The notes under the pieces: model-generated | Told to the model about the DNA's origin: nothing | What the model saw: only the letters and a program-made list of their open reading frames with translations | Database searches by the model: none | Shown here: positions 1 through 64,000 of the stretch, in pieces | Position numbering within the stretch: position 1 is the stretch's first letter | Layout: each line of letters opens with the position of its first letter | Virus record (IMG/VR): IMGVR_UViG_3300029288_004137 | Location: 64,001-128,000 of that record | Reading direction: 5' to 3' (one strand) | Source of the DNA: a virus | Lineage: Duplodnaviria; Caudoviricetes | DNA length: 64,000 bases | Program-made: the position numbers and the translations under genes

Positions 1-21
1 AAATTCCAGTTTTGTTTCCGA

Positions 22-223
22 CAATTACATAGCGATCTCCTTTTTCTTTAAAATCCATCTGTTTTTGATAAGCAAAAACATGTACCTTTGAACAAATAGG
101 ACAAATAGCAGAAAATTCCTTTCAATTACATAGCGATCTCCTTTTTCTTTAAAATCCATCTGTTTTTGATAAGCAAAAACATGTACCTTTGAACAAATAG
201 GACAAATAGCAGAAAATTCCTTT
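22..223. repeat. Exact 101-bp tandem duplication (22-122 / 123-223)
   Basis: caattacatagcgatc...gaaaattccttt occurs twice head to tail and shifts the frame of ORF 25..261. Confidence 0.9.
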
Positions 224-297
224 ACAGGAAAATAATAACATCCATAATCAATGCTATCCATGTTTATGCTTTTCCTTCTTCAACCGTTTATGCTTTA

Positions 298-326
298 AGT
301 ATAACATACCTTTTTTCAAATGTCAA
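298..326 (-). promoter_or_regulatory. sigma70-type promoter, member of a repeated promoter-leader module
   Basis: TTGACA-17 bp-TATACT followed by leader taaagcataaacggttgaa. Confidence 0.85.
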
Positions 327-340
327 GAAGAAAATAATAG

Positions 341-415
341 CAGTGTGTATGAGATTTGAACTCATGATCCTCGACGTGACAGGCCGATGCATTAAACCAA
401 CTATGCTAACACACT
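341..415 (-). tRNA. tRNA-Asp(GTC)
   Basis: Acceptor AGTGTGT/ACACACT, anticodon loop CTGTCAC, TTCAAAT T-loop. Confidence 0.9.
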
Positions 416-490
416 AAAAAAATATTTCTTGAAATAACTGGAGTTAATACCAGTCTTTTTTCTTTTTTGTCAAGAAGAAAATGAATGGAA

Positions 491-946
491 TTAAATTTCT
501 TTACAAACATATAAATTTGCCGTTTCCGAATAATATCCATTGCTTGTTCCATACCATCGAATAGTAACAGATCCTTTTATGGTTCTGATATTGTAAAAAT
601 ACCACGTTTGACTTTGACCATTAGGTTCATAACCATCATCACTATCATCCTCACTACACTTGTGTTTATAATCACAATAAGCACTGAGAATTTCAGTGTT
701 TTCAAGATCTGACAAATCTCCACATATATCTTCAATAGATACATCTTCACAACAGTCTTGATCGTGATATTGAACATATCCCGAATTTGAATCTTTTAAC
801 TGAAAAACAATACACTCTTTTTCATCATATCCAATATATGATTTAAAAACTTTGGAAAAAATTTTTCCTTCTAATTCTTTTTCGTCTATATATCCATATT
901 CAGCATACATTTTTATATTTCCTTCAATTTTTAATAAGAGAAACAA
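491..946 (-). CDS. Conserved phage hypothetical protein
   Basis: HDQDCCEDVSIEDICGDL and IRWYGTSNGYYSE motifs recalled from a widespread phage family. Confidence 0.65.
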   Translation of the reverse strand: MFLLLKIEGNIKMYAEYGYIDEKELEGKIFSKVFKSYIGYDEKECIVFQLKDSNSGYVQYHDQDCCEDVSIEDICGDLSDLENTEILSAYCDYKHKCSEDDSDDGYEPNGQSQTWYFYNIRTIKGSVTIRWYGTSNGYYSETANLYVCKEI

Positions 947-1263
947 TGAAGTTTTTGATATTTAATATAATCCCACCATAAGATCAGTAAATCTAAATAA
1001 TCAGAATGTTTTTTACTAGAAATCATTTTAACAAATTCATCTTTTGTCCAAAGATGAAGAGACATATTTATATTATAACCCCTTCTCTTCAGAATTTGAA
1101 AAGATTTCTTTATCCATCTTTGCTTTTTTGTTATCTTTCCCTTTTTTGAAGATACCACTTCCTCTTTTTCTTGAAGAATATTCCTAATTTCTTTTTTTAC
1201 TTTCTCTTTTGGAGAGAAAGGGTATTTTGTATGGCAATAGGTTTTTATAGAATATGCTTTCAT
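931..1263 (-). CDS. Hypothetical basic protein
   Basis: ORF directly downstream of promoter module 1297-1325. Confidence 0.6.
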   Translation of the reverse strand: MKAYSIKTYCHTKYPFSPKEKVKKEIRNILQEKEEVVSSKKGKITKKQRWIKKSFQILKRRGYNINMSLHLWTKDEFVKMISSKKHSDYLDLLILWWDYIKYQKLHCFSY

Positions 1264-1296
1264 TGTATTTCTTCTTTTTCAACCGTTTATGCTTTA

Positions 1297-1325
1297 AATA
1301 TAACACACCTTTTTTTAAATGTCAA
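1297..1325 (-). promoter_or_regulatory. sigma70-type promoter (repeated module)
   Basis: TTGACA-17-TATATT plus the same leader as 298-326. Confidence 0.8.
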
Positions 1326-1356
1326 GAAAAAAATTCTTCAATCAAATCAACGCATT

Positions 1357-1617
1357 TCACTTTCTCATAAGAGAAGGATGTTTCTTCTCATCAAAGAAAC
1401 TTTTTCCATCTTTATTAAAGAAAAAAACATCTGTTAATTCTTTCATATCTTTAAAGATAATTTCACTGTTTTCTTCATCGGATTCTTTAATAATCTTCAG
1501 AATAAGACATTTATTGATTTTTCGATGCTTTTTGTTAGCAATTTTCTTATCGCCCTTTTCTGAAGAACAAGAAGTAAAACCACAAATAGGAGATTTCTTA
1601 AACGAATGAGACATCAT
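1357..1617 (-). CDS. Hypothetical basic protein (start probably at MMSHSFKK)
   Basis: SD agagga precedes the internal ATG; the longer ORF call overlaps tRNA-Lys. Confidence 0.55.
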   Translation of the reverse strand: MMSHSFKKSPICGFTSCSSEKGDKKIANKKHRKINKCLILKIIKESDEENSEIIFKDMKELTDVFFFNKDGKSFFDEKKHPSLMRK

Positions 1618-1641
1618 ACTCCTCTTTTTATTTATAAATAG

Positions 1642-1714
1642 TGAGACAAGAGAGACTTGAACTCTCAACTCTCGGGTTAAAAGCCCGATACTCTACCAAT
1701 TGAGTTATTGTCTC
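1642..1714 (-). tRNA. tRNA-Lys(TTT)
   Basis: GAGACAA/TTGTCTC acceptor, loop CTTTTAA. Confidence 0.92.
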
Positions 1715-1849
1715 GATAAATTTTCAAAGAAAAAGAGGCTTGGATTATAAGCCTAAGCCAATAATAACAAACCCCTTTTACGCAAGTTTTTCTTTTAGAC
1801 AAAAACTCGCACTTTTGATTTATTGTTGTGATAACAATAAAGAAAAGAG

Positions 1850-1921
1850 TATCGCCATGGAGAATTGAACTCCAATACTAAGCGTGAAAGGCTTATAAAC
1901 TATCCGTTGTTTTATGGCGAT
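1850..1921 (-). tRNA. tRNA-Glu(TTC)
   Basis: ATCGCCA/TGGCGAT acceptor, loop CTTTCAC, GTTCAATT. Confidence 0.8.
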
Positions 1922-1941
1922 AAAATAACCATTAACTTCTG

Positions 1942-2014
1942 CGGATCAATTAGGACTTGAACCTAAAACCCCTCGGTTAACAGCCGAGCGCTCTACCAAT
2001 TGAGCTACTGACCC
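1942..2014 (-). tRNA. tRNA-Asn(GTT)
   Basis: Cloverleaf, loop CTGTTAA. Confidence 0.9.
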
Positions 2015-2032
2015 TTATTATTCAATATTATG

Positions 2033-2105
2033 CGGGCCAATTAGGACTTGAACCTAAAACCTTTTGTTTTGGAGACAAATACTCTGCCAATTGAGTTACT
2101 GACCC
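2033..2105 (-). tRNA. tRNA-Trp(CCA)
   Basis: Cloverleaf, loop CTCCAAA; body nearly identical to the adjacent tRNA-Asn. Confidence 0.88.
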
Positions 2106-2199
2106 TTATTCAAAAATTTAAAAGAAAACATGAATATGAAAAAAAATATATCTTAAAGTATCATCATTATCATTATAAGACAACATAAATCAACATGAC

Positions 2200-2340
2200 T
2201 TTTTTCTGCTGCAAATCTTGAAGAAACAAAATATTCAACGAGATCAAGATGACCATTTATATAAAGTAATTAAGTAATTAAAAAACAAAGCGCACCGTGT
2301 TCAACAAGGTATTTAACAACATCAAACATCATATTCATGT
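2200..2340 (-). pseudogene. Ankyrin-repeat gene remnant
   Basis: Fragments FDVVKYLVEHGA and NGHLDLVEYF separated by a stop. Confidence 0.55.
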
Positions 2341-2465
2341 TTTCTTTTAAATTTTCAAATAACAAAATCTTGTCCGGGAGGATTCTACTCCGTTGAATAA
2401 CTATCCTCCCGGACACGATTAACAGATTCAATTCTATCAGATAAAATTTCAAAAGTCAAGAGAAA

Positions 2466-2554
2466 AATGGGGGTTCAGCAAGAGAAACCTATCTGATTGC
2501 AGATTTTAATCTCTTTTCTAATCCTTTATTAGAACAAAGGGCCAAACCCCCATT
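2466..2554 (-). ncRNA. Candidate structured RNA (~90 nt, branched)
   Basis: Closing helix AATGGGGGTTTGGC/GCTGAACCCCCATT with G-U pairs on minus strand and internal hairpins. Confidence 0.5.
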
Positions 2555-2556
2555 CT

Positions 2557-2723
2557 GTACTCTCATTCGCAAAGAATATCAATCATATGAGATATATATG
2601 GGTTGATAATTCTTCACTTGCAAAGGTCACAAACAAGAAACGGATTATTCTGTTGTAACATTAAACATTGCTAAGTCATTCTATGCAAATCCATCTACAT
2701 TTCGAAGTAACTTATGAGAGTAC
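2557..2723 (-). ncRNA. Candidate structured RNA (~167 nt, four-way junction)
   Basis: Closing helix GTACTCTCAT/ATGAGAGTAC encloses three hairpins; promoter at 2765-2793 upstream; no ORF. Confidence 0.55.
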
Positions 2724-2764
2724 CTATAAATTTTAAAGAACAATTTTCAACTCTTCATACTCTA

Positions 2765-2793
2765 AGTATAGCACATTCAATTTCAAAAGTCAA
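2765..2793 (-). promoter_or_regulatory. sigma70-type promoter
   Basis: TTGACT-17-TATACT. Confidence 0.8.
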
Positions 2794-2806
2794 GTGTTTT
2801 TTTTAG

Positions 2807-2891
2807 AGGAAAGAAAGGGATTTGAACCCTTGGGGCTTTAAAACCCACTAGTTTTCAGGACTAGCGCCTTAAACCACTCGGCCATCTTTCC
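2807..2891 (-). tRNA. tRNA-Ser(TGA)
   Basis: GGAAAGA/TCTTTCC acceptor, long variable arm, loop CCTGAAA. Confidence 0.9.
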
Positions 2892-2962
2892 CAACGCTTC
2901 ATAAACCAATCATAACACACTTGACTTCAAAAGTCAAGAAAAAAATTCTTCAATCAAATCAG

Positions 2963-3034
2963 AGCCCTTCATCGGACTTGAACCGACAACCCCCTGCTTA
3001 CAAGGCAGGAGCTCTACCATTGAGCTAAAAGGGC
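2963..3034 (-). tRNA. tRNA-Thr(TGT)
   Basis: Cloverleaf, loop CTTGTAA. Confidence 0.92.
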
Positions 3035-3041
3035 AACATAG

Positions 3042-3126
3042 TGCTGAAAGAGGGATTTGAACCCTCACGGTTTATACAACCGAGGGATTTTGAATCCCTT
3101 GTGTCTCCCATTTCCACCATAACAGC
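3042..3126 (-). tRNA. tRNA-Leu(CAA)
   Basis: Long variable arm, loop TTCAAAA; two acceptor mismatches. Confidence 0.85.
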
Positions 3127-3138
3127 AGTAAAATATAG

Positions 3139-3221
3139 TGCTGAAGGAGGGATTCGAACCCTCATGTTTTATAAACGAAGGATTCTAAATCCTTTGTGTA
3201 TACCAATTCCACCACGATAGC
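3139..3221 (-). tRNA. tRNA-Leu(TAG), copy with mispaired acceptor
   Basis: Loop TTTAGAA; acceptor GCTATCG/CTTCAGC has three mismatches. Confidence 0.8.
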
Positions 3222-3281
3222 ATCGAAATATGGTGCTGAAGGAGGGATTCGAACCCTCATGACCTATGGTCGAGAGATTTT

Positions 3282-3980
3282 CATACCACTATGATTTTCA
3301 TCACTATGTTTCTACGTTTATAGAAAACATATTTGTAGCCTGGACTATGCCTTTACCTTATCTTATACTACTTAGTATAAGACTTAGGTAGTTACCGTCT
3401 AGTCTCTACACTTTCTTTTCTAAAGGAGAATCATAATGCGATTATTAAAGTATTCTGAAAAACAATTAATAGAGGCTGTTTTAACTTCTACAAGTAAACG
3501 TCAAGTTCTTTTAAAACTTAATGTAAAAGCATGTGGAGGAAATTATACTGTTCTTACCAAAGCAATAAAATATTTTAAATTAAACATATCTCATTTTACT
3601 GGAAAGGCTTGGAACAAAGGTAAAAAATTTACTAAAAAATCTCTTGAATGTTATTTAACAAACGATATTCAAATTCAATCTAATAAATTGAAAAAAAGAC
3701 TTTTAGCAGAGAAAAAATTTCCTTATCAATGCTCTAATTGTAAAAGAACAACCTGGCTTAAATGTCAAATACCTTTAGAACTTCATCATAAAGATGGAAA
3801 TTCTAAGAATAACAAGATAGACAATCTAACTTTATTATGTCCAAATTGTCATTCAATGACCACATCATATTGCCGTAGAAAAGCTTAGCTCGGCGTTGTC
3901 ATGCAAATAAATTTGTTTAGATTTCACCGAATTTGGCAACATTCACATAAAGATTTCTCGCTTATGTGCTCAAATCAAAT
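3282..3980 (-). mobile_element. Group I intron (IC3, trnL-UAA type) carrying an HNH gene
   Basis: Inserted U^AA in the anticodon, ends in G; core segments AATTCGGTGAAA, AACGCCGAGC, GTAGAGACTAGA, GGCATAGTCC resemble cyanobacterial trnL introns. Confidence 0.88.
3436..3888 (+). CDS. HNH homing endonuclease, intron-encoded and antisense
   Basis: CSNC...LELHHKDGNSKNN...LLCPNCH; SD aaggag. Confidence 0.88.
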   Translation: MRLLKYSEKQLIEAVLTSTSKRQVLLKLNVKACGGNYTVLTKAIKYFKLNISHFTGKAWNKGKKFTKKSLECYLTNDIQIQSNKLKKRLLAEKKFPYQCSNCKRTTWLKCQIPLELHHKDGNSKNNKIDNLTLLCPNCHSMTTSYCRRKA

Positions 3981-4021
3981 AAGTCTCTTGCGTCTACCAT
4001 TCCGCCACAACAGCATTACAG

Positions 4022-4104
4022 TGCTATTGGAGGGACTTGAACCCCCACGATCTAAGATCAAAGGATTCTAAATCCTTTGTGTCTCCCATTTCCACCACAA
4101 TAGC
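4022..4104 (-). tRNA. tRNA-Leu(TAG)
   Basis: Perfect acceptor GCTATTG/CAATAGC, loop TTTAGAA. Confidence 0.92.
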
Positions 4105-4274
4105 AGTTTATAATATATTATATCAAAGATTCAATTGCTCTATTTTTCTTTGTTTCTTTTCTATCATTAGAAAAAAATAGCAAATTCCATACTTCGCAAT
4201 GAGAACAACTTTTATCTTTACATGTAAGACTACATGTATCAATTTTATGATCTAATGAAATATCAATATGATAC

Positions 4275-4529
4275 TTACTTTTTTCTAACATAATCCGTGT
4301 ATCCATATATATCTCTCAAAATGTTTGTCCTATGCCCATAAGTCCTTTCCACAAGATTATAATCTGAATTATTCTCAGATAAATCTGGAAAATAGGTATC
4401 AATCATATAAGCCATGAATTTTGTTGCCAAAACAAACGCTTCTTCCTCAGAAGCGGCTGTCTCAATAACTTCAGCTGCATTAAGAAAATTATTTATCAAA
4501 TCTTCTTGATAACTTCTTTCTTCATTCAT
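4275..4529 (-). CDS. Hypothetical protein
   Basis: ORF with SD aggggaa. Confidence 0.55.
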   Translation of the reverse strand: MNEERSYQEDLINNFLNAAEVIETAASEEEAFVLATKFMAYMIDTYFPDLSENNSDYNLVERTYGHRTNILRDIYGYTDYVRKK

Positions 4530-4737
4530 AGTGATTATTCCCCTTCTTTAAAAGATATATAGTATCTCATCAGAAGTAAAATTGAAATTATAAGCACCAA
4601 AAAAATTGATAGAATACATTTTATTCATTCCTTATTTTTAAAAAAAAGGATTCATGGCAGAATTCATCTGCAATTACTTTCCAGAAAAGATTAACTGGCA
4701 TGAATCCAAATCTTTATCTATAATACTGATACGAGAA

Positions 4738-5277
4738 TCAAAGACCCATAGTATCAGAAACTTCGGAGATATCCGAAGTATCAGAAACTTCCGAATCATC
4801 AGAAACTACCGATCCGTCATCCAAAAAAGATTCAGAAACTTCTACTTCCGAATCATCATCATTGTCATTGTCATCATCCAAATCCTCGGAAACCTCGGAA
4901 ACCTTTACGGTATCCGTATTCGTTTCCGTTACTTCTTCGGTAACGACGGGAGTAGACTTCCTTGCCTTTTCCCTTTCCCCTTCCGCCTCAAAATCCCGAA
5001 TCATATCGATAGCCTTTGTAAGGCTAGCAACCTCGACGACACAAGGACGTTCATCGCCTTCGGGGGTGACAATGACATCCACGCCTTTGACAACCATCTC
5101 AACTCCAAAGGTCTTGGAATTTGCCTTGTTATCAAAGTCACAAGAGAAGAACAACTTTCCCTTGGGCCCTTCAACCTCGAAGATTCCATCCTGATCTTCA
5201 CTGTCACCATTAGCGGTGAGACAAATACCTACATCATTCATCCGAAAAATCTTATCAAGCGCACTGTCCTTTCTCAT
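4738..5277 (-). CDS. Hypothetical protein with acidic C-terminus
   Basis: SD aaagga, promoter 5325-5353 upstream; visibly more GC-rich than flanks. Confidence 0.7.
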   Translation of the reverse strand: MRKDSALDKIFRMNDVGICLTANGDSEDQDGIFEVEGPKGKLFFSCDFDNKANSKTFGVEMVVKGVDVIVTPEGDERPCVVEVASLTKAIDMIRDFEAEGEREKARKSTPVVTEEVTETNTDTVKVSEVSEDLDDDNDNDDDSEVEVSESFLDDGSVVSDDSEVSDTSDISEVSDTMGL

Positions 5278-5438
5278 AACAATTTCCTTTCTTAAGGTTA
5301 TTAAATTTAACTAATCTACAAACCATCATACCATACTTTTTTTAGGTTGTCAAGAGAAAAAGTGTTTCGAAATGTTTTTCCTTTTTCAACCGTTCATGCC
5401 TTAAGCATACCACAACTTTTTTCAAATGTCAAGAGAAA

Positions 5439-5466
5439 AACGATGGGAAATTAATTTCCCATCGTT
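5439..5466 (-). terminator. Intrinsic terminator
   Basis: Palindrome AACGATGGGAAATTAATTTCCCATCGTT followed by a T run on the minus strand. Confidence 0.75.
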
Positions 5467-5471
5467 CTCCC

Positions 5472-5774
5472 TTGTGCTATGCTATAGCAAGCATAATCCG
5501 TTATTAAAAACCTAAAGATTCACGGATTTACAAAATTCTTTAGGCTTATATTGCCTGCTTAATCTACTTTACAGGAAGATAACATATGCAGGCTAATATA
5601 TGTTATCCGCTTTATTGTGTTATAAAGGAAAAACTAATAAGTGCTTTATAACACAATAAAAATGTATACTATGATAGAGATGTACGAAAAAATATGTACC
5701 TCATAGTATAGTATTAAAATTACCCGTATGGGCGACTGCCCTATTTATCAATGTGCCACGGGCAAACAACACAA
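5472..5774 (-). ncRNA. Candidate ~300-nt structured ncRNA with two pseudoknots
   Basis: Terminal helix, five internal hairpins, two loop-downstream pairings; lies between a promoter and a terminator with no sense ORF. Confidence 0.7.
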
Positions 5775-5955
5775 TTCTTTTTCAATCGTTCATGTCTTAA
5801 TCATACCATAACTTTTTTCAAATGTCAAGAGAAAAATTTTTCAAAATGTGAAATGTTTTTCTTTTTCAATCGTTCATGCCTTAAGTATGACATACTTTTT
5901 TTCAAAAGTCAAGAAAAAAGTGAATGGCAAAATATTTTTATTTTAAGTGCAATTA

Positions 5956-6213
5956 TCACAAATATTTATATCCACTCCTCTTTTCTTCTTCTTCTTTTTC
6001 TTCCTTCTCTCTTTCAAATTCAATTCTGGCATTAAAGAGATTATCTTCAGCTTCATAAATTGGTTTTCTATCGAGATAATATTCATATTCTTCAATAAAA
6101 TGAGGACCATGCTCATCATTAAAACCAGGAATAAATTCCATAATATCTTCTTTATATTTTCTTTTTGCCAAAAGCAATTTATACTCTAATTCAATTATTG
6201 TTGATAATTTCAT
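5956..6213 (-). CDS. Hypothetical protein
   Basis: Coupled to the upstream ankyrin gene. Confidence 0.55.
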   Translation of the reverse strand: MKLSTIIELEYKLLLAKRKYKEDIMEFIPGFNDEHGPHFIEEYEYYLDRKPIYEAEDNLFNARIEFEREKEEKEEEEKRSGYKYL

Positions 6214-6641
6214 TTAATTATTATCCTCTCCAATATTAAGTATTTAATATAAAGATTGTCAATCTGAAAAAACAATTCTTTTAATTCCATAACAGAATGT
6301 AAAGAAAGTAAATATTCAACCATATTAAAATGTTTATTTTCTGCCACTCTTTTTAAAAGATTACCACAACCATTAAAAAGAAGATGAAAATCAGCACCAT
6401 GCTCAATCAAACATTTGACAACATCAAAACGATTGTAAAATGCTGCAAACCATAAAGGACTATCGTTTTCAGCATGAATATTGGCACCATGCCCAATCAA
6501 ATATTTAACAATATCAAGATAGCCCTTTTCCGCGGCCCATCTTAAAGCAAGATCATCTTCAACATGAATATTATATCCATTTTCAATATAATATTTAACT
6601 TCTTGAATATTATTATTTATTACTGCATCAACGATATTCAT
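6210..6641 (-). CDS. Ankyrin-repeat protein with conserved C-terminal tail
   Basis: ALRWAAEKGYLDIVKYLIGHGANIH repeats; tail ELKELFFQIDNLYIKYLILER. Confidence 0.9.
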   Translation of the reverse strand: MNIVDAVINNNIQEVKYYIENGYNIHVEDDLALRWAAEKGYLDIVKYLIGHGANIHAENDSPLWFAAFYNRFDVVKCLIEHGADFHLLFNGCGNLLKRVAENKHFNMVEYLLSLHSVMELKELFFQIDNLYIKYLILERIIIK

Positions 6642-6687
6642 TATATAACCTTTCTAACATTAATTAATAGAATCAATTTTATTGAAT

Positions 6688-7122
6688 CTATTTTTTTGAT
6701 ATTTTCTTTTCATTTAATTTTTTCAATATTAAAAACTTAAGGTGTAATAACTCAGATTTCCCTATAGAATCCATATCATAATATACATCAAAAAAAGAAA
6801 AGAATTCTTTTAATTCAAATTCATAAAGGAAACTTATTAAATATTCAAAAATATCCCAATGTTTTCTTTCTTCTGCAAGAAGAACAGGTTCATATTTATT
6901 AAATCGAATATCAGCACCTTGTTCAACATTATATTTTACCAAATCAAATCTACCAATTTGAACTGATATTTTTAAATCATAATTAAGTTTATTACTTTTG
7001 TTTTTCATCGTCTTTCCCATATTGACATATAGGACAAAATTGTTTTTCAATATCAAATAATTCTGAAAGACAATTAGGACATTTATATGGTGTATATCCA
7101 CAAAATATACATTTACATTCAT
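6688..7122 (-). CDS. Short ankyrin-like protein (start probably internal MKNKS)
   Basis: GRFDLVKYNVEQGADIR and related tail. Confidence 0.7.
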   Translation of the reverse strand: MNVNVYFVDIHHINVLIVFQNYLILKNNFVLYVNMGKTMKNKSNKLNYDLKISVQIGRFDLVKYNVEQGADIRFNKYEPVLLAEERKHWDIFEYLISFLYEFELKEFFSFFDVYYDMDSIGKSELLHLKFLILKKLNEKKISKK

Positions 7123-7174
7123 TTATATGAACGAACAATGTTTCTTTTTGACAATGAGGACAAAGTTTAAACAT
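6992..7174 (-). CDS. Small Zn-ribbon protein
   Basis: Four CxxC pairs in 60 aa. Confidence 0.65.
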   Translation of the reverse strand: MFKLCPHCQKETLFVHINECKCIFCGYTPYKCPNCLSELFDIEKQFCPICQYGKDDEKQK

Positions 7175-7311
7175 TTTTATTCCTTACTATTTTTTCAGAT
7201 ATTTTTATAATTGAACACTTTTTACATTTAGTAATGCTTTCATCAGAAAACCAAAAGTATCCTGCTGCTACTAATAAACAATTTACCAATACCATGATTA
7301 TTATACCCATT

Positions 7312-7524
7312 TTATTGTTTTACCTGTCGTGTTATTAGTGCTTTTGCAAGCATTTCTTTAACAGCTTTCTCATTTTGTCTAAAGAAAAAAGACATTATAT
7401 TTAAAGGGCAATTCAAACACTCATTAAGTTTTAATGTGTTTTTTTTCACATTAAAACTTAATTCTGAAGAATACATAAAACAATATCCTGCAAAAAAAGC
7501 AAAAAAAGCAATGATATAAATCAT
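7312..7524 (-). CDS. Small membrane protein with CxxC
   Basis: N-terminal hydrophobic helix. Confidence 0.55.
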   Translation of the reverse strand: MIYIIAFFAFFAGYCFMYSSELSFNVKKNTLKLNECLNCPLNIMSFFFRQNEKAVKEMLAKALITRQVKQ

Positions 7525-7715
7525 ATTTCTTTCTCTTTTTCAGAATTTAAACTTTCTTTTACTTCTGAAGAAACCAAAGATTGCATAAGAGCATTAAACA
7601 TGTCTACACATTTCAAGCACAAAAAAACCTGCTTTGTTTTTTGTTTTTGAGAAGCCAATAGCACTCCCAATCCAAAAGAAATAATTCCTAGAACAATGCC
7701 TGTAAAGATTTCCAT
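7521..7715 (-). CDS. Small membrane protein with CxxC
   Basis: N-terminal hydrophobic helix. Confidence 0.55.
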   Translation of the reverse strand: MEIFTGIVLGIISFGLGVLLASQKQKTKQVFLCLKCVDMFNALMQSLVSSEVKESLNSEKEKEI

Positions 7716-7988
7716 TTAATTCTTAATTTCCCCTTTTTTATTATTCTTTCGGTTAGAAATCATTATTGCTAGATAGGTTCCCGTTCCATTACCAGCAATA
7801 TATCCAACTAAAAGACAAATATCTTGCTGAGAAATAAATCTCTCAGCTACAAAAAGTCCCAATGCCGTTACTACCATTGACCATATAGAAGCCTGGAACC
7901 CACGGCATTTTACTACAGCCCGAGTATATCTTGTCGCACATAAGTCCAGTATCAGACCTATCAAAAAATATATTACAAAATTTGTCAT
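7716..7988 (-). CDS. Small multi-pass membrane protein
   Basis: Three hydrophobic segments, basic tail. Confidence 0.6.
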   Translation of the reverse strand: MTNFVIYFLIGLILDLCATRYTRAVVKCRGFQASIWSMVVTALGLFVAERFISQQDICLLVGYIAGNGTGTYLAIMISNRKNNKKGEIKN

Positions 7989-8145
7989 AAAATTTCTTTC
8001 TTATTAAATGTTTATTACACAGTGGAGGTTTATCTTCTTTTTTAATCAGTGATTCATTCATTTTATTTTTCCCCTTTTATCGACGTTCATGCTTAAATCA
8101 TAACACACCTGACTTTAAAAGTCAAGCTTTTTTTTCTTTCATTTT

Positions 8146-9378
8146 TTAACGTGGTGGTACATCATCGCTTAGCATCATACTGCCTATCGCACCACCTATA
8201 CATTTAATAGTATAACTGTCCAAATCTTTTTCAGCATTTCCACGAATATCATACTCTCTGAAAATATATTTATTCAACTTCCTGTTTTCACATGGTTTTT
8301 CATTTAATATTCTTTCATATTTTGGTTCTATCAAATTCCATATTAACTTTGAAAAATTGTGTTTATCATAAATATTAAACAATATTCCTTTGTATTTTGA
8401 TTTAACAGCATACAAAGCAAATTCTTTTTTATCATTTATATCAGAAACTTTTTGAATGATATCATTGAATTCTTTTTTAACTTCACAAAGAATATCATTA
8501 TATCTTGCTATCAAATCATCTTTCGTTTTTTCAAACCAAGTATATGATTCTTCTGGGAGATTCTTCTTTAATTCTTCCAAAGAAGAATTGTTTCTGAGAC
8601 ATTCCCAGATAACTTTATTTGAAAAATTATAAGCAATTCGATGAAGTCTTACATACTCATCGAATTTTAATTTTATTCGATAGTTATCTTCAAATTTAAG
8701 AACAAATCCCTCTTTGTTTTTTGTTTCAAATTTCTTCAAATCTTTTATATCATTAACTAATTCTGAAAAATCAAAACGATTAACAACTGAAAAGATGCAA
8801 GGAACCTCTTTAAAGAGTCCTGAATAAGATTCTTCTTTTCCTGTTTTAACATCGATTATAGAAAGAAGAATTAAATCTTCTATATCCCCATAATTTACAA
8901 CAATTCTATTTGTAGGATGAATTAATTCAAAACAATATGTTTTTCCTTCTTTAATAAAATCAAACGTTTCATTTATTTTTCTTTCAAAGATTTCTTTTGC
9001 AAGTAAAGCTTGCGAAGAAAAGAATGTTCCTCTTGTAGAAATAATGTTCTTTCCATTGTATTTAAAGATTTCAATAAAAGAACCGTCAATCTTTTCATAT
9101 ACTTCGTATTTCATGTGAGAATACTTATCGATAGATTCCTTTGATAATTCTTCATAATTAAAGAATTTCTTAAAAGGACGAGAAACAATATTCCCTTTGT
9201 TATCAATTACTAATCCTCGACAAGACTCAGTATATAAATCCCAAGATCTTGAATATGAAGCTTCATTTGTATAATTCAATATCAAAAGATCTTCAGTATC
9301 GTGCTTAACAATTGATATAAGTTTATCTTTATTATATTGTTCTATTAAATCTAAATCTATCTTATCTAAAAAAGACAT
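8146..9378 (-). CDS. RNA ligase 1 (T4 RnlA-like) with foreign C-terminal extension
   Basis: CRGLV, PFKKFFN, EKIDGS (motif I), EGFV, RIKLK. Confidence 0.9.
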   Translation of the reverse strand: MSFLDKIDLDLIEQYNKDKLISIVKHDTEDLLILNYTNEASYSRSWDLYTESCRGLVIDNKGNIVSRPFKKFFNYEELSKESIDKYSHMKYEVYEKIDGSFIEIFKYNGKNIISTRGTFFSSQALLAKEIFERKINETFDFIKEGKTYCFELIHPTNRIVVNYGDIEDLILLSIIDVKTGKEESYSGLFKEVPCIFSVVNRFDFSELVNDIKDLKKFETKNKEGFVLKFEDNYRIKLKFDEYVRLHRIAYNFSNKVIWECLRNNSSLEELKKNLPEESYTWFEKTKDDLIARYNDILCEVKKEFNDIIQKVSDINDKKEFALYAVKSKYKGILFNIYDKHNFSKLIWNLIEPKYERILNEKPCENRKLNKYIFREYDIRGNAEKDLDSYTIKCIGGAIGSMMLSDDVPPR

Positions 9379-9404
9379 TCTTGTTCCTTTTTTTATTTTA
9401 CGCC

Positions 9405-10397
9405 TTTAGCATACCACAGAAATATAATTTTGTCAAGCGCAAAATATTTCAATTTTCTTTATTGATTGCTTTCTTTTTGTTTTTCAAGTCTTTGTGAATA
9501 TTCTACTAATTCTTTTTCTGTCATTAATTCAAATTGATATCCATTATCTTTTGCATATTGTTTATATGCTTCAACTTTATCTCGTTCTTTTGAAAATTCT
9601 TTTAATCTTCCTTGTGATTTTATTTCTACAAGTTTAATTATACCATCTTTCATTGTTATTAACAAATCTGGGACTGTATAACAGTCTATGCCTTTATATA
9701 CAAATGGTATTGTTATACTTTCTGATAAGAAAGATTCAACATCAGGATCTTTTTCAATCAATTGAAGATATAAAAGTTCATAAGATGAACGATAATAAAC
9801 TTCTTTAATACATTTCTTAGATTTAAAATAACCTTTTTTAAAACAGTTTTTGCCGGAAAACATTCCAGGATTTTCCTGCATTTTTTTACACATAACAAGA
9901 GATAGTTTTGACTTTGTTTCTGGAGTGTGATGACGTTGAGGTACTCTATTCCCAGATAAAATATCAAAACGATACACTTCAATTCGTTTTATTATTTTTT
10001 CTTTGTTTTTTAATCGATATTCATTTTGATATTCATTTTGATATTCATTTATTTTTTCTTTGTTTTTTAATCGATATGCTTTCTTTTGTTCTTTGTTTTT
10101 TTCATACCATTCTTTTTGATATTCTTTCTTTTGTTCTTTGTTTTTTTCATACCATTCTTTTTGATATTCTTTCCTTTTTTCTTTTATTTCTTCTTTGTTC
10201 TTTTGATAATATGCTTTCTTTTTTTCTTTGTTCTTTTGATAATATGCTTTATTATATGCTTTCTTTTTTTGTTTTTTTATTTCTTTTTCAGAAAGAGATT
10301 CAACATTATCATTCGACATTGCTTTTCCTTTCGATTTTTAATTCTACATATTTAGCATACCACAGAAATATAATTTTGTCAAGCGCAAAATATTTCA
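9405..10397. repeat. 47-bp direct repeats (9405-9451, 10351-10397), each containing a promoter, flanking an endonuclease gene
   Basis: tttagcataccacagaaatataattttgtcaagcgcaaaatatttca identical at both sites. Confidence 0.9.
9459..10319 (-). CDS. Putative homing endonuclease, TnsA-like PD-(D/E)xK domain
   Basis: K/E/Y helical repeats, NUMOD3-like HTPETKSKLS, YRSSYE...PDLL...VEIK. Confidence 0.75.
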   Translation of the reverse strand: MSNDNVESLSEKEIKKQKKKAYNKAYYQKNKEKKKAYYQKNKEEIKEKRKEYQKEWYEKNKEQKKEYQKEWYEKNKEQKKAYRLKNKEKINEYQNEYQNEYRLKNKEKIIKRIEVYRFDILSGNRVPQRHHTPETKSKLSLVMCKKMQENPGMFSGKNCFKKGYFKSKKCIKEVYYRSSYELLYLQLIEKDPDVESFLSESITIPFVYKGIDCYTVPDLLITMKDGIIKLVEIKSQGRLKEFSKERDKVEAYKQYAKDNGYQFELMTEKELVEYSQRLEKQKESNQ

Positions 10398-10428
10398 GTT
10401 TCTTTGATTTTCTTAATAAAAAAAGCAC

Positions 10429-10457
10429 TTGACAAAAAAAAATCTTTATGGTATGAT
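10429..10457 (+). promoter_or_regulatory. sigma70 promoter, divergent from 10351-10397
   Basis: TTGACA-17-TATGAT with extended -10 TG. Confidence 0.85.
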
Positions 10458-10587
10458 ACGAATAGTATTAAAAATAGAGAGGAAACAATGAAAGTAGAAT
10501 TTCAAATCATAATAATAATACTTATAGTGTTTTTTATGAATCTTATTAATAATAATGAACAATAACAATTATTAAAGGAAAATATAA

Positions 10588-11595
10588 ATGAAATTTTCAC
10601 ATTTTTCTGATATTGAAAACTCTTATAACCTTAAATTTGTTGAAAAAATTGATAAGTCTGGAGTATGGTGCGTTACTGAAAAGATTCACGGAGCTAATGC
10701 TTCTCTTTGGTATTCCTCTGAGAATGATGAATTCCGTGTAGGAAAAAGATCATCTTTTATTGATGAAAGTAATTTCTTTGGTATCAATAAGTTTTCTAAT
10801 ACTTCTCTTAAAGAGATTACTATTAATCTTTTTAACCATATTAAAAACAATTTTAATTCTGAGATTAAAGATCTTGTTATCTATGGAGAATGGTTCGGCG
10901 GATATTATAATTGTGATGGAGTATCTGTAAAAGGATCAAGAGTACAAACGGGCGTATCTTATTCACCTAATAACCATTTTTATGCTTTCTATATGAAAAT
11001 TAATGATGTTCCTGTTTCAAGAAAAGATTTCTCTGAAATCTTTAAGGATTTTGATAATAAGAATAATATATTCTTTGATTCTAAAATCCTTTTTAAAGGG
11101 ACATTTAATGAGTGCATGGAATATCCTAATGATCAGAATAGTTTTATTCCTGATATGTTTAATTTGCCTAAACTACCAAAGAATATAATGGAAGGTGTGG
11201 TTATAGAACCATATGATACGATTAAATTTACTCCCAATAATGAAAGAGTTGTTCTAAAGAATAAGAATAATCTTTTTAATGAGAAGAAAAATAGGACAGG
11301 TAAAACTTATAAAGATACTATTCTCAGTGAAAATGCAATTAGTTATTTAGAGAATATTGATTGTTATATAACAGAACAAAGAGTTGAAAATCTTTATTCA
11401 AAATTGGGTGAAGAAATGTGCTTTAAGAATTTTTCTAGTATTCTTAAAGAGTATGTCGAAGATGTTTTTAAAGATTCTTCGAAAGAAATAAATGATAATG
11501 ATTTTGAACTTAGTAGTCTTGATCAAGAAAATGTTCTTCATGAAGTAAAAAATAAATCATCAAATCTTATTAGAAATTTCTTAAAAACGATTTAA
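10588..11595 (+). CDS. RNA ligase 2 family
   Basis: EKIHGAN (motif I), YGEWFGG, EGVV, LKNKN. Confidence 0.9.
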   Translation: MKFSHFSDIENSYNLKFVEKIDKSGVWCVTEKIHGANASLWYSSENDEFRVGKRSSFIDESNFFGINKFSNTSLKEITINLFNHIKNNFNSEIKDLVIYGEWFGGYYNCDGVSVKGSRVQTGVSYSPNNHFYAFYMKINDVPVSRKDFSEIFKDFDNKNNIFFDSKILFKGTFNECMEYPNDQNSFIPDMFNLPKLPKNIMEGVVIEPYDTIKFTPNNERVVLKNKNNLFNEKKNRTGKTYKDTILSENAISYLENIDCYITEQRVENLYSKLGEEMCFKNFSSILKEYVEDVFKDSSKEINDNDFELSSLDQENVLHEVKNKSSNLIRNFLKTI

Positions 11596-11686
11596 CATCT
11601 TGAATTATTAAGATAAATTTATCTTGATAATTCAAGTTTATTGTGATATTATATATCTATAAAATGTTTAATTTTGGAACAAATAT

Positions 11687-12397
11687 ATGGATCTCTATGA
11701 AACAGTTAGAATTGGCAATTTTCAACAAGTTAAATATTTTATTGAAAATAGCACTGATAATCATGAGATAAATGTAAAGGTATTATTACATTTAGCAACA
11801 GTAAATGGCCATCTTGATATCGTCAAATATCTTATTGAACGATATCAAGATATTGATATTTATGCTAATAATGATATTGCTTTACATCTTGCAGCACAAA
11901 ATAACCATTTTGATATTATTAAATATTTCGTTGAAAAAAAAGTAAATGCTAATACTTTAAATGGTTCTATTTTAGCATATGCAGTACAATATAATTGTAT
12001 GCATATGATCATATATTTAATTGAAAAAGGTGCTAATATTCATGCTTTAAATGAAATTGCTTTAAAAGCAGCAGTAACATTTAATCATTTTGATATTGTT
12101 AAGTATCTTATTGAACATGGTGCTGATATTCATATTGAAAATGATTATGTTTTAAGACTTGCCGTAAGAAAAGGTTTGATAGATATTGTTAAATACCTCA
12201 TTAAATGTGGTGCAGATATACGTGCTGATAATAATCGTGCTTTACGATGGGGACTTAAATACCAAATAAAGTATAATAACAAATTTAATATTGTCAAATA
12301 TTTAATTTCTTGTTATAATAAAGAAGAATTAAAAGAATTGTTTTTTAAATTTGATGATCTTTATATAAAGTATTTAATTTTGGAGCAAAGTATATGA
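11687..12397 (+). CDS. Ankyrin-repeat protein
   Basis: About six ANK repeats plus conserved tail. Confidence 0.92.
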   Translation: MDLYETVRIGNFQQVKYFIENSTDNHEINVKVLLHLATVNGHLDIVKYLIERYQDIDIYANNDIALHLAAQNNHFDIIKYFVEKKVNANTLNGSILAYAVQYNCMHMIIYLIEKGANIHALNEIALKAAVTFNHFDIVKYLIEHGADIHIENDYVLRLAVRKGLIDIVKYLIKCGADIRADNNRALRWGLKYQIKYNNKFNIVKYLISCYNKEELKELFFKFDDLYIKYLILEQSI

Positions 12398-12633
12398 ATA
12401 TCTTTGATGCAATAGAAGAAAACAATATTCAGTCTGTTAAAGAATGTATTAAAAGTAGTGCTGATATTCATGCTCATAATGCTTTAAGATGGGCAATAGA
12501 ATTAAATCGTTTTGAAATTATTAAGTATTTAATTTCTTTATATACCTTTTTAGAGTTGAAAATATTGTTTTTTAAAACTAAGGATCTTTATATAAAGTAT
12601 CTAATTTTAGAGCAAGTATATGAATCTTCTTGA
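12394..12633 (+). CDS. Minimal ankyrin protein
   Basis: One to two repeats plus conserved tail. Confidence 0.75.
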   Translation: MNIFDAIEENNIQSVKECIKSSADIHAHNALRWAIELNRFEIIKYLISLYTFLELKILFFKTKDLYIKYLILEQVYESS

Positions 12634-13232
12634 TGAAAGGAAAAATAATGTTTGAAAATGATGAAGATTATGATGCTTTAAAAGAATTCTCATATTATCT
12701 TTATGAAAATAGAGAAAATTGTTCTATTCTTTTTAACATAATTAATACTTATAATGAAAGTCTTTTTAAGAAAAGCAAGAACTTTGAAAACTTTTCAAAG
12801 TCATCATTTATTTGTAAATCTATCAAAACGCTTTTTCCTAAACTTGATTATGTTGATAAAAATGGACTAGATTTCATTTATGACAATAGAATTTTAATTG
12901 AACTAAAAACAAGAAAAGAGATGTTTCAAAAAAAGAAAACAAATCCCATTATTATAAAGAATCTAATTAAAAATCTAAATGAAACAAAAACATTTTCTGT
13001 TCTTTGGATGATTCAAACAGATAAACCGTATAAAATGGGATTAACTACATACACATCTGCAAAAAAATTTAAAAAGTTCTGTTATTCTCGGACTGAGTGT
13101 CAAATTCCTTTTGAATATATCCAATTTATTGAAATTCAAAACGATATTAAACATCTTGAAATTAATATTCAAAAAGAACAAGATGAATTTGAAAACAATT
13201 TAATCAATAAACTGATAAATAGGTTGAAATGA
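12630..13232 (+). CDS. Putative type II restriction endonuclease
   Basis: GLDF...IELKT PD-(D/E)xK-like motif; overlaps the MTase start. Confidence 0.55.
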   Translation: MMKGKIMFENDEDYDALKEFSYYLYENRENCSILFNIINTYNESLFKKSKNFENFSKSSFICKSIKTLFPKLDYVDKNGLDFIYDNRILIELKTRKEMFQKKKTNPIIIKNLIKNLNETKTFSVLWMIQTDKPYKMGLTTYTSAKKFKKFCYSRTECQIPFEYIQFIEIQNDIKHLEINIQKEQDEFENNLINKLINRLK

Positions 13233-14107
13233 ATAAACCAATATGGGCCTTGACTCCTCTTCGATATATAGGAGGAAAAAGTAAGCTTATAAAAAATATG
13301 TATCAATATTTTCCAAAAGATTTTTCTGAATTCAGAGAACCTTTTGTTGGAGGTGGATCTATATTTCTATATTTAAAACAATTATTTCCTGACAGAAAAT
13401 ATTGGATAAACGATATAAATCAAAATCTCTTTTCTTTTTGGATTATTCTTCAAAATTATGATTCAATGCTAAAACTACAAAAAGATCTTTTAAAAATAAA
13501 AGAAGATCTCATGCAAAAGTCTATTGAAGAAAGAAAAGAATTAAATATAAAAATGAAAGATACTTTATATGGTATAGATTCTGAGAATACAAAAAAATTA
13601 GTTCTTTCATATGAAAGAGCAATTGCTTATTATTTCTGCAATAAAACATCTTTCTCAGGATTAGAACAAGGTACTTATTCAGATCAAGCTTTTTATAAGA
13701 ACTTTACAGTATCAAATATAAATAAATTTAATACATATAATAAACTATTAAAAAATGTAGAAATAACAAATATAGATTATAGTCAATTACTTAATGATTC
13801 AATTAAAGATTATGATGAAAATGTTTTCTTTTATTTTGATCCGCCTTATGAATTAAATAAGAAATCATCAAATACTCTTTATGGTAAGGATGGAATACTT
13901 CATAAGTCTTTTGATCATCAAAGATTCTTTTCACTTATTAAAACAATTAATAAAGGAAAATTCTGTATATCATATAACAGTGATTCTTATATAAAAGAAA
14001 GATATAAAGATTATAATCAAATTGAATTAGATTTTCAATATGTTTCTAATTGTGGAAATAAGGGAAAATCAAAAAAAACTAAAGAATTGTTGATCTTTAA
14101 TTATTAA
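13229..14107 (+). CDS. Dam-family N6-adenine DNA methyltransferase
   Basis: PLRYIGGKS, EPFVGGGS, DPPY. Confidence 0.92.
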   Translation: MNKPIWALTPLRYIGGKSKLIKNMYQYFPKDFSEFREPFVGGGSIFLYLKQLFPDRKYWINDINQNLFSFWIILQNYDSMLKLQKDLLKIKEDLMQKSIEERKELNIKMKDTLYGIDSENTKKLVLSYERAIAYYFCNKTSFSGLEQGTYSDQAFYKNFTVSNINKFNTYNKLLKNVEITNIDYSQLLNDSIKDYDENVFFYFDPPYELNKKSSNTLYGKDGILHKSFDHQRFFSLIKTINKGKFCISYNSDSYIKERYKDYNQIELDFQYVSNCGNKGKSKKTKELLIFNY

Positions 14108-14121
14108 AGAAAAAATTAAAC

Positions 14122-14150
14122 TTGACTTTTAAAATTAAATATGATATTCT
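14122..14150 (+). promoter_or_regulatory. sigma70 promoter heading the paralog array
   Basis: TTGACT-17-TATTCT with TG extension. Confidence 0.8.
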
Positions 14151-14170
14151 TTTATTAAAGAAGAAATTAA

Positions 14171-14419
14171 ATGATATTAACTGGCAAAATGTATAAATAT
14201 TTCTACAATAAAAATTACTATTATCTTTATCTTGAAATAGATAGAAATTGGTTTATAAACAACATTCTACCTAATTTACCACAATGTTATAAATGTTTTA
14301 AATGTAATACTGAAAAAGATTGTCTTTTTTTATATAATTGCAAACATAAAATTTTTTGTTGTGTTCCTTCTTATCAAGAAGAATTTAAATTAATAGAAAA
14401 ATTGGATAACATTAAATGA
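14171..14419 (+). CDS. Array family A protein
   Basis: MILTGK..LEIDxNWF..CxxC..CLFLY..C. Confidence 0.85.
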   Translation: MILTGKMYKYFYNKNYYYLYLEIDRNWFINNILPNLPQCYKCFKCNTEKDCLFLYNCKHKIFCCVPSYQEEFKLIEKLDNIK

Positions 14420-14655
14420 TATTAACTGGAAAAATTTATACTTATAAAAATGAAAACAAAACCAATCTTTATCTTGAAATAAATAAAAATTGGTTTTTAA
14501 AAAACCTATTAAAAGATCTTTTTTTTAAATGTCGTGACTGCATAAAAAAGAATAAAGATAATTGTCTTTTTTTGTATTTTTGTAAAAGTAAAAGATTTGA
14601 TTGTTATCCTAAAAATCCAAAATTTAAATTAATAGAAAATAATATTGTTGGATAA
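14416..14655 (+). CDS. Array family A protein
   Basis: Family A motif set. Confidence 0.85.
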   Translation: MILTGKIYTYKNENKTNLYLEINKNWFLKNLLKDLFFKCRDCIKKNKDNCLFLYFCKSKRFDCYPKNPKFKLIENNIVG

Positions 14656-14662
14656 CATTTAA

Positions 14663-14941
14663 ATGATATTAACTGGAAAAATGTATACTTATAAACCAAA
14701 AATATATATTTATAAATCAAATGAAAATGAAAATAATGTTTATTTTCATCTTGAAATAGATAAAAATTGGTTTATAACCAATATTTTGTCTAATATACCA
14801 CAATGTTCTAATTGTAATAATATAAATAAAAATAGTTGTCTTTTTTTATATTCTTGTAAATTTAAAAATTTTTTTTGTGTTCCTCTTGTTTCTCTTTCTC
14901 AAGAAAATTTTAAATTAATAAAAAAATTAGGTAGTAATTAA
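14663..14941 (+). CDS. Array family A protein
   Basis: Family A motif set. Confidence 0.85.
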   Translation: MILTGKMYTYKPKIYIYKSNENENNVYFHLEIDKNWFITNILSNIPQCSNCNNINKNSCLFLYSCKFKNFFCVPLVSLSQENFKLIKKLGSN

Positions 14942-15244
14942 ATGATATTAACTGGCAGAATGTATATATACCATTCAAATCTTTATAATTATTACTCTTC
15001 TTTTCCTACTGATGATATGTATGTTTCTCTTTATCTTGAAATAGATAAAAATTGGTTTATAAAAAATATATTGAATTTGAATTATGTTCGTACTCATTTT
15101 GTGTGTAGTGACTGTACTACAAAAAGAAACAAAAGTAACTGCTTTTTTTTATATAGAATTAAATCTAAAAAATTTGTTTGTTATCCTGAAGATACAAAAA
15201 TCAAATTTGAATTAATGAAAAATACTATTTTGGATAACATTTAA
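14942..15244 (+). CDS. Array family A protein
   Basis: Family A motif set. Confidence 0.85.
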   Translation: MILTGRMYIYHSNLYNYYSSFPTDDMYVSLYLEIDKNWFIKNILNLNYVRTHFVCSDCTTKRNKSNCFFLYRIKSKKFVCYPEDTKIKFELMKNTILDNI

Positions 15245-15481
15245 ATGATATTAACTGGTAAAATGTATACTTTTCAAGATAACTATCTTTATCTTGAAAT
15301 AGATAAAAATTGGTTTATCAAAAACGTATTAAAAGATCTTTATCTGTGTGGTGACTGCATAAAAAAGAATAAAGATAATTGTCTTTTTTTATATTCTTGT
15401 AGATTTAAATATTTTCATTGTACTCAACTTTCCTTCTGCTATGAAATAAAATTAATAGAAAAATTGGATAACATTAAATGA
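15245..15481 (+). CDS. Array family A protein
   Basis: Family A motif set. Confidence 0.85.
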   Translation: MILTGKMYTFQDNYLYLEIDKNWFIKNVLKDLYLCGDCIKKNKDNCLFLYSCRFKYFHCTQLSFCYEIKLIEKLDNIK

Positions 15482-15726
15482 TATTAACTGGAAAAATGTA
15501 TGTTTATAAACAAAGTGAAAATAATGTTTATTTTCATCTTGAAATAGATAAAAATTGGTTTATAACCAATATTTTGTCTAATATACCACAATGTTTTAAT
15601 TGTAATAATGTAAATAAAAACAGTTGTCTTTTTTTATATTCTTGCTTATATAAAGATTTTCATTGTACTAACGTTCCTTCTATTATGGAATATAAATTAA
15701 TAGAAAAATTGGATAACACTAAATGA
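15478..15726 (+). CDS. Array family A protein
   Basis: Family A motif set. Confidence 0.85.
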   Translation: MILTGKMYVYKQSENNVYFHLEIDKNWFITNILSNIPQCFNCNNVNKNSCLFLYSCLYKDFHCTNVPSIMEYKLIEKLDNTK

Positions 15727-16067
15727 TATTAACTGGAAAAATGTATGCTGCTGAGTATCCAATTTTATTCTCTCTTATTAAAGATGTGCATTTATGTATA
15801 TGCCTTGAAATAGATACAGATTGGTTTAGAAAAAATTTATTAAATAAAAATCCAGCATGTCAATTTAATAAATGTGAACATTGTAGTATTTATAATTTAG
15901 GCAAAAAATGTTTGTTTCTTTATAATATACAACATAAAAGATTTTATTGGTATTATCCTAAACATTTTAATTGCTTTGAGAAATATTATTATAATAGTGA
16001 AGACATAAAATCTAATTTATCTGATCTTCTTCTTCTTCCTACTGTTTATATAAAGGAAATTAAATAA
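15723..16067 (+). CDS. Array family A protein (divergent, longer)
   Basis: Family A motif set. Confidence 0.8.
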   Translation: MILTGKMYAAEYPILFSLIKDVHLCICLEIDTDWFRKNLLNKNPACQFNKCEHCSIYNLGKKCLFLYNIQHKRFYWYYPKHFNCFEKYYYNSEDIKSNLSDLLLLPTVYIKEIK

Positions 16068-16336
16068 TGATATTAACTGGCAAAATGTATAAAAAATGTT
16101 TCTACGATAATACAAACCATATTCCTCTTTATTTTGAAATAGATAAAGATTGGTTTTATAAAAATGCATTACCAAATATTATTGCATGTTATAATTGCGA
16201 TGAAGATTGCAATAAATATAAAGAAAAAGAAAAAGATTGTCTTTTTTTGTATTCTTTTGATTCTAAACGTTTTAATTGTGTTCACTATCCTTCTACTCTG
16301 CAATTTAAATTAATAGAAAAATTGGATAACATTTAA
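16067..16336 (+). CDS. Array family A protein
   Basis: Family A motif set. Confidence 0.85.
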   Translation: MILTGKMYKKCFYDNTNHIPLYFEIDKDWFYKNALPNIIACYNCDEDCNKYKEKEKDCLFLYSFDSKRFNCVHYPSTLQFKLIEKLDNI

Positions 16337-16588
16337 ATGATATTAACTGGTAAAATGTACGCTTATAAACAAAGTAAAAATTATGTTTATTTTTGTCTTG
16401 AAATAGATAAAAATTGGTTTATTACAAATATTTTACCTGATTTACCACGTCATTGTTTTGATTGTTTTAATACAGATAAAAATAATTGTCTTTTTTTGTA
16501 TTTTTGTAGTTATAAAAAATTTAATTGTTTTCAAAAAAAAAGTAATTGTTTTAAAGAAATGGTTTGTTCTAAAAAGAGTAAAAATTAA
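16337..16588 (+). CDS. Array family A protein
   Basis: Family A motif set. Confidence 0.85.
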   Translation: MILTGKMYAYKQSKNYVYFCLEIDKNWFITNILPDLPRHCFDCFNTDKNNCLFLYFCSYKKFNCFQKKSNCFKEMVCSKKSKN

Positions 16589-16828
16589 ATGGTATTAACT
16601 GGCAAAATATATACTTATAAACCAAGTGAAAATGATGTTTATTTCCATCTTGAAATAGATAAAAACTGGTTTATAAATAACATTTTGCCTAATTTATTAC
16701 TATGCTATAAATGTAATACTGAAAATAGTTGTCTTTTTTTATATAATTGTGAATTTAAAAGTTTTTATTGTGTTCCTCTTGTTTCTCAAGAAAAATTTAA
16801 ATTAATAGAAAATAATATTGTTGGATAA
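16589..16828 (+). CDS. Array family A protein
   Basis: Family A motif set. Confidence 0.85.
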   Translation: MVLTGKIYTYKPSENDVYFHLEIDKNWFINNILPNLLLCYKCNTENSCLFLYNCEFKSFYCVPLVSQEKFKLIENNIVG

Positions 16829-16835
16829 CATTTAA

Positions 16836-17084
16836 ATGATATTAACTGGCAAAATATACACTTATAAAAATGATAAAAATAATGTTTATTTCCATCTTGA
16901 AATAGATAAAAACTGGTTTATAAATAACATTTTGTCTAATATACCACAATGTTTTGATTGCAATAATGTAAATAAAAATAGTTGTCTTTTTTTATATTCT
17001 TGCTTATATAAAGAATTTCATTGTACTCACTTTCCTTCTACTATGGAATATAAATTAATAGAAAAATTGGATAACATTAAATGA
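16836..17084 (+). CDS. Array family A protein
   Basis: Family A motif set. Confidence 0.85.
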   Translation: MILTGKIYTYKNDKNNVYFHLEIDKNWFINNILSNIPQCFDCNNVNKNSCLFLYSCLYKEFHCTHFPSTMEYKLIEKLDNIK

Positions 17085-17308
17085 TATTAACTGGAAAAAT
17101 TTATACTTATAAAAATGAAAACAAAACCAATCTTTATCTTGAAATAGATAAAAATTGGTTTATAAATAATATTTTGCCTAATTTATTACTATGCTATAAA
17201 TGTAATACTGAAAATAATTGTCTTTTTTTATATAATTGCATGTTTAAAATTTTTTGTTGTGTTCCTCTTGTTTCTCAAGAAGAATTTAAATTAATAGAAA
17301 ACATATAA
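17081..17308 (+). CDS. Array family A protein
   Basis: Family A motif set. Confidence 0.85.
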   Translation: MILTGKIYTYKNENKTNLYLEIDKNWFINNILPNLLLCYKCNTENNCLFLYNCMFKIFCCVPLVSQEEFKLIENI

Positions 17309-17324
17309 TATTGGATAAAATCTA

Positions 17325-17624
17325 ATGTCTATTATAGATAAAATACATAAAAAAATAATGATAAAATTTAAAAAAGGAAATCTATTTTTTGATAACTTTT
17401 TTAAAAGATTCTTTATAGTAGTAGATATCTGTGATAAAAAACACAAATTATCTTATCGACATTGTAAAAAATGTAATAAAAACTATGCTCTTCCAAATGC
17501 TAAATGTTATTTATCGTATTATTTTAATAAAAATGATTCATATTTTCGTTGTAATACTGAACTCTATCTTTTAAAAACTTTTAAAAAAAATAAATTAAAA
17601 AATGAAAACAATTCTCACAGGTAA
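17325..17624 (+). CDS. Array family C protein
   Basis: FKKGNLFFD..FIVVDIC..CxxC..YL.Y..C. Confidence 0.8.
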   Translation: MSIIDKIHKKIMIKFKKGNLFFDNFFKRFFIVVDICDKKHKLSYRHCKKCNKNYALPNAKCYLSYYFNKNDSYFRCNTELYLLKTFKKNKLKNENNSHR

Positions 17625-17853
17625 CATATATAAAGATTTTTTTGTTGTTCCACATCTTTATCTTGAAATAAATAAAAACTGGTTTATAAAAAATAAGTTA
17701 AATTTGGATAGGATTGGTATAGAAAATATATTTGATGAATATTGCGAAAATTGTAATGCCACTTTTAAAGGTGATTGTTTATTTTTATATGGTATTAAAT
17801 CTAAAACATTCTTTTGTGATAAAAAATCATTTTATGATAAAATTGGAGTATAA
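17602..17853 (+). CDS. Array family A protein (divergent)
   Basis: ILTGNIY..LEINKNWF..CxxC..CLFLY. Confidence 0.8.
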   Translation: MKTILTGNIYKDFFVVPHLYLEINKNWFIKNKLNLDRIGIENIFDEYCENCNATFKGDCLFLYGIKSKTFFCDKKSFYDKIGV

Positions 17854-17859
17854 AATTAA

Positions 17860-18114
17860 ATGATTCTTACAGGTAAAATGTATAAAAGCGAATCAAAATA
17901 TTTTGATTCATCAATATCAAAAATTTATCTTGAAATAGATAAAAATTGGTTTATGGATAATATTATAATTAAATATGAATATGCTACGTGTTTTAATTGT
18001 GTTCGACTTAATAATCAATGCTTATTTCTATATGATTTACAAGACAAGAAATTTTTATGTGAAAAACCACAACTTCAATATTTTTATAATGAAATAATAC
18101 AAAAAAATGATTAA
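17860..18114 (+). CDS. Array family A protein (divergent)
   Basis: Family A motif set. Confidence 0.8.
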   Translation: MILTGKMYKSESKYFDSSISKIYLEIDKNWFMDNIIIKYEYATCFNCVRLNNQCLFLYDLQDKKFLCEKPQLQYFYNEIIQKND

Positions 18115-18370
18115 TAAAAACAATTATAAATTAGAATATTATGAAAATCTTGGATTTGTTATAAATATAACAGATCAATATAAAGATGTTCCTACAAAAG
18201 AAATAAAAAAAATATGTGAAAATAGATTTTTTAATATGAAGCATCCAGATTATGGATCAATCTACCATTGCAGAGAATGTTATTTAGGAAATGGATTCTT
18301 ACTTGCCTATAGTTTTTTACTTGATAAAATAATATGTTTATGTGTTTTGATAAAACTGATGAAAGACTAG
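18107..18370 (+). CDS. Array family B protein
   Basis: KLEYYENLGF.I.ITDQYK..IC..C..C..YSF..C. Confidence 0.8.
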   Translation: MINKNNYKLEYYENLGFVINITDQYKDVPTKEIKKICENRFFNMKHPDYGSIYHCRECYLGNGFLLAYSFLLDKIICLCVLIKLMKD

Positions 18371-18376
18371 ATATAA

Positions 18377-18685
18377 ATGAATAACAATAAATTAGAATAT
18401 CATGAAAATCTTGGATTTTTCATAGATATAACAGATCAGTATAAAAATCTTCCAACAGAAAAAATAAAACAAATATGTGAAAATATGTATTGTACTGAAA
18501 ATACTCTCTATAAAAAATTTTCTGCCCCATATAAAAACAATATGCTTAACTATTTTTTTATATGTCAGCAAAATCAATGTTCTTTGGGAGATAAACATAA
18601 CAGACTTATTTATAGTTTTGATTTTAACAAAATCGTATGTATGCATTTACATTTAAAAACTTCTAAAATTACTTATATAAAATGA
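18377..18685 (+). CDS. Array family B protein
   Basis: Family B motif set. Confidence 0.8.
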   Translation: MNNNKLEYHENLGFFIDITDQYKNLPTEKIKQICENMYCTENTLYKKFSAPYKNNMLNYFFICQQNQCSLGDKHNRLIYSFDFNKIVCMHLHLKTSKITYIK

Positions 18686-18990
18686 ATAACAATAAATTAG
18701 AATATCACAAAAAATTTGGATTTTTTATAGATATAACAAATCAGTATAAAAATCTTCCAATAAAAAAAATAAAAAAAATATGTGAAAAAGAGTATTTTTC
18801 TGATTATAAACCCTGTATAACAGATTTTTCTGATTCACACGATATATTTAACTATTTTTTTGTTTGTATATGTCAAGAACAATGTTCCTTGGGAGATAAA
18901 TATAACAGACTTATTTATAGTTTTAATTTTAACAAAATCATATGTATACGTTTTGATAAAACTGACAAAGAATCAGATATAAATGAATAA
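18682..18990 (+). CDS. Array family B protein
   Basis: Family B motif set. Confidence 0.8.
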   Translation: MNNNKLEYHKKFGFFIDITNQYKNLPIKKIKKICEKEYFSDYKPCITDFSDSHDIFNYFFVCICQEQCSLGDKYNRLIYSFNFNKIICIRFDKTDKESDINE

Positions 18991-19273
18991 CAATAAATTA
19001 GAATATTATGAAAATCTTGGATTTGTTATAGATATAACAGATCAATATAAAGATCTTTCATTAAAAAAAATAAAAAGAATATGTGATAATCAGTATTATA
19101 CTAACTCAATCAGTTTATCAGGTTTTTTCTTTAAATGTTGTGATACATATTGTTCTTTGGATAATGGACATAATAAACTTGTTTATAGTTTTGATTTTGG
19201 CAAAATCATATGTGTAAATTTATTTGTTTTGCATTCAGAAATTTTTGGATTTGATAAATATGAAAAAAATTAA
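18983..19273 (+). CDS. Array family B protein
   Basis: Family B motif set. Confidence 0.8.
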   Translation: MNNNKLEYYENLGFVIDITDQYKDLSLKKIKRICDNQYYTNSISLSGFFFKCCDTYCSLDNGHNKLVYSFDFGKIICVNLFVLHSEIFGFDKYEKN

Positions 19274-19568
19274 CAATAAATTAGAATATTATAATCATCT
19301 AGGTTTTTTTATAGATATAACAGATCAATATAAAAATCTTCCAATAGAAGAATTAAACAAAATATGTAAAAAACAATATTTACACGATATTATGATACGT
19401 ACATATGATTCTAAATATACTTTTTCTTTTTGCCATTGCATAGCATGTTGTTTAGTTTCTAAGAAATATAAACTTGGTTATAGTTTTACTCTTAAAGATT
19501 TTATATGCCTTACATTAGAAGAATCTTTAAATACAAATATTAAAAAAGGAAACAAGAATGAATTTTAA
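19260..19568 (+). CDS. Array family B protein (start adjusted to MKKINNKLEY)
   Basis: Family B motif set. Confidence 0.75.
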   Translation: MKKINNKLEYYNHLGFFIDITDQYKNLPIEELNKICKKQYLHDIMIRTYDSKYTFSFCHCIACCLVSKKYKLGYSFTLKDFICLTLEESLNTNIKKGNKNEF

Positions 19569-19797
19569 TTTTAAACTTAAAAAAGGAGAATTGTATTTCG
19601 ATCATAATGTTATGGAATTCTGTATCATTCTTGATGTTTGTACTAAAAATGAACATTCAACTTCTTATTTATATTGCAAACATTGTGGTTATAATTTGTA
19701 CCCATGTAAAAATGAATTTTTTTATTTAGTATATTATTTTAGAAAAAAAATTCATTTTATTCACACTATACATGTCTTTCTAAGGAATATATTATAA
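19558..19797 (+). CDS. Array family C protein
   Basis: LKKGELYFD..ILDVCTK..CKHC. Confidence 0.75.
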   Translation: MNFNFKLKKGELYFDHNVMEFCIILDVCTKNEHSTSYLYCKHCGYNLYPCKNEFFYLVYYFRKKIHFIHTIHVFLRNIL

Positions 19798-19831
19798 ATA
19801 ATGAACTTTTTCAAAATAAGGGTAAAAATCA

Positions 19832-20062
19832 ATGAAAACAATAAAATTTAAAAAAGGTTCTTTACATTTTGATAAATTTTTTAAACATTTTTTTCTAATA
19901 ATAGATATTTGTACTCCTGATCATCCATTAACAAATAAATATCAATATTGTAAAAATTGTGATACTACTTATTTTCCTTCTTTTAAAGGGAAAAAATATT
20001 TAAGATATACTTTTATTAGAAAAAATTATGGTTGTGTTTGTGGTGGCGACAATGAATCTTAA
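19832..20062 (+). CDS. Array family C protein
   Basis: Family C motif set. Confidence 0.75.
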   Translation: MKTIKFKKGSLHFDKFFKHFFLIIDICTPDHPLTNKYQYCKNCDTTYFPSFKGKKYLRYTFIRKNYGCVCGGDNES

Positions 20063-20318
20063 AAAAGGAAATCTATATAAAGATGATTTAGGTTTTTTTA
20101 TAATAGTAGATGTTTGTACTAAAAATAAACGATTAAATTATAAACACTGTAAACATTGTGGTAATAATGGTATATATCCTAAACCAGCTTTTTTTAAAGA
20201 AAATGAAACAGTTTATTTAATTTATTCATTTTATAAAGATATATCATATTTTTGGTGTGATTCAGAACAAAATTTATTAACATTGGATCTTATAACAAAT
20301 GAAAACAATGAATCTTAA
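20052..20318 (+). CDS. Array family C protein (start adjusted to MNLKKG)
   Basis: Family C motif set. Confidence 0.75.
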   Translation: MNLKKGNLYKDDLGFFIIVDVCTKNKRLNYKHCKHCGNNGIYPKPAFFKENETVYLIYSFYKDISYFWCDSEQNLLTLDLITNENNES

Positions 20319-20574
20319 AAAAGGAGAATTGTATTTAGATGATTTAGGTTTTTTTATAATGGTAGATATTTGTACTAAAAATAAACCATTATATGAATTA
20401 TATAAACATTTACACTGTAAATATTGTTATCGAAGAAAAGATGATTCTTTTTATAAAGATATAACAATGTATTTGATATATTCTTTTAAAAAAAATATGT
20501 TAAATTCTCATTATTCTTGTATCACAAAAGGAGCAACAATTAATGTCAAAAACAATAGAAACAATAAATCTTAA
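20299..20574 (+). CDS. Array family C protein
   Basis: Family C motif set. Confidence 0.8.
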   Translation: MKTMNLKKGELYLDDLGFFIMVDICTKNKPLYELYKHLHCKYCYRRKDDSFYKDITMYLIYSFKKNMLNSHYSCITKGATINVKNNRNNKS

Positions 20575-20842
20575 AAAAGGAAATCTATATAAAGACGGTT
20601 TAGGTTTTTTTATAATAGTAGATATTTGTACTAAAGACAAACCATTAGATGAATCATATAAATATTTACACTGTAAAACCTGTTATCGAAAAAATAATTC
20701 TTTTTATGAAAATGTAACAATGTATTTGATATATTCTTTTAAGGAAAATATGTTAAATACTCATTATTCTTGTTCCTCAGAAGAATCAATAATAATGTCA
20801 TCTCTCTTTTATAAGAGAGTCTCTTTTATAAGAAAAAAATGA
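20543..20842 (+). CDS. Array family C protein
   Basis: Family C motif set; close paralog of the preceding gene. Confidence 0.8.
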   Translation: MSKTIETINLKKGNLYKDGLGFFIIVDICTKDKPLDESYKYLHCKTCYRKNNSFYENVTMYLIYSFKENMLNTHYSCSSEESIIMSSLFYKRVSFIRKK

Positions 20843-21090
20843 AAAATGAATTAGAATTAGGATTAAAATATAATCTAGCAGATGGATTTTATTTAATATT
20901 AAATAATTGTAGTTTTAATTTAAAAGAGAGACAATACAATATGAACAAATACAAATTTTGCAAGCATAAATGTAGATTTAACAAACTTTATAAAGAATAT
21001 CCTACTTGTTTTGAAGGTGGTGAATTTAATTTAATTTATGTTTTCAATGATAAACAATTATATTGTGTAAAAAGAGATATTTATTTTTAA
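20839..21090 (+). CDS. Array family C-like protein (divergent)
   Basis: GFYLILNNC..CKHKC..LIYVF..C. Confidence 0.65.
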   Translation: MKNELELGLKYNLADGFYLILNNCSFNLKERQYNMNKYKFCKHKCRFNKLYKEYPTCFEGGEFNLIYVFNDKQLYCVKRDIYF

Positions 21091-21854
21091 TTATAAATTC
21101 TTGAAAACAGATTCTTTGAAGATTTTAATAATTTTTTATTTGATATTTTTAAATGTAATAACTTTAAAATACTTTCATAATTCAAAGTTAATTTGATATA
21201 ATCACCAACATTTTTTGTTGTTCTATACGAACGATTTAAATGATCTGAAGATGATAAACCTTTCTTTGTTGTTTTTAAAGCACAATCATCTTCTTCTGGA
21301 ATAGTTCTTGAACCAAATGGATCATCAAAAAAACCATCAAAATTATGAGGTTTCTTATCATTTATATCATCAATCTTAGGTGGAAAAGATTCCCAAGAAG
21401 AATCTTTATTTATTGATAACCAAACATTTTCAGCTTCTTCTGTAGTGCTTTCTCTATCAGCACATATTCCTGCTTCTTTATTACCATCGTTTTGACATAT
21501 CCATGCTGATGCTAATCCATAAAGAAGTTTTCCAATTCCTTGCCCTTTATATTGATCTCTCAAGAAAGACATATGAATTTGATAAGCACCATAACAAAGT
21601 CCGCCTGTATTTAATTTCTTGCTTTCTTGACATTTTTGCATAGAAATAGCACCAATAATCGCCTTAACCAATATTTCTTCATTTAAATCTTTTGAATAGT
21701 TTTTTAATATTTTATTATCAAAAAGAATAAGACGAATCATATGAAAATTATTACTCATTTCTTGTGCTACTGCCAAAGAAATATTAAGAAAATTTTCAGT
21801 ATCAATTGTACTTTCTTTTAAAAATTCTTTCCAATTATTAACAAATGTATTCAT
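21087..21854 (-). CDS. GNAT-like acetyltransferase paralog
   Basis: YKGQGIGKLLY acetyl-CoA loop, ADR.STT..AE.VW. Confidence 0.7.
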   Translation of the reverse strand: MNTFVNNWKEFLKESTIDTENFLNISLAVAQEMSNNFHMIRLILFDNKILKNYSKDLNEEILVKAIIGAISMQKCQESKKLNTGGLCYGAYQIHMSFLRDQYKGQGIGKLLYGLASAWICQNDGNKEAGICADRESTTEEAENVWLSINKDSSWESFPPKIDDINDKKPHNFDGFFDDPFGSRTIPEEDDCALKTTKKGLSSSDHLNRSYRTTKNVGDYIKLTLNYESILKLLHLKISNKKLLKSSKNLFSRIYN

Positions 21855-21857
21855 GAT

Positions 21858-22775
21858 CTATTGATTATTTCTTCCATAAAGTCTAGTGAAAAAAGAATTA
21901 AAGATTCTTTCAAAGAATTTTGATATAAATGGTAAATCATTTGTCATCATAAAAAATTTACCTACATGATTATGATTTTCTATAACTTTATCAAAATTCT
22001 TTGTATATTCATTATAATTTTTTACAAACTCATATGTATTAAAAGAACGGTTTAAATGATCACTATTATCTAAAGATAATTTTGTTTTCTTTAAACGGCA
22101 ATTATCTTCTTTTGGAGTTGTTCTTTCGTTTTTTATATTATCAAAAGTACCATCAAAATAATCTTTCTTTTTGTTATTTGGTTGTTCTTCTTTATCTGTT
22201 TTTTCTTGATTTGGTTCTTCATCTGGTATTTGATTTTCCCAAGAAGGATTATTATTTATCGATAACCAAACTCTTTCTGCTGCTGGTGATGTCGTTGCTC
22301 TATCAGCGCATATTCCAACATTAGGATTATTATCATTCATATAAGCATGTGATGCTGCTAAACCATATAATAGTTTTCCATACCCTTTGCCTTGATATTC
22401 TTCACTTACTGCTGACATTTTAACTTCATAAGAACCAAAACATTCTCCATTCCCATTCTCTTCTGTTTTAATTATAGAAATTACACCAACAATACAATCA
22501 CGAAATCCAGATTTAAATGAATTAATAAAATTATTTTCCTTCCCATCATCATAAAATAATTGTTTTATTTCTAAATTTGAATTGTTTAATTCTTTCTTAT
22601 AGTGAGAACTTAAATAAGTTAAAGTTTCACTTAGTTTTGTTAAGTCTAAAAGAAATATATTATCTCCATCTCCATTAAATCCTTCAATAACAAACACACC
22701 AAAAAACAATGAATTAACGTTTTTTTCTTCTTTTAATAATGTTTTTCTTTTAAAATTTATCCATTTTTTATTCAT
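21858..22775 (-). CDS. GNAT-like acetyltransferase paralog
   Basis: SAVSEEYQGKGYGKLLY. Confidence 0.75.
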   Translation of the reverse strand: MNKKWINFKRKTLLKEEKNVNSLFFGVFVIEGFNGDGDNIFLLDLTKLSETLTYLSSHYKKELNNSNLEIKQLFYDDGKENNFINSFKSGFRDCIVGVISIIKTEENGNGECFGSYEVKMSAVSEEYQGKGYGKLLYGLAASHAYMNDNNPNVGICADRATTSPAAERVWLSINNNPSWENQIPDEEPNQEKTDKEEQPNNKKKDYFDGTFDNIKNERTTPKEDNCRLKKTKLSLDNSDHLNRSFNTYEFVKNYNEYTKNFDKVIENHNHVGKFFMMTNDLPFISKFFERIFNSFFTRLYGRNNQ

Positions 22776-23851
22776 GATGTGTGATGAATACCTCGAAAAA
22801 ATGTTTGAAGTTTATTAGTAATTAAATCTTGATCTCCTCCGAAAATAACATCAATAAAAGGTTTAATTCTTTTTAAATTAATTATAACCTCTCTGAATTC
22901 ATCTGTTTTATTAGATGAAGCAACAATATTTAAATGTTTATCATCATCAAAATATTTACTTTCCTTTCTTTTGCAATCATCATCATATGGATCTGTTTTA
23001 GGATCATAAACATCATCAAATTCTCCGATATAAGGTTCTATTTCAGAAATTTGATTAGACCAATTCCCATCTTCTTTTTCTGTTTCATTTTTAATACTTT
23101 TCCACACTCTTTCTGCTGCTGCTGACACACTACGCCTATCACAAGTAATACCTTGATTTGAAGATATTGAAGCCATTGCATAAAGAAATTTTCCATATCC
23201 TTTACCTTGATATTTTTCATCTATCGCTGAATATGCTACTTCACTTGCATCATAACAATCACCATCACTTCTAGGTTCAATATAATTTATAAATCCTATT
23301 AAAAAATTTTCAATTTCTGTTATATGGTATAATTCATAATTTAAATCTCTAATTTGTTTTTTATTAACAAACCATTCTTTTTCTTCATCATCTTCTTCTT
23401 CATCATCTTCATCATCTTCATCGTATTCTTCATCTTCCATTTCAGTGCCATTTACGTATAAATTATAGAAGTCTCCTTCATTTCCATTTAATATAGCATC
23501 CATCCATTCCATTACTTCTTCATTTGTCACTTCATCTATCATTTCTTCTATATGCTTTTCAGAATCAGAATGATGAAATGAAAAAGAAAATTGATTTTTT
23601 GGATCATATAATGCTATTTTTTTATTTCTGTTTCTTGCTGCAATATATTTTTTATATGTTTGAATAATCTTTTCTTCAAATGTCTTTATATTTATCAATA
23701 ATACAAAAACACCATCTGAATAATGATTAAATATATATAATCCTAAATCTTTTTTTGATATTGATTCTGAAGATCTTTCTTCATTTAATTTAAATTTATT
23801 CCATTGTTCATTCTTAATCATCATAATATATATCCCAAAAGAAATTATCAA
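22772..23851 (-). CDS. GNAT-like acetyltransferase paralog with acidic insert
   Basis: SAIDEKYQGKGYGKFLY. Confidence 0.75.
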   Translation of the reverse strand: MIISFGIYIMMIKNEQWNKFKLNEERSSESISKKDLGLYIFNHYSDGVFVLLINIKTFEEKIIQTYKKYIAARNRNKKIALYDPKNQFSFSFHHSDSEKHIEEMIDEVTNEEVMEWMDAILNGNEGDFYNLYVNGTEMEDEEYDEDDEDDEEEDDEEKEWFVNKKQIRDLNYELYHITEIENFLIGFINYIEPRSDGDCYDASEVAYSAIDEKYQGKGYGKFLYAMASISSNQGITCDRRSVSAAAERVWKSIKNETEKEDGNWSNQISEIEPYIGEFDDVYDPKTDPYDDDCKRKESKYFDDDKHLNIVASSNKTDEFREVIINLKRIKPFIDVIFGGDQDLITNKLQTFFRGIHHTS

Positions 23852-24554
23852 TCATAGTTATTAATCCTTTTTTTATTGAATCTTTTATTCCAAGTTTAAC
23901 ATAATTGCTTCTTAATTCATTAAATTCATTAACAAATTTATCTGAGGAGTATACTTGATTCAAATGTTCTGGGTTTAATTTATCTGAATAAAGTCTACTA
24001 TATTTTTTTATTTTACAATCATCTTTTTCGGGTCTAGTTTTAGGAGCATTTATATCATCAAACTTTCCGATATAAAACCCTTTTTTGGGTATTACAGGTT
24101 CCCAATCTTCGTTATGATCAATACTATCCCATACTCTTTCAGCTTTTTCCGATGTAGTAGATCTATCCGCCGTAATTCCTGTAGCACATTTACTTATACT
24201 TATATATGCTGCTAACAATCCATATATTAATTTTCCATATCCTTTACCTTGATATTTTTCATCTACCGCTGAATTTGATACTTCCATACTATCAAAACAT
24301 CTTCCATCTTCATAAGCAGTAGTTTTAGAAGCAATAATCATTCCAATTATAAAATCCACATGTTTTTCTTCATCAAAATCATTATCAGTAAAATTTTGTG
24401 CTGCTTTTATAAATTTTTTTAATTTTATAGTATTTAATAAAGATATTGTTACTTCTCCATCATTATCTTTATAAAAATATAAACACAAATTGTTTAAATT
24501 ACCAAAAGATTCATTTATAACAAATTTATTCCAACATTTTAAAAACCTTGTCAT
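23814..24554 (-). CDS. GNAT-like acetyltransferase paralog
   Basis: SAVDEKYQGKGYGKLIY. Confidence 0.75.
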   Translation of the reverse strand: MTRFLKCWNKFVINESFGNLNNLCLYFYKDNDGEVTISLLNTIKLKKFIKAAQNFTDNDFDEEKHVDFIIGMIIASKTTAYEDGRCFDSMEVSNSAVDEKYQGKGYGKLIYGLLAAYISISKCATGITADRSTTSEKAERVWDSIDHNEDWEPVIPKKGFYIGKFDDINAPKTRPEKDDCKIKKYSRLYSDKLNPEHLNQVYSSDKFVNEFNELRSNYVKLGIKDSIKKGLITMIDNFFWDIYYDD

Positions 24555-24557
24555 TTT

Positions 24558-25535
24558 TTATCTCTCAATTTGTGTTGGTTCTTCCATTTTTTTTACAACA
24601 CCACGATGTAATTTTGAATCATCTTTTTCAAGACCTGAAGCAATCCTAAATAATTTTTTTGAATATCTTCTAAATTTATCATTATTAACTTCTTTTTCAG
24701 AATTCTCTAATGTATATTCATCAATCTTATCATATGCTTTTTTTAATGTTTGTCGTATCACATCTTGCAATCTGTTTCTCATATCTTCATTTTTTTCATC
24801 CATTAAATCTTTTAAAAGTTCTTTTATTTGTATAATTTCTCTTTTTAATTTTCTATTAACAAGATCTTTTGGATAATCAATAAAATCTTCTTCTTCTTGT
24901 TGTTCTTTGGAAGAAAGTTCTCCTTCTCCCTCTTTACCTGAAGAATAAAAATCTGATTTTTCAGACATAGTTAATTTTGCTTTAATAGCATTAAGCATAT
25001 CTTTAAACCAATTTCCTTCTTTCTTTCCAAAAGCATATGCTTCTGTAGCTTCCCATAGTTTTTTTGACCATTCTTCAATTACTGAATGAAAATTGCTAGA
25101 ATTATTCATTCTTTCTTTTATTGAAGAAAGATTTTCCTCAAAATAATCTTGAAACATCTCAATAAAATCAATTTTTAAAGAATTATAATTTGATTCTAAT
25201 TTCTTCTTTTCTAAATTATCTTTTGACTTAACAAAAGAATCTCTATATTTTTTAAATTGATTTTTATATTTGTTTAACATTAAAACATAAATCTTATTTA
25301 AAACCTTTTGTTCCTTCTTGTTTAATTGTGGCAATAAAGCATTACTTGGCATTTCTTTTATTGAATTTGGATTTTTTTGAGAAATATTTTCTGCTTTTTT
25401 TATTCTGTCAGAATCTTTTTCTTTAATATCTTCCATTACCAATTTTGCTATTTTATTAATTTCAGATTTATTTATCAATATTTGTCTCCAAAAAAGAAAA
25501 AGATTTCCAAACAGTTTTCCATTTTTTGTTTTCAT
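24558..25535 (-). CDS. Helical hypothetical protein (start uncertain)
   Basis: Long charged ORF within the operon. Confidence 0.6.
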   Translation of the reverse strand: MKTKNGKLFGNLFLFWRQILINKSEINKIAKLVMEDIKEKDSDRIKKAENISQKNPNSIKEMPSNALLPQLNKKEQKVLNKIYVLMLNKYKNQFKKYRDSFVKSKDNLEKKKLESNYNSLKIDFIEMFQDYFEENLSSIKERMNNSSNFHSVIEEWSKKLWEATEAYAFGKKEGNWFKDMLNAIKAKLTMSEKSDFYSSGKEGEGELSSKEQQEEEDFIDYPKDLVNRKLKREIIQIKELLKDLMDEKNEDMRNRLQDVIRQTLKKAYDKIDEYTLENSEKEVNNDKFRRYSKKLFRIASGLEKDDSKLHRGVVKKMEEPTQIER

Positions 25536-26190
25536 TCATTGCTAATTTTAATTTTGGATATCTTTTGTTATTTTTTTTTGCATAATTAATCCAAATATTT
25601 GATATTTTTTTTATTTGTTTATCATTTAAATCCTCTGGGTTATATTCTTCTAAAAAATCTAACACAACTTCATCAAATGCTTGCTTTGTCTTTTTTGCAT
25701 AAACATAAAATCCTCTAACAAAAGCAGGCACTTCATATTGATCTACAAAATATCTATAATAATTAATTGTTCCATTTGGATTATAATAATCATGATTTGA
25801 TTTGTCTATATCTCTTGTTACACCATGTTCCATTTCATGTGCTGTTATTTCTTGTAGATTATGATAAAGTTTATTCAAAAATTTCATAATATTATCTGGA
25901 TTGTATTCTATACGATACTCAATTTCAATATCTACTACTACAAATTTATCTTCTTCATCTTCATTTCTATCTGTATTAGCTCTTATATCAAATGGTTTAT
26001 AATCACTATCTAAGTTAAAATTTTTAATATAATCAACTGATATAGATATTATATTTTCTGAGAAATGCTTTTCAAAAGAAAACATTTCTTGTTCTTTATC
26101 AGAATTATTAAATTCTTTTAAGTAAGATATAATTTCTCTACAGATTTCTCTTTCTATTTGTCTTTTTCCTTCATTTAATTGATATATCAT
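25468..26190 (-). CDS. Putative HExxH metallopeptidase
   Basis: AHEMEH...EVPAF. Confidence 0.55.
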   Translation of the reverse strand: MIYQLNEGKRQIEREICREIISYLKEFNNSDKEQEMFSFEKHFSENIISISVDYIKNFNLDSDYKPFDIRANTDRNEDEEDKFVVVDIEIEYRIEYNPDNIMKFLNKLYHNLQEITAHEMEHGVTRDIDKSNHDYYNPNGTINYYRYFVDQYEVPAFVRGFYVYAKKTKQAFDEVVLDFLEEYNPEDLNDKQIKKISNIWINYAKKNNKRYPKLKLAMNENKKWKTVWKSFSFLETNIDK

Positions 26191-29015
26191 TGTATCTTAT
26201 TTCCTTCTATAAATTCAATTTTATAAGACATTATTTTAACATTATCTTGTCCATCTTTTAAGGACGAAACTGCTTTAACATTTTTAATTGAATCATCAAA
26301 GAAATCAATTTCATTGAATTTTTCAAAAAGATTGTTTTTTATCCAATCTTTTTTAGCCAAAGGATTCGCATCTGCTAAATATTGAATATTATTCGTATTA
26401 AAATTGATATTTTGTTCTTTTAAATATTCTTCAATAACATTCAATTTAGATGTTGTACTTCTTGCTGTTAAAATAAAAACATTATCTTTTTGTTCTGCAA
26501 CTTTTTGTTTAAACAATTCAAATATATTTATTGAACCATCTTCATAATCTTTTACCACAAAACTATTAATTCTAGGGTTTCTATCTAAAACGCTTTCAAC
26601 AAAATCTTTAAAATCAAACTCATCGCCTATACTTGGAACATATTTTGCAAATTCAGCAGGTGTTAAACTTATTATTTTATTATCTTGTGTTTTTACATAA
26701 ATAACAACATCACTCTTCACCAAGGTATCATCAAAATCAAAAACATATGCTTTTGAAATGATAGGTTTTTCATTATTTTTCTTTAATACATCAAATAATT
26801 CGTTTATAAAAGCTTCTTGTTCTTTAACTAAATTTTTTTCAGACATTTCTTGAATACATTCTTTCCATACAGAATCAAGAATTTCCAAATAATGTTCTGA
26901 TATCTCTTTAACACCTAATTTATTCAATTTATAATTTTTAAGAAAATTAAATCCAGATAAATTTGTGATATCTTTATGTCCACCAGATGATTTTTGTATA
27001 AAATCCCAAGCAGTTATATAAATTCCATTCAAAAATCTAATTTCTTCTGTACTAAAATCTCCAGAAAATTTGTTCATTAACCGAATTGCTTCTTCTTTTT
27101 TGCTACTATAAGATTGTGGTGCTCTTATACGAGATATAGTTGCTCCATCTGGTGCTTTTTCATGAAAAGTATTAATTAAATCTTTATAAGTAAACCCTAT
27201 AATATTTTTATTATTTCCTTTTGTTCTTTTCTTTATTTCCTCTTCTTCATAAATTAATTTTATATCTCCAACACCAACTTTAATAGAACTTAATAATGGT
27301 TTAAACTTATTAAGAATCTTTTGTCCAATTTCTCCAAGATTATAAGGGTTTTTTTCTTTTTTAAATGGATTTTTTGTAATTTGTATAAGTCCCATTGGCC
27401 ATTTAACACACAACCAATGCGCTTGAGGATAAATATCAAAAGCAACATATCTATCATAAGATCCTACATCCCATGCAGTTGTCATTAATCCATCTTGCCA
27501 AACAACATTTCCAGTCATACCTATTTTTCCACTATCTTTTGCTCTGTCCTTAAAAAATTCATAATTTTTTTCTATGTCTTTTCCAGTAGCAAAATATTTT
27601 AAACCAGCGTGTTGTGTCACCCAATCTCTTATATGCAAATATATATTTTTTAATGATGGTGAAGATTTCATAACAATCTCTGACAAGAAATCTTTTTTAT
27701 TTTTATAAGATAAAATCCATTTATTTACAATAAGACCAAATTTTATTTTTTCCACATTAACATTCAAATTTTCTTTTGATAATTTATATACAGCTTTAGG
27801 AACATCTGATGGTGTTAAATTATATAATGAATATCTAGCTGCATCTACAATGTTAATTACTTCTATATCTTTTAAATCAAAAACATCACTAGTAGATATT
27901 AATCCAGAAATATCTGATACATTGCTATATGATGTTGAAAATTTCTTTGATAACATAGGATCATCAATACCTGTTTGATTTTGATGATGATCTGTATGAA
28001 TATTCATTGCAGGTTTGCCATGAGAAAAATCTACAAGAACATGTAAAAGACCAGGCGTTGCTTCAGAAATAGTATATTCTTGATCTCCATATTGAATTGT
28101 TTCTGCTTTTACAGTTTTTATTCCATATTGTTTAAGATATTCTTTTGCTGCTATAGCAGAAGTAACCCCATCTAAATCTATATGAAACCAAATTTCGGCT
28201 TCTGCATATTGCTTTGCCATTTGATTTATATTTCTAATACCACTTTCTTTTAAAACAGTTTCAAAAGATTCAAATGTTAATTCTTTTGTTAAATCTTTTT
28301 GTATTCTTTCAGCTTCGTGCTGGTTACTTACTGTATTTTTATTCTTTTCTGCAAATTTTTCTAATTGAGTCATTCCATCTTTTTCACCAAATTTTTTTAA
28401 AAATTGTTTTGCAGTTTTTATATAGAAATTTGATTGAGATCCTGGAAATATTTTTTTTAATAATTCTACTCCTTTACTAATTTGGGTATTATTATAATTT
28501 CCTTCTTCTTCAGGAACTTTTATTGTAAAATTTGTTGTTTCTTGTTGTTTTTCGTTATTCAATTCAGATTCGTTTTCAACTGGATCTGTTAATGATGATA
28601 GATTTCCTTCTTCATTCAATTTTTCTTTTTTTGCTTCTTTTTCCATATCAATCAGTCTATCATAATAATCATCAAACTCTTTAAGATGATCTTTTGTTAT
28701 CTCTGTTGCTATTTCAGGATCATCTGTATGCTCACGTTCTATCTTAATTCCCTTTTCAAGTTGATCTTGATCAAAATTTTCATCAGGTTCATTATCAGCT
28801 TTTCCACCTTCAATTTTATCTTCTTCTAACGCTCCACCAAATCCAGGAGGTGCTGATTTTGATCTTTCAAATGGAATATCACAATCAAATGGTTCTTTGG
28901 TATATCCTTCTCCTTGCCCTAACAAAAACCTTTTCTTTTTTGCATGATCTTCATATTTTTCATTTAAAAGATGATCTTTCCATAACTTTTTCCACACAAG
29001 AGTATTTCTCCACAT
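26187..29015 (-). CDS. Multidomain protein: DUF5661-like + DHH phosphoesterase + HAD-like domain
   Basis: GIKIEREHTDD..DHLKE..YY; HIDLDG, VDFSH, TDHH, GGH; FDFDDTL, LTAR, FFDD. Confidence 0.75.
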   Translation of the reverse strand: MWRNTLVWKKLWKDHLLNEKYEDHAKKKRFLLGQGEGYTKEPFDCDIPFERSKSAPPGFGGALEEDKIEGGKADNEPDENFDQDQLEKGIKIEREHTDDPEIATEITKDHLKEFDDYYDRLIDMEKEAKKEKLNEEGNLSSLTDPVENESELNNEKQQETTNFTIKVPEEEGNYNNTQISKGVELLKKIFPGSQSNFYIKTAKQFLKKFGEKDGMTQLEKFAEKNKNTVSNQHEAERIQKDLTKELTFESFETVLKESGIRNINQMAKQYAEAEIWFHIDLDGVTSAIAAKEYLKQYGIKTVKAETIQYGDQEYTISEATPGLLHVLVDFSHGKPAMNIHTDHHQNQTGIDDPMLSKKFSTSYSNVSDISGLISTSDVFDLKDIEVINIVDAARYSLYNLTPSDVPKAVYKLSKENLNVNVEKIKFGLIVNKWILSYKNKKDFLSEIVMKSSPSLKNIYLHIRDWVTQHAGLKYFATGKDIEKNYEFFKDRAKDSGKIGMTGNVVWQDGLMTTAWDVGSYDRYVAFDIYPQAHWLCVKWPMGLIQITKNPFKKEKNPYNLGEIGQKILNKFKPLLSSIKVGVGDIKLIYEEEEIKKRTKGNNKNIIGFTYKDLINTFHEKAPDGATISRIRAPQSYSSKKEEAIRLMNKFSGDFSTEEIRFLNGIYITAWDFIQKSSGGHKDITNLSGFNFLKNYKLNKLGVKEISEHYLEILDSVWKECIQEMSEKNLVKEQEAFINELFDVLKKNNEKPIISKAYVFDFDDTLVKSDVVIYVKTQDNKIISLTPAEFAKYVPSIGDEFDFKDFVESVLDRNPRINSFVVKDYEDGSINIFELFKQKVAEQKDNVFILTARSTTSKLNVIEEYLKEQNINFNTNNIQYLADANPLAKKDWIKNNLFEKFNEIDFFDDSIKNVKAVSSLKDGQDNVKIMSYKIEFIEGNKIQ

Positions 29016-29055
29016 TAAAGAAAAATAAATCCATCATAATTAGTTTTTATTAAAT

Positions 29056-29433
29056 TCAATTAATTGAATTTGTTATTTTGTCAATCCATATGAACATTTC
29101 ATCAAATTTATTAAAAATCTTTCTTATCTTTTTATCTTTACTTGTAAAAAAGGCTTCTATCCCTTTATCAGAAGGATTTAAAACTAAAAAAGAACCATTA
29201 TCATTTTCATATTCAGAAGGAAATGATGATGGATCAGAAACAATATTGTATCCCATACTATCCAATGAAGTAAAAGAAGAAAATCCTTCTGATATTACTA
29301 TTTCTTCTTCATCTAAAGTATGTGTCTCTCTTAATTGAGAAATTTTATCTTTTGATGGACTCCCTTGAATAGAACCACCAGACATAGAAGTTATTTCATT
29401 TATCCTTTTCATTGATATTCTCCTTTTTGTCAT
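29056..29433 (-). CDS. Hypothetical protein
   Basis: ORF in operon. Confidence 0.55.
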   Translation of the reverse strand: MTKRRISMKRINEITSMSGGSIQGSPSKDKISQLRETHTLDEEEIVISEGFSSFTSLDSMGYNIVSDPSSFPSEYENDNGSFLVLNPSDKGIEAFFTSKDKKIRKIFNKFDEMFIWIDKITNSIN

Positions 29434-29686
29434 AAATAGAATTCGATTTTTCTTTATATTTTAATAAACTTAATTGCTTTGTTAAAACAAAGCAACTTAC
29501 ATTACCCAATGAAATCTGACACATTTCTTCATTAATATCTGAAAGAGTCCCTAATAAAACTGCTATTCGTGGTTCTTTTAAAGAACTCAAAGACAACGAA
29601 AGACCAAAATCAGTACCATAATATATCGTAGTTCCTGCTGGAACCCAAACCAAATCATAAATATGATTTTTTATGTTTTTTAACAC
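29396..29686 (-). CDS. Hypothetical protein
   Basis: ORF in operon. Confidence 0.5.
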   Translation of the reverse strand: MLKNIKNHIYDLVWVPAGTTIYYGTDFGLSLSLSSLKEPRIAVLLGTLSDINEEMCQISLGNVSCFVLTKQLSLLKYKEKSNSIYDKKENINEKDK

Positions 29687-30374
29687 GTTTTATATCACTC
29701 TCTATGATAATTATATTTTTTGAACTTGATAAATTTCCACATAAATACAACTTTCTATCATTAAAAAAATTTATTGAATTAACACCCATAATATACCCAA
29801 AATTTAATGGTTTTAAAATAACAAAATATTTATTGTATATATCTTTATCATAATGATAAAAAAAAGATTTTTTATAATAATTGCTCTTTTTCTTTGTTAT
29901 AATAAGATCATTTGCTTTAAATTTAAACTTATTTCTTTGATAAGATTCAAAAAAGTTTTTTGCACAATCATGAAAAGACGCAAAATTATCTATTATTACT
30001 GGGGTAAGATTATAATCTTTTTTTTCACACATTTTATAAATTGAATCATCAAAATATTTATATTTTCCATATGTCCTTAATTCTAAAATAGAATTAAAAG
30101 CAAAATCTAAATATGTTTCAATTTCTTTTGTTAAAGAAAAATCTTTTCTAAAAATGGTTTTTGCTTTAGATTCAATTAAAAATTTTTTAACATTCTTTGT
30201 AAAAACAATTTTATTATTTATATTAAAATAAGCAATCTTGATTTTAGTCCTATCAAAATAAGATTCTTTTAAAAGACTTTCATAAAGTTTTTTAAAATCT
30301 GTTTCACTTCTTACTTCTTTCTCTAAAAGATTTACTATTCTTTTAATTTTAAAACAATTAGAAGAAGATCCCAT
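29655..30374 (-). CDS. Hypothetical protein
   Basis: ORF in operon. Confidence 0.55.
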   Translation of the reverse strand: MGSSSNCFKIKRIVNLLEKEVRSETDFKKLYESLLKESYFDRTKIKIAYFNINNKIVFTKNVKKFLIESKAKTIFRKDFSLTKEIETYLDFAFNSILELRTYGKYKYFDDSIYKMCEKKDYNLTPVIIDNFASFHDCAKNFFESYQRNKFKFKANDLIITKKKSNYYKKSFFYHYDKDIYNKYFVILKPLNFGYIMGVNSINFFNDRKLYLCGNLSSSKNIIIIESDIKRVKKHKKSYL

Positions 30375-30377
30375 ATT

Positions 30378-32066
30378 TTAACTCTTTTCGTTTGAAATTT
30401 CTATAAATCCTGCAACATTTATAAGTTGTAATGCAGCAGATACCGCATTAACAAGCGCAACATAAACAACTTTATATGGATCAACAATACCTTGCTTAAA
30501 CATATCAACAAATTCATTTCTTTCTATATCAAATCCATAATTTAAATGCTTTGAATTTGAATATTCTTTTTGAATTTTTTCAGAAATATACTCAACTGAA
30601 TATCCACCATTTTCTAGTATTTTTGAAAATGGCGCTTTCATTGCATCAAGCAAAATATTCATTCCTAATATAAAACTTTTACTATGTTTCTTATTCATCT
30701 TATATCGTGAAATCTCTTGTGAGATCTTATATAAGAATATTCCACCACCAGGAACTATCCCTTGCTCTTGTGCAGACATTACAGCACCAATAGCATCTTC
30801 AATTCTATATCTTTTTTCTGTTACTTCACCCTCCGTAACTCCCCCAACCTTAATAAGAATTACACCACTATTTAATCTTGTAAATCTCTCTTGTAAATGT
30901 TCAGATAAATATTCTGACTCTGTTTGTTGCAATAAATCTTTTATAAAATTTTTCCTTTCTTCAATCTTTTCTTCATTACCTTCTCCACCCACTATTAACG
31001 AAAATAAAGAAGATATCTCTATTCTTGATGCTTTTCCAAAGTCTTTCAAAGAAACGTTTTTAAAGAGCTCTTTTCCTAAACCCATGTTCATGTTGCTCTT
31101 TGAGAAAAAAGTAGCTCCTGTCGCAATTGCTAAGTCCTCAAGTATATCTTCTTTATACTCCCCATAACTGTTTAGTTTAACTGCTGCAACTTTCATACTT
31201 CCATTCATAGCATTAGCAATTAAACCTGCCAATGCTTGTTCAATTACATCACCAGCAACAATCAATAATGGTTTCTTATGACGAGCAGCAATTTCTAATA
31301 CTGGGAATAAATCTTCTATAGCAGAAATTGTTTCATCAGTTACAAATATTAAAGGTTCATTGTATTTAATAAGTTTTCTCTGTTGATCAGTACAAAATCT
31401 GGAAGATAAATATGTGCCTTTAAATTTAAATCCTTCTACAAAATCTATTACTGTTTCTGTTGTATTAGATTTCTCAACAGAAATCGTTCCGTCCTTTCCT
31501 GACTTTTCAATAGCAGTAGCAACTATAGTCCCTATGTCTTTGCTATTTCCTGATATAATTGCTACATCTTGAATATCTTGAAAAGAAGTTATATCTTTTA
31601 CATACTTTGTTTTTAACTTGCTTTCAATTTCATTTATAATGAAATCCATACCTTCTTTTAATTCTTTTAAAAGAACTTTATATCCAACACTGTTTATGCT
31701 TTTTTCTGCAAGATCATAAATTGATCCTGCTAAAACAGTTGCAGTGGTTGTACCATCCCCTGCTATAGAATTAGATCGTTCTGCTGCTTGTTTTATCAAC
31801 TTAGCACCAGCATTTCCTGCTATACCATTATAAGAAAAATGTCTTGCTACAGTGACACCATCTTTAGTCGAAAAGGGGATTTCTTCTTTGCCTGACCCTA
31901 TAAGAATAGTACGGCCAAACGGTCCCATAGTGGATGAAACCATCTCCACCAATTCTTTAACGGAATTCGATACTTCTTGTTTAAAATTTTTTCCAAAAAC
32001 ATTGTTTTCACTCATAAATACCTCTCTTTTTATAAACTTATTCTCTAAAGAATCTGTTCTTTTCAT
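30378..32066 (-). CDS. groEL: Phage chaperonin GroEL (start may be MSENN at 32015)
   Basis: TMGPFGR, TKDGVTVA, AGDGTTTATVLA, GIVPGGG, GIVDP. Confidence 0.95.
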   Translation of the reverse strand: MKRTDSLENKFIKREVFMSENNVFGKNFKQEVSNSVKELVEMVSSTMGPFGRTILIGSGKEEIPFSTKDGVTVARHFSYNGIAGNAGAKLIKQAAERSNSIAGDGTTTATVLAGSIYDLAEKSINSVGYKVLLKELKEGMDFIINEIESKLKTKYVKDITSFQDIQDVAIISGNSKDIGTIVATAIEKSGKDGTISVEKSNTTETVIDFVEGFKFKGTYLSSRFCTDQQRKLIKYNEPLIFVTDETISAIEDLFPVLEIAARHKKPLLIVAGDVIEQALAGLIANAMNGSMKVAAVKLNSYGEYKEDILEDLAIATGATFFSKSNMNMGLGKELFKNVSLKDFGKASRIEISSLFSLIVGGEGNEEKIEERKNFIKDLLQQTESEYLSEHLQERFTRLNSGVILIKVGGVTEGEVTEKRYRIEDAIGAVMSAQEQGIVPGGGIFLYKISQEISRYKMNKKHSKSFILGMNILLDAMKAPFSKILENGGYSVEYISEKIQKEYSNSKHLNYGFDIERNEFVDMFKQGIVDPYKVVYVALVNAVSAALQLINVAGFIEISNEKS

Positions 32067-33279
32067 ATATTTGTTTCATATTTAAAAACATTTTTTGTGA
32101 ACTTTCAACAGCTTTCATCCCAGATGAACCACTCTGCTCCTCATCCACAAAATACTTGTTTAAGTAAATCTGAAAATCATACAAAGAATTATATATCTCT
32201 TTTATTTGTTCATTTAAAACATTAGTTCTTAATTGCAATTTTGTTTTTAAATTTAAACTACCACCAATATTTAATTCTCCAATATTTTCAAAACCCTTTA
32301 ATATGAATGGTTTACTTTTTAATTGTTCAGATGTCTTAACATACATTCCACTAATTATTTCTACTACTGATTGATTATTCCCAAGTTTTTCTAACATTTT
32401 GTTTATAATAAATTGTGTTGGAATAGATGATGTTTCAAACAAATAAAGCAATATTGCAGTTACAGAAGTATATGTTGAAAATTTATTTAATTCTTGTGGC
32501 ATTTTTTCTTTCAAGAATTCAGAAATTGTTTCTCTCAAAACAGTTTTTATTGAATTAAAAATTTCAGTTTTAGATAAAATTTTCTCTTTTAAAATTAAAT
32601 TTCCTACTTCTTCTTTAGACAATTGTTGTTTTTCAAAGACAATATAAACCATATCTCTACTACTTCTGTCATAAGCAAAATCTTTAAGTAAATTGCTAAA
32701 ATTACCTTCTATTTCTGTATGAGAAGAAACAACCTTTAATGATAAATATTCTTCATTAGTTTCAATATCTTTTATTTCAGTTTGATCACCTAATTGGTGT
32801 CCACCTAATACTACAGATATAAAAGCTTCAAATAATCTACCAGTAGTAGAAGCTGAAAATTCATTTAAAAGTAACATTAATGTTTCTATAAAGACCAAGG
32901 AAGAAATTATCTGTGAAGGTGTTTCATTTATAAATGATTTTTCGTCTTTATTTAAAAAATCATTTATATAATTAAAAATAGAACTTAATTTTTTACCAGA
33001 AACAGATTTTCCTTTACCAGCATAATTTTCTTTAATAATGTTCTTTATATATTTTGTAAAAATAATTCTATCTTCATCAAGAGTCCCTTCTTTTCTATTC
33101 CCTCCCCATCCTCTCTCTGTTAATCTCATTTGCGGAGGTCGAAATCCATAAAAAGTATTTTTATTTCTCCATTTTTCTTCATTACCCTTAATTTCTTCTT
33201 TTATCAAAATATCAATATTATTTATTTTCTTTTCTGATAAAACTTTATCTATAATTTCTTCTGATTCTTTAATATTCAA
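32038..33279 (-). CDS. Hypothetical protein, possible nuclease-like fold
   Basis: GRLFEAF...DI...SLK, weak PD-(D/E)xK-like pattern. Confidence 0.5.
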   Translation of the reverse strand: MNIKESEEIIDKVLSEKKINNIDILIKEEIKGNEEKWRNKNTFYGFRPPQMRLTERGWGGNRKEGTLDEDRIIFTKYIKNIIKENYAGKGKSVSGKKLSSIFNYINDFLNKDEKSFINETPSQIISSLVFIETLMLLLNEFSASTTGRLFEAFISVVLGGHQLGDQTEIKDIETNEEYLSLKVVSSHTEIEGNFSNLLKDFAYDRSSRDMVYIVFEKQQLSKEEVGNLILKEKILSKTEIFNSIKTVLRETISEFLKEKMPQELNKFSTYTSVTAILLYLFETSSIPTQFIINKMLEKLGNNQSVVEIISGMYVKTSEQLKSKPFILKGFENIGELNIGGSLNLKTKLQLRTNVLNEQIKEIYNSLYDFQIYLNKYFVDEEQSGSSGMKAVESSQKMFLNMKQIYEKNRFFRE

Positions 33280-33282
33280 TAA

Positions 33283-34170
33283 TCAACTCCTAAAACTGCT
33301 ATTGCTCTTTGCAATATTAATTACTTTTTCAACTGGTAAAGAAGCACAATCAATCTTATTATCTGTTAAATTAAAATGATTCATAAATCCTTTGAACTTA
33401 GCGTTTTGACAATCTTTGTTAATTCCATTTTGTTCTTCTGGGAAAACCAAAGGTATCTCATATACATCATATATAAAACCACAAAGTATACCCAATGCTT
33501 CAATTTGTTTTGGATAAAATCCAAGAAAATCATCAAGTTTAACTTTATGTATTTTAAAATCTTCAATTATTGGACGTTCTCCAAATCCTTTCTTTTCATA
33601 CCAATCTTGGTATTTTAAATAATGTGCATTGCTCAATTCAATCCCTATTGAATCTGCATTATATTTCGTTCCTGCGTGAAATGTTATATCATTTGTATCT
33701 ACAAATTGATAGATTGTACCATCATTGTCTATATTAAAATGGACTGAGTATCCTCTCTTCTTTAAGACATTTATTGCACTTCTAGTATTGAGACAAGCAT
33801 CCCAATGAATTACAACAAATTTGGGATTTCTTTCTTTAGACATAATCTTATATCTTAATCCTTCATTTAAGAAGATTGCTTTGGTTTTTATTGGAAAATA
33901 ATGATTATTACATAATATTCTGTTATTTGTTGAAACATATTCTATTTCTTTTTCTAATGGAATATCATTGTTATAAATTTTTTCTGAATAAATTCTTCTA
34001 TATGTTATTTCTCCAACCAATCCATCTTCTTTTATTTTGAATTCCTTTTGTTTTGATTTAATCTTTTCGATTAATTCATTATCAAAAGATGATGCTCCAA
34101 ACCATTCAGGTTCCCAACCTAAAGATTTAGATGATTTTTTATTATAAAGAATTTTATACCAATTTAACAT
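33283..34170 (-). CDS. N-acetylmuramoyl-L-alanine amidase (endolysin) with PG-binding domain
   Basis: DGLVGEIT; VIHW, SVHF.ID.DGTIYQ, FHAG, SIGIE. Confidence 0.85.
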   Translation of the reverse strand: MLNWYKILYNKKSSKSLGWEPEWFGASSFDNELIEKIKSKQKEFKIKEDGLVGEITYRRIYSEKIYNNDIPLEKEIEYVSTNNRILCNNHYFPIKTKAIFLNEGLRYKIMSKERNPKFVVIHWDACLNTRSAINVLKKRGYSVHFNIDNDGTIYQFVDTNDITFHAGTKYNADSIGIELSNAHYLKYQDWYEKKGFGERPIIEDFKIHKVKLDDFLGFYPKQIEALGILCGFIYDVYEIPLVFPEEQNGINKDCQNAKFKGFMNHFNLTDNKIDCASLPVEKVINIAKSNSSFRS

Positions 34171-34572
34171 TTAATTTTTTCCTAAAAGTTCCTTTCTAAA
34201 AATTGGACATTTTGTCTTATTGTGCCCTGTTTGCCCACAAACAGAACATTTTCTTTGTTTCTTAACAAGAATCACTTCTTCTTTGTTTTCTTCTTCTTTT
34301 TTAGAAGAAGAAAGCAAAACTAAATTACCACTATCTTTCTTATAATAGGATTGATAATTTGTTTGTTTAGCAAATTCTGTAAGCTCTTTAGTTGAAGGAA
34401 AAGTTCTTTTAAAAATAAAAAAATCAATTGCATCTTTATCCCAACCCTCTCCAACTTTTTTCCAATCTTTAAATACTTCATTAACTTCTTTTAAAGAAGT
34501 ATATCCTTCTACCTGACAACGAAATATAATATCTGTACCACTAGACGATTCTTTCCAATAAACAACCTTCAT
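34171..34572 (-). CDS. Protein with C-terminal zinc knuckle
   Basis: CSVCGQTGHNKTKC. Confidence 0.7.
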   Translation of the reverse strand: MKVVYWKESSSGTDIIFRCQVEGYTSLKEVNEVFKDWKKVGEGWDKDAIDFFIFKRTFPSTKELTEFAKQTNYQSYYKKDSGNLVLLSSSKKEEENKEEVILVKKQRKCSVCGQTGHNKTKCPIFRKELLGKN

Positions 34573-35198
34573 TAATCACCTCTCTTTTCCAGTCCATTTA
34601 TTACCAAATAAATATCTTGAAGATAATATGGCAATTGCTTTTTATTTCTTTTCTTCACACTCATTATATCATACTTTATTCTCTTTGTCAATGTTTTTTT
34701 TATATAATTTCTGAAAGGAAACATATAATAATAAGAAGAATTAACAAAAGAATCGCTTGCAACATTAATCATTTCATCTAAATTAATATCTTTATTATGC
34801 ATCCAATATGTGAATATTGATGTTTCATATCCCCTTACTTCAATTAACATTCTTGGAAAAGAAGGAATAGGCAATAAACATAACAAAAATAACAAGAACC
34901 AACAATTGAATACCGCAAATATAGAAAAAATTGCAAATATTTGTGGAATTAAATATCCTATTGAATAAATTAACTTATTAATATATTTTGAATCCAGCAT
35001 ATGTGTTCTCTCGTGAAGAAAAGTACACAAAGCCTTCAACGGATCATTTAATAATTTTTCATTAAGACTTGCTCTACTAGGATAATAAATCGTTGAACCA
35101 ATTGTGGTTGCATAATCTGTCATAAAACCTTTATTAAAAAACAAAAGCAAACTCATAATCTTCATAAGTTTGCTTTCATTCTTATATTTTATTTTCAA
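34572..35198 (-). CDS. Membrane-associated HExxH protein
   Basis: TTIGSTIY, LHERTH, TM segment, EVRGY. Confidence 0.6.
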   Translation of the reverse strand: MKIKYKNESKLMKIMSLLLFFNKGFMTDYATTIGSTIYYPSRASLNEKLLNDPLKALCTFLHERTHMLDSKYINKLIYSIGYLIPQIFAIFSIFAVFNCWFLLFLLCLLPIPSFPRMLIEVRGYETSIFTYWMHNKDINLDEMINVASDSFVNSSYYYMFPFRNYIKKTLTKRIKYDIMSVKKRNKKQLPYYLQDIYLVINGLEKRGD

Positions 35199-35276
35199 TC
35201 CTACTCTTTTTTCACAAACATCCTTAAAGAACTTAAAAGTCCATCTTATCTCTTTTTTTTTTAAGTTCTCTAGTTA

Positions 35277-36032
35277 TCATTTACTTTTTTTTTCAACCTT
35301 TTTACCTTTATTACCATCTTTCTTATCTTCTTTTTTTGCACTCTTTCCTTTATTAACAATTCTTTCAATAATACGATTTGTTATTGTATTAATGACAGAT
35401 TCCTTAAGTTTATCTGAATCTTTCTTTTTTGAAGAAGTACTACATCCCTCACTCTTAACCTTTTTATTTGTATGTTTACTTTGTCCAATAGGATCTTTCT
35501 CTTCCATAATCTCTTCTTCTTCTTTTTCTTCACCACCTTCAAGATCACCCAATCCACCTTCTTCACCACCTTCAAGATCACCCAATCCACCTTCTTCACC
35601 ACCTTCAAGATCACCTAATCCACTTTCTTCACCACCACCTGAACTTGAAACAGAAACAGGAACTCCAGTTACTTCTTCAATATACGAAGAAATTTTTTCA
35701 ATTATTCCAGCTATATCCTTTTCTGTAACATATACACCCTTTCCACCTTCTGATCCACCTTCTGATCCACCTTCTGGTTCACCTTCTGGTTCACCTTCTA
35801 CATTCATTGTATCTGGAGAAACATCGTCCGTCTCAATTGTTTCTTTTTCTTTTTCAAGATTTTCTAAATCTGATTCCTTAAGTTCTTCTTTCTCTTCTTC
35901 CTCTTCTTCCTCTTTTTCGAGTTTCTTTCCTTCTTTAAGGAAATTTTCTGTCAAAGATGGTTTAATCTTTGCTAATTTTGAAAATTTCTTAATAATTTCT
36001 TCTTCTAAAAGAAAACCAGATTTTTTATTCAT
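35277..36032 (-). CDS. Acidic Gly/Glu-rich protein, possible scaffold or internal head protein
   Basis: 30-bp tandem repeat encoding GLGDLEGGEE three times; several LxE motifs. Confidence 0.6.
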   Translation of the reverse strand: MNKKSGFLLEEEIIKKFSKLAKIKPSLTENFLKEGKKLEKEEEEEEEKEELKESDLENLEKEKETIETDDVSPDTMNVEGEPEGEPEGGSEGGSEGGKGVYVTEKDIAGIIEKISSYIEEVTGVPVSVSSSGGGEESGLGDLEGGEEGGLGDLEGGEEGGLGDLEGGEEKEEEEIMEEKDPIGQSKHTNKKVKSEGCSTSSKKKDSDKLKESVINTITNRIIERIVNKGKSAKKEDKKDGNKGKKVEKKSK

Positions 36033-36098
36033 AAAACCTTCTCCATAAATTTATATTGTTAAAATCAAATCTTGTCATTCAAATCTAAATAGTAATAT

Positions 36099-36347
36099 TT
36101 ATTCCTGAAAAGAATAATTATTTTTTAATTTCAATGTAACTTTATGTAAAGCTTTACGTTCTAATTTATGAATTGAGACATGAGAGAGATTCAACCTCTC
36201 TCCAATTTCTCTCAATGTTAGTTCTTTGTATTTATTAATAGAACAAAAACAACAATTGTTATCTTCTTTAAAATTAATCCAAAATCGACAATTTATCTTA
36301 TCACAAACAACATTATTATAATCAATCTGACATTTTTCATTTTTCAT
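36099..36347 (-). CDS. Sigma region-4-like HTH protein with Cys-rich N-terminus
   Basis: LTLREIGERLNLSHVSIHKLERKALHKV. Confidence 0.75.
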   Translation of the reverse strand: MKNEKCQIDYNNVVCDKINCRFWINFKEDNNCCFCSINKYKELTLREIGERLNLSHVSIHKLERKALHKVTLKLKNNYSFQE

Positions 36348-36861
36348 CTGGTTTTACCTCAAAATCTAAAATTTCATTTAATAAGTCCTCTTCATTTGCA
36401 TCTATATATCCAAAAATATCATCTATTTCTTCATATTTTGCCAGTTGATTAACATCTTCTTGATATGCCTTATCCATATACTCTTTTTCCATCTTTTCAA
36501 CTTTTACTGCATTTGGATACTTCTTAAAGATATTATTATTCTCTTTGTATCTCACTATAAAATCAAGAATTGATTTATCTTTTTTAAGATATCCAGTTGT
36601 CATTAACCTAAAAAATTCAACAATATCAATTCCATCATTTTGAAGATCTAATCCCAATTGTATTAATCTTTCTTCTGTATCAAAAAAATATATACTTTTC
36701 TTTTTACCATCAAATCTTAATTTGCTTGTTATTCTTTTATTCTTTTTTACAAGAGGTTCTTGACTTTTACAATTTACCATGAGGAGTACCTTCAATATAT
36801 CCATTAAATGTCTGAATGACAAACTCTGCATGTGCCCGTAAATCATAAAGTGTTCTTGCAT
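36337..36861 (-). CDS. Hypothetical protein (start uncertain)
   Basis: ORF in operon. Confidence 0.5.
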   Translation of the reverse strand: MQEHFMIYGHMQSLSFRHLMDILKVLLMVNCKSQEPLVKKNKRITSKLRFDGKKKSIYFFDTEERLIQLGLDLQNDGIDIVEFFRLMTTGYLKKDKSILDFIVRYKENNNIFKKYPNAVKVEKMEKEYMDKAYQEDVNQLAKYEEIDDIFGYIDANEEDLLNEILDFEVKPDEK

Positions 36862-46412: not shown

Positions 46413-46839
46413 ATAATCGCTCCAAAATCAAAAATTTAACATAAAAACTATTAACTTGAGAAAATATTTTTTTTAATTCTGATTCTTTATAACAAGAAAT
46501 TAAATATTTAGCAACATCAAAATGTCCATTTTCTGCTGCCAATTTTAAAGAACGATCATACCAAGCATAAATATTAGCACCACATTCAACAAGATATTTA
46601 ACAATACCCAAATAACCTTGATATGAAGCATATCTTAAAGCAATATCATTATCAATATGAATATTAGCACCAATCTCAATAAAGTATTTAATAATATCAA
46701 GATGTCCATATTCTGCTGCTGTTCTTAAAGCATAACCATCCCAAGTATTAATATCGAAACCATTTTTAATATATTCTTTGACTCGTTGAATATTATTGTT
46801 TTTAATTACATTAATAAAACCATTGTAATCATAATTCAT
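46399..46839 (-). CDS. Ankyrin-repeat protein
   Basis: ANK repeats plus conserved tail. Confidence 0.9.
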   Translation of the reverse strand: MNYDYNGFINVIKNNNIQRVKEYIKNGFDINTWDGYALRTAAEYGHLDIIKYFIEIGANIHIDNDIALRYASYQGYLGIVKYLVECGANIYAWYDRSLKLAAENGHFDVAKYLISCYKESELKKIFSQVNSFYVKFLILERLYEIH

Positions 46840-47248
46840 AATATCTTTCCAAAATCAAACATTTAACATAAAAATTATTTTTTTTAAAATCATCATCATA
46901 AAAAGAATAATCAGTATAAAAAGAAACATTTTTACTCTTACTATTATAATAATCTTCAATATTGAAAAATAACTCTTTCAATTCTGTTTTTGTATATAAA
47001 GAAAGCAAATATTTAACAATATCAAAATTTTTATGAATTATTGACCATCGTAAAGCATAATCATTATTAGCATGAATTTTAGCACCTTTTTCAACTAAAT
47101 ATTTAATAATACCTAAATGTTTTTTACATTCACCTATTGCTGCTCTAAAATGGAAATCATTGTTTTCATGAATAATATCAATATTCTGCTCAACCAATTC
47201 TTTAACTTTCTGAAATTTTCCATGAACAACTGCATCAAATAAATCCAT
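46829..47248 (-). CDS. Ankyrin-repeat protein
   Basis: ANK repeats plus tail with insertion. Confidence 0.85.
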   Translation of the reverse strand: MDLFDAVVHGKFQKVKELVEQNIDIIHENNDFHFRAAIGECKKHLGIIKYLVEKGAKIHANNDYALRWSIIHKNFDIVKYLLSLYTKTELKELFFNIEDYYNSKSKNVSFYTDYSFYDDDFKKNNFYVKCLILERYYEL

Positions 47249-47672
47249 TATAAAACCTTTCCAAAATTAAATATTTAACATAAAAATTATCAATCTGAGA
47301 AAATAATGCTTTTAATTCTGTATTAGAATATAAAGAAATTAAATATTTGATAATATCAAAATGACCATTTTCTGTTGCCCATCGTAATGTTTCATCATTA
47401 CTTGCATAAATATTAGCACCATATTCAACAAGATATTTGACAATACCAGAATAACCATAAAGTGCTGCAATTCGTAAAGGATAATCATTCCAAATATGAA
47501 TATCAGCACCATGCTCAACAAGATATTTAACAATATCAAAATGACCATCTTCTGCTGCTGTTCTTAAGGCATAACTTTCATCAGCATGAATATAAATACC
47601 ATTTTCAATATATTTTTTAACTTGCTTAAAATCATTACAAATAATTGCATTGAAGAATTCGTTAATATCCAT
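47235..47672 (-). CDS. Ankyrin-repeat protein
   Basis: ANK repeats plus conserved tail. Confidence 0.9.
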   Translation of the reverse strand: MDINEFFNAIICNDFKQVKKYIENGIYIHADESYALRTAAEDGHFDIVKYLVEHGADIHIWNDYPLRIAALYGYSGIVKYLVEYGANIYASNDETLRWATENGHFDIIKYLISLYSNTELKALFSQIDNFYVKYLILERFYNGFI

Positions 47673-47714
47673 TATAAAACTTTTCCAATATTTTTTATTT
47701 TTGAACTAATAAAA

Positions 47715-48044
47715 TTAACTAATATACTTAGGATCTAAGTCTTCTATTGAAGAAAAAATTGAAGTTCTTTCGTTATATTTAACTTTACATTCTACATAAA
47801 AATAGCACATATTAATTTTTAAATTTTTATATATATCATGTTTATTATCATAATATTTTATTAAATTACTTTCTGAATAAGTTATAGGATAAAATAATGA
47901 AACATCATCTGTTTCTGATTTATAAATCAATTCAAACAAATAATGTTGTTTTGTTACTATATCCATTTTAATATAAAAAATTGGAATATTATTTTTTTCT
48001 ACCATTATGTCTGTGATAGACATTCTGTTTATATCTATAATCAT
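47715..48044 (-). CDS. Hypothetical protein
   Basis: ORF in operon. Confidence 0.5.
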   Translation of the reverse strand: MIIDINRMSITDIMVEKNNIPIFYIKMDIVTKQHYLFELIYKSETDDVSLFYPITYSESNLIKYYDNKHDIYKNLKINMCYFYVECKVKYNERTSIFSSIEDLDPKYIS

Positions 48045-49012
48045 TTATTAATAAATTTCCAATAATCTTTGTCAAATTTTACTTTTGAATCCCAAAAACT
48101 ACAAGTTTTAGTAAATAGAGTAGGTTTTGTTAAAATAGAAGAAAAAGAACTTTTCATATAATCTTTATAATAATTCCACCCATCTATACGATAATACCAC
48201 GGAAGATCAGCACAATGAACTTCTTTTGATAAAAGAAGATCTTTAATAAAAATATCATTTAGTGATGCATCTAATATGTCTGATTTTGCATCACAACGAG
48301 AAAAAAAGTTACCTTTTTTCTCGTTGAATTTCCATCCTAAATTTGTATAAATATTCAATAAATATTTTTTTAGTTCATTTAAATTGAATGTAAATCCAAT
48401 TGGATATCCATCAAAAATAGATTTTTCTTTATATCTCAATATAAAGTTATTTGAACTTCTTATTTCTGGCTGGAAATCATTTACAAAATAAGGATCATAA
48501 ACTGAATAAGGAAATGCTACATAAAATTTTGAAGGCGAACAATAAAAACTAATCTGTTTATATACCCAAAAAGCTTTCTCAGCACCAAGTAAAGCACTCC
48601 ATCCTAAACAATCAAAAATCCCTCTTTTGCTAGGATGTATCGGAACATAATAAATTGGAATTTTTATTAAGAATTTTTTAAACTTTAATCCCAATCTTTT
48701 TGTCATAAAATTTAATCTTCTTAATGGAACTGTATGAAAATAAAAAAACTCTTTATATCTTTTTCTTAAATTCAAAATATCTTCTTTATAAGAAACTATC
48801 CAAATTGATCTACACCCTGCCATAGCACATTCAATAATAGCTCTTTCTATTGCCAAATAATTTTTATTAATTGGTATATAAAAATCTTTATCTAATTCAG
48901 AAAAATATGTTTGATTCTTTGCTGTTGGAATAATACCAACAATCGTATGATCAGAACCATCTTTCGTAGAAAGACGATTGTGAAATAACACAAATTCTTC
49001 AGTAGGTTTCAT
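48041..49012 (-). CDS. Divergent nucleotidyltransferase-like protein
   Basis: VGIIP...PI...AIIECAMAGCRSIWIV resembles an NTP-transferase N-terminus without the GxGTR motif. Confidence 0.45.
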   Translation of the reverse strand: MKPTEEFVLFHNRLSTKDGSDHTIVGIIPTAKNQTYFSELDKDFYIPINKNYLAIERAIIECAMAGCRSIWIVSYKEDILNLRKRYKEFFYFHTVPLRRLNFMTKRLGLKFKKFLIKIPIYYVPIHPSKRGIFDCLGWSALLGAEKAFWVYKQISFYCSPSKFYVAFPYSVYDPYFVNDFQPEIRSSNNFILRYKEKSIFDGYPIGFTFNLNELKKYLLNIYTNLGWKFNEKKGNFFSRCDAKSDILDASLNDIFIKDLLLSKEVHCADLPWYYRIDGWNYYKDYMKSSFSSILTKPTLFTKTCSFWDSKVKFDKDYWKFINK

Positions 49013-49809
49013 AAATATCTTTTTTCCATATCCTCTATAGAATCATAATTAAATTCTATATTTTTATCTATAATATTTTCAAAATAATTCCTAGTTGTTT
49101 GATATATCTCTCTACCTTTATAGGTAGTAGATAAATTTTCTCTATACCAACTTCTTACAAATGAACCATCTTTTTTAAAAGTTTTAACAGGATTCAATTT
49201 ACCTCTTATATTTCTCTCTTTTAAAAATGCTTCAACTCTTATCTTGTAAGAAGCTCCATCAAAATTTTCATCTAATATTTGCTCATCAGTTAAATATGCT
49301 AAAACTCTAAAGTTCTTTTGACTTTCAATTAATATATGAAATAATTCATAATTTTTTGTTTTTATTTCCTTTGGATTCTTTAAATAATCTTTATAATTTT
49401 TAAATCCAAAATTATATACAACAATATTTTTATCATTTATATAATCTTCTTTTTTATATTGTTCTATACCTTTTATGTCTGTTTCATCAAATATAACCAA
49501 TTTTTTATAATTGATATAAAATTCTTTATTGTTTTTAAGAACAACCAATAATCTTTGCTTATCAATTTCAATACAAATAAAATTTACACCATCTACAGTC
49601 CCAAATACTTTTCCTTTAAGAGAAAGAATATTCATTATTCTTGAATATCTTAATGCTCTTTCTTCATTTTCATCATTTTCTTTTTTAAAACAAAAAGGTT
49701 TTTTAGAATAAAGAAAAATAATTGAAGAATAATTATAAAATGAATATAACACTGATTGATATGTAGCACCTAAAACAAGACAATCAGTGTTATATTCAAA
49801 ATTAATCAT
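49009..49809 (-). CDS. Hypothetical protein
   Basis: ORF in operon. Confidence 0.55.
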   Translation of the reverse strand: MINFEYNTDCLVLGATYQSVLYSFYNYSSIIFLYSKKPFCFKKENDENEERALRYSRIMNILSLKGKVFGTVDGVNFICIEIDKQRLLVVLKNNKEFYINYKKLVIFDETDIKGIEQYKKEDYINDKNIVVYNFGFKNYKDYLKNPKEIKTKNYELFHILIESQKNFRVLAYLTDEQILDENFDGASYKIRVEAFLKERNIRGKLNPVKTFKKDGSFVRSWYRENLSTTYKGREIYQTTRNYFENIIDKNIEFNYDSIEDMEKRYL

Positions 49810-50488
49810 GCTTTATTTGAAGATCTTCAAATAAAATAGGATATAAATTATAAACTTCTTTATAAAGAAGAGAAACAAGTTCTCTCATAAGATCTTGAGA
49901 ACCTTTCTTAAACAATCTTGTCCTAAACAAATTTCGTAATGCTTGAATATTTGTTGTTATTCCTATACGTGTTGCTACACACATAGGAAGAACATCTCTT
50001 GCTTCTTCTGGCCAGGATTCTGTTTTTTCTAACAAATCAAAATATGCATTTTCAGATGCAACCAATGATTCAAAAAATATTTCTTCTAAAGAACAAAATC
50101 CTGAAAGACACATGTAATTATCAAATGTTATCTTTGTATTCTCATCAATAGAAATAAAATCAAGCCATGCAGGTTTAATAAAACATAAATTTCCTCTTCC
50201 TTCTGTTTTAAGATAATTCACATATCTTTGTGATTCCATCGTTGGATCAAGAAATTTATGTCTCAATAACTGTTGAGCAATTGCCCTACTCGTATAAACC
50301 TCAAACGAAACAGTACCATGTCTTAATACAGATTCATGTCCTAAAAAAATAACACGTTTTATAAACTTTTCTGTCGTCCCTTCATCAGAAGGTGAACTTT
50401 TATGTGAAATCCGTGCCATATACTCTATAGCATTAAGCATATTAGGTGTTGAAGAAAGAATCTTAACCTTTTGTCTTTTCAGATACAT
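49802..50488 (-). CDS. thyX: Flavin-dependent thymidylate synthase
   Basis: GHESV, RAIAQQLLRH...ESQRYV, ARDVLP. Confidence 0.92.
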   Translation of the reverse strand: MYLKRQKVKILSSTPNMLNAIEYMARISHKSSPSDEGTTEKFIKRVIFLGHESVLRHGTVSFEVYTSRAIAQQLLRHKFLDPTMESQRYVNYLKTEGRGNLCFIKPAWLDFISIDENTKITFDNYMCLSGFCSLEEIFFESLVASENAYFDLLEKTESWPEEARDVLPMCVATRIGITTNIQALRNLFRTRLFKKGSQDLMRELVSLLYKEVYNLYPILFEDLQIKHD

Positions 50489-50838
50489 TCTGTTTTATCT
50501 CCATCATCAGAAGATCGATAAAATCCACATAAAGCAGATTTAGGAACAAGAACATCATCGTTTATCTTATAAGAAAAAGCATTGTCATACATTACAATGT
50601 CCCCTATAAAAAATTCAATATCTGTTTCAAGAACAGAATCAGTTGCCATACTCTTAATTATACCAAATCGTATATTTGAAGAAACATTAAAATTATCAGA
50701 AACAGATTTAAATGAATCTAAATTTGAAGTTTCTTTATCATCTAAAAATGAAAAAAGACAAGGGGTTAAAAGTATATAGTTGTTCAACGGATAAAAAGAA
50801 TTATTATCAATCTTAACTGTTTGAATAACTGGTGCCAT
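50479..50838 (-). CDS. GroES-like co-chaperonin
   Basis: PLNNYILL...GII...IGDIVMY...ALCG pattern; GroEL present in window. Confidence 0.5.
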   Translation of the reverse strand: MAPVIQTVKIDNNSFYPLNNYILLTPCLFSFLDDKETSNLDSFKSVSDNFNVSSNIRFGIIKSMATDSVLETDIEFFIGDIVMYDNAFSYKINDDVLVPKSALCGFYRSSDDGDKTECI

Positions 50839-50843
50839 TGTTT

Positions 50844-51107
50844 TTATTCCTCATCTTGAAGATTAAAATTATACTTCTGTTTTATATTGTGATAAATCTC
50901 AGCAAGATTATCAAAATTAATATCTTGTCTCATTAACTGAATAACTTTTCCAGCTAACTTAATATCTTCAGACGACAGCCATCCGTTTTCTACAAACTCT
51001 TTCCGCAAATCCTTTTTTTGCTCACGAAAAGGTTCAATGGCATTATCAAGAGCCACAATTGACTTCACATACTCAACAAACTTATCCTCAACTTTTTCTT
51101 CACTCAT
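50844..51107 (-). CDS. Small helical protein, possibly T4 DsbA/GapR-like DNA binder
   Basis: REQKKDLRKEFVENG pattern and size. Confidence 0.45.
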   Translation of the reverse strand: MSEEKVEDKFVEYVKSIVALDNAIEPFREQKKDLRKEFVENGWLSSEDIKLAGKVIQLMRQDINFDNLAEIYHNIKQKYNFNLQDEE

Positions 51108-51202
51108 AACTTCCTCCTATTTAATAATTTTTTATCTTAGATTAACTCATCTTAACATATCTTTTTTATTTTGTCAAGATTTAAATTTGACAAAAAAACT
51201 AA

Positions 51203-51601
51203 TTATTCAACTTCTTCTGCGTAATAACCATATTCACATTTATCTAACAATTTCTTTTCTTTTTTAAAACATTTTTTAATTACAGATTTAACTCTTGCTT
51301 TAAATTCACCACCTGTTTCAGTATCTAATAATTCGTTTGGGGACATTCCTATATAAATACCAGGATCACAATATTCTCCATAAGAATCTCCATAAAATTC
51401 TATATGATCTTCTTCTTGTATAATTTTATTAAACTCTTTTTCTTTTGTTTCTATAAAAGAAGCAGGATCATCAGGATCATATTCATCTTCCAAATTATTA
51501 TTTCTTATATAATTTTCTATCTCATCACAAGAAATAAAAGCACCATAAATATAGAAACTTGTTGTACTTGAATTACTCACAAAACCTTTTCTAATCTTCT
51601 T
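51203..51601 (-). CDS. Fourth GFVSNSSTTSF family gene with start codon altered (AAG)
   Basis: KKIRKGFVSNSSTTSF in frame after SD ggaggtg, but no ATG. Confidence 0.6.
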   Translation of the reverse strand, partial: KKIRKGFVSNSSTTSFYIYGAFISCDEIENYIRNNNLEDEYDPDDPASFIETKEKEFNKIIQEEDHIEFYGDSYGEYCDPGIYIGMSPNELLDTETGGEFKARVKSVIKKCFKKEKKLLDKCEYGYYAEEVE

Positions 51602-51956
51602 TACTCACCTCCAAATTTTGTTTTTCATTAGTTAAATGATGATAAATTTTACTAATAAATTCATAAAACTCTTTATCATTCATAATGCCTTTCGCACGAT
51701 TTACATCTAAAGTAACCCATCTTAAATTATCTATATCATACTTTAATTCTGGGAAATCTTTGACTGATAAAATATGATCTACTGAAGAATTTTTATCAAA
51801 TCTTAATACATCTCCAGTTAATGGACAACGATACTTTTGTTTTTCCATTAAATTAAAAAGATCCATCCAAAGATCACTATTACAAAGACATCGTTGTGCT
51901 AATGCTCTTAACTTTCTTATTATTCTCTTTTCTTCTTTCGTTTTCTTAGATTTCAA
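51591..51956 (-). CDS. HNH endonuclease
   Basis: CPLTG...SVDHI...NLRWV...NRAK. Confidence 0.75.
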   Translation of the reverse strand: MKSKKTKEEKRIIRKLRALAQRCLCNSDLWMDLFNLMEKQKYRCPLTGDVLRFDKNSSVDHILSVKDFPELKYDIDNLRWVTLDVNRAKGIMNDKEFYEFISKIYHHLTNEKQNLEVSKED

Positions 51957-51963
51957 TTAAATG

Positions 51964-53967
51964 TTATTTTAATAATTCATATTCAAAAAATTTAGGTCTC
52001 ATATTATCTATATAAAATTGTTTTAATAATTGTTTTAATTCTTCTACCTTTGGAAAAAGAATATGTGCTCTCCATAATTTACCATTTCCTTCTTTATCAT
52101 ATGTTTCAATATTATATAAACCATTAAGATTAGTTTCTTTTACTAACTCAATATATATTTCCCATATTTTTGTCTTTTTCAAATTATCATTTAACATTGT
52201 TTCTCCAAATTTCCATATTTTTCCTTCTGAAGAACATTGATTATAATGAGTACATAAAGACCATAATAAACAATTTTGTAAAAAATCTTTATCTTTTTGA
52301 TATTTGGTTCCACCATCAGAAGTTTTATAAATAGTATCTACTATCCTATAATCTTTTTCTCCAATTGTTCCACCTTTTTCTGATATTTCATCTCTACATA
52401 CACAAAATAAAGGTAAAACATTGATTAAATTATCTTTATTTACCCATTTTTTGCCATATTTTTCATTATCATTTAAACTTCCTGTAAGTCGAGGAGATGC
52501 AAAAGAATAATTTCTTGCTTCAACAACACATATACCATTTTCTTTACCATCATTTGAATATAATTCAGAAATTGTTTTATAAACTTTTTTAACTTTAAAT
52601 TTTCCTTCAAAATCACTATCAAACAATATTGATTCATTTTCAATATCTTTATTTCCCCAATGAATTAAAGCAATTGCACTTTCACCTGCATTGAAATATT
52701 TTTTATTGCATAAATAAGATTCTTTAACTTCTTTATCTATTAAATGAGTTGTTTTCCATATTTTAATTGGTCCATAATGAATATATGAATAAATATCAAA
52801 ATACTTAAAGGCACTAAATACAAACTGGTGATCTAAATCAGAACCTCCATTTTTCATCTGTGCATGAACCCAAGTTTTTCCTACTTTCTTATCCGTTTTA
52901 TAATTTGAACCTCCATTCTTATTAGAATTAAGTTCGGCATATGGTGGGTTTTCTAAAAATATAACAGCTAATTTATTAACATTATTATTTATTTTATATT
53001 CTTTTATTTTATTTTGATAATATTTAACACCTTTCTCTGATAAAGCATCTATAATATTTACATTAGATAAATTTCCAAATCTGATATTAGCAGTAAATGC
53101 TTCAGCTTCATTTATAGTTCCTAAAATTAAATGTGAATATACATCTTCTTTAAATTGACTTTCTAAATTACCTACACCAGTAGACCTATCAACAATGACA
53201 TAATCATCATAACCTTCTTTTTTTGATTGTTGTATTGCGTTTTCTACATATTGAGTTGATATTTTTACATATTGTGAAGGTGTAAAAAAAGCCCCTTCAA
53301 TCTTTTGAACATATTTTTCATTCATTTTATCATTATTAAGAATAAGTTTATTAATATTTACTTTTTTAAAATCAAATGGTTTAAACCATCCCAATACACC
53401 TTCTTTAAGTTTTTCATAAGCTTCCATTTTTTCTTTAATTAGAAATACTTTATAAATATTTTGAATAACTTCTACTAAATCAACATTTTCATCTTGTAAA
53501 TCATATTCATAAGTATTTTTATTATCTTCAAAATATTTAATAAATTTTTCTGGTGTTTCATACCAATCAAATTTTTCTATAAAATTAAAATGACAATCAT
53601 AAACATTAACTAAAAAAGTTTCTAATTCAACATATATTCTATAATAAGGAACTTTTTCACCCTTATTTTTTAATCTATTTGGAATTATTTGATAAAGTCC
53701 CTGATCTGCTTTTATTAGACCACCACCTTCTTTTTCATTTAATTTACATTCAATTATTGCATTTCCAACTATTCCATCACTTTGATTCTTATCCATACTT
53801 TCAGGATTTAATTTAAAATTAGTTTTTTGTGTTAAAAAAACATAAAACACTCTTTGCCCTGCTACTTCTTGTTTTAACATAGCATTAACAAGAGCACCTT
53901 TTGTATATTTTAAATAATTTTCCTTATTAATACTTTCTAAAATATCTTTATTTTTTTTAGCACTCAT
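51964..53967 (-). CDS. Type IIG-like restriction-modification fusion
   Basis: SDG...IECK nuclease motif, GAFFTP, DRSTGVGNL, NPPY. Confidence 0.75.
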   Translation of the reverse strand: MSAKKNKDILESINKENYLKYTKGALVNAMLKQEVAGQRVFYVFLTQKTNFKLNPESMDKNQSDGIVGNAIIECKLNEKEGGGLIKADQGLYQIIPNRLKNKGEKVPYYRIYVELETFLVNVYDCHFNFIEKFDWYETPEKFIKYFEDNKNTYEYDLQDENVDLVEVIQNIYKVFLIKEKMEAYEKLKEGVLGWFKPFDFKKVNINKLILNNDKMNEKYVQKIEGAFFTPSQYVKISTQYVENAIQQSKKEGYDDYVIVDRSTGVGNLESQFKEDVYSHLILGTINEAEAFTANIRFGNLSNVNIIDALSEKGVKYYQNKIKEYKINNNVNKLAVIFLENPPYAELNSNKNGGSNYKTDKKVGKTWVHAQMKNGGSDLDHQFVFSAFKYFDIYSYIHYGPIKIWKTTHLIDKEVKESYLCNKKYFNAGESAIALIHWGNKDIENESILFDSDFEGKFKVKKVYKTISELYSNDGKENGICVVEARNYSFASPRLTGSLNDNEKYGKKWVNKDNLINVLPLFCVCRDEISEKGGTIGEKDYRIVDTIYKTSDGGTKYQKDKDFLQNCLLWSLCTHYNQCSSEGKIWKFGETMLNDNLKKTKIWEIYIELVKETNLNGLYNIETYDKEGNGKLWRAHILFPKVEELKQLLKQFYIDNMRPKFFEYELLK

Positions 53968-54230
53968 TTTTTTTACTTTTTCCTTTCTAATTTTTCTATT
54001 AACACTATATCACATTCAACTTCAAATGTCAAGAACAAAATTTTATGAACATTTGCCCCAACCACACTGAGAACAGGATACACATCCGTCTATATAAATT
54101 AACTGCGATCCACAATCAGGACAATATTGTTGTTCAAGATTTCCAGTAAAAATAAAATTATAAGGTATTCCATTACACAGATTCCTGTCATGCGATAAGT
54201 TTGTCTTTGCGCGCTCATGTTTTTACCCCC

Positions 54231-55370
54231 TCAATTTTTTTCTAATAAAAATAGAAACTCCTTATTAGGTTCTTCAATTTCTTTAATCCAATCGTTCGTC
54301 CATCGCATATTCGCCATCACGTTTTTTTTAAAATCGATTTTTTCGATTTCAATAATTTTCCCAGATTCGGATAAGACTTGAATAAGTTCTTCCAAAGTTG
54401 CTCGGCCACCAGAGCTATATGAGAGTATAACAAATTGTGAATCAATATTTTTAATCAATTTTTCTATTGCTTCAATGACTAAAAATTTTCCAGTTTGACT
54501 TTTTCTAAATTCTTCAAAAATAGATGCTGAAATTGTATCTGATGTATCTTCCCGTCTTTTTGCTTTTCCGAATATCTTTGGCTTATCGTTTAAACATATT
54601 GTCGTCCACAAATGATAATATGCTTGATACCTAACACGCGATGGAGGCATTTTTTCGTTATTTGAACCATATGGGGGATCGAAGTAAGCTAGGTCGCAAT
54701 TAACTTTATCAAGAATAGAAAAAATATCGCCTTGAAACACTCGATGATCAATGTCGTTAACCCAAATGTTTGGACAAGTCAATCTCATTGTTTTATATGA
54801 TCGTGGAGACCATTCCTTAAGATACGCAGCAAAATGGCCTAGTGTTGAATCTACTTTGTCCATAGCTAAAATCAATGATGTTATCAATACAGTCTTTTCG
54901 GTAAATGGCAAATTTAATTTATCAATTTCTTCACGGATAGCATCCAATTTCATCGTGTTATGTATTTGCCATGGTTTCTTCAATTCATCTTTTGATAAGC
55001 ACTTTCCGCCATTGCCGTTTGCATAACCACCATAGTTCTCGGTGAACCATCCATCAACACCAGGAAGGTTATTTAGATGATCAATTATTGGTATAAAATA
55101 GCTTTTAGGTTGAATATTCTTTAGATAACAATTAGCAAAATAAAAGGAGTAAGTTGAAATATCATTTGCAATTACAGTGAATTTGGATTGTGCAAATGCT
55201 TGACTGACCCGAGTAGAGCCTGAAAACCCGTCAAAAATAGTTTTTGACTTAACTTTGTTTGCAAGAGTTAAAATATGTTTAAGTAACTTTAATTTAGAGC
55301 CAGTATACTTTATTCCCTCAGTGCTTGGAACATCAGTAATTATTTCGTTTTCAAATGGTGACAGTTGCAT
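54231..55370 (-). CDS. N6-adenine DNA methyltransferase (D12 class)
   Basis: KYTGSK, DGFSGS, DPPY, LSYS. Confidence 0.9.
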   Translation of the reverse strand: MQLSPFENEIITDVPSTEGIKYTGSKLKLLKHILTLANKVKSKTIFDGFSGSTRVSQAFAQSKFTVIANDISTYSFYFANCYLKNIQPKSYFIPIIDHLNNLPGVDGWFTENYGGYANGNGGKCLSKDELKKPWQIHNTMKLDAIREEIDKLNLPFTEKTVLITSLILAMDKVDSTLGHFAAYLKEWSPRSYKTMRLTCPNIWVNDIDHRVFQGDIFSILDKVNCDLAYFDPPYGSNNEKMPPSRVRYQAYYHLWTTICLNDKPKIFGKAKRREDTSDTISASIFEEFRKSQTGKFLVIEAIEKLIKNIDSQFVILSYSSGGRATLEELIQVLSESGKIIEIEKIDFKKNVMANMRWTNDWIKEIEEPNKEFLFLLEKN

Positions 55371-56234
55371 TTAGTTGTTACCAAGCAAAGATTGTTTCTT
55401 TTGTTCTTCAATATCAGTTTTAAATATTTCTAATGCAGGTCCGTACCCTTTTTGAGTTGAAACTAATGCGTGGGAAAGTAGCTCGACAAATAAAGAATTA
55501 TCAGAATAATCAATCCATCCGTTTGTTGCAGATTTAAAATAAACTAGCGCGTTCTTAGTATTTGTCCAAAGACCACGTTGTAAGGCGTTTGCAGCAGCAT
55601 CACCATAGCGCACTTCGCAAATATAACCACCATTATTGTCGTAAAATTTATATACAGGATATATTCGTTTTTTTCCTTTTCCTTCTCCTTCTTTTTCAAC
55701 TTCAATTCTAACGGTCGAATTCATTGCTTTTTCAAAATCAAAAACAAGTATATTACACCTCTTGTTTTTTTCGTCATAAATTAGTGGTAAAACATTAATG
55801 TTGTTAAATTCTGACATCTCATCTGCTGAAAAAACAGATTGTATGCTGCTTTTCCCTGTAATACGATCACCTTTTTTTGATAAAAATGGGAACATCTTTG
55901 ATTTTTTATCTGTTGATAGCTGAAGATTACCAATCCCATAAGCCTTTAAACTGATTGAAAAACTAACATTATTAATTTCATTTGTAATTGTAATATCTTC
56001 CTCATGCTTTTTTGCCCTATATAGGTCTTTGCCAACATGTTTGGATTTAAAACCATACATAAATTGATTTATGAATTCCGATATTCCGATTTCAGCTAAA
56101 TCCCCATGTATCTTGGTGCCTATTGATCGGCTGGTAAATATGTTTGACAATGTAGTTTTTATTAGGTGAGGATTATTTTTATTGAAATGAGTAAATTGAG
56201 CTACAAAATCTTTAAATGCTTCTTGCTGTGTCAT
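55371..56234 (-). CDS. Putative type II restriction endonuclease (start adjusted to MTQQEA)
   Basis: Abuts the MTase; ED...SLK motif; SD aagga; the longer ORF call runs through the repeat. Confidence 0.6.
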   Translation of the reverse strand: MTQQEAFKDFVAQFTHFNKNNPHLIKTTLSNIFTSRSIGTKIHGDLAEIGISEFINQFMYGFKSKHVGKDLYRAKKHEEDITITNEINNVSFSISLKAYGIGNLQLSTDKKSKMFPFLSKKGDRITGKSSIQSVFSADEMSEFNNINVLPLIYDEKNKRCNILVFDFEKAMNSTVRIEVEKEGEGKGKKRIYPVYKFYDNNGGYICEVRYGDAAANALQRGLWTNTKNALVYFKSATNGWIDYSDNSLFVELLSHALVSTQKGYGPALEIFKTDIEEQKKQSLLGNN

Positions 56235-56337
56235 TATTTTTTCCTTTCCACAAAGTGTTTCAAAAGTCAAAAACCATTCCTCAACTTTCTTATATATAAC
56301 TATATCACATTCAACTTCAAATGTCAAGAACAAAATT

Positions 56338-58767
56338 TTATGAACATTTACCCCAACCACACTGAGAACAGGATACACATCCGTCTATATAAATTAACTG
56401 CGATCCACAATCAGGACAATATTGCTTGTCTGCTTCTTCTCCATTTATAATGTATTTCTTCAAAACTCTTGCTAAAGTTTTATTAATACTCGTAAAATCA
56501 GAATCAGGATCATCTTTATTTAACTGCTCTACCAAGATTCTTGGTTTCGCTCCATGTCTTAAAGAATTAGAAATTAATCGCGTTAATGTTCCATGATTAG
56601 GATTTTTAAATGTTTTCACAACGTCAAGAACAAATCCATCATTTTCTTTATCAAAAATAAGATCATAATGACTTGGTTTTGTTTTATAAGAATGCTTTAC
56701 AAGAATACCTTTTTTATACGCAGTTGGTATTCCTACAAAAAAAGATCTTCCTGCAAACACTTCATATGGTTTACCATTCATTAATCCAACAAAAACAATC
56801 CATTTTTTACTTTTTACGTTAATGTGATGTATATCACATTCAAGTTCTTTCGGTCTTATTACTGCATCAACTTGATGAAAATTTGTAGGTTGTTCTAACA
56901 TATCTTTTGATACAAGAACTCCCTTCCTACATCCCTCAACAAAGACGGTAATTCCTTTTAATTTTTTTGACCACGCTTCTTCATATATTGTTCCTACGGT
57001 TTCAGATGTAGTCCCTATTGGAAGATTTATTGTGCTTGAAATTGACTGATCTATATGTCTTTGAATTGCAGACTGCATTTCTATTCTTTGTTTCCATGGA
57101 ACATTATTGCTTTCAATAAAAATATCTGGTGTATCATTTTTATTTGTTACATTTTGATAATCTTTAATATTCTTGTGAAACACATCGTAAGAAAACCATT
57201 TTTCTCCATCTTCAGTTACTTCTGCATTTAAAAACTTATCTTGCTCATCAAAATTAAGTTTTCTTCTTCTCTTGTAAGAGTTTCTGAAAATAGGTTCAAT
57301 ACCAAAACTTGTTTGTGCAATAATAGATACACCTGCTGTTGGCGCATTTGTTAATATCGATATATTTCTTCTACCAAAGTTTTCCATATCTTTAATAACA
57401 TCTGGAGTAAAAGAATTAAAAAATTTGCAAGTTCTTTCTTTCTTCCAATTAAAAATTGGAAAAATCCCTCTTTCAATACCTAATTTAATACTTTCTTGAT
57501 ATGCACCTAATTTTAATTCTTCATATATCATATCTGTCATTTCTATCGCTTCAGGACTTCCATAAATCATATTTAAACGAGACAAAGCATCAGCTAACCC
57601 GTTAGTTCCCAATCCTGTTCTTCTCCCTTCCTGAGCAGATTTAATAAGTTTCTTCCAAATTTCTTTTTCATCTTCTTCGTCTGTAATTTCAATTAAATTA
57701 TAAAGTTTTTCAATTTCTAAATCAATTAAATCGTCTGATAAACGCATTGCTACAGAAACAACTTTTCTAAAAGTATTCAAATCAACAAATGAATTAGGTG
57801 AAAAAGGATTAACAATAAAATTCTTTAAATTAATTGAAATAAGTCTGCAAGAGTCATATCCACTTAAAGGTATTTCTCCACAAGGATTTGTAGTTAATGC
57901 TTCGAATCCTTCTTCTTTATAGAAATGAGCAGGAAGATAATTTGTGATATTATCCCACATTAATAATCCTGGATCTCCTGTTTTTGTAGCACAATTTATG
58001 ATTTTATTCCAAAGATCTAACGCTTTTATAGTTTTTGTATATTTAGGTTCTTTTGAATTTATTGGCCATTTCAAAACAAACTCTTCATTGTGCTGAACAG
58101 CTTCCATAAAACTATCTGTTAATTTAACAGAAATATTCGCTCCTGTAACTTTTTGTAAATCTTCTTTTAATGAAATAAATTTTTCTATGTCTGGATGCTG
58201 AACATCCATTGATATCATTAATGCTGCTCTTCTTCCGTTTTGTCCTATTAACTTACAAACAGAAGAATAAAAATCAACAAATGACCAGGCACCTGTTGAT
58301 GTACCAGCACTATTATTAACTGCTGCTCCACTTGGTCTTAATGTAGAAACATCAATTCCTACTCCACATCGTCTTTTAAAAAGATTTGCTAAATCTCTTG
58401 CAGAGTTAAATATACCAGACATTGTATCCAATGGAGAATCTACAACAATACAATTTGATAAAGAAGAATTGCTATAACTATTCCCTATCCCAAACATTGG
58501 AGATCCTTGCGGAATAATATATTTAAAATCTTTAAAATAAGAATAAATTTCATCTTCTGTTAAAGGTTTCATATAATTTGATTCAATTCTTGCAAATTCT
58601 TTTGCAAGTCGATGATGCATATCATCAGGTGTTAATTCCAAAAAATTACCTTTTTTATCTTTTAAAGCATACTTTTTCATCCACGTATCTGTAGCAAGAT
58701 GATCATCATCAAAATATTTTAAAGTAGCTTCCTTTACTTCATCTAAAGAATAAAACTGTTTTGTCAT
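56338..58767 (-). CDS. nrdJ: Class II (B12-dependent) ribonucleotide reductase
   Basis: SLSNC, GVGID, TNPCGEIPL, APT, SISSTIN, C-terminal CPDCG..CSQCG; no beta subunit nearby. Confidence 0.9.
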   Translation of the reverse strand: MTKQFYSLDEVKEATLKYFDDDHLATDTWMKKYALKDKKGNFLELTPDDMHHRLAKEFARIESNYMKPLTEDEIYSYFKDFKYIIPQGSPMFGIGNSYSNSSLSNCIVVDSPLDTMSGIFNSARDLANLFKRRCGVGIDVSTLRPSGAAVNNSAGTSTGAWSFVDFYSSVCKLIGQNGRRAALMISMDVQHPDIEKFISLKEDLQKVTGANISVKLTDSFMEAVQHNEEFVLKWPINSKEPKYTKTIKALDLWNKIINCATKTGDPGLLMWDNITNYLPAHFYKEEGFEALTTNPCGEIPLSGYDSCRLISINLKNFIVNPFSPNSFVDLNTFRKVVSVAMRLSDDLIDLEIEKLYNLIEITDEEDEKEIWKKLIKSAQEGRRTGLGTNGLADALSRLNMIYGSPEAIEMTDMIYEELKLGAYQESIKLGIERGIFPIFNWKKERTCKFFNSFTPDVIKDMENFGRRNISILTNAPTAGVSIIAQTSFGIEPIFRNSYKRRRKLNFDEQDKFLNAEVTEDGEKWFSYDVFHKNIKDYQNVTNKNDTPDIFIESNNVPWKQRIEMQSAIQRHIDQSISSTINLPIGTTSETVGTIYEEAWSKKLKGITVFVEGCRKGVLVSKDMLEQPTNFHQVDAVIRPKELECDIHHINVKSKKWIVFVGLMNGKPYEVFAGRSFFVGIPTAYKKGILVKHSYKTKPSHYDLIFDKENDGFVLDVVKTFKNPNHGTLTRLISNSLRHGAKPRILVEQLNKDDPDSDFTSINKTLARVLKKYIINGEEADKQYCPDCGSQLIYIDGCVSCSQCGWGKCS

Positions 58768-59228
58768 TTCTTAACTCCCGATTTAAATGCCTTATATTTA
58801 CTATTAAGTAATTTCTTTGTATTGTTTTCTGTTTGTTCATTTATTTCACTTATAGAAAGATTTAACTTTTCTAACACTTTGATTGATACATTTGATGTAT
58901 CAATCTCCATTGGATATATAATACCATCTATACCATTGCGATTTTTAGCAATAAACATTCTTCCTACGTTTTTATTCTTATCTTCAATAGTTCTTGATAC
59001 TGAAAAAATAAAATCTGCAACAAAACATTTGTTAAATGCTTCACTTATTGATTCCATTGTTATAACCTCAGCATTAAGACCAGAATTATGAGTTAAAACA
59101 CCGTTTGAAAGAAAATACATGTGCTCCGATTCTATAGTTATATCAACAGTATTTCCTTCACCATATAATTCTATACTTTCAATTTCATCTATAATAAAAT
59201 CATTTTTATTCAATTTATGTTTGTTCAT
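58764..59228 (-). CDS. dnaB: Helicase C-fragment: IntC (59085-59228) + extein
   Basis: VDIT...LTHN/SG; ADFIF, IAKNRNG. Confidence 0.9.
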   Translation of the reverse strand: MNKHKLNKNDFIIDEIESIELYGEGNTVDITIESEHMYFLSNGVLTHNSGLNAEVITMESISEAFNKCFVADFIFSVSRTIEDKNKNVGRMFIAKNRNGIDGIIYPMEIDTSNVSIKVLEKLNLSISEINEQTENNTKKLLNSKYKAFKSGVKK

Positions 59229-60321
59229 TCACTTCACCTTTTAAAATAAAAGCAATACACTTTTTTAATATTTCAACCGGATATTCTTTATATTCTTTTT
59301 CTTTAATTCTCAGCACTTCATACCCTTTGCTAATCAAAATTAAAGTTTTAATTTTATCTTTGTTTTTAATTTTATCTTTTTTATGCCAATATTCTCCATC
59401 AAATTCAATTATTTTATTTTTATATATAAAATCAACCATAAAATAATATCCACCACCTAATTCTGAATATTCTTTGAATTTAAATCGCTTTTCTTTATTA
59501 AGACTAGCATATTTAACCAAATTTTCTTCTATTTTTGATAATTCTACAATTTTTTTAAATAACTTCTGTGATATTTTTGAATAAGTTGTTGAACTTAATC
59601 TTGCTCCTTTATATGACATTTCCTTCATATGTTTTTTATATTTTCTCCATTCTTTTTCTCCATCTTTTTCTCCATATTTTTTAATATACCAATTTTTTGT
59701 AAATCTTTTTCTTTGATTTTCTCTTCTATTTTTCCAAATCATATATCCTTCTTCTTCACCGTGATTTTTTATTAAATCTTCTAACTTTAATCCATTATCC
59801 CATCCACCTTTATTTTTAATTGATTTTCTCCATTTTTTAAGGTATTGCTCTTGTCTCTTTTTGCCTTCTTCTTCGCCATATTTTTCTATTTTTGATATTA
59901 AAGAAGTACATGCTTTTGATTTACAAAGATTTTTCCAGGACTCCTCTCCATATTTTTTAATATAATCTTGTTTATTAATCGATGATTTTTGATTTTTTTC
60001 TTTAAAAAATCTCAACCCAAGCGCTTCTCCATATCTACTTTCCATTGATTTCAAAGAACTACTATCATTTTTAAAAATTGTTTTTGATTTTATTATTCGA
60101 TCTACCCAAGGTAAAGGAACCTCATAAATAATCATTTTATACAACAAAGGAAATAAACTATATTTGTTCCAATCATTTTTTTTACAGACCTCTAATATAT
60201 TCCACAATTCTTCCTTTTGTTTTATAGAAAGTTTATTTTTATCTATATCTTGAAAATATTTACAAGAAATAAGATTTTTTACTTCATCCATCCAATTTTC
60301 ATTTTTTAACAAACAGTCCAC
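59215..60321 (-). CDS. Free-standing Vsr-like endonuclease between split-intein halves
   Basis: KYGEEEG repeats, SKISQKLF, VDF...IEFDGEYWH. Confidence 0.85.
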   Translation of the reverse strand: MDCLLKNENWMDEVKNLISCKYFQDIDKNKLSIKQKEELWNILEVCKKNDWNKYSLFPLLYKMIIYEVPLPWVDRIIKSKTIFKNDSSSLKSMESRYGEALGLRFFKEKNQKSSINKQDYIKKYGEESWKNLCKSKACTSLISKIEKYGEEEGKKRQEQYLKKWRKSIKNKGGWDNGLKLEDLIKNHGEEEGYMIWKNRRENQRKRFTKNWYIKKYGEKDGEKEWRKYKKHMKEMSYKGARLSSTTYSKISQKLFKKIVELSKIEENLVKYASLNKEKRFKFKEYSELGGGYYFMVDFIYKNKIIEFDGEYWHKKDKIKNKDKIKTLILISKGYEVLRIKEKEYKEYPVEILKKCIAFILKGEVNEQT

Positions 60322-61633
60322 TTCCTTTCTCCAACCCTGTTTCTATCGATTTGAAATTTCCATCAATTACTGGAAACATATGCTTTTCAGAACATATAAT
60401 TTCTTTGCCAGATTTTAATTTAATCTTAAAGAGTTTTTGGTAATTTTTGTTTATATCAATCACTTTTTTCCATCCTACTTGTGTTTCTACTTCACTTCCT
60501 ATTTTTATCTTATTAATTTCTGTTTCAAAAATTTTGTCTCCTTCTCTTGTATATAGTAAAGTATTTTCAAAAAAGCATCTATTTGTTTGCGAAGCGGTAT
60601 ATACTGGACAATTAAATATTTTCGCCAATCCCCTCAAATCTTCATAAATGCTCTCTAAATCAAATCTTTTTTGTTCATAAGATTTAACAGAAGCTAATAG
60701 ATCTGCATAATCTACTATAATCATTCCTACATTTATTCCTCTTCTTTTCATTTTCTCAAGATGATTTCTAATTGTTATAACTGTTGCACCTTTGGTTGGA
60801 TATTCTTTTATTATTAATCGTCCTTTAACTTGTCCAATTTGATCAAAAACTTCATTTTTAAATCTTCCCAATTCATTTAGGGTAAATTTTGTTATGCAAC
60901 TATCATACCTTTTTCCTATAACAGTTTCTTGCAATTCTAAAGTATAATGAACAACATTAATACCTTGTAATAAAGCAGAAGCACCTAAATGAACCAAAAC
61001 CATCGATTTACCTGCACCTGTTGGAGCAATAACAACTCCTAATTCTTTTTTACCAAGTCCACCCTGTAATATTGTATCTATTTCAGACCATCCAGTTGAT
61101 ACCGGATCTCTATATTGAGGAAGATATCTTTCTTCAAAATCCTTAATATATTCATATCCCATATCAGAATCAGTCCCTAAAATTAATGCTGATGAAATAA
61201 GTTTATTAATTTCATCAAATGAAGATTTATTCATTAAGGGAATTGCTGCAAGAAACGCTTCTTTTAGTTTCTGCTTTTTACAGAAATCAACAGATTGTTC
61301 TTTTATATAATCTGATCCTTCTGGGAGATCTTTGCTTGATAATATTCTTGAAAAATATTCAATTACTTGCTTATTCACATTATTATTATCACTTTCTTGA
61401 GTCCTTATCATTGTTGTTAAGGTATCAAGAGAAGGATGAACACCATACTTGTCTGTATAATCATATAATTTTTCAACAAATGTCTGAAGATAAAGTGGTT
61501 CCAAAAAAGAAACTGGCATAACTTCACGCATTCTTTCACAAAAACTTCTGTCAAGAACCATTATTTTAACAAGTTTTTCTTGAAATTGAATTCCATAAGA
61601 AGAAAAACTTGTTTTTTCATTATCGTTTTTCAT
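60299..61633 (-). CDS. dnaB: DnaB/gp41-like helicase N-fragment + IntN (60299-60577)
   Basis: APTGAGKS, TLE, VDYADL, ASQTNR/CFFENT...CSEKH. Confidence 0.92.
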   Translation of the reverse strand: MKNDNEKTSFSSYGIQFQEKLVKIMVLDRSFCERMREVMPVSFLEPLYLQTFVEKLYDYTDKYGVHPSLDTLTTMIRTQESDNNNVNKQVIEYFSRILSSKDLPEGSDYIKEQSVDFCKKQKLKEAFLAAIPLMNKSSFDEINKLISSALILGTDSDMGYEYIKDFEERYLPQYRDPVSTGWSEIDTILQGGLGKKELGVVIAPTGAGKSMVLVHLGASALLQGINVVHYTLELQETVIGKRYDSCITKFTLNELGRFKNEVFDQIGQVKGRLIIKEYPTKGATVITIRNHLEKMKRRGINVGMIIVDYADLLASVKSYEQKRFDLESIYEDLRGLAKIFNCPVYTASQTNRCFFENTLLYTREGDKIFETEINKIKIGSEVETQVGWKKVIDINKNYQKLFKIKLKSGKEIICSEKHMFPVIDGNFKSIETGLEKGSGLFVKK

Positions 61634-62600
61634 TTTCTAAAACAATCCTTCTTAAATTAACAAACAATCCATCCCAATTAATACTTTCAAATCCATCAGC
61701 CATCATCATTGTTCGTAATTTACTTACATTTAAAAATATTTTTTCTACCTTTATTTTATTTTCAATTTTTTGAATTGAATCAAATGAAATTTGAACGGGA
61801 TAAAGAGATGTAATTTTGAAATTTAAAACTAATTTATCTTTATTATCTTTTATCTGATCAAATAATTTAAATTGTTTTTCTGACCGATTTATATAATCAA
61901 TAATATTATTGATAAAATATTTTTTATCTTCAATTAAAAAAGGAAATCTTTTAGCAATTGTTTTCAATCCTGCACCAAGAATACCTTCTATATTATCGCT
62001 ACTATCTCCAACTATTGATCTAGCTAAAGCAAAATTTTCTGGTGATATTTTATATTTATCTTTTATAGTATTCTTATTATGAATTTCTTTTTGAGTTGGT
62101 CTTACAATAATTGTAGAATTATCACAAAGTTGATAAAAATCTTTATCACTACTTAATATTACTTTATCATAATCTTTTAAAGATTCTGTTTTGCACAAAT
62201 AAGCAATTAAATCATCTGCTTCAACACCATCTTCAACAAATTGAGACACTGGCATTTCATTTAAATAAGAAATTAAACGAAGTTGTTGTTTTTCTTTATT
62301 ATCAGAAACTTCTGATTCATCCATATTTTTAGAAAATCTATTAAGTTTTATTATTGGTTTTCTATTTTCTTTATATTCTTTATAAATTTGTTTTCTTCTT
62401 ACAGAACCCTTGGAAGAATCCCAGCATACAAAGACTTTGCTGCATTTAGTGCTTTTTATATATTTTTGAAGAATCTTAATAAATCCAACAACACCACCAA
62501 TTGGTTGACCACTATTTTCTGATATTGTTGGATTTACTATCCAATTTGTGATAAAAATATTTAATCCATCGATTATAAGAATTCTTTTCTTATTACTCAC
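61620..62600 (-). CDS. 5'-3' exonuclease / RNase H (FEN family)
   Basis: IIDGLN, YKENR, EADDLI, SSDKDF, GDSSDNIEG. Confidence 0.92.
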   Translation of the reverse strand: MSNKKRILIIDGLNIFITNWIVNPTISENSGQPIGGVVGFIKILQKYIKSTKCSKVFVCWDSSKGSVRRKQIYKEYKENRKPIIKLNRFSKNMDESEVSDNKEKQQLRLISYLNEMPVSQFVEDGVEADDLIAYLCKTESLKDYDKVILSSDKDFYQLCDNSTIIVRPTQKEIHNKNTIKDKYKISPENFALARSIVGDSSDNIEGILGAGLKTIAKRFPFLIEDKKYFINNIIDYINRSEKQFKLFDQIKDNKDKLVLNFKITSLYPVQISFDSIQKIENKIKVEKIFLNVSKLRTMMMADGFESINWDGLFVNLRRIVLENEKR

Positions 62601-63730
62601 AAAGAACCTTCCAAAACGGGAGGTAACTTATCTAACTTACGAATTATATCTGTTTCTACTAAATAATTAATATCTTTTTTAAATTCATCATTTGTCTTTA
62701 ACATTTCAATGAAGGATTTTCTTTGAAATTTCCATTCCCCTCCACTTTTACCTATAAAAGACCCCCAAGAACCAGATTTCGTAAAAGATTCAGATAAAGC
62801 ATCATATAAACTGTCTTCATTTTGAACACCAACAGGATCTATGCCCCATTGAATTTTAAATTCACATTCTCTACCTAATGAACCAAATCGTGATTTTTTA
62901 ATCTTAACTTTAACTCTATTCCCAAAAATATGACCTGATTCATCAGATTCTAAATTTGCTTTAGAATCTGATTTTGTAAGCCATATCCTAAGAGAATACG
63001 CATAAAGTACTGATTTACCACCTGGGGTAAAATAAGGATTGACCAACATATCCCCTGGATTTTTTGGATTTATATTGGTTTTTAATTGATTTAGAACTAA
63101 TAATGTTGATTGTGTTTTCCCTATAGGAATTATTAATTTTTTCATCCCAAGAGAAACAACACGAGCTGTTTGAGATATCGTTCCACCCAATTCAAAATCA
63201 CCTTCTGAATCTGCTTTTGATGGTGTCATTGCCAATGAATCCCATATAAAAAACCATTTTTCATTTGGAATAGAAAGAAGTGTTTCGATAATTTCGAATA
63301 CCTCCTCAATTGAGGAAGGCTGAATATACTGAAGAACACTTATATCACACCCAGATCTTTTTAAGAAATCTGGATCTATCGCATTTTCTGAATCAAAATA
63401 AACAATTTTATACCCTTTCTTTTGAGCATTTGCAGCTATTTGTGCAGCAAAAAAACTTTTCCCTGTAGATTCTAATCCAGCACATTCTGATATCTTTCCT
63501 ACAGGAATTCCACCTAACTTTCCACGGCATATAATCGCATCTAACCATGTAGAACCAGTTGGTATCCAATCTATTACTTCTGTTGGACTTTCTTGTTCTA
63601 AATCATAAGAAATTTGTGTTCCTGCTTTTGAATTTATTAAATTTCTTATTTGTTCAGAAGATAATCTTCCAGTATCAGTATTCTTTATCTCTTCTTCATT
63701 AGAAGAAATAATCTTTTTTGCTTTTGCCAT
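62597..63730 (-). CDS. recA: RecA/UvsX recombinase
   Basis: GLESTGKS, DSENA, DSLA, NQLK, TPGG. Confidence 0.92.
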   Translation of the reverse strand: MAKAKKIISSNEEEIKNTDTGRLSSEQIRNLINSKAGTQISYDLEQESPTEVIDWIPTGSTWLDAIICRGKLGGIPVGKISECAGLESTGKSFFAAQIAANAQKKGYKIVYFDSENAIDPDFLKRSGCDISVLQYIQPSSIEEVFEIIETLLSIPNEKWFFIWDSLAMTPSKADSEGDFELGGTISQTARVVSLGMKKLIIPIGKTQSTLLVLNQLKTNINPKNPGDMLVNPYFTPGGKSVLYAYSLRIWLTKSDSKANLESDESGHIFGNRVKVKIKKSRFGSLGRECEFKIQWGIDPVGVQNEDSLYDALSESFTKSGSWGSFIGKSGGEWKFQRKSFIEMLKTNDEFKKDINYLVETDIIRKLDKLPPVLEGSL

Positions 63731-63747
63731 AACTTCTCCTTAAATAA

Positions 63748-63777
63748 GGAAGGGAGGAATTATAATTCCTCCCTTCC
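63748..63777. terminator. Palindromic hairpin upstream of recA
   Basis: GGAAGGGAGGAATTATAATTCCTCCCTTCC. Confidence 0.7.
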
Positions 63778-63794
63778 TCTATTTTTAGTTTAAT

Positions 63795-64000
63795 TTAACC
63801 GTTTTGCAGATCTTTATAAGCAGCATCAATTGCATCTTCTTCTGTTGTTAAAGATTTATCTTCTGTTGAAGGTTTATCTTCAGATGATGGTGAAATTTCT
63901 AATCCATCTTCAGATGATGGTGATAGATATGATTCAAGAATTTCTTCAATCTCTTCAGTTGTCTTTAAAATAAACAACTTAGAAAAATCTGGATATGCAT
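63795..64000 (-). CDS. Acidic C-terminus of a gene running off the window, possibly ssDNA-binding protein
   Basis: Acidic Ser-rich tail; position upstream of recA. Confidence 0.4.
   Translation of the reverse strand, partial: AYPDFSKLFILKTTEEIEEILESYLSPSSEDGLEISPSSEDKPSTEDKSLTTEEDAIDAAYKDLQNG

Follow-up and report, generated by a model that had tools for sequence, protein, structure and literature searches.

A candidate stand-alone early non-coding RNA gene with possible tandem pseudoknots in the genome of a large uncultured phage

Close to the start of a 64,000-nucleotide window of phage DNA (the whole stretch that was analysed), the minus strand carries a unit that we model as a stand-alone early gene for a non-coding RNA (ncRNA), a reading that is probably correct and in which the locus would give rise to a compact transcript of ~360 nt. 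The window corresponds to bases 64001-128000 of the 209,974-bp record of an uncultured phage with a GC content of 27.7 %. Twenty-two tRNAs were found in the whole record using ARAGORN, and the phage encodes RNA ligases of both the Rnl1 and the Rnl2 type and an HNH endonuclease, as well as Pol III alpha, a DnaB helicase, a GroEL-like chaperonin and a ribonucleotide reductase. The ncRNA locus lies within a minus-strand accessory region rich in tRNAs, small ORFs and strong sigma-70-type promoters, and its neighbouring genes are all on the minus strand, as is the ncRNA unit itself.

A sequence-only reading of the window had proposed that the structured RNA is bracketed by a promoter and a terminator on the minus strand. 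We confirmed this arrangement, with a near-consensus promoter on one side and a strong terminator hairpin on the other (Table 1). Given the geometry of this host-type early promoter, initiation would occur at about A5793, 7 nt past the -10 element, and transcription would end near 5434, where the hairpin and its U-tract lie, from which we infer a transcript of about 360 nt. In the transcript, the terminator hairpin of 17 bp (-23.4 kcal/mol, z -6.4) is followed by the U-rich tail, and its core (5466-5439) is a perfect 14-nt palindrome. Within the 5' arm of this hairpin (window 5451-5472, minus strand) there is also an SD-like AAGGGAG placed 4 nt ahead of AUG-GGA-AAU-UAA, and ribosome loading at this site would compete with formation of the hairpin.

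Table 1. Features of the ncRNA locus and its surroundings (positions in the window unless marked as genome).
Feature	Position	Strand	Description
Early sigma-70-type promoter	5800..5828	minus	TTGACA, 17-nt spacer, TGn-TATGAT; 11/12 consensus positions, TG extension
Predicted 5' leader	5775..5793	minus	Initial transcribed sequence AUGAACGAUUGAAAAAG, common to other early cassettes
Structured RNA core	5472..5774	minus	~303 nt; extent as in the sequence-only reading
P1, terminal helix	5774-5766/5480-5472	minus	9 bp including 2 G-U
P2	5765-5757/5728-5720	minus	9 bp including 2 G-U; encloses GGGC/GCCC 5741-5738/5733-5730
P2 domain	5720..5765	minus	15-nt asymmetric internal loop and GGGC-AGUC-GCCC hairpin; GC-richest part
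P3	5710-5701/5674-5665	minus	10 Watson-Crick bp plus inner GUAC/GUAC helix; domain 5665..5710
P4	5660-5644/5627-5611	minus	17-18 perfect Watson-Crick bp, 16-nt loop; domain 5610..5661
P5	5608-5598/5587-5577	minus	11 bp; in P5/PK1 domain 5546..5608
PK1 candidate	5593-5588 : 5558-5553	minus	Complementarity of loop GCCUGC and GCAGGC
P6	5545-5537/5518-5510	minus	9 bp; in P6/PK2 domain 5495..5545
PK2 candidate	5528-5522 : 5501-5495	minus	Complementarity of loop AAUCCGU and ACGGAUU
Intrinsic terminator	5434..5471	minus	17-bp hairpin, UUAA loop, U-rich tail into -35 of next promoter
Upstream empty cassette	5835..5915	minus	Promoter 5912-5884, leader, weak AT hairpin, no cargo
Downstream empty cassette	5356-5435	minus	Promoter 5432-5404, leader, weak AT hairpin, no cargo
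Downstream promoter	5353-5325	minus	Next after empty cassette with promoter 5432-5404
179-aa orphan gene	5277-4738	minus	Driven by promoter 5353-5325, downstream of ncRNA
Shared initial transcribed sequence	5779-5799; genome 53565, 54197, 55230, 56140, 58610, 60693, 69432, 69828, 72125	minus	

The promoter and leader of the unit are one instance of a module present in at least nine copies between 53.5 and 72.1 kb of the genome. The cassettes share TTGAC-17-TAnnnT and then the initial transcribed sequence (R)GCAUGAACGAUUGA, and a hairpin ending in UUUUUCUCUU precedes each promoter. At least seven other cassettes carry ordinary ORFs with clear SD-AUG starts; since these are driven by the same promoter-plus-leader module, the unit appears to have been built to be transcribed. 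Composites of a terminator and an early promoter that shuffle their cargo have been described in T4-type phages (PeSL; PMC2839356, PMC4122927), where the terminator stem-loop is directly followed by the early promoter and the pair is repeated around the cargo of accessory regions. The terminator of the ncRNA unit likewise abuts the promoter at 5432-5404, in a module repeated around variable cargo, and the repeated motif in the phage under study is UUUUUCUCUUGACA plus the conserved leader. Because this hairpin-promoter module is repeated and empty cassettes flank the ncRNA, we consider the architecture PeSL-like, although PeSL cargo consists of ORFs whereas the cargo here is non-coding, and the module here has in addition a conserved initial transcribed sequence. 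The empty cassettes look like footprints of PeSL-like cassette recombination. With the +1 position placed 7 nt after the -10 element, transcripts would begin exactly at AUG-AAC-GAU-UGA, a possible leaderless mini-ORF of 3 codons.

Six other ORF-free elements of 179-366 nt, closed by nearly perfect stems of ~22-31 bp, are found at genome positions 57741-63866 and at 2113-2355 of the window; the set also includes a shorter element of 83 nt with a 16-bp stem, and several of its members begin with AAGUUAA. The architecture of these elements is unlike that of the ncRNA, and they have no sequence in common with it.

The same cassette arrangement could instead reflect a block, placed between PeSL-type promoter cassettes prone to recombination, that acts only in cis, as a 3' end or insulator that terminates and stabilises read-through from the upstream operon, with its promoter copy being a by-product of cassette shuffling. 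We regard this as unlikely, though it is an explanation to be taken seriously. The upstream operon extends from Rnl1 through an 85-aa gene and lacks a terminator after that gene (5956), and transcripts from upstream should thus enter the block; however, a near-consensus dedicated promoter also points straight into it. A U-run follows both P3 and P6 in terminator-like fashion, but an insulator needs far less than 300 nt, the GC-rich P2 domain and the two loop complementarities have no role in termination, and no hairpin is held in common with the other terminators of the genome. The presence of empty promoter cassettes on both sides of the block, and the cargo-shuffling composites of T4-type phages, are nevertheless in keeping with such an origin of the promoter.

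Each of the helices P1 to P6 claimed in the sequence-only reading was located on the minus strand, at the positions in Table 1. Folding of the full transcript gave pairing probabilities of 0.80-0.99 for P2, P3, P4, P6 and the terminator (P2 domain, 0.86-0.90 and -16.1 kcal/mol; P3, 0.80 and z -3.25; P4, 0.99 and z -6.6; P6, 0.97), and P1 and P5 were weakly predicted, with mean pairing probabilities of 0.27 and 0.42, respectively. The pairs of the terminal helix are present, but its low probability weakens the claim that it forms. The core is modelled as at least four robust hairpin domains (P2, P3, P4 and P6) plus a fifth that is ambiguous in conformation. The 362-nt unit as a whole had an MFE z of -6.3 on the minus strand, and its GC-adjusted MFE was the most negative among 233 windows sampled across the 210-kb genome.

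The plus strand of the locus folds almost equally well (z -6.05). It had been argued that G-U pairs present on the minus strand only reveal the strand of the RNA. Six such pairs are real, but they do not identify the strand, since the minus strand is the better folder throughout the genome owing to its being the G-rich coding strand; the mean difference between strands was -12.7 kcal/mol (sd 11.4), and at the locus it was just -5.6 kcal/mol. We assigned the strand from the direction in which the promoter, terminator and adjacent genes run.

The near-equal fold of the plus strand and the three stems that are perfect palindromes would also fit hairpins that have arisen recently or that act in the DNA. 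P3, P4, P5 and the terminator core are all perfect Watson-Crick palindromes and could be protein-binding or cruciform sites, for instance in a transcription-activated replication origin or a recombination hotspot. The palindromes all differ in sequence, however, and neither iterons nor repeats of a binding motif are present. The four strong promoters found within 600 bp, two of them without cargo, speak for such an element; against it, there is no inflection of GC skew or strand switch at 69.5 kb, the switches being near 20, 52, 74 and 85 kb. The G-U pairs inside P1 and P2 become A-C mismatches in the other strand, and the pseudoknot complementarities have no rationale at the level of DNA. We judge an element of this kind quite improbable.

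The most distinctive claim for the RNA was that it contains two consecutive H-type pseudoknots. Both complementarities between a hairpin loop and a downstream segment were found exactly where they had been placed (Table 1). Their geometries are sterically possible, with L1 of 4 nt, L2 of 0 and L3 of ~19 nt for PK1, and L1, L2 and L3 of 8, 3 and 8 nt for PK2, and they are statistically unusual. A duplex equal to that of PK1 was obtained in 6 of 5000 shuffles and, among 5000 genomic pairs of equal geometry, in one; for PK2 the counts were 81/5000 and 118/5000. The pairing of PK1, however, is also satisfied without a pseudoknot: a nested hairpin (5600-5573/5568-5547) includes all 6 bp of GCCUGC:GCAGGC, which is flanked by the additional complementarity UAUAUU/AAUAUA, and this hairpin is part of the MFE structure both of the isolated domain (-15.5 kcal/mol) and of the full transcript. 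When the body alone was folded, GCAGGC paired instead with GCUUGC in a nested helix. The helices of the sequence-only reading by themselves gave -65.1 kcal/mol, compared to an MFE of -83.4 kcal/mol, and addition of the pseudoknot duplexes (-10.2 and -7.2 kcal/mol), with the pseudoknot penalty excluded, only equals the latter value. Tandem H-type pseudoknots formed by the P5 and P6 domains are plausible candidates in the structure.

A structured element at 2557-2723 of the window (minus strand) likewise displays AAUCCGU, the heptamer of the P6 loop, in a hairpin loop, and AUGGAUU in a second loop. The heptamers occur 6 and 11 times in the genome, which is about the frequency estimated from base composition, and the link between this element and the ncRNA may therefore be due to chance.

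Competition between pairings raises the further idea that the locus is a conformational switch or attenuator controlling read-through into the 179-aa gene. P5 and the nested GCCUGC:GCAGGC hairpin are mutually exclusive, as are P1 and P7, alternative structures of similar energy exist, and the mini-ORF with its SD-like sequence is embedded in the 5' arm of the terminator. Inspection nonetheless found no antiterminator pairing with the terminator arms, no riboswitch or T-box of Rfam 15 matched, and the promoters at 5432-5404 and 5353-5325, which lie between the terminator and the gene, make control from upstream redundant. This explanation strikes us as very improbable.

With its predicted size, a candidate long-range closing helix, hairpins and then consecutive candidate H-type pseudoknots, the ncRNA gene product most closely resembles, by architecture, the body of a tmRNA (RF00023) without the tRNA-like domain, and distant relatives of the phage have tmRNAs among their tRNAs. 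The loci of the nearest Rnl1 homologs hold both tRNAs and tmRNAs. Two of these, L025:2016-2392 and L029:4337-4708, are bona fide tmRNAs situated in tRNA clusters, with Rnl1 homologs that are 44-46 % identical to that of the phage; the tmRNAs of the relatives are 372-377 nt long (ARAGORN) and score 98 bits with Rfam. About 1 kb from the tmRNA in the tRNA region of one relative, a TnpB gene (OrfB_IS605/Cas12f-like) is found at L025:3352-4824.

Membership of the tmRNA family can be dismissed. It had been noted that the RNA lacks the ends of a tmRNA, and indeed there is no acceptor, T-arm or CCA end, and no tmRNA was found by ARAGORN in the genome; lowering its threshold to 60 % returned meaningless permuted guesses only. 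The tmRNA model matched a single site in the genome, a tRNA-Ala at 21 bits, and left the ncRNA unmatched even at E<=10. Three-frame translation revealed no mRNA-like region with a resume codon and a tag frame that closes with a hydrophobic Ala-rich tail, and the ncRNA showed no sequence similarity to the tmRNAs of the relatives. The proteins that flank the ncRNA are not homologous to those beside the relatives' tmRNAs, and the phage has no SmpB. As for the closed ring typical of tmRNA, P1 and the two candidate pseudoknots are present in the sequence, with a low probability for P1 and nested competitors for PK1.

We also considered descent from a tmRNA, by decay or remodelling with loss of the tRNA-like domain. 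The phage is without a tmRNA of its own, in a setting where Rnl1-relative loci encode one, and in the ~303-nt core a candidate closing helix is combined with H-type pseudoknots that may form in tandem; but the tRNA-like elements, tag frame, model match, similarity, synteny and SmpB are all missing, and perfect stems speak against a decaying pseudogene. Such a descent appears highly improbable.

A small protein encoded by the locus is scarcely credible: a 24-codon GUG-initiated frame from 5772 and open stretches of 26-32 codons exist, but these stretches are not longer than AT-rich sequence predicts, have no preceding SD and lie in the most stable helices, and the other cassettes show clear SD-AUG starts. 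No ORF of more than 40 codons is present on either strand of the unit, and readthrough of TGA or TAG yields none that is convincing.

No family could be assigned to the RNA, as the sequence-only reading had stated. At gathering score, only tRNAs matched Rfam 15 in the window and no family matched at the locus, the families covered including RNase P, 6S, SRP, group I intron, T-box, riboswitches, GOLLD, ROOL, raiA and HEARO. Relaxing the search to E<=10 gave nothing credible at the locus either, the best match being to the model of a nematode snoRNA, which scored 28 bits where the gathering score is 65. An ncRNA of the retron, DRT or Y-RNA type that works with a partner protein was considered and rejected, as the 210-kb record contains no match to RVT_1 or TROVE; genes for a reverse transcriptase, Ro60 or SmpB were not found in it.

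We built two covariance models, one of the 3' domain (R1) and one of the 5' domain (R2), which matched only themselves in the phage genome. Searches with R1, R2 and nhmmer at the loci of the nearest Rnl1 relatives gave no match, and R1 produced one chance-level match only in 151 Campylobacterales genomes. Comparison of the ncRNA DNA with five genomes that carry a 667-aa protein (see below) likewise resulted in chance-level matches only, and blastn of 4800-6400 against 50,697 GenBank phages detected no homolog. Exact patterns of the core and of the promoter module were absent from IMG/VR. In JGI metagenomes, the promoter-module pattern had 73 single matches, compared to ~50 estimated by chance, none of which was in a promoter context. 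Elsewhere in the phage genome, there was no paralog, gene fragment or antisense match beyond the level of shuffled sequence (the top blastn score was 38.3 bits, which 2 of 30 shuffles reached).

Copies of the phage that were assembled independently (Logan, ENA and JGI) do not differ from one another over the RNA. An apparent C5543U polymorphism, which would give a G-U pair, was discarded, since it sits 5 nt from the end of its contig and a second contig from that sample, which overlaps the first, disagrees with it. The remaining mismatches are a run of N. Judged by these sequence comparisons, the ncRNA is a singleton and founds no demonstrable family.

By context, the closest counterparts of the ncRNA are rnaC and rnaD of T4 (species 1 and 2), although we place it neither with these T4 RNAs nor with tmRNA. 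Both the T4 RNAs and the unit described here are phage-encoded and non-coding, and lie in or beside a tRNA cluster with a homing endonuclease, near RNA ligase genes; rnaC and rnaD are annotated as small stable RNAs, while the RNA here is predicted only. The T4 RNAs are 119-139 nt long and are immediately beside tRNA-Arg, in contrast to the ~360 nt of the ncRNA, with its own promoter and terminator. Nothing was found at rnaC or rnaD when R1 and R2 were run on the tRNA region of T4, the best R1 match (E 0.75) being elsewhere in that locus. GOLLD and ROOL are large, highly structured RNAs of phages and prophages, of unknown function and often next to tRNA genes, and are two to three times longer than the ncRNA. 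Their Rfam models gave no match at gathering score and none that was credible at E<=10.

The RNA would be a new addition, so far with a single member, to the structured phage RNAs of unknown function that are encoded close to tRNA genes. Many unexplained non-coding stretches lie among the tRNA genes of large phages, and the function of T4 rnaC and rnaD has been open since they were first described. The locus offers a clean candidate in this respect: it is framed by a promoter and a terminator of its own, its predicted structure is the strongest among the genome windows sampled, and pseudoknots may form in tandem. Being a singleton from a phage lineage without sequenced relatives, it cannot yet define a family.

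If the stand-alone ncRNA gene is transcribed as proposed, its product would be compact, nuclease-resistant and made at the start of infection, and could act in trans. We infer that it may bind protein, as a decoy or a scaffold, and so serve host take-over or anti-defence, because the locus lies among early genes, tRNAs and RNA-repair enzymes. Binding of a protein is favoured over base-pairing as an antisense RNA, since no extended complementarity exists elsewhere in the phage and the single-stranded loops are largely consumed by internal pairings. Binding of a host factor, if true, would add an RNA-based tool of take-over or anti-defence. A bolder proposal, which we hold to be improbable, is that the RNA is the first of a new class of phage early ncRNAs, in which a compact ~300-nt tandem-pseudoknot core, resembling the body of a tmRNA devoid of its tRNA-like domain and produced as soon as infection begins, sequesters a host RNA-binding or RNA-cleaving factor. 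Targets such as S1, RNase R or a ribotoxin-type defence nuclease might then be envisaged, and a sequestering RNA, if true, would complement the tRNA and RNA-repair arsenal of the phage.

The proteins of the phage have few close relatives. Its nearest Rnl1 homologs reach 46 % identity at best, and IMG/VR contains no close relative of its Pol III alpha. The protein of the 179-aa gene downstream of the ncRNA (P0001) had no homolog among 5.8 billion proteins, and a scan of related loci with P0001 was also empty; an ankyrin neighbour protein matched only ankyrin repeats in giant-virus bins. The C-terminal half of the 179-aa orphan is extremely acidic and rich in Asp, Glu and Ser, and the protein could be an early protein of the DNA-mimic type. 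A 667-aa protein encoded at 51964-53967 of the window (minus strand) belongs to no Pfam family, and is 62-80 % identical to proteins in assemblies of Campylobacter, Helicobacter, Brachyspira and 'Holosporales', where its homologs adjoin a resolvase or an IS1595 transposase. From these sequence matches its gene looks like a mobile one, and its distribution provides a weak hint to the host of the phage.

Follow-up and report, generated by a model that had tools for sequence, protein, structure and literature searches.

A mosaic tandem array of 26 small paralogs in a jumbo phage is probably a fast-evolving gene family rather than a dedicated diversification machine

A run of 26 small paralogous genes whose products share segments in different combinations was found in a jumbo phage genome, which raises the question of whether the array is a dedicated protein diversification system, as proposed in a first-pass annotation, or the product of ordinary gene family evolution. 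The window analysed, a stretch of 64,000 nucleotides, belongs to a genome of 209,974 bp (~210 kb) with 27.7% GC from landfill leachate, which was rated complete by CheckV. At a probability of roughly 0.7, the array is a lineage-specific multigene family that evolves by tandem duplication and gene conversion and not a programmed diversifier; it would thus be an unusual fast-evolving gene family rather than a dedicated diversification machine.

The array consists of 26 co-directional ORFs on the + strand within positions 14171-21090 of the window (~7 kb), encoding products of 75–114 aa. The three families described earlier were recovered both by blastp clustering and by HMMs, with 14 members in family A, 5 in B and 7 in C. 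The genes abut or overlap head-to-tail, with intergenic gaps of -50 to +34 nt and an ATGA stop/start overlap at six junctions, and translational coupling is probable. None of the 26 frames is broken despite a GC content of 20%, at which stops are frequent; judged from these long ORFs and a scaffold ω of ~0.1, it is not in doubt that they are genuine coding genes.

The array opens with A1 (82 aa, 14171..14419, HMM E 1e-34), A2 (79 aa, 14416..14655), A3 (92 aa, 14663..14941), which has a longer β1-β2 hairpin tip, A4 (100 aa, 14942..15244), A5 (78 aa, 15245..15481), A6 (82 aa, 15478..15726) and the divergent A7 (114 aa, 15723..16067), which has a long C-terminal extension and a replaced fourth Cys. 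These are followed by A8 (89 aa, 16067..16336), A9 (83 aa, 16337..16588), A10 (79 aa, 16589..16828), A11 (82 aa, 16836..17084) and A12 (75 aa, 17081..17308). A family C gene, C1 (17325..17624), lies inside the A block behind a degenerate A-type junction and precedes the divergent A13 (83 aa, 17602..17853, HMM E 1e-24) and A14 (84 aa, 17860..18114). Family B comprises B1 (87 aa, 18107..18370), B2 (102 aa, 18377..18685), B3 (102 aa, 18682..18990), B4 (96 aa, 18983..19273) and B5 (19260..19568), for which the gene caller placed the start at the ATG at 19260 (102 aa), the TTG at 19224 only lengthening the ORF. The remaining genes are C2 (79 aa, 19558..19797), C3 (76 aa, 19832..20062), C4 (20052..20318, called as an 88-aa product that starts at the ATG at 20052), C5 (91 aa, 20299..20574), C6 (99 aa, 20543..20842) and C7 (83 aa, 20839..21090, HMM E 7e-19), the most divergent C member, whose stop overlaps that of a convergent GNAT-like gene by 4 nt.

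The array sits in a + strand accessory island with the order Rnl2, ankyrin, Dam, array, and its accessory neighbours comprise Rnl1, Rnl2, Dam, ankyrin, a tRNA cluster and GNAT-like genes. The single promoter reported earlier is reduced to a candidate: a sigma-70-like sequence (TTGACT-17-TATTCT with TG) at 14122..14150 (+), in the 63-nt gap before the first array gene, is a weak match at 9 of 12 consensus positions, and promoter-like sites around it are rarer than in shuffled sequence. The + strand block that holds the array is also preceded by stronger TG-extended promoter-like sites, at 10429 and 12291. Approximately 30% of the ORFs in the genome belong to paralog families, and the other tandem families include ~30 ankyrin genes, 5 GNAT-like genes and several triplets, so that tandem paralogy is a genome-wide habit of this phage.

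None of the three families had a match in Pfam, PHROGs or NCBIfam, or among 5.8 billion clustered proteins or 1.84 billion representatives, no hit came from tblastn against 50,697 phage records, and HMMs found no member outside the array in the 209,974-bp genome. By these sequence searches A, B and C form a new orphan multigene family, found in this genome only within the databases searched. Comparison of the families using hhalign gave E values of 0.004-0.15, which is no statistical support for homology; collinear motifs can be aligned across all 26 proteins, and we infer a common origin. Each family contains three to four invariant Cys, which in family A are C39, C42 and C51, with C64 present in at least 90% of the copies. 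The AF2 model is a confident small β-barrel (pLDDT 84.7, pTM 0.74); its β1, β2/α1, CxxC, β3, β4 and β5 correspond to the constant blocks, and the variable segments are predicted to be its loops. Models of A and C match the same small-barrel chains, but as structural matches these are weak (Foldseek E>=0.2, VIA Z<=5.0, Atlas TM<=0.57), a level that the tool grades as a common arrangement. The array proteins have no signal peptide, and they are best explained as small cytoplasmic proteins with one scaffold, consisting of an N-terminal β-hairpin, a CxxC-bearing insert and a C-terminal β-hairpin that ends in Cys. As modelled, this scaffold is most likely a small SH3/Tudor-like barrel stabilised by Zn, both Zn binding and fold class being predictions; its small size and four Cys that never or hardly ever vary are consistent with the Zn-stabilised binder envisaged earlier.

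Every peptide originally quoted as shared was located in the genes named. IYTYKNENKTNLYLEI is common to A2 and A12, NNILPNLLLCYKCNTEN to A10 and A12, DCIKKNKDNCLFLY to A2 and A5, FKLIENNIVG to A2 and A10, and NILSNIPQC to A3, A6 and A11. Shared tracts and pairwise permutation identified A2 as a mosaic with its N-part similar to A12, its middle to A5 and its tail to A10; A12, which also occurs in an independent contig (L002), combines an N-part similar to A2 with a middle similar to A10, and A10 has a middle similar to A12 and a tail similar to A2. An 8-nt insertion gives A2 its NNIVG tail, because the conserved junction is then read in another frame; the junction sequence is retained even so. 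At the nucleotide level the exchanged tracts are 50-225 nt long and 92-98% identical, against a background of ~50-70%. The A1 tail and A2 N-part (14381-14501) match 17046-17166 at 97.5%, within which 96 nt (14386..14481 (+)) are identical to 17051-17146; 14728-14856 in A3 matches 15516-15644 at 97.7%, 15518-15742 in the A6 region, a stretch of 225 nt that spans a gene junction, is 94% identical to 16876-17100, 16307-16434, from the end of A8 onward, crosses a junction and is 92% identical to 15449-15575, and 16647-16812 in A10 matches 17136-17301 at 94%. The PHI statistic for family A was 0.517 compared with 0.622 ± 0.0135 in permutations (p<5e-4), a GENECONV-like permutation gave at least 7 pairs with p<=2e-4 (Bonferroni threshold 5.5e-4), and the segment trees were mutually rejected with dlnL of 47-72 compared with a mean of 26 for random partitions. 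Tract ends fall in conserved blocks, as had been claimed, and by these sequence tests family A is a true mosaic generated by homologous recombination. The signal was borderline in family B (p=0.05) and absent from family C (p=0.42).

The preferred reading of gene family evolution would have the array grow by tandem duplication through unequal homologous recombination, with the family A copies still being patched by gene conversion or unequal crossover. Exchanges would begin and end in blocks common to all copies because those blocks encode the structural core, and would reassort the loop-coding segments and also a tail together with the N-terminus of the next gene. The driver would be general recombination through the phage UvsX pathway, acting over evolutionary time rather than in each generation. 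The RecA that was earlier held responsible is available as a UvsX/RecA-type gene at 62597..63730 (-; phrog_97, E 1.8e-58), and we infer its link to the array.

Constant codons gave pS 0.364, pN 0.048 and ω ~0.1, and variable codons pS 0.348 and pN 0.424, with an ω of ~1.3 that is biased upward because these codons were picked for being variable and so is not evidence of positive selection. The loops may simply be unconstrained, and the array could be a neutral or selfish 'ORFanage' of dispensable genes in a duplication-prone genome, with drifting loops and incidental recombination. An ω near 1 in the loops and the share of ORFs in tandem paralog families agree with this, as does a candidate variant without 11 genes (contig L002, below); spontaneous loss of this kind has been described for the ORFan regions of a cyanophage (PMC4503421). 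The neutral reading is nevertheless unlikely: the 26 intact frames, the scaffold ω and the invariant Cys indicate that every copy is kept under selection for a folded product, and 3.3% of the packaged genome is a real cost.

The dedicated diversification system originally proposed, in which constant DNA blocks act as recombination signals that build a population-level combinatorial library of binders, is less probable still. The four constant DNA blocks are present, and exact in just 7-8 of the 14 A copies. The significant mosaicism, the tract ends at conserved blocks and the junction kept through a frame-changing insertion are what such a system would predict, but synonymous sites diverge as much in the constant blocks as in the variable codons while ω is ~0.1, so the blocks are conserved as protein and not as DNA-level signals. 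The tracts extend over gene junctions, and their offsets take six values (489, 788, 858, 1358, 2173 and 2665 nt), so there is no defined cassette, and a pS of ~0.35 points to old paralogs. Reverse transcriptase, tyrosine and serine recombinases, invertase and integrase, of which some had been noted as missing nearby, are absent from the whole genome. The lack of a clear signal in B and C, and the tandem habit of unrelated families in the genome, also argue against such a system. Independently assembled contigs totalling ~11 kb from two datasets (10368-14411, 14705-16329, 17808-19074 and 19001-23216) are 99.9-100% identical to the window, with 4 SNPs in flanks or array and no alternative mosaics, and A4 and A5 (L005), A14 and B1 (L003) and C2 (L006, L007) lie within them, A4 and A14 at 100% identity. 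The array therefore shows no hypervariability in the sampled population at the level of assembled contigs, below which rare variants and continuing exchange may exist. One contig from the second sample (L002) joins 14481 to 17147 through the 96-nt identity tract; this junction is the product expected of unequal crossover, possibly a recombinational deletion of 2,665 bp and 11 genes, and may reflect copy-number flux, a point in favour of the diversification system.

That the mosaics are chimeric paths of a repeat-rich short-read metagenome assembly is scarcely credible: contigs do break inside the array (L010 at 14411, L005 at 14705 and 16329, L003 at 17808), L002 is routed differently across the 96-nt repeat, and the independent collinear contigs do not reach 14412-14704 and 16330-17807, where several key mosaic genes lie, but a path switch needs a pre-existing long identical tract in otherwise divergent genes, so that the patchy identity is itself the signal, the A3/A6 tract (97.7%, 129 nt) lies wholly inside L005 at 100% identity to the window, and two other assemblies reproduce 10368-14411, 14705-16329 and 17808-23216 exactly.

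Several known systems resemble the array in part. Diversity-generating retroelements and invertase shufflons likewise diversify a phage-encoded binding protein, but the array has no reverse transcriptase, template/variable repeat pair or adenine-specific changes, and no Rci/Cin/Gin-type recombinase or inverted segments. Genomic accordions, amplifications of counter-defence genes of which poxvirus K3L is an example, share recombination-driven tandem copy gain in a large dsDNA virus, after which copies are free to diverge, and the array context fits counter-defence. In phages, T4 tifA is amplified against toxIN (PMC9391042) and amplification in T6 is promoted by SegB (PMC13096335). Accordions are however recent, near-identical, unstable and seen under selection, whereas the array copies are old, individually distinct and stable across two datasets, with no homing endonuclease identified at the array. 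In the hyperplastic regions of T4-type phages, modules are shuffled by PeSLs, intergenic promoter and stem-loop cassettes that flank unrelated genes (Arbiol et al., 2010, PMC2839356; Comeau et al., 2014, PMC4122927). Common features are clusters of small non-essential ORFan genes in the plastic part of a large phage genome, short conserved repeats on which general homologous recombination acts to insert, delete or swap modules, and the excision of a circle by exchange between nearby repeats, the reciprocal of which would be the deletion suggested by L002. The array differs in having practically no intergenic DNA (gaps <=34 nt) and no + strand terminator-like hairpins between its genes, and its repeats are the coding cores of paralogs, so that exchange would produce chimeric proteins rather than reshuffle whole genes. 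The tandem LRR-protein locus of Flavobacterium psychrophilum (Altae-Tran et al., 2020, PMC10392669) has up to ~20 small binder-type genes with hypervariable positions on a conserved scaffold, and extensive within-locus recombination without mobilome genes. Its products are secreted, surface-anchored LRR solenoids, in contrast to orphan Cys4 predicted small barrels without a signal peptide, and the locus differs between strains, contains gene fragments and has junctions with 1-5 bp of microhomology, as in illegitimate recombination, whereas all array genes are intact, the exchanges are homologous through 15-100 nt blocks, and the contigs show no strain differences except one candidate deletion.

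As a tentative proposal for its function, the array would supply a set of binders that act on host proteins, neutralising or redirecting them in host takeover or counter-defence, with target specificity set by the loops. SPO1 gp37-60 and the T4 and T5 early regions are host-takeover clusters of small early genes whose products bind host proteins, and like the array they string many very small genes together in one direction behind host-type promoters in large lytic phages. Early expression of the array is a possibility raised by the weak promoter matches, and the host-takeover clusters contain mostly unrelated genes, whereas the array is made of 26 paralogs.

The array comprised 26 open reading frames of 75–114 aa, all on the + strand between 14171 and 21090, with intergenic gaps of -50 to +34 nt and ATGA overlaps at six of the junctions. 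The GC content of this region was 20%, at which stop codons are frequent, so a run of 26 consecutive open frames is not a chance occurrence. HMM searches and blastp clustering placed 14 of the genes in family A, five in family B and seven in family C; all 26 copies were intact and no member of any family was found elsewhere in the genome. One family C gene, starting at 17325, lies within the family A block just after a degenerate A-type junction (17290–17360). Because its first 11 codons are missing from the other C genes, translation may in fact begin at 17358 (ATG). TG-extended sigma-70-like sites head the + strand island, and the promoter placed at 14122 by the first-pass annotation matches the consensus at 9 of 12 positions; it can be kept as a candidate, but the region contains fewer such matches than shuffled sequence. 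No + strand terminator-like hairpins were found between the genes in 14171–20800. The last array gene and the GNAT-like gene convergent with it share 4 nt at their stop ends (21087–21090), leaving no space for a terminator, and transcription of the array would, on this arrangement, continue antisense into the GNAT-like genes.

Identity between copies was patchy in the family A codon alignment, and the exchange of sequence within the family was supported by two statistics. The PHI value of family A was 0.517 compared to 0.622 ± 0.0135 for permuted alignments (p < 5e-4), and a GENECONV-like permutation identified at least seven pairs of genes sharing tracts with 30–54 concordant polymorphic sites (p ≤ 2e-4, against a Bonferroni limit of 5.5e-4). 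Families B and C gave little or no signal (p = 0.05 and p = 0.42 respectively), and statistically supported exchange between tandem paralogs of the array was found in family A only. In the raw DNA the exchanged regions appeared as high-identity tracts of 50–225 nt that often extend across a gene junction. These paired 14381–14501 with 17046–17166 (97.5%), 14619–14695 with 16792–16868 (96%), 15518–15742 with 16876–17100 (94%), 15449–15575 with 16307–16434 (92%), 14728–14856 with 15516–15644 (97.7%) and 16647–16812 with 17136–17301 (94%). The six pairs lie at six different offsets, indicating several independent events and not one segmental duplication.

The shared peptides from which the first-pass annotation had proposed a mosaic were all present in the array ORFs, and trees built for the separate segments were incongruent in family A. 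The gene starting at 14416 (g14416) groups with g17081 in the N segment, with g15245 in the middle segment and with g16589 in the C segment, and the three segment trees rejected one another with dlnL values of 47–72. Random codon partitions of the same alignment also showed mutual rejection (mean dlnL 26, maximum 67), so only the excess dlnL counts as incongruence. The AU tests of the segment trees gave p ≤ 1.3e-4, but random partitions rejected each other in 85% of cases; the AU values were not relied on, and the case for recombination rests on the PHI and tract permutations. A smaller feature is seen in g14416 and g16589, whose NNIVG tails are due to an 8-nt insertion that precedes the conserved junction string (14626–14662 and 16799–16835), causing the junction to be read in another frame with an early TAA stop and a 7-nt spacer. 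The junction string is kept in both genes despite the frame shift, which we attribute to recent shared ancestry of the tracts.

The four DNA strings described as constant in the first-pass annotation do exist, but each is exact in only 7–8 of the 14 family A copies. Substitution in the conserved and variable positions was counted by the Nei-Gojobori method over the 11 closer A genes, giving 34 conserved codons with a pS of 0.364, a pN of 0.048 and an omega of ~0.1, and 49 variable codons with a pS of 0.348, a pN of 0.424 and an omega of ~1.3, the latter inflated by ascertainment bias as these codons were picked for being variable. The conserved scaffold is thus under purifying selection and the loops evolve fast, the loop value being compatible with relaxed or diversifying selection alike. 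Synonymous divergence within the blocks is the same as elsewhere, as is clear from the two pS values, and the blocks are kept for the protein that they encode, namely the structural strands and cysteines of the predicted fold. In family A the blocks correspond to β1 (MILTGK.Y), β2/α1 (LEIDKNWF), the CxxC pair, β3 (CLFLY), β4 (K.F.C) and β5 (KLI) of the AlphaFold2 secondary structure. The variable segments fall on the turns, on the insert that surrounds the CxxC and on the hairpin tip, whose length differs by up to 14 residues.

A dedicated diversification system, as originally proposed for these genes, is not supported, and the data do not point to any new diversification mechanism. The absence of a nearby reverse transcriptase or integrase held for the whole genome of 209,974 bp, in which searches with PF00078 for reverse transcriptase (positive controls matched) and with PF00589 and PF00239 for tyrosine and serine recombinases gave no match; the genome does encode UvsX. 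The template and variable repeats of a DGR differ only at template adenines, whereas the array shows indels as well as substitutions affecting all four bases across 14 expressed-type copies, without a silent template and within a genome that lacks the PF00078 enzyme. A shufflon of the Rci or Cin/Gin kind carries segments in both orientations and requires a site-specific tyrosine or serine recombinase, the class for which the genome search was negative, while here every one of the 26 genes, like every repeat family found, is direct and on the + strand. The genomic accordion consists of near-identical tandem copies, whereas pairwise DNA identity is here only 44–91% with a pS of ~0.35. Viral gene accordions (PMC9391042, PMC13096335) do show, in amplified form, a tandem family reshaped by recombination. 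Of the phage processes described, the PeSL shuffling of T4-type phages comes nearest, and its repeats are intergenic regulatory cassettes (PMC2839356, PMC4122927). The array resembles it in recombining between short conserved repeats to give insertions, deletions or replacements, but differs in having no intergenic promoter and stem-loop cassettes, its genes being closely packed and free of + strand terminators. A tandem family of binder genes reshaped by recombination within the locus is also known from the LRR locus of F. psychrophilum (PMC10392669).

The simplest account of the array is general homologous recombination, which would pair misaligned tandem copies. Unequal crossover would then add and remove copies and leave chimeras at the point of crossover, gene conversion would patch tracts, and both would resolve within the blocks common to all copies. 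The array would on this account be a clean natural case of general recombination making chimeric proteins in a phage genome without a dedicated enzyme.

Short contigs matching the phage at 99.8–100% identity came from run SRR8542065 and from JGI metagenome 3300037067, sampled at leachate well LW3 of a landfill in Southern Ontario (bioRxiv 10.1101/2024.05.30.596742). The independent collinear contigs, which leave out 14412–14704 and 16330–17807, were identical to the window over 10368–14411, 14705–16329, 17808–19074 and 19001–23216, with a further contig over 19475–20949 having 2 mismatches. In the populations sampled, variability in the array therefore did not exceed that in its flank, and at least the mosaic of g14663 and g15478 was confirmed by a second assembly. 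One contig from LW3 has an alternative junction (L002, locus positions 1–2268). This contig tracks the window over 12371–14481, apart from two flank SNPs (12379 and 12652), and resumes at 17147–17303. The switch lies inside a perfect repeat of 96 nt (14386–14481 and 17051–17146) and skips 2,665 bp containing 11 family A genes. The junction would be the expected product of unequal crossover; it reflects a natural deletion variant or else a chimeric assembly path. A bolder reading is that the array is a living repertoire, in which UvsX-driven exchange continually alters the copy number and loop combinations of zinc-barrel binders in natural populations, the L002 deletion is one visible event, and the diversity is kept by selection from variants of host defences or targets. 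We consider this unlikely; if true, it would make the array a phage counterpart of contingency or variant-receptor gene families, with a hitherto unknown scaffold that tolerates loop swaps.

The structure of family A was predicted with AlphaFold2 from the alignment of the 14 sequences, giving a confident model with a pLDDT of 84.7 and a pTM of 0.74. The model contains a long β-hairpin (residues 3–23), two short helices (25–31 and 37–44) and three further strands (51–56, 61–66 and 72–75), with the C39-x2-C42 pair on the second short helix. Cys39, Cys42 and Cys51 are invariant in family A and Cys64 is present in at least 90% of copies; family C has invariant Cys30, Cys41 and Cys44 with a late cysteine in most copies, and family B has invariant Cys34, Cys68 and Cys88 with one cysteine two to four residues ahead of Cys68. 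At the sequence level, four conserved cysteines including a CxxC pair would fit a small Cys4 zinc-binding domain. The family C model was weaker (pLDDT 67) and has the same order of hairpin, CxxC insert and hairpin. Structure searches with the A model gave weak matches (VIA Z ≤ 5.0, the best being the PWWP domain 2daq with an rmsd of 3.1 Å over 68 residues; Foldseek E ≥ 0.2; Atlas TM ≤ 0.57), as did those with the C model (Z ≤ 4.2, best CarD chain 9e7v_M), all scores falling under the level at which the tool indicates more than a common arrangement. The matches were all small barrels of the SH3/Tudor/PWWP/KOW/CarD type, and many chains were common to the A and C lists. A joint alignment of the 26 proteins gave four collinear motifs: G/N-x-hydrophobic followed by Y, a hydrophobic strand ending in D/E-I, the CxxC, and hydrophobic-L-x-Y followed by the late cysteine. 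Profile-profile comparison of A with B, A with C and B with C by hhalign was not significant. From the cysteine motifs, predicted models and joint alignment we tentatively infer that the three families form one superfamily of Cys4, probably zinc-binding, small barrels.

Representatives of the three families had no significant match in Pfam, PHROGs or NCBIfam, and their profiles retrieved only proteins of the same genome from 5.8 billion clustered proteins. When the A profile was run exhaustively with HMMER against 1.84 billion representatives, no genuine match beyond self was obtained; a hit at E 2.5e-4 (P0014) was a spurious low-complexity repeat protein. No match was obtained by blastn and tblastn against 50,697 phage records, by two metagenome scans (one by protein, one by the 24-nt LEIDKNWF block), or, as a real relative, in IMG/VR, where one viral contig (L001) carried a chance EIDRNWFIK match in a baseplate-like protein of 625 aa. 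The PDB sequence profile search gave only noise (E ≥ 0.11), including a sirtuin-2 zinc module at E ~0.7, and the ESM Atlas feature search gave scores of ≤0.82, at chance level. The isolation of the families may partly be a sampling effect, as the phage itself is without sampled relatives. No close relative was found by searching UvsX against IMG/VR, where identities were 26–28% with a best of 28%, or GroEL against cultured phages (≤39%), and the GNAT-like flank retrieved none. A locus found through the Dam methylase (L004) belonged to an unrelated phage of higher GC and carries no array. The Dam, GNAT-like and UvsX searches thus provided no related phage for comparison of the locus.

The array proteins have no evident signal peptide or hydrophobic segment and so are probably intracellular. 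Their neighbours are accessory genes: a ten-tRNA cluster (340–4104), an Rnl1-type RNA ligase (8146–9378, - strand), an Rnl2-type RNA ligase (10588–11595, + strand), a Dam-class methylase (13229–14107, + strand), an ankyrin protein and GNAT-like paralogs. Together the tRNAs, RNA ligases and Dam methylase form a combination typical of the means by which phages counter anticodon nucleases and restriction, and gene kinds such as these are linked with host interaction and counter-defence. The five GNAT-like paralogs have weak similarity to acetyltransferases; four are in tandem on the - strand directly downstream of the array (21087–24554) and one lies ~15.6 kb past the end of the window. Tentatively, the array proteins could be expressed early and bind host factors inside the cell, a reading to which we give a probability of roughly one in three. 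Host-takeover and counter-defence proteins that await discovery are chiefly to be sought among the small genes of no assigned function, which are numerous in large phages, and the array provides a defined candidate set for anti-defence screening once the host is known. The novelty lies in the protein family itself, in its extent (26 genes making up 3.3% of the genome) and in its clear scaffold-and-loop anatomy, in which the conserved core and swappable loops can be read straight from the paralogs. A compact new fold family of ~80 aa, as predicted, that is naturally tolerant of loop exchange would be interesting as a scaffold for binders.

The window covers bases 64,001–128,000 of a single virus contig with a GC content of 27.7% and a CheckV completeness estimate of 100%, which also encodes GroEL, a DnaE-type polymerase, ribonucleotide reductase, DnaB helicase and a UvsX-type recombinase besides the two RNA ligases and the tRNAs. 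Clustering of the whole genome by blastp placed ~85 of 279 ORFs in lineage-specific paralog families, mostly in tandem, indicating that this phage is generally prone to tandem duplication. The families include the three of the array, the five GNAT-like genes, several triplets and ~30 ankyrin-repeat genes, most of which form one tandem array upstream of the window (genome 35.3–49 kb), with others in the window at 6210, 6688, 11687, 12394 and 46399–47235. Three more tandem paralogs of ~115 aa, with no assigned function, are located on the - strand at 37788–38900. The + strand island that contains the array (10001–22000) has a positive GC skew and a drop in GC to 20%, while the window outside it is - strand with negative skew and 24–34% GC.
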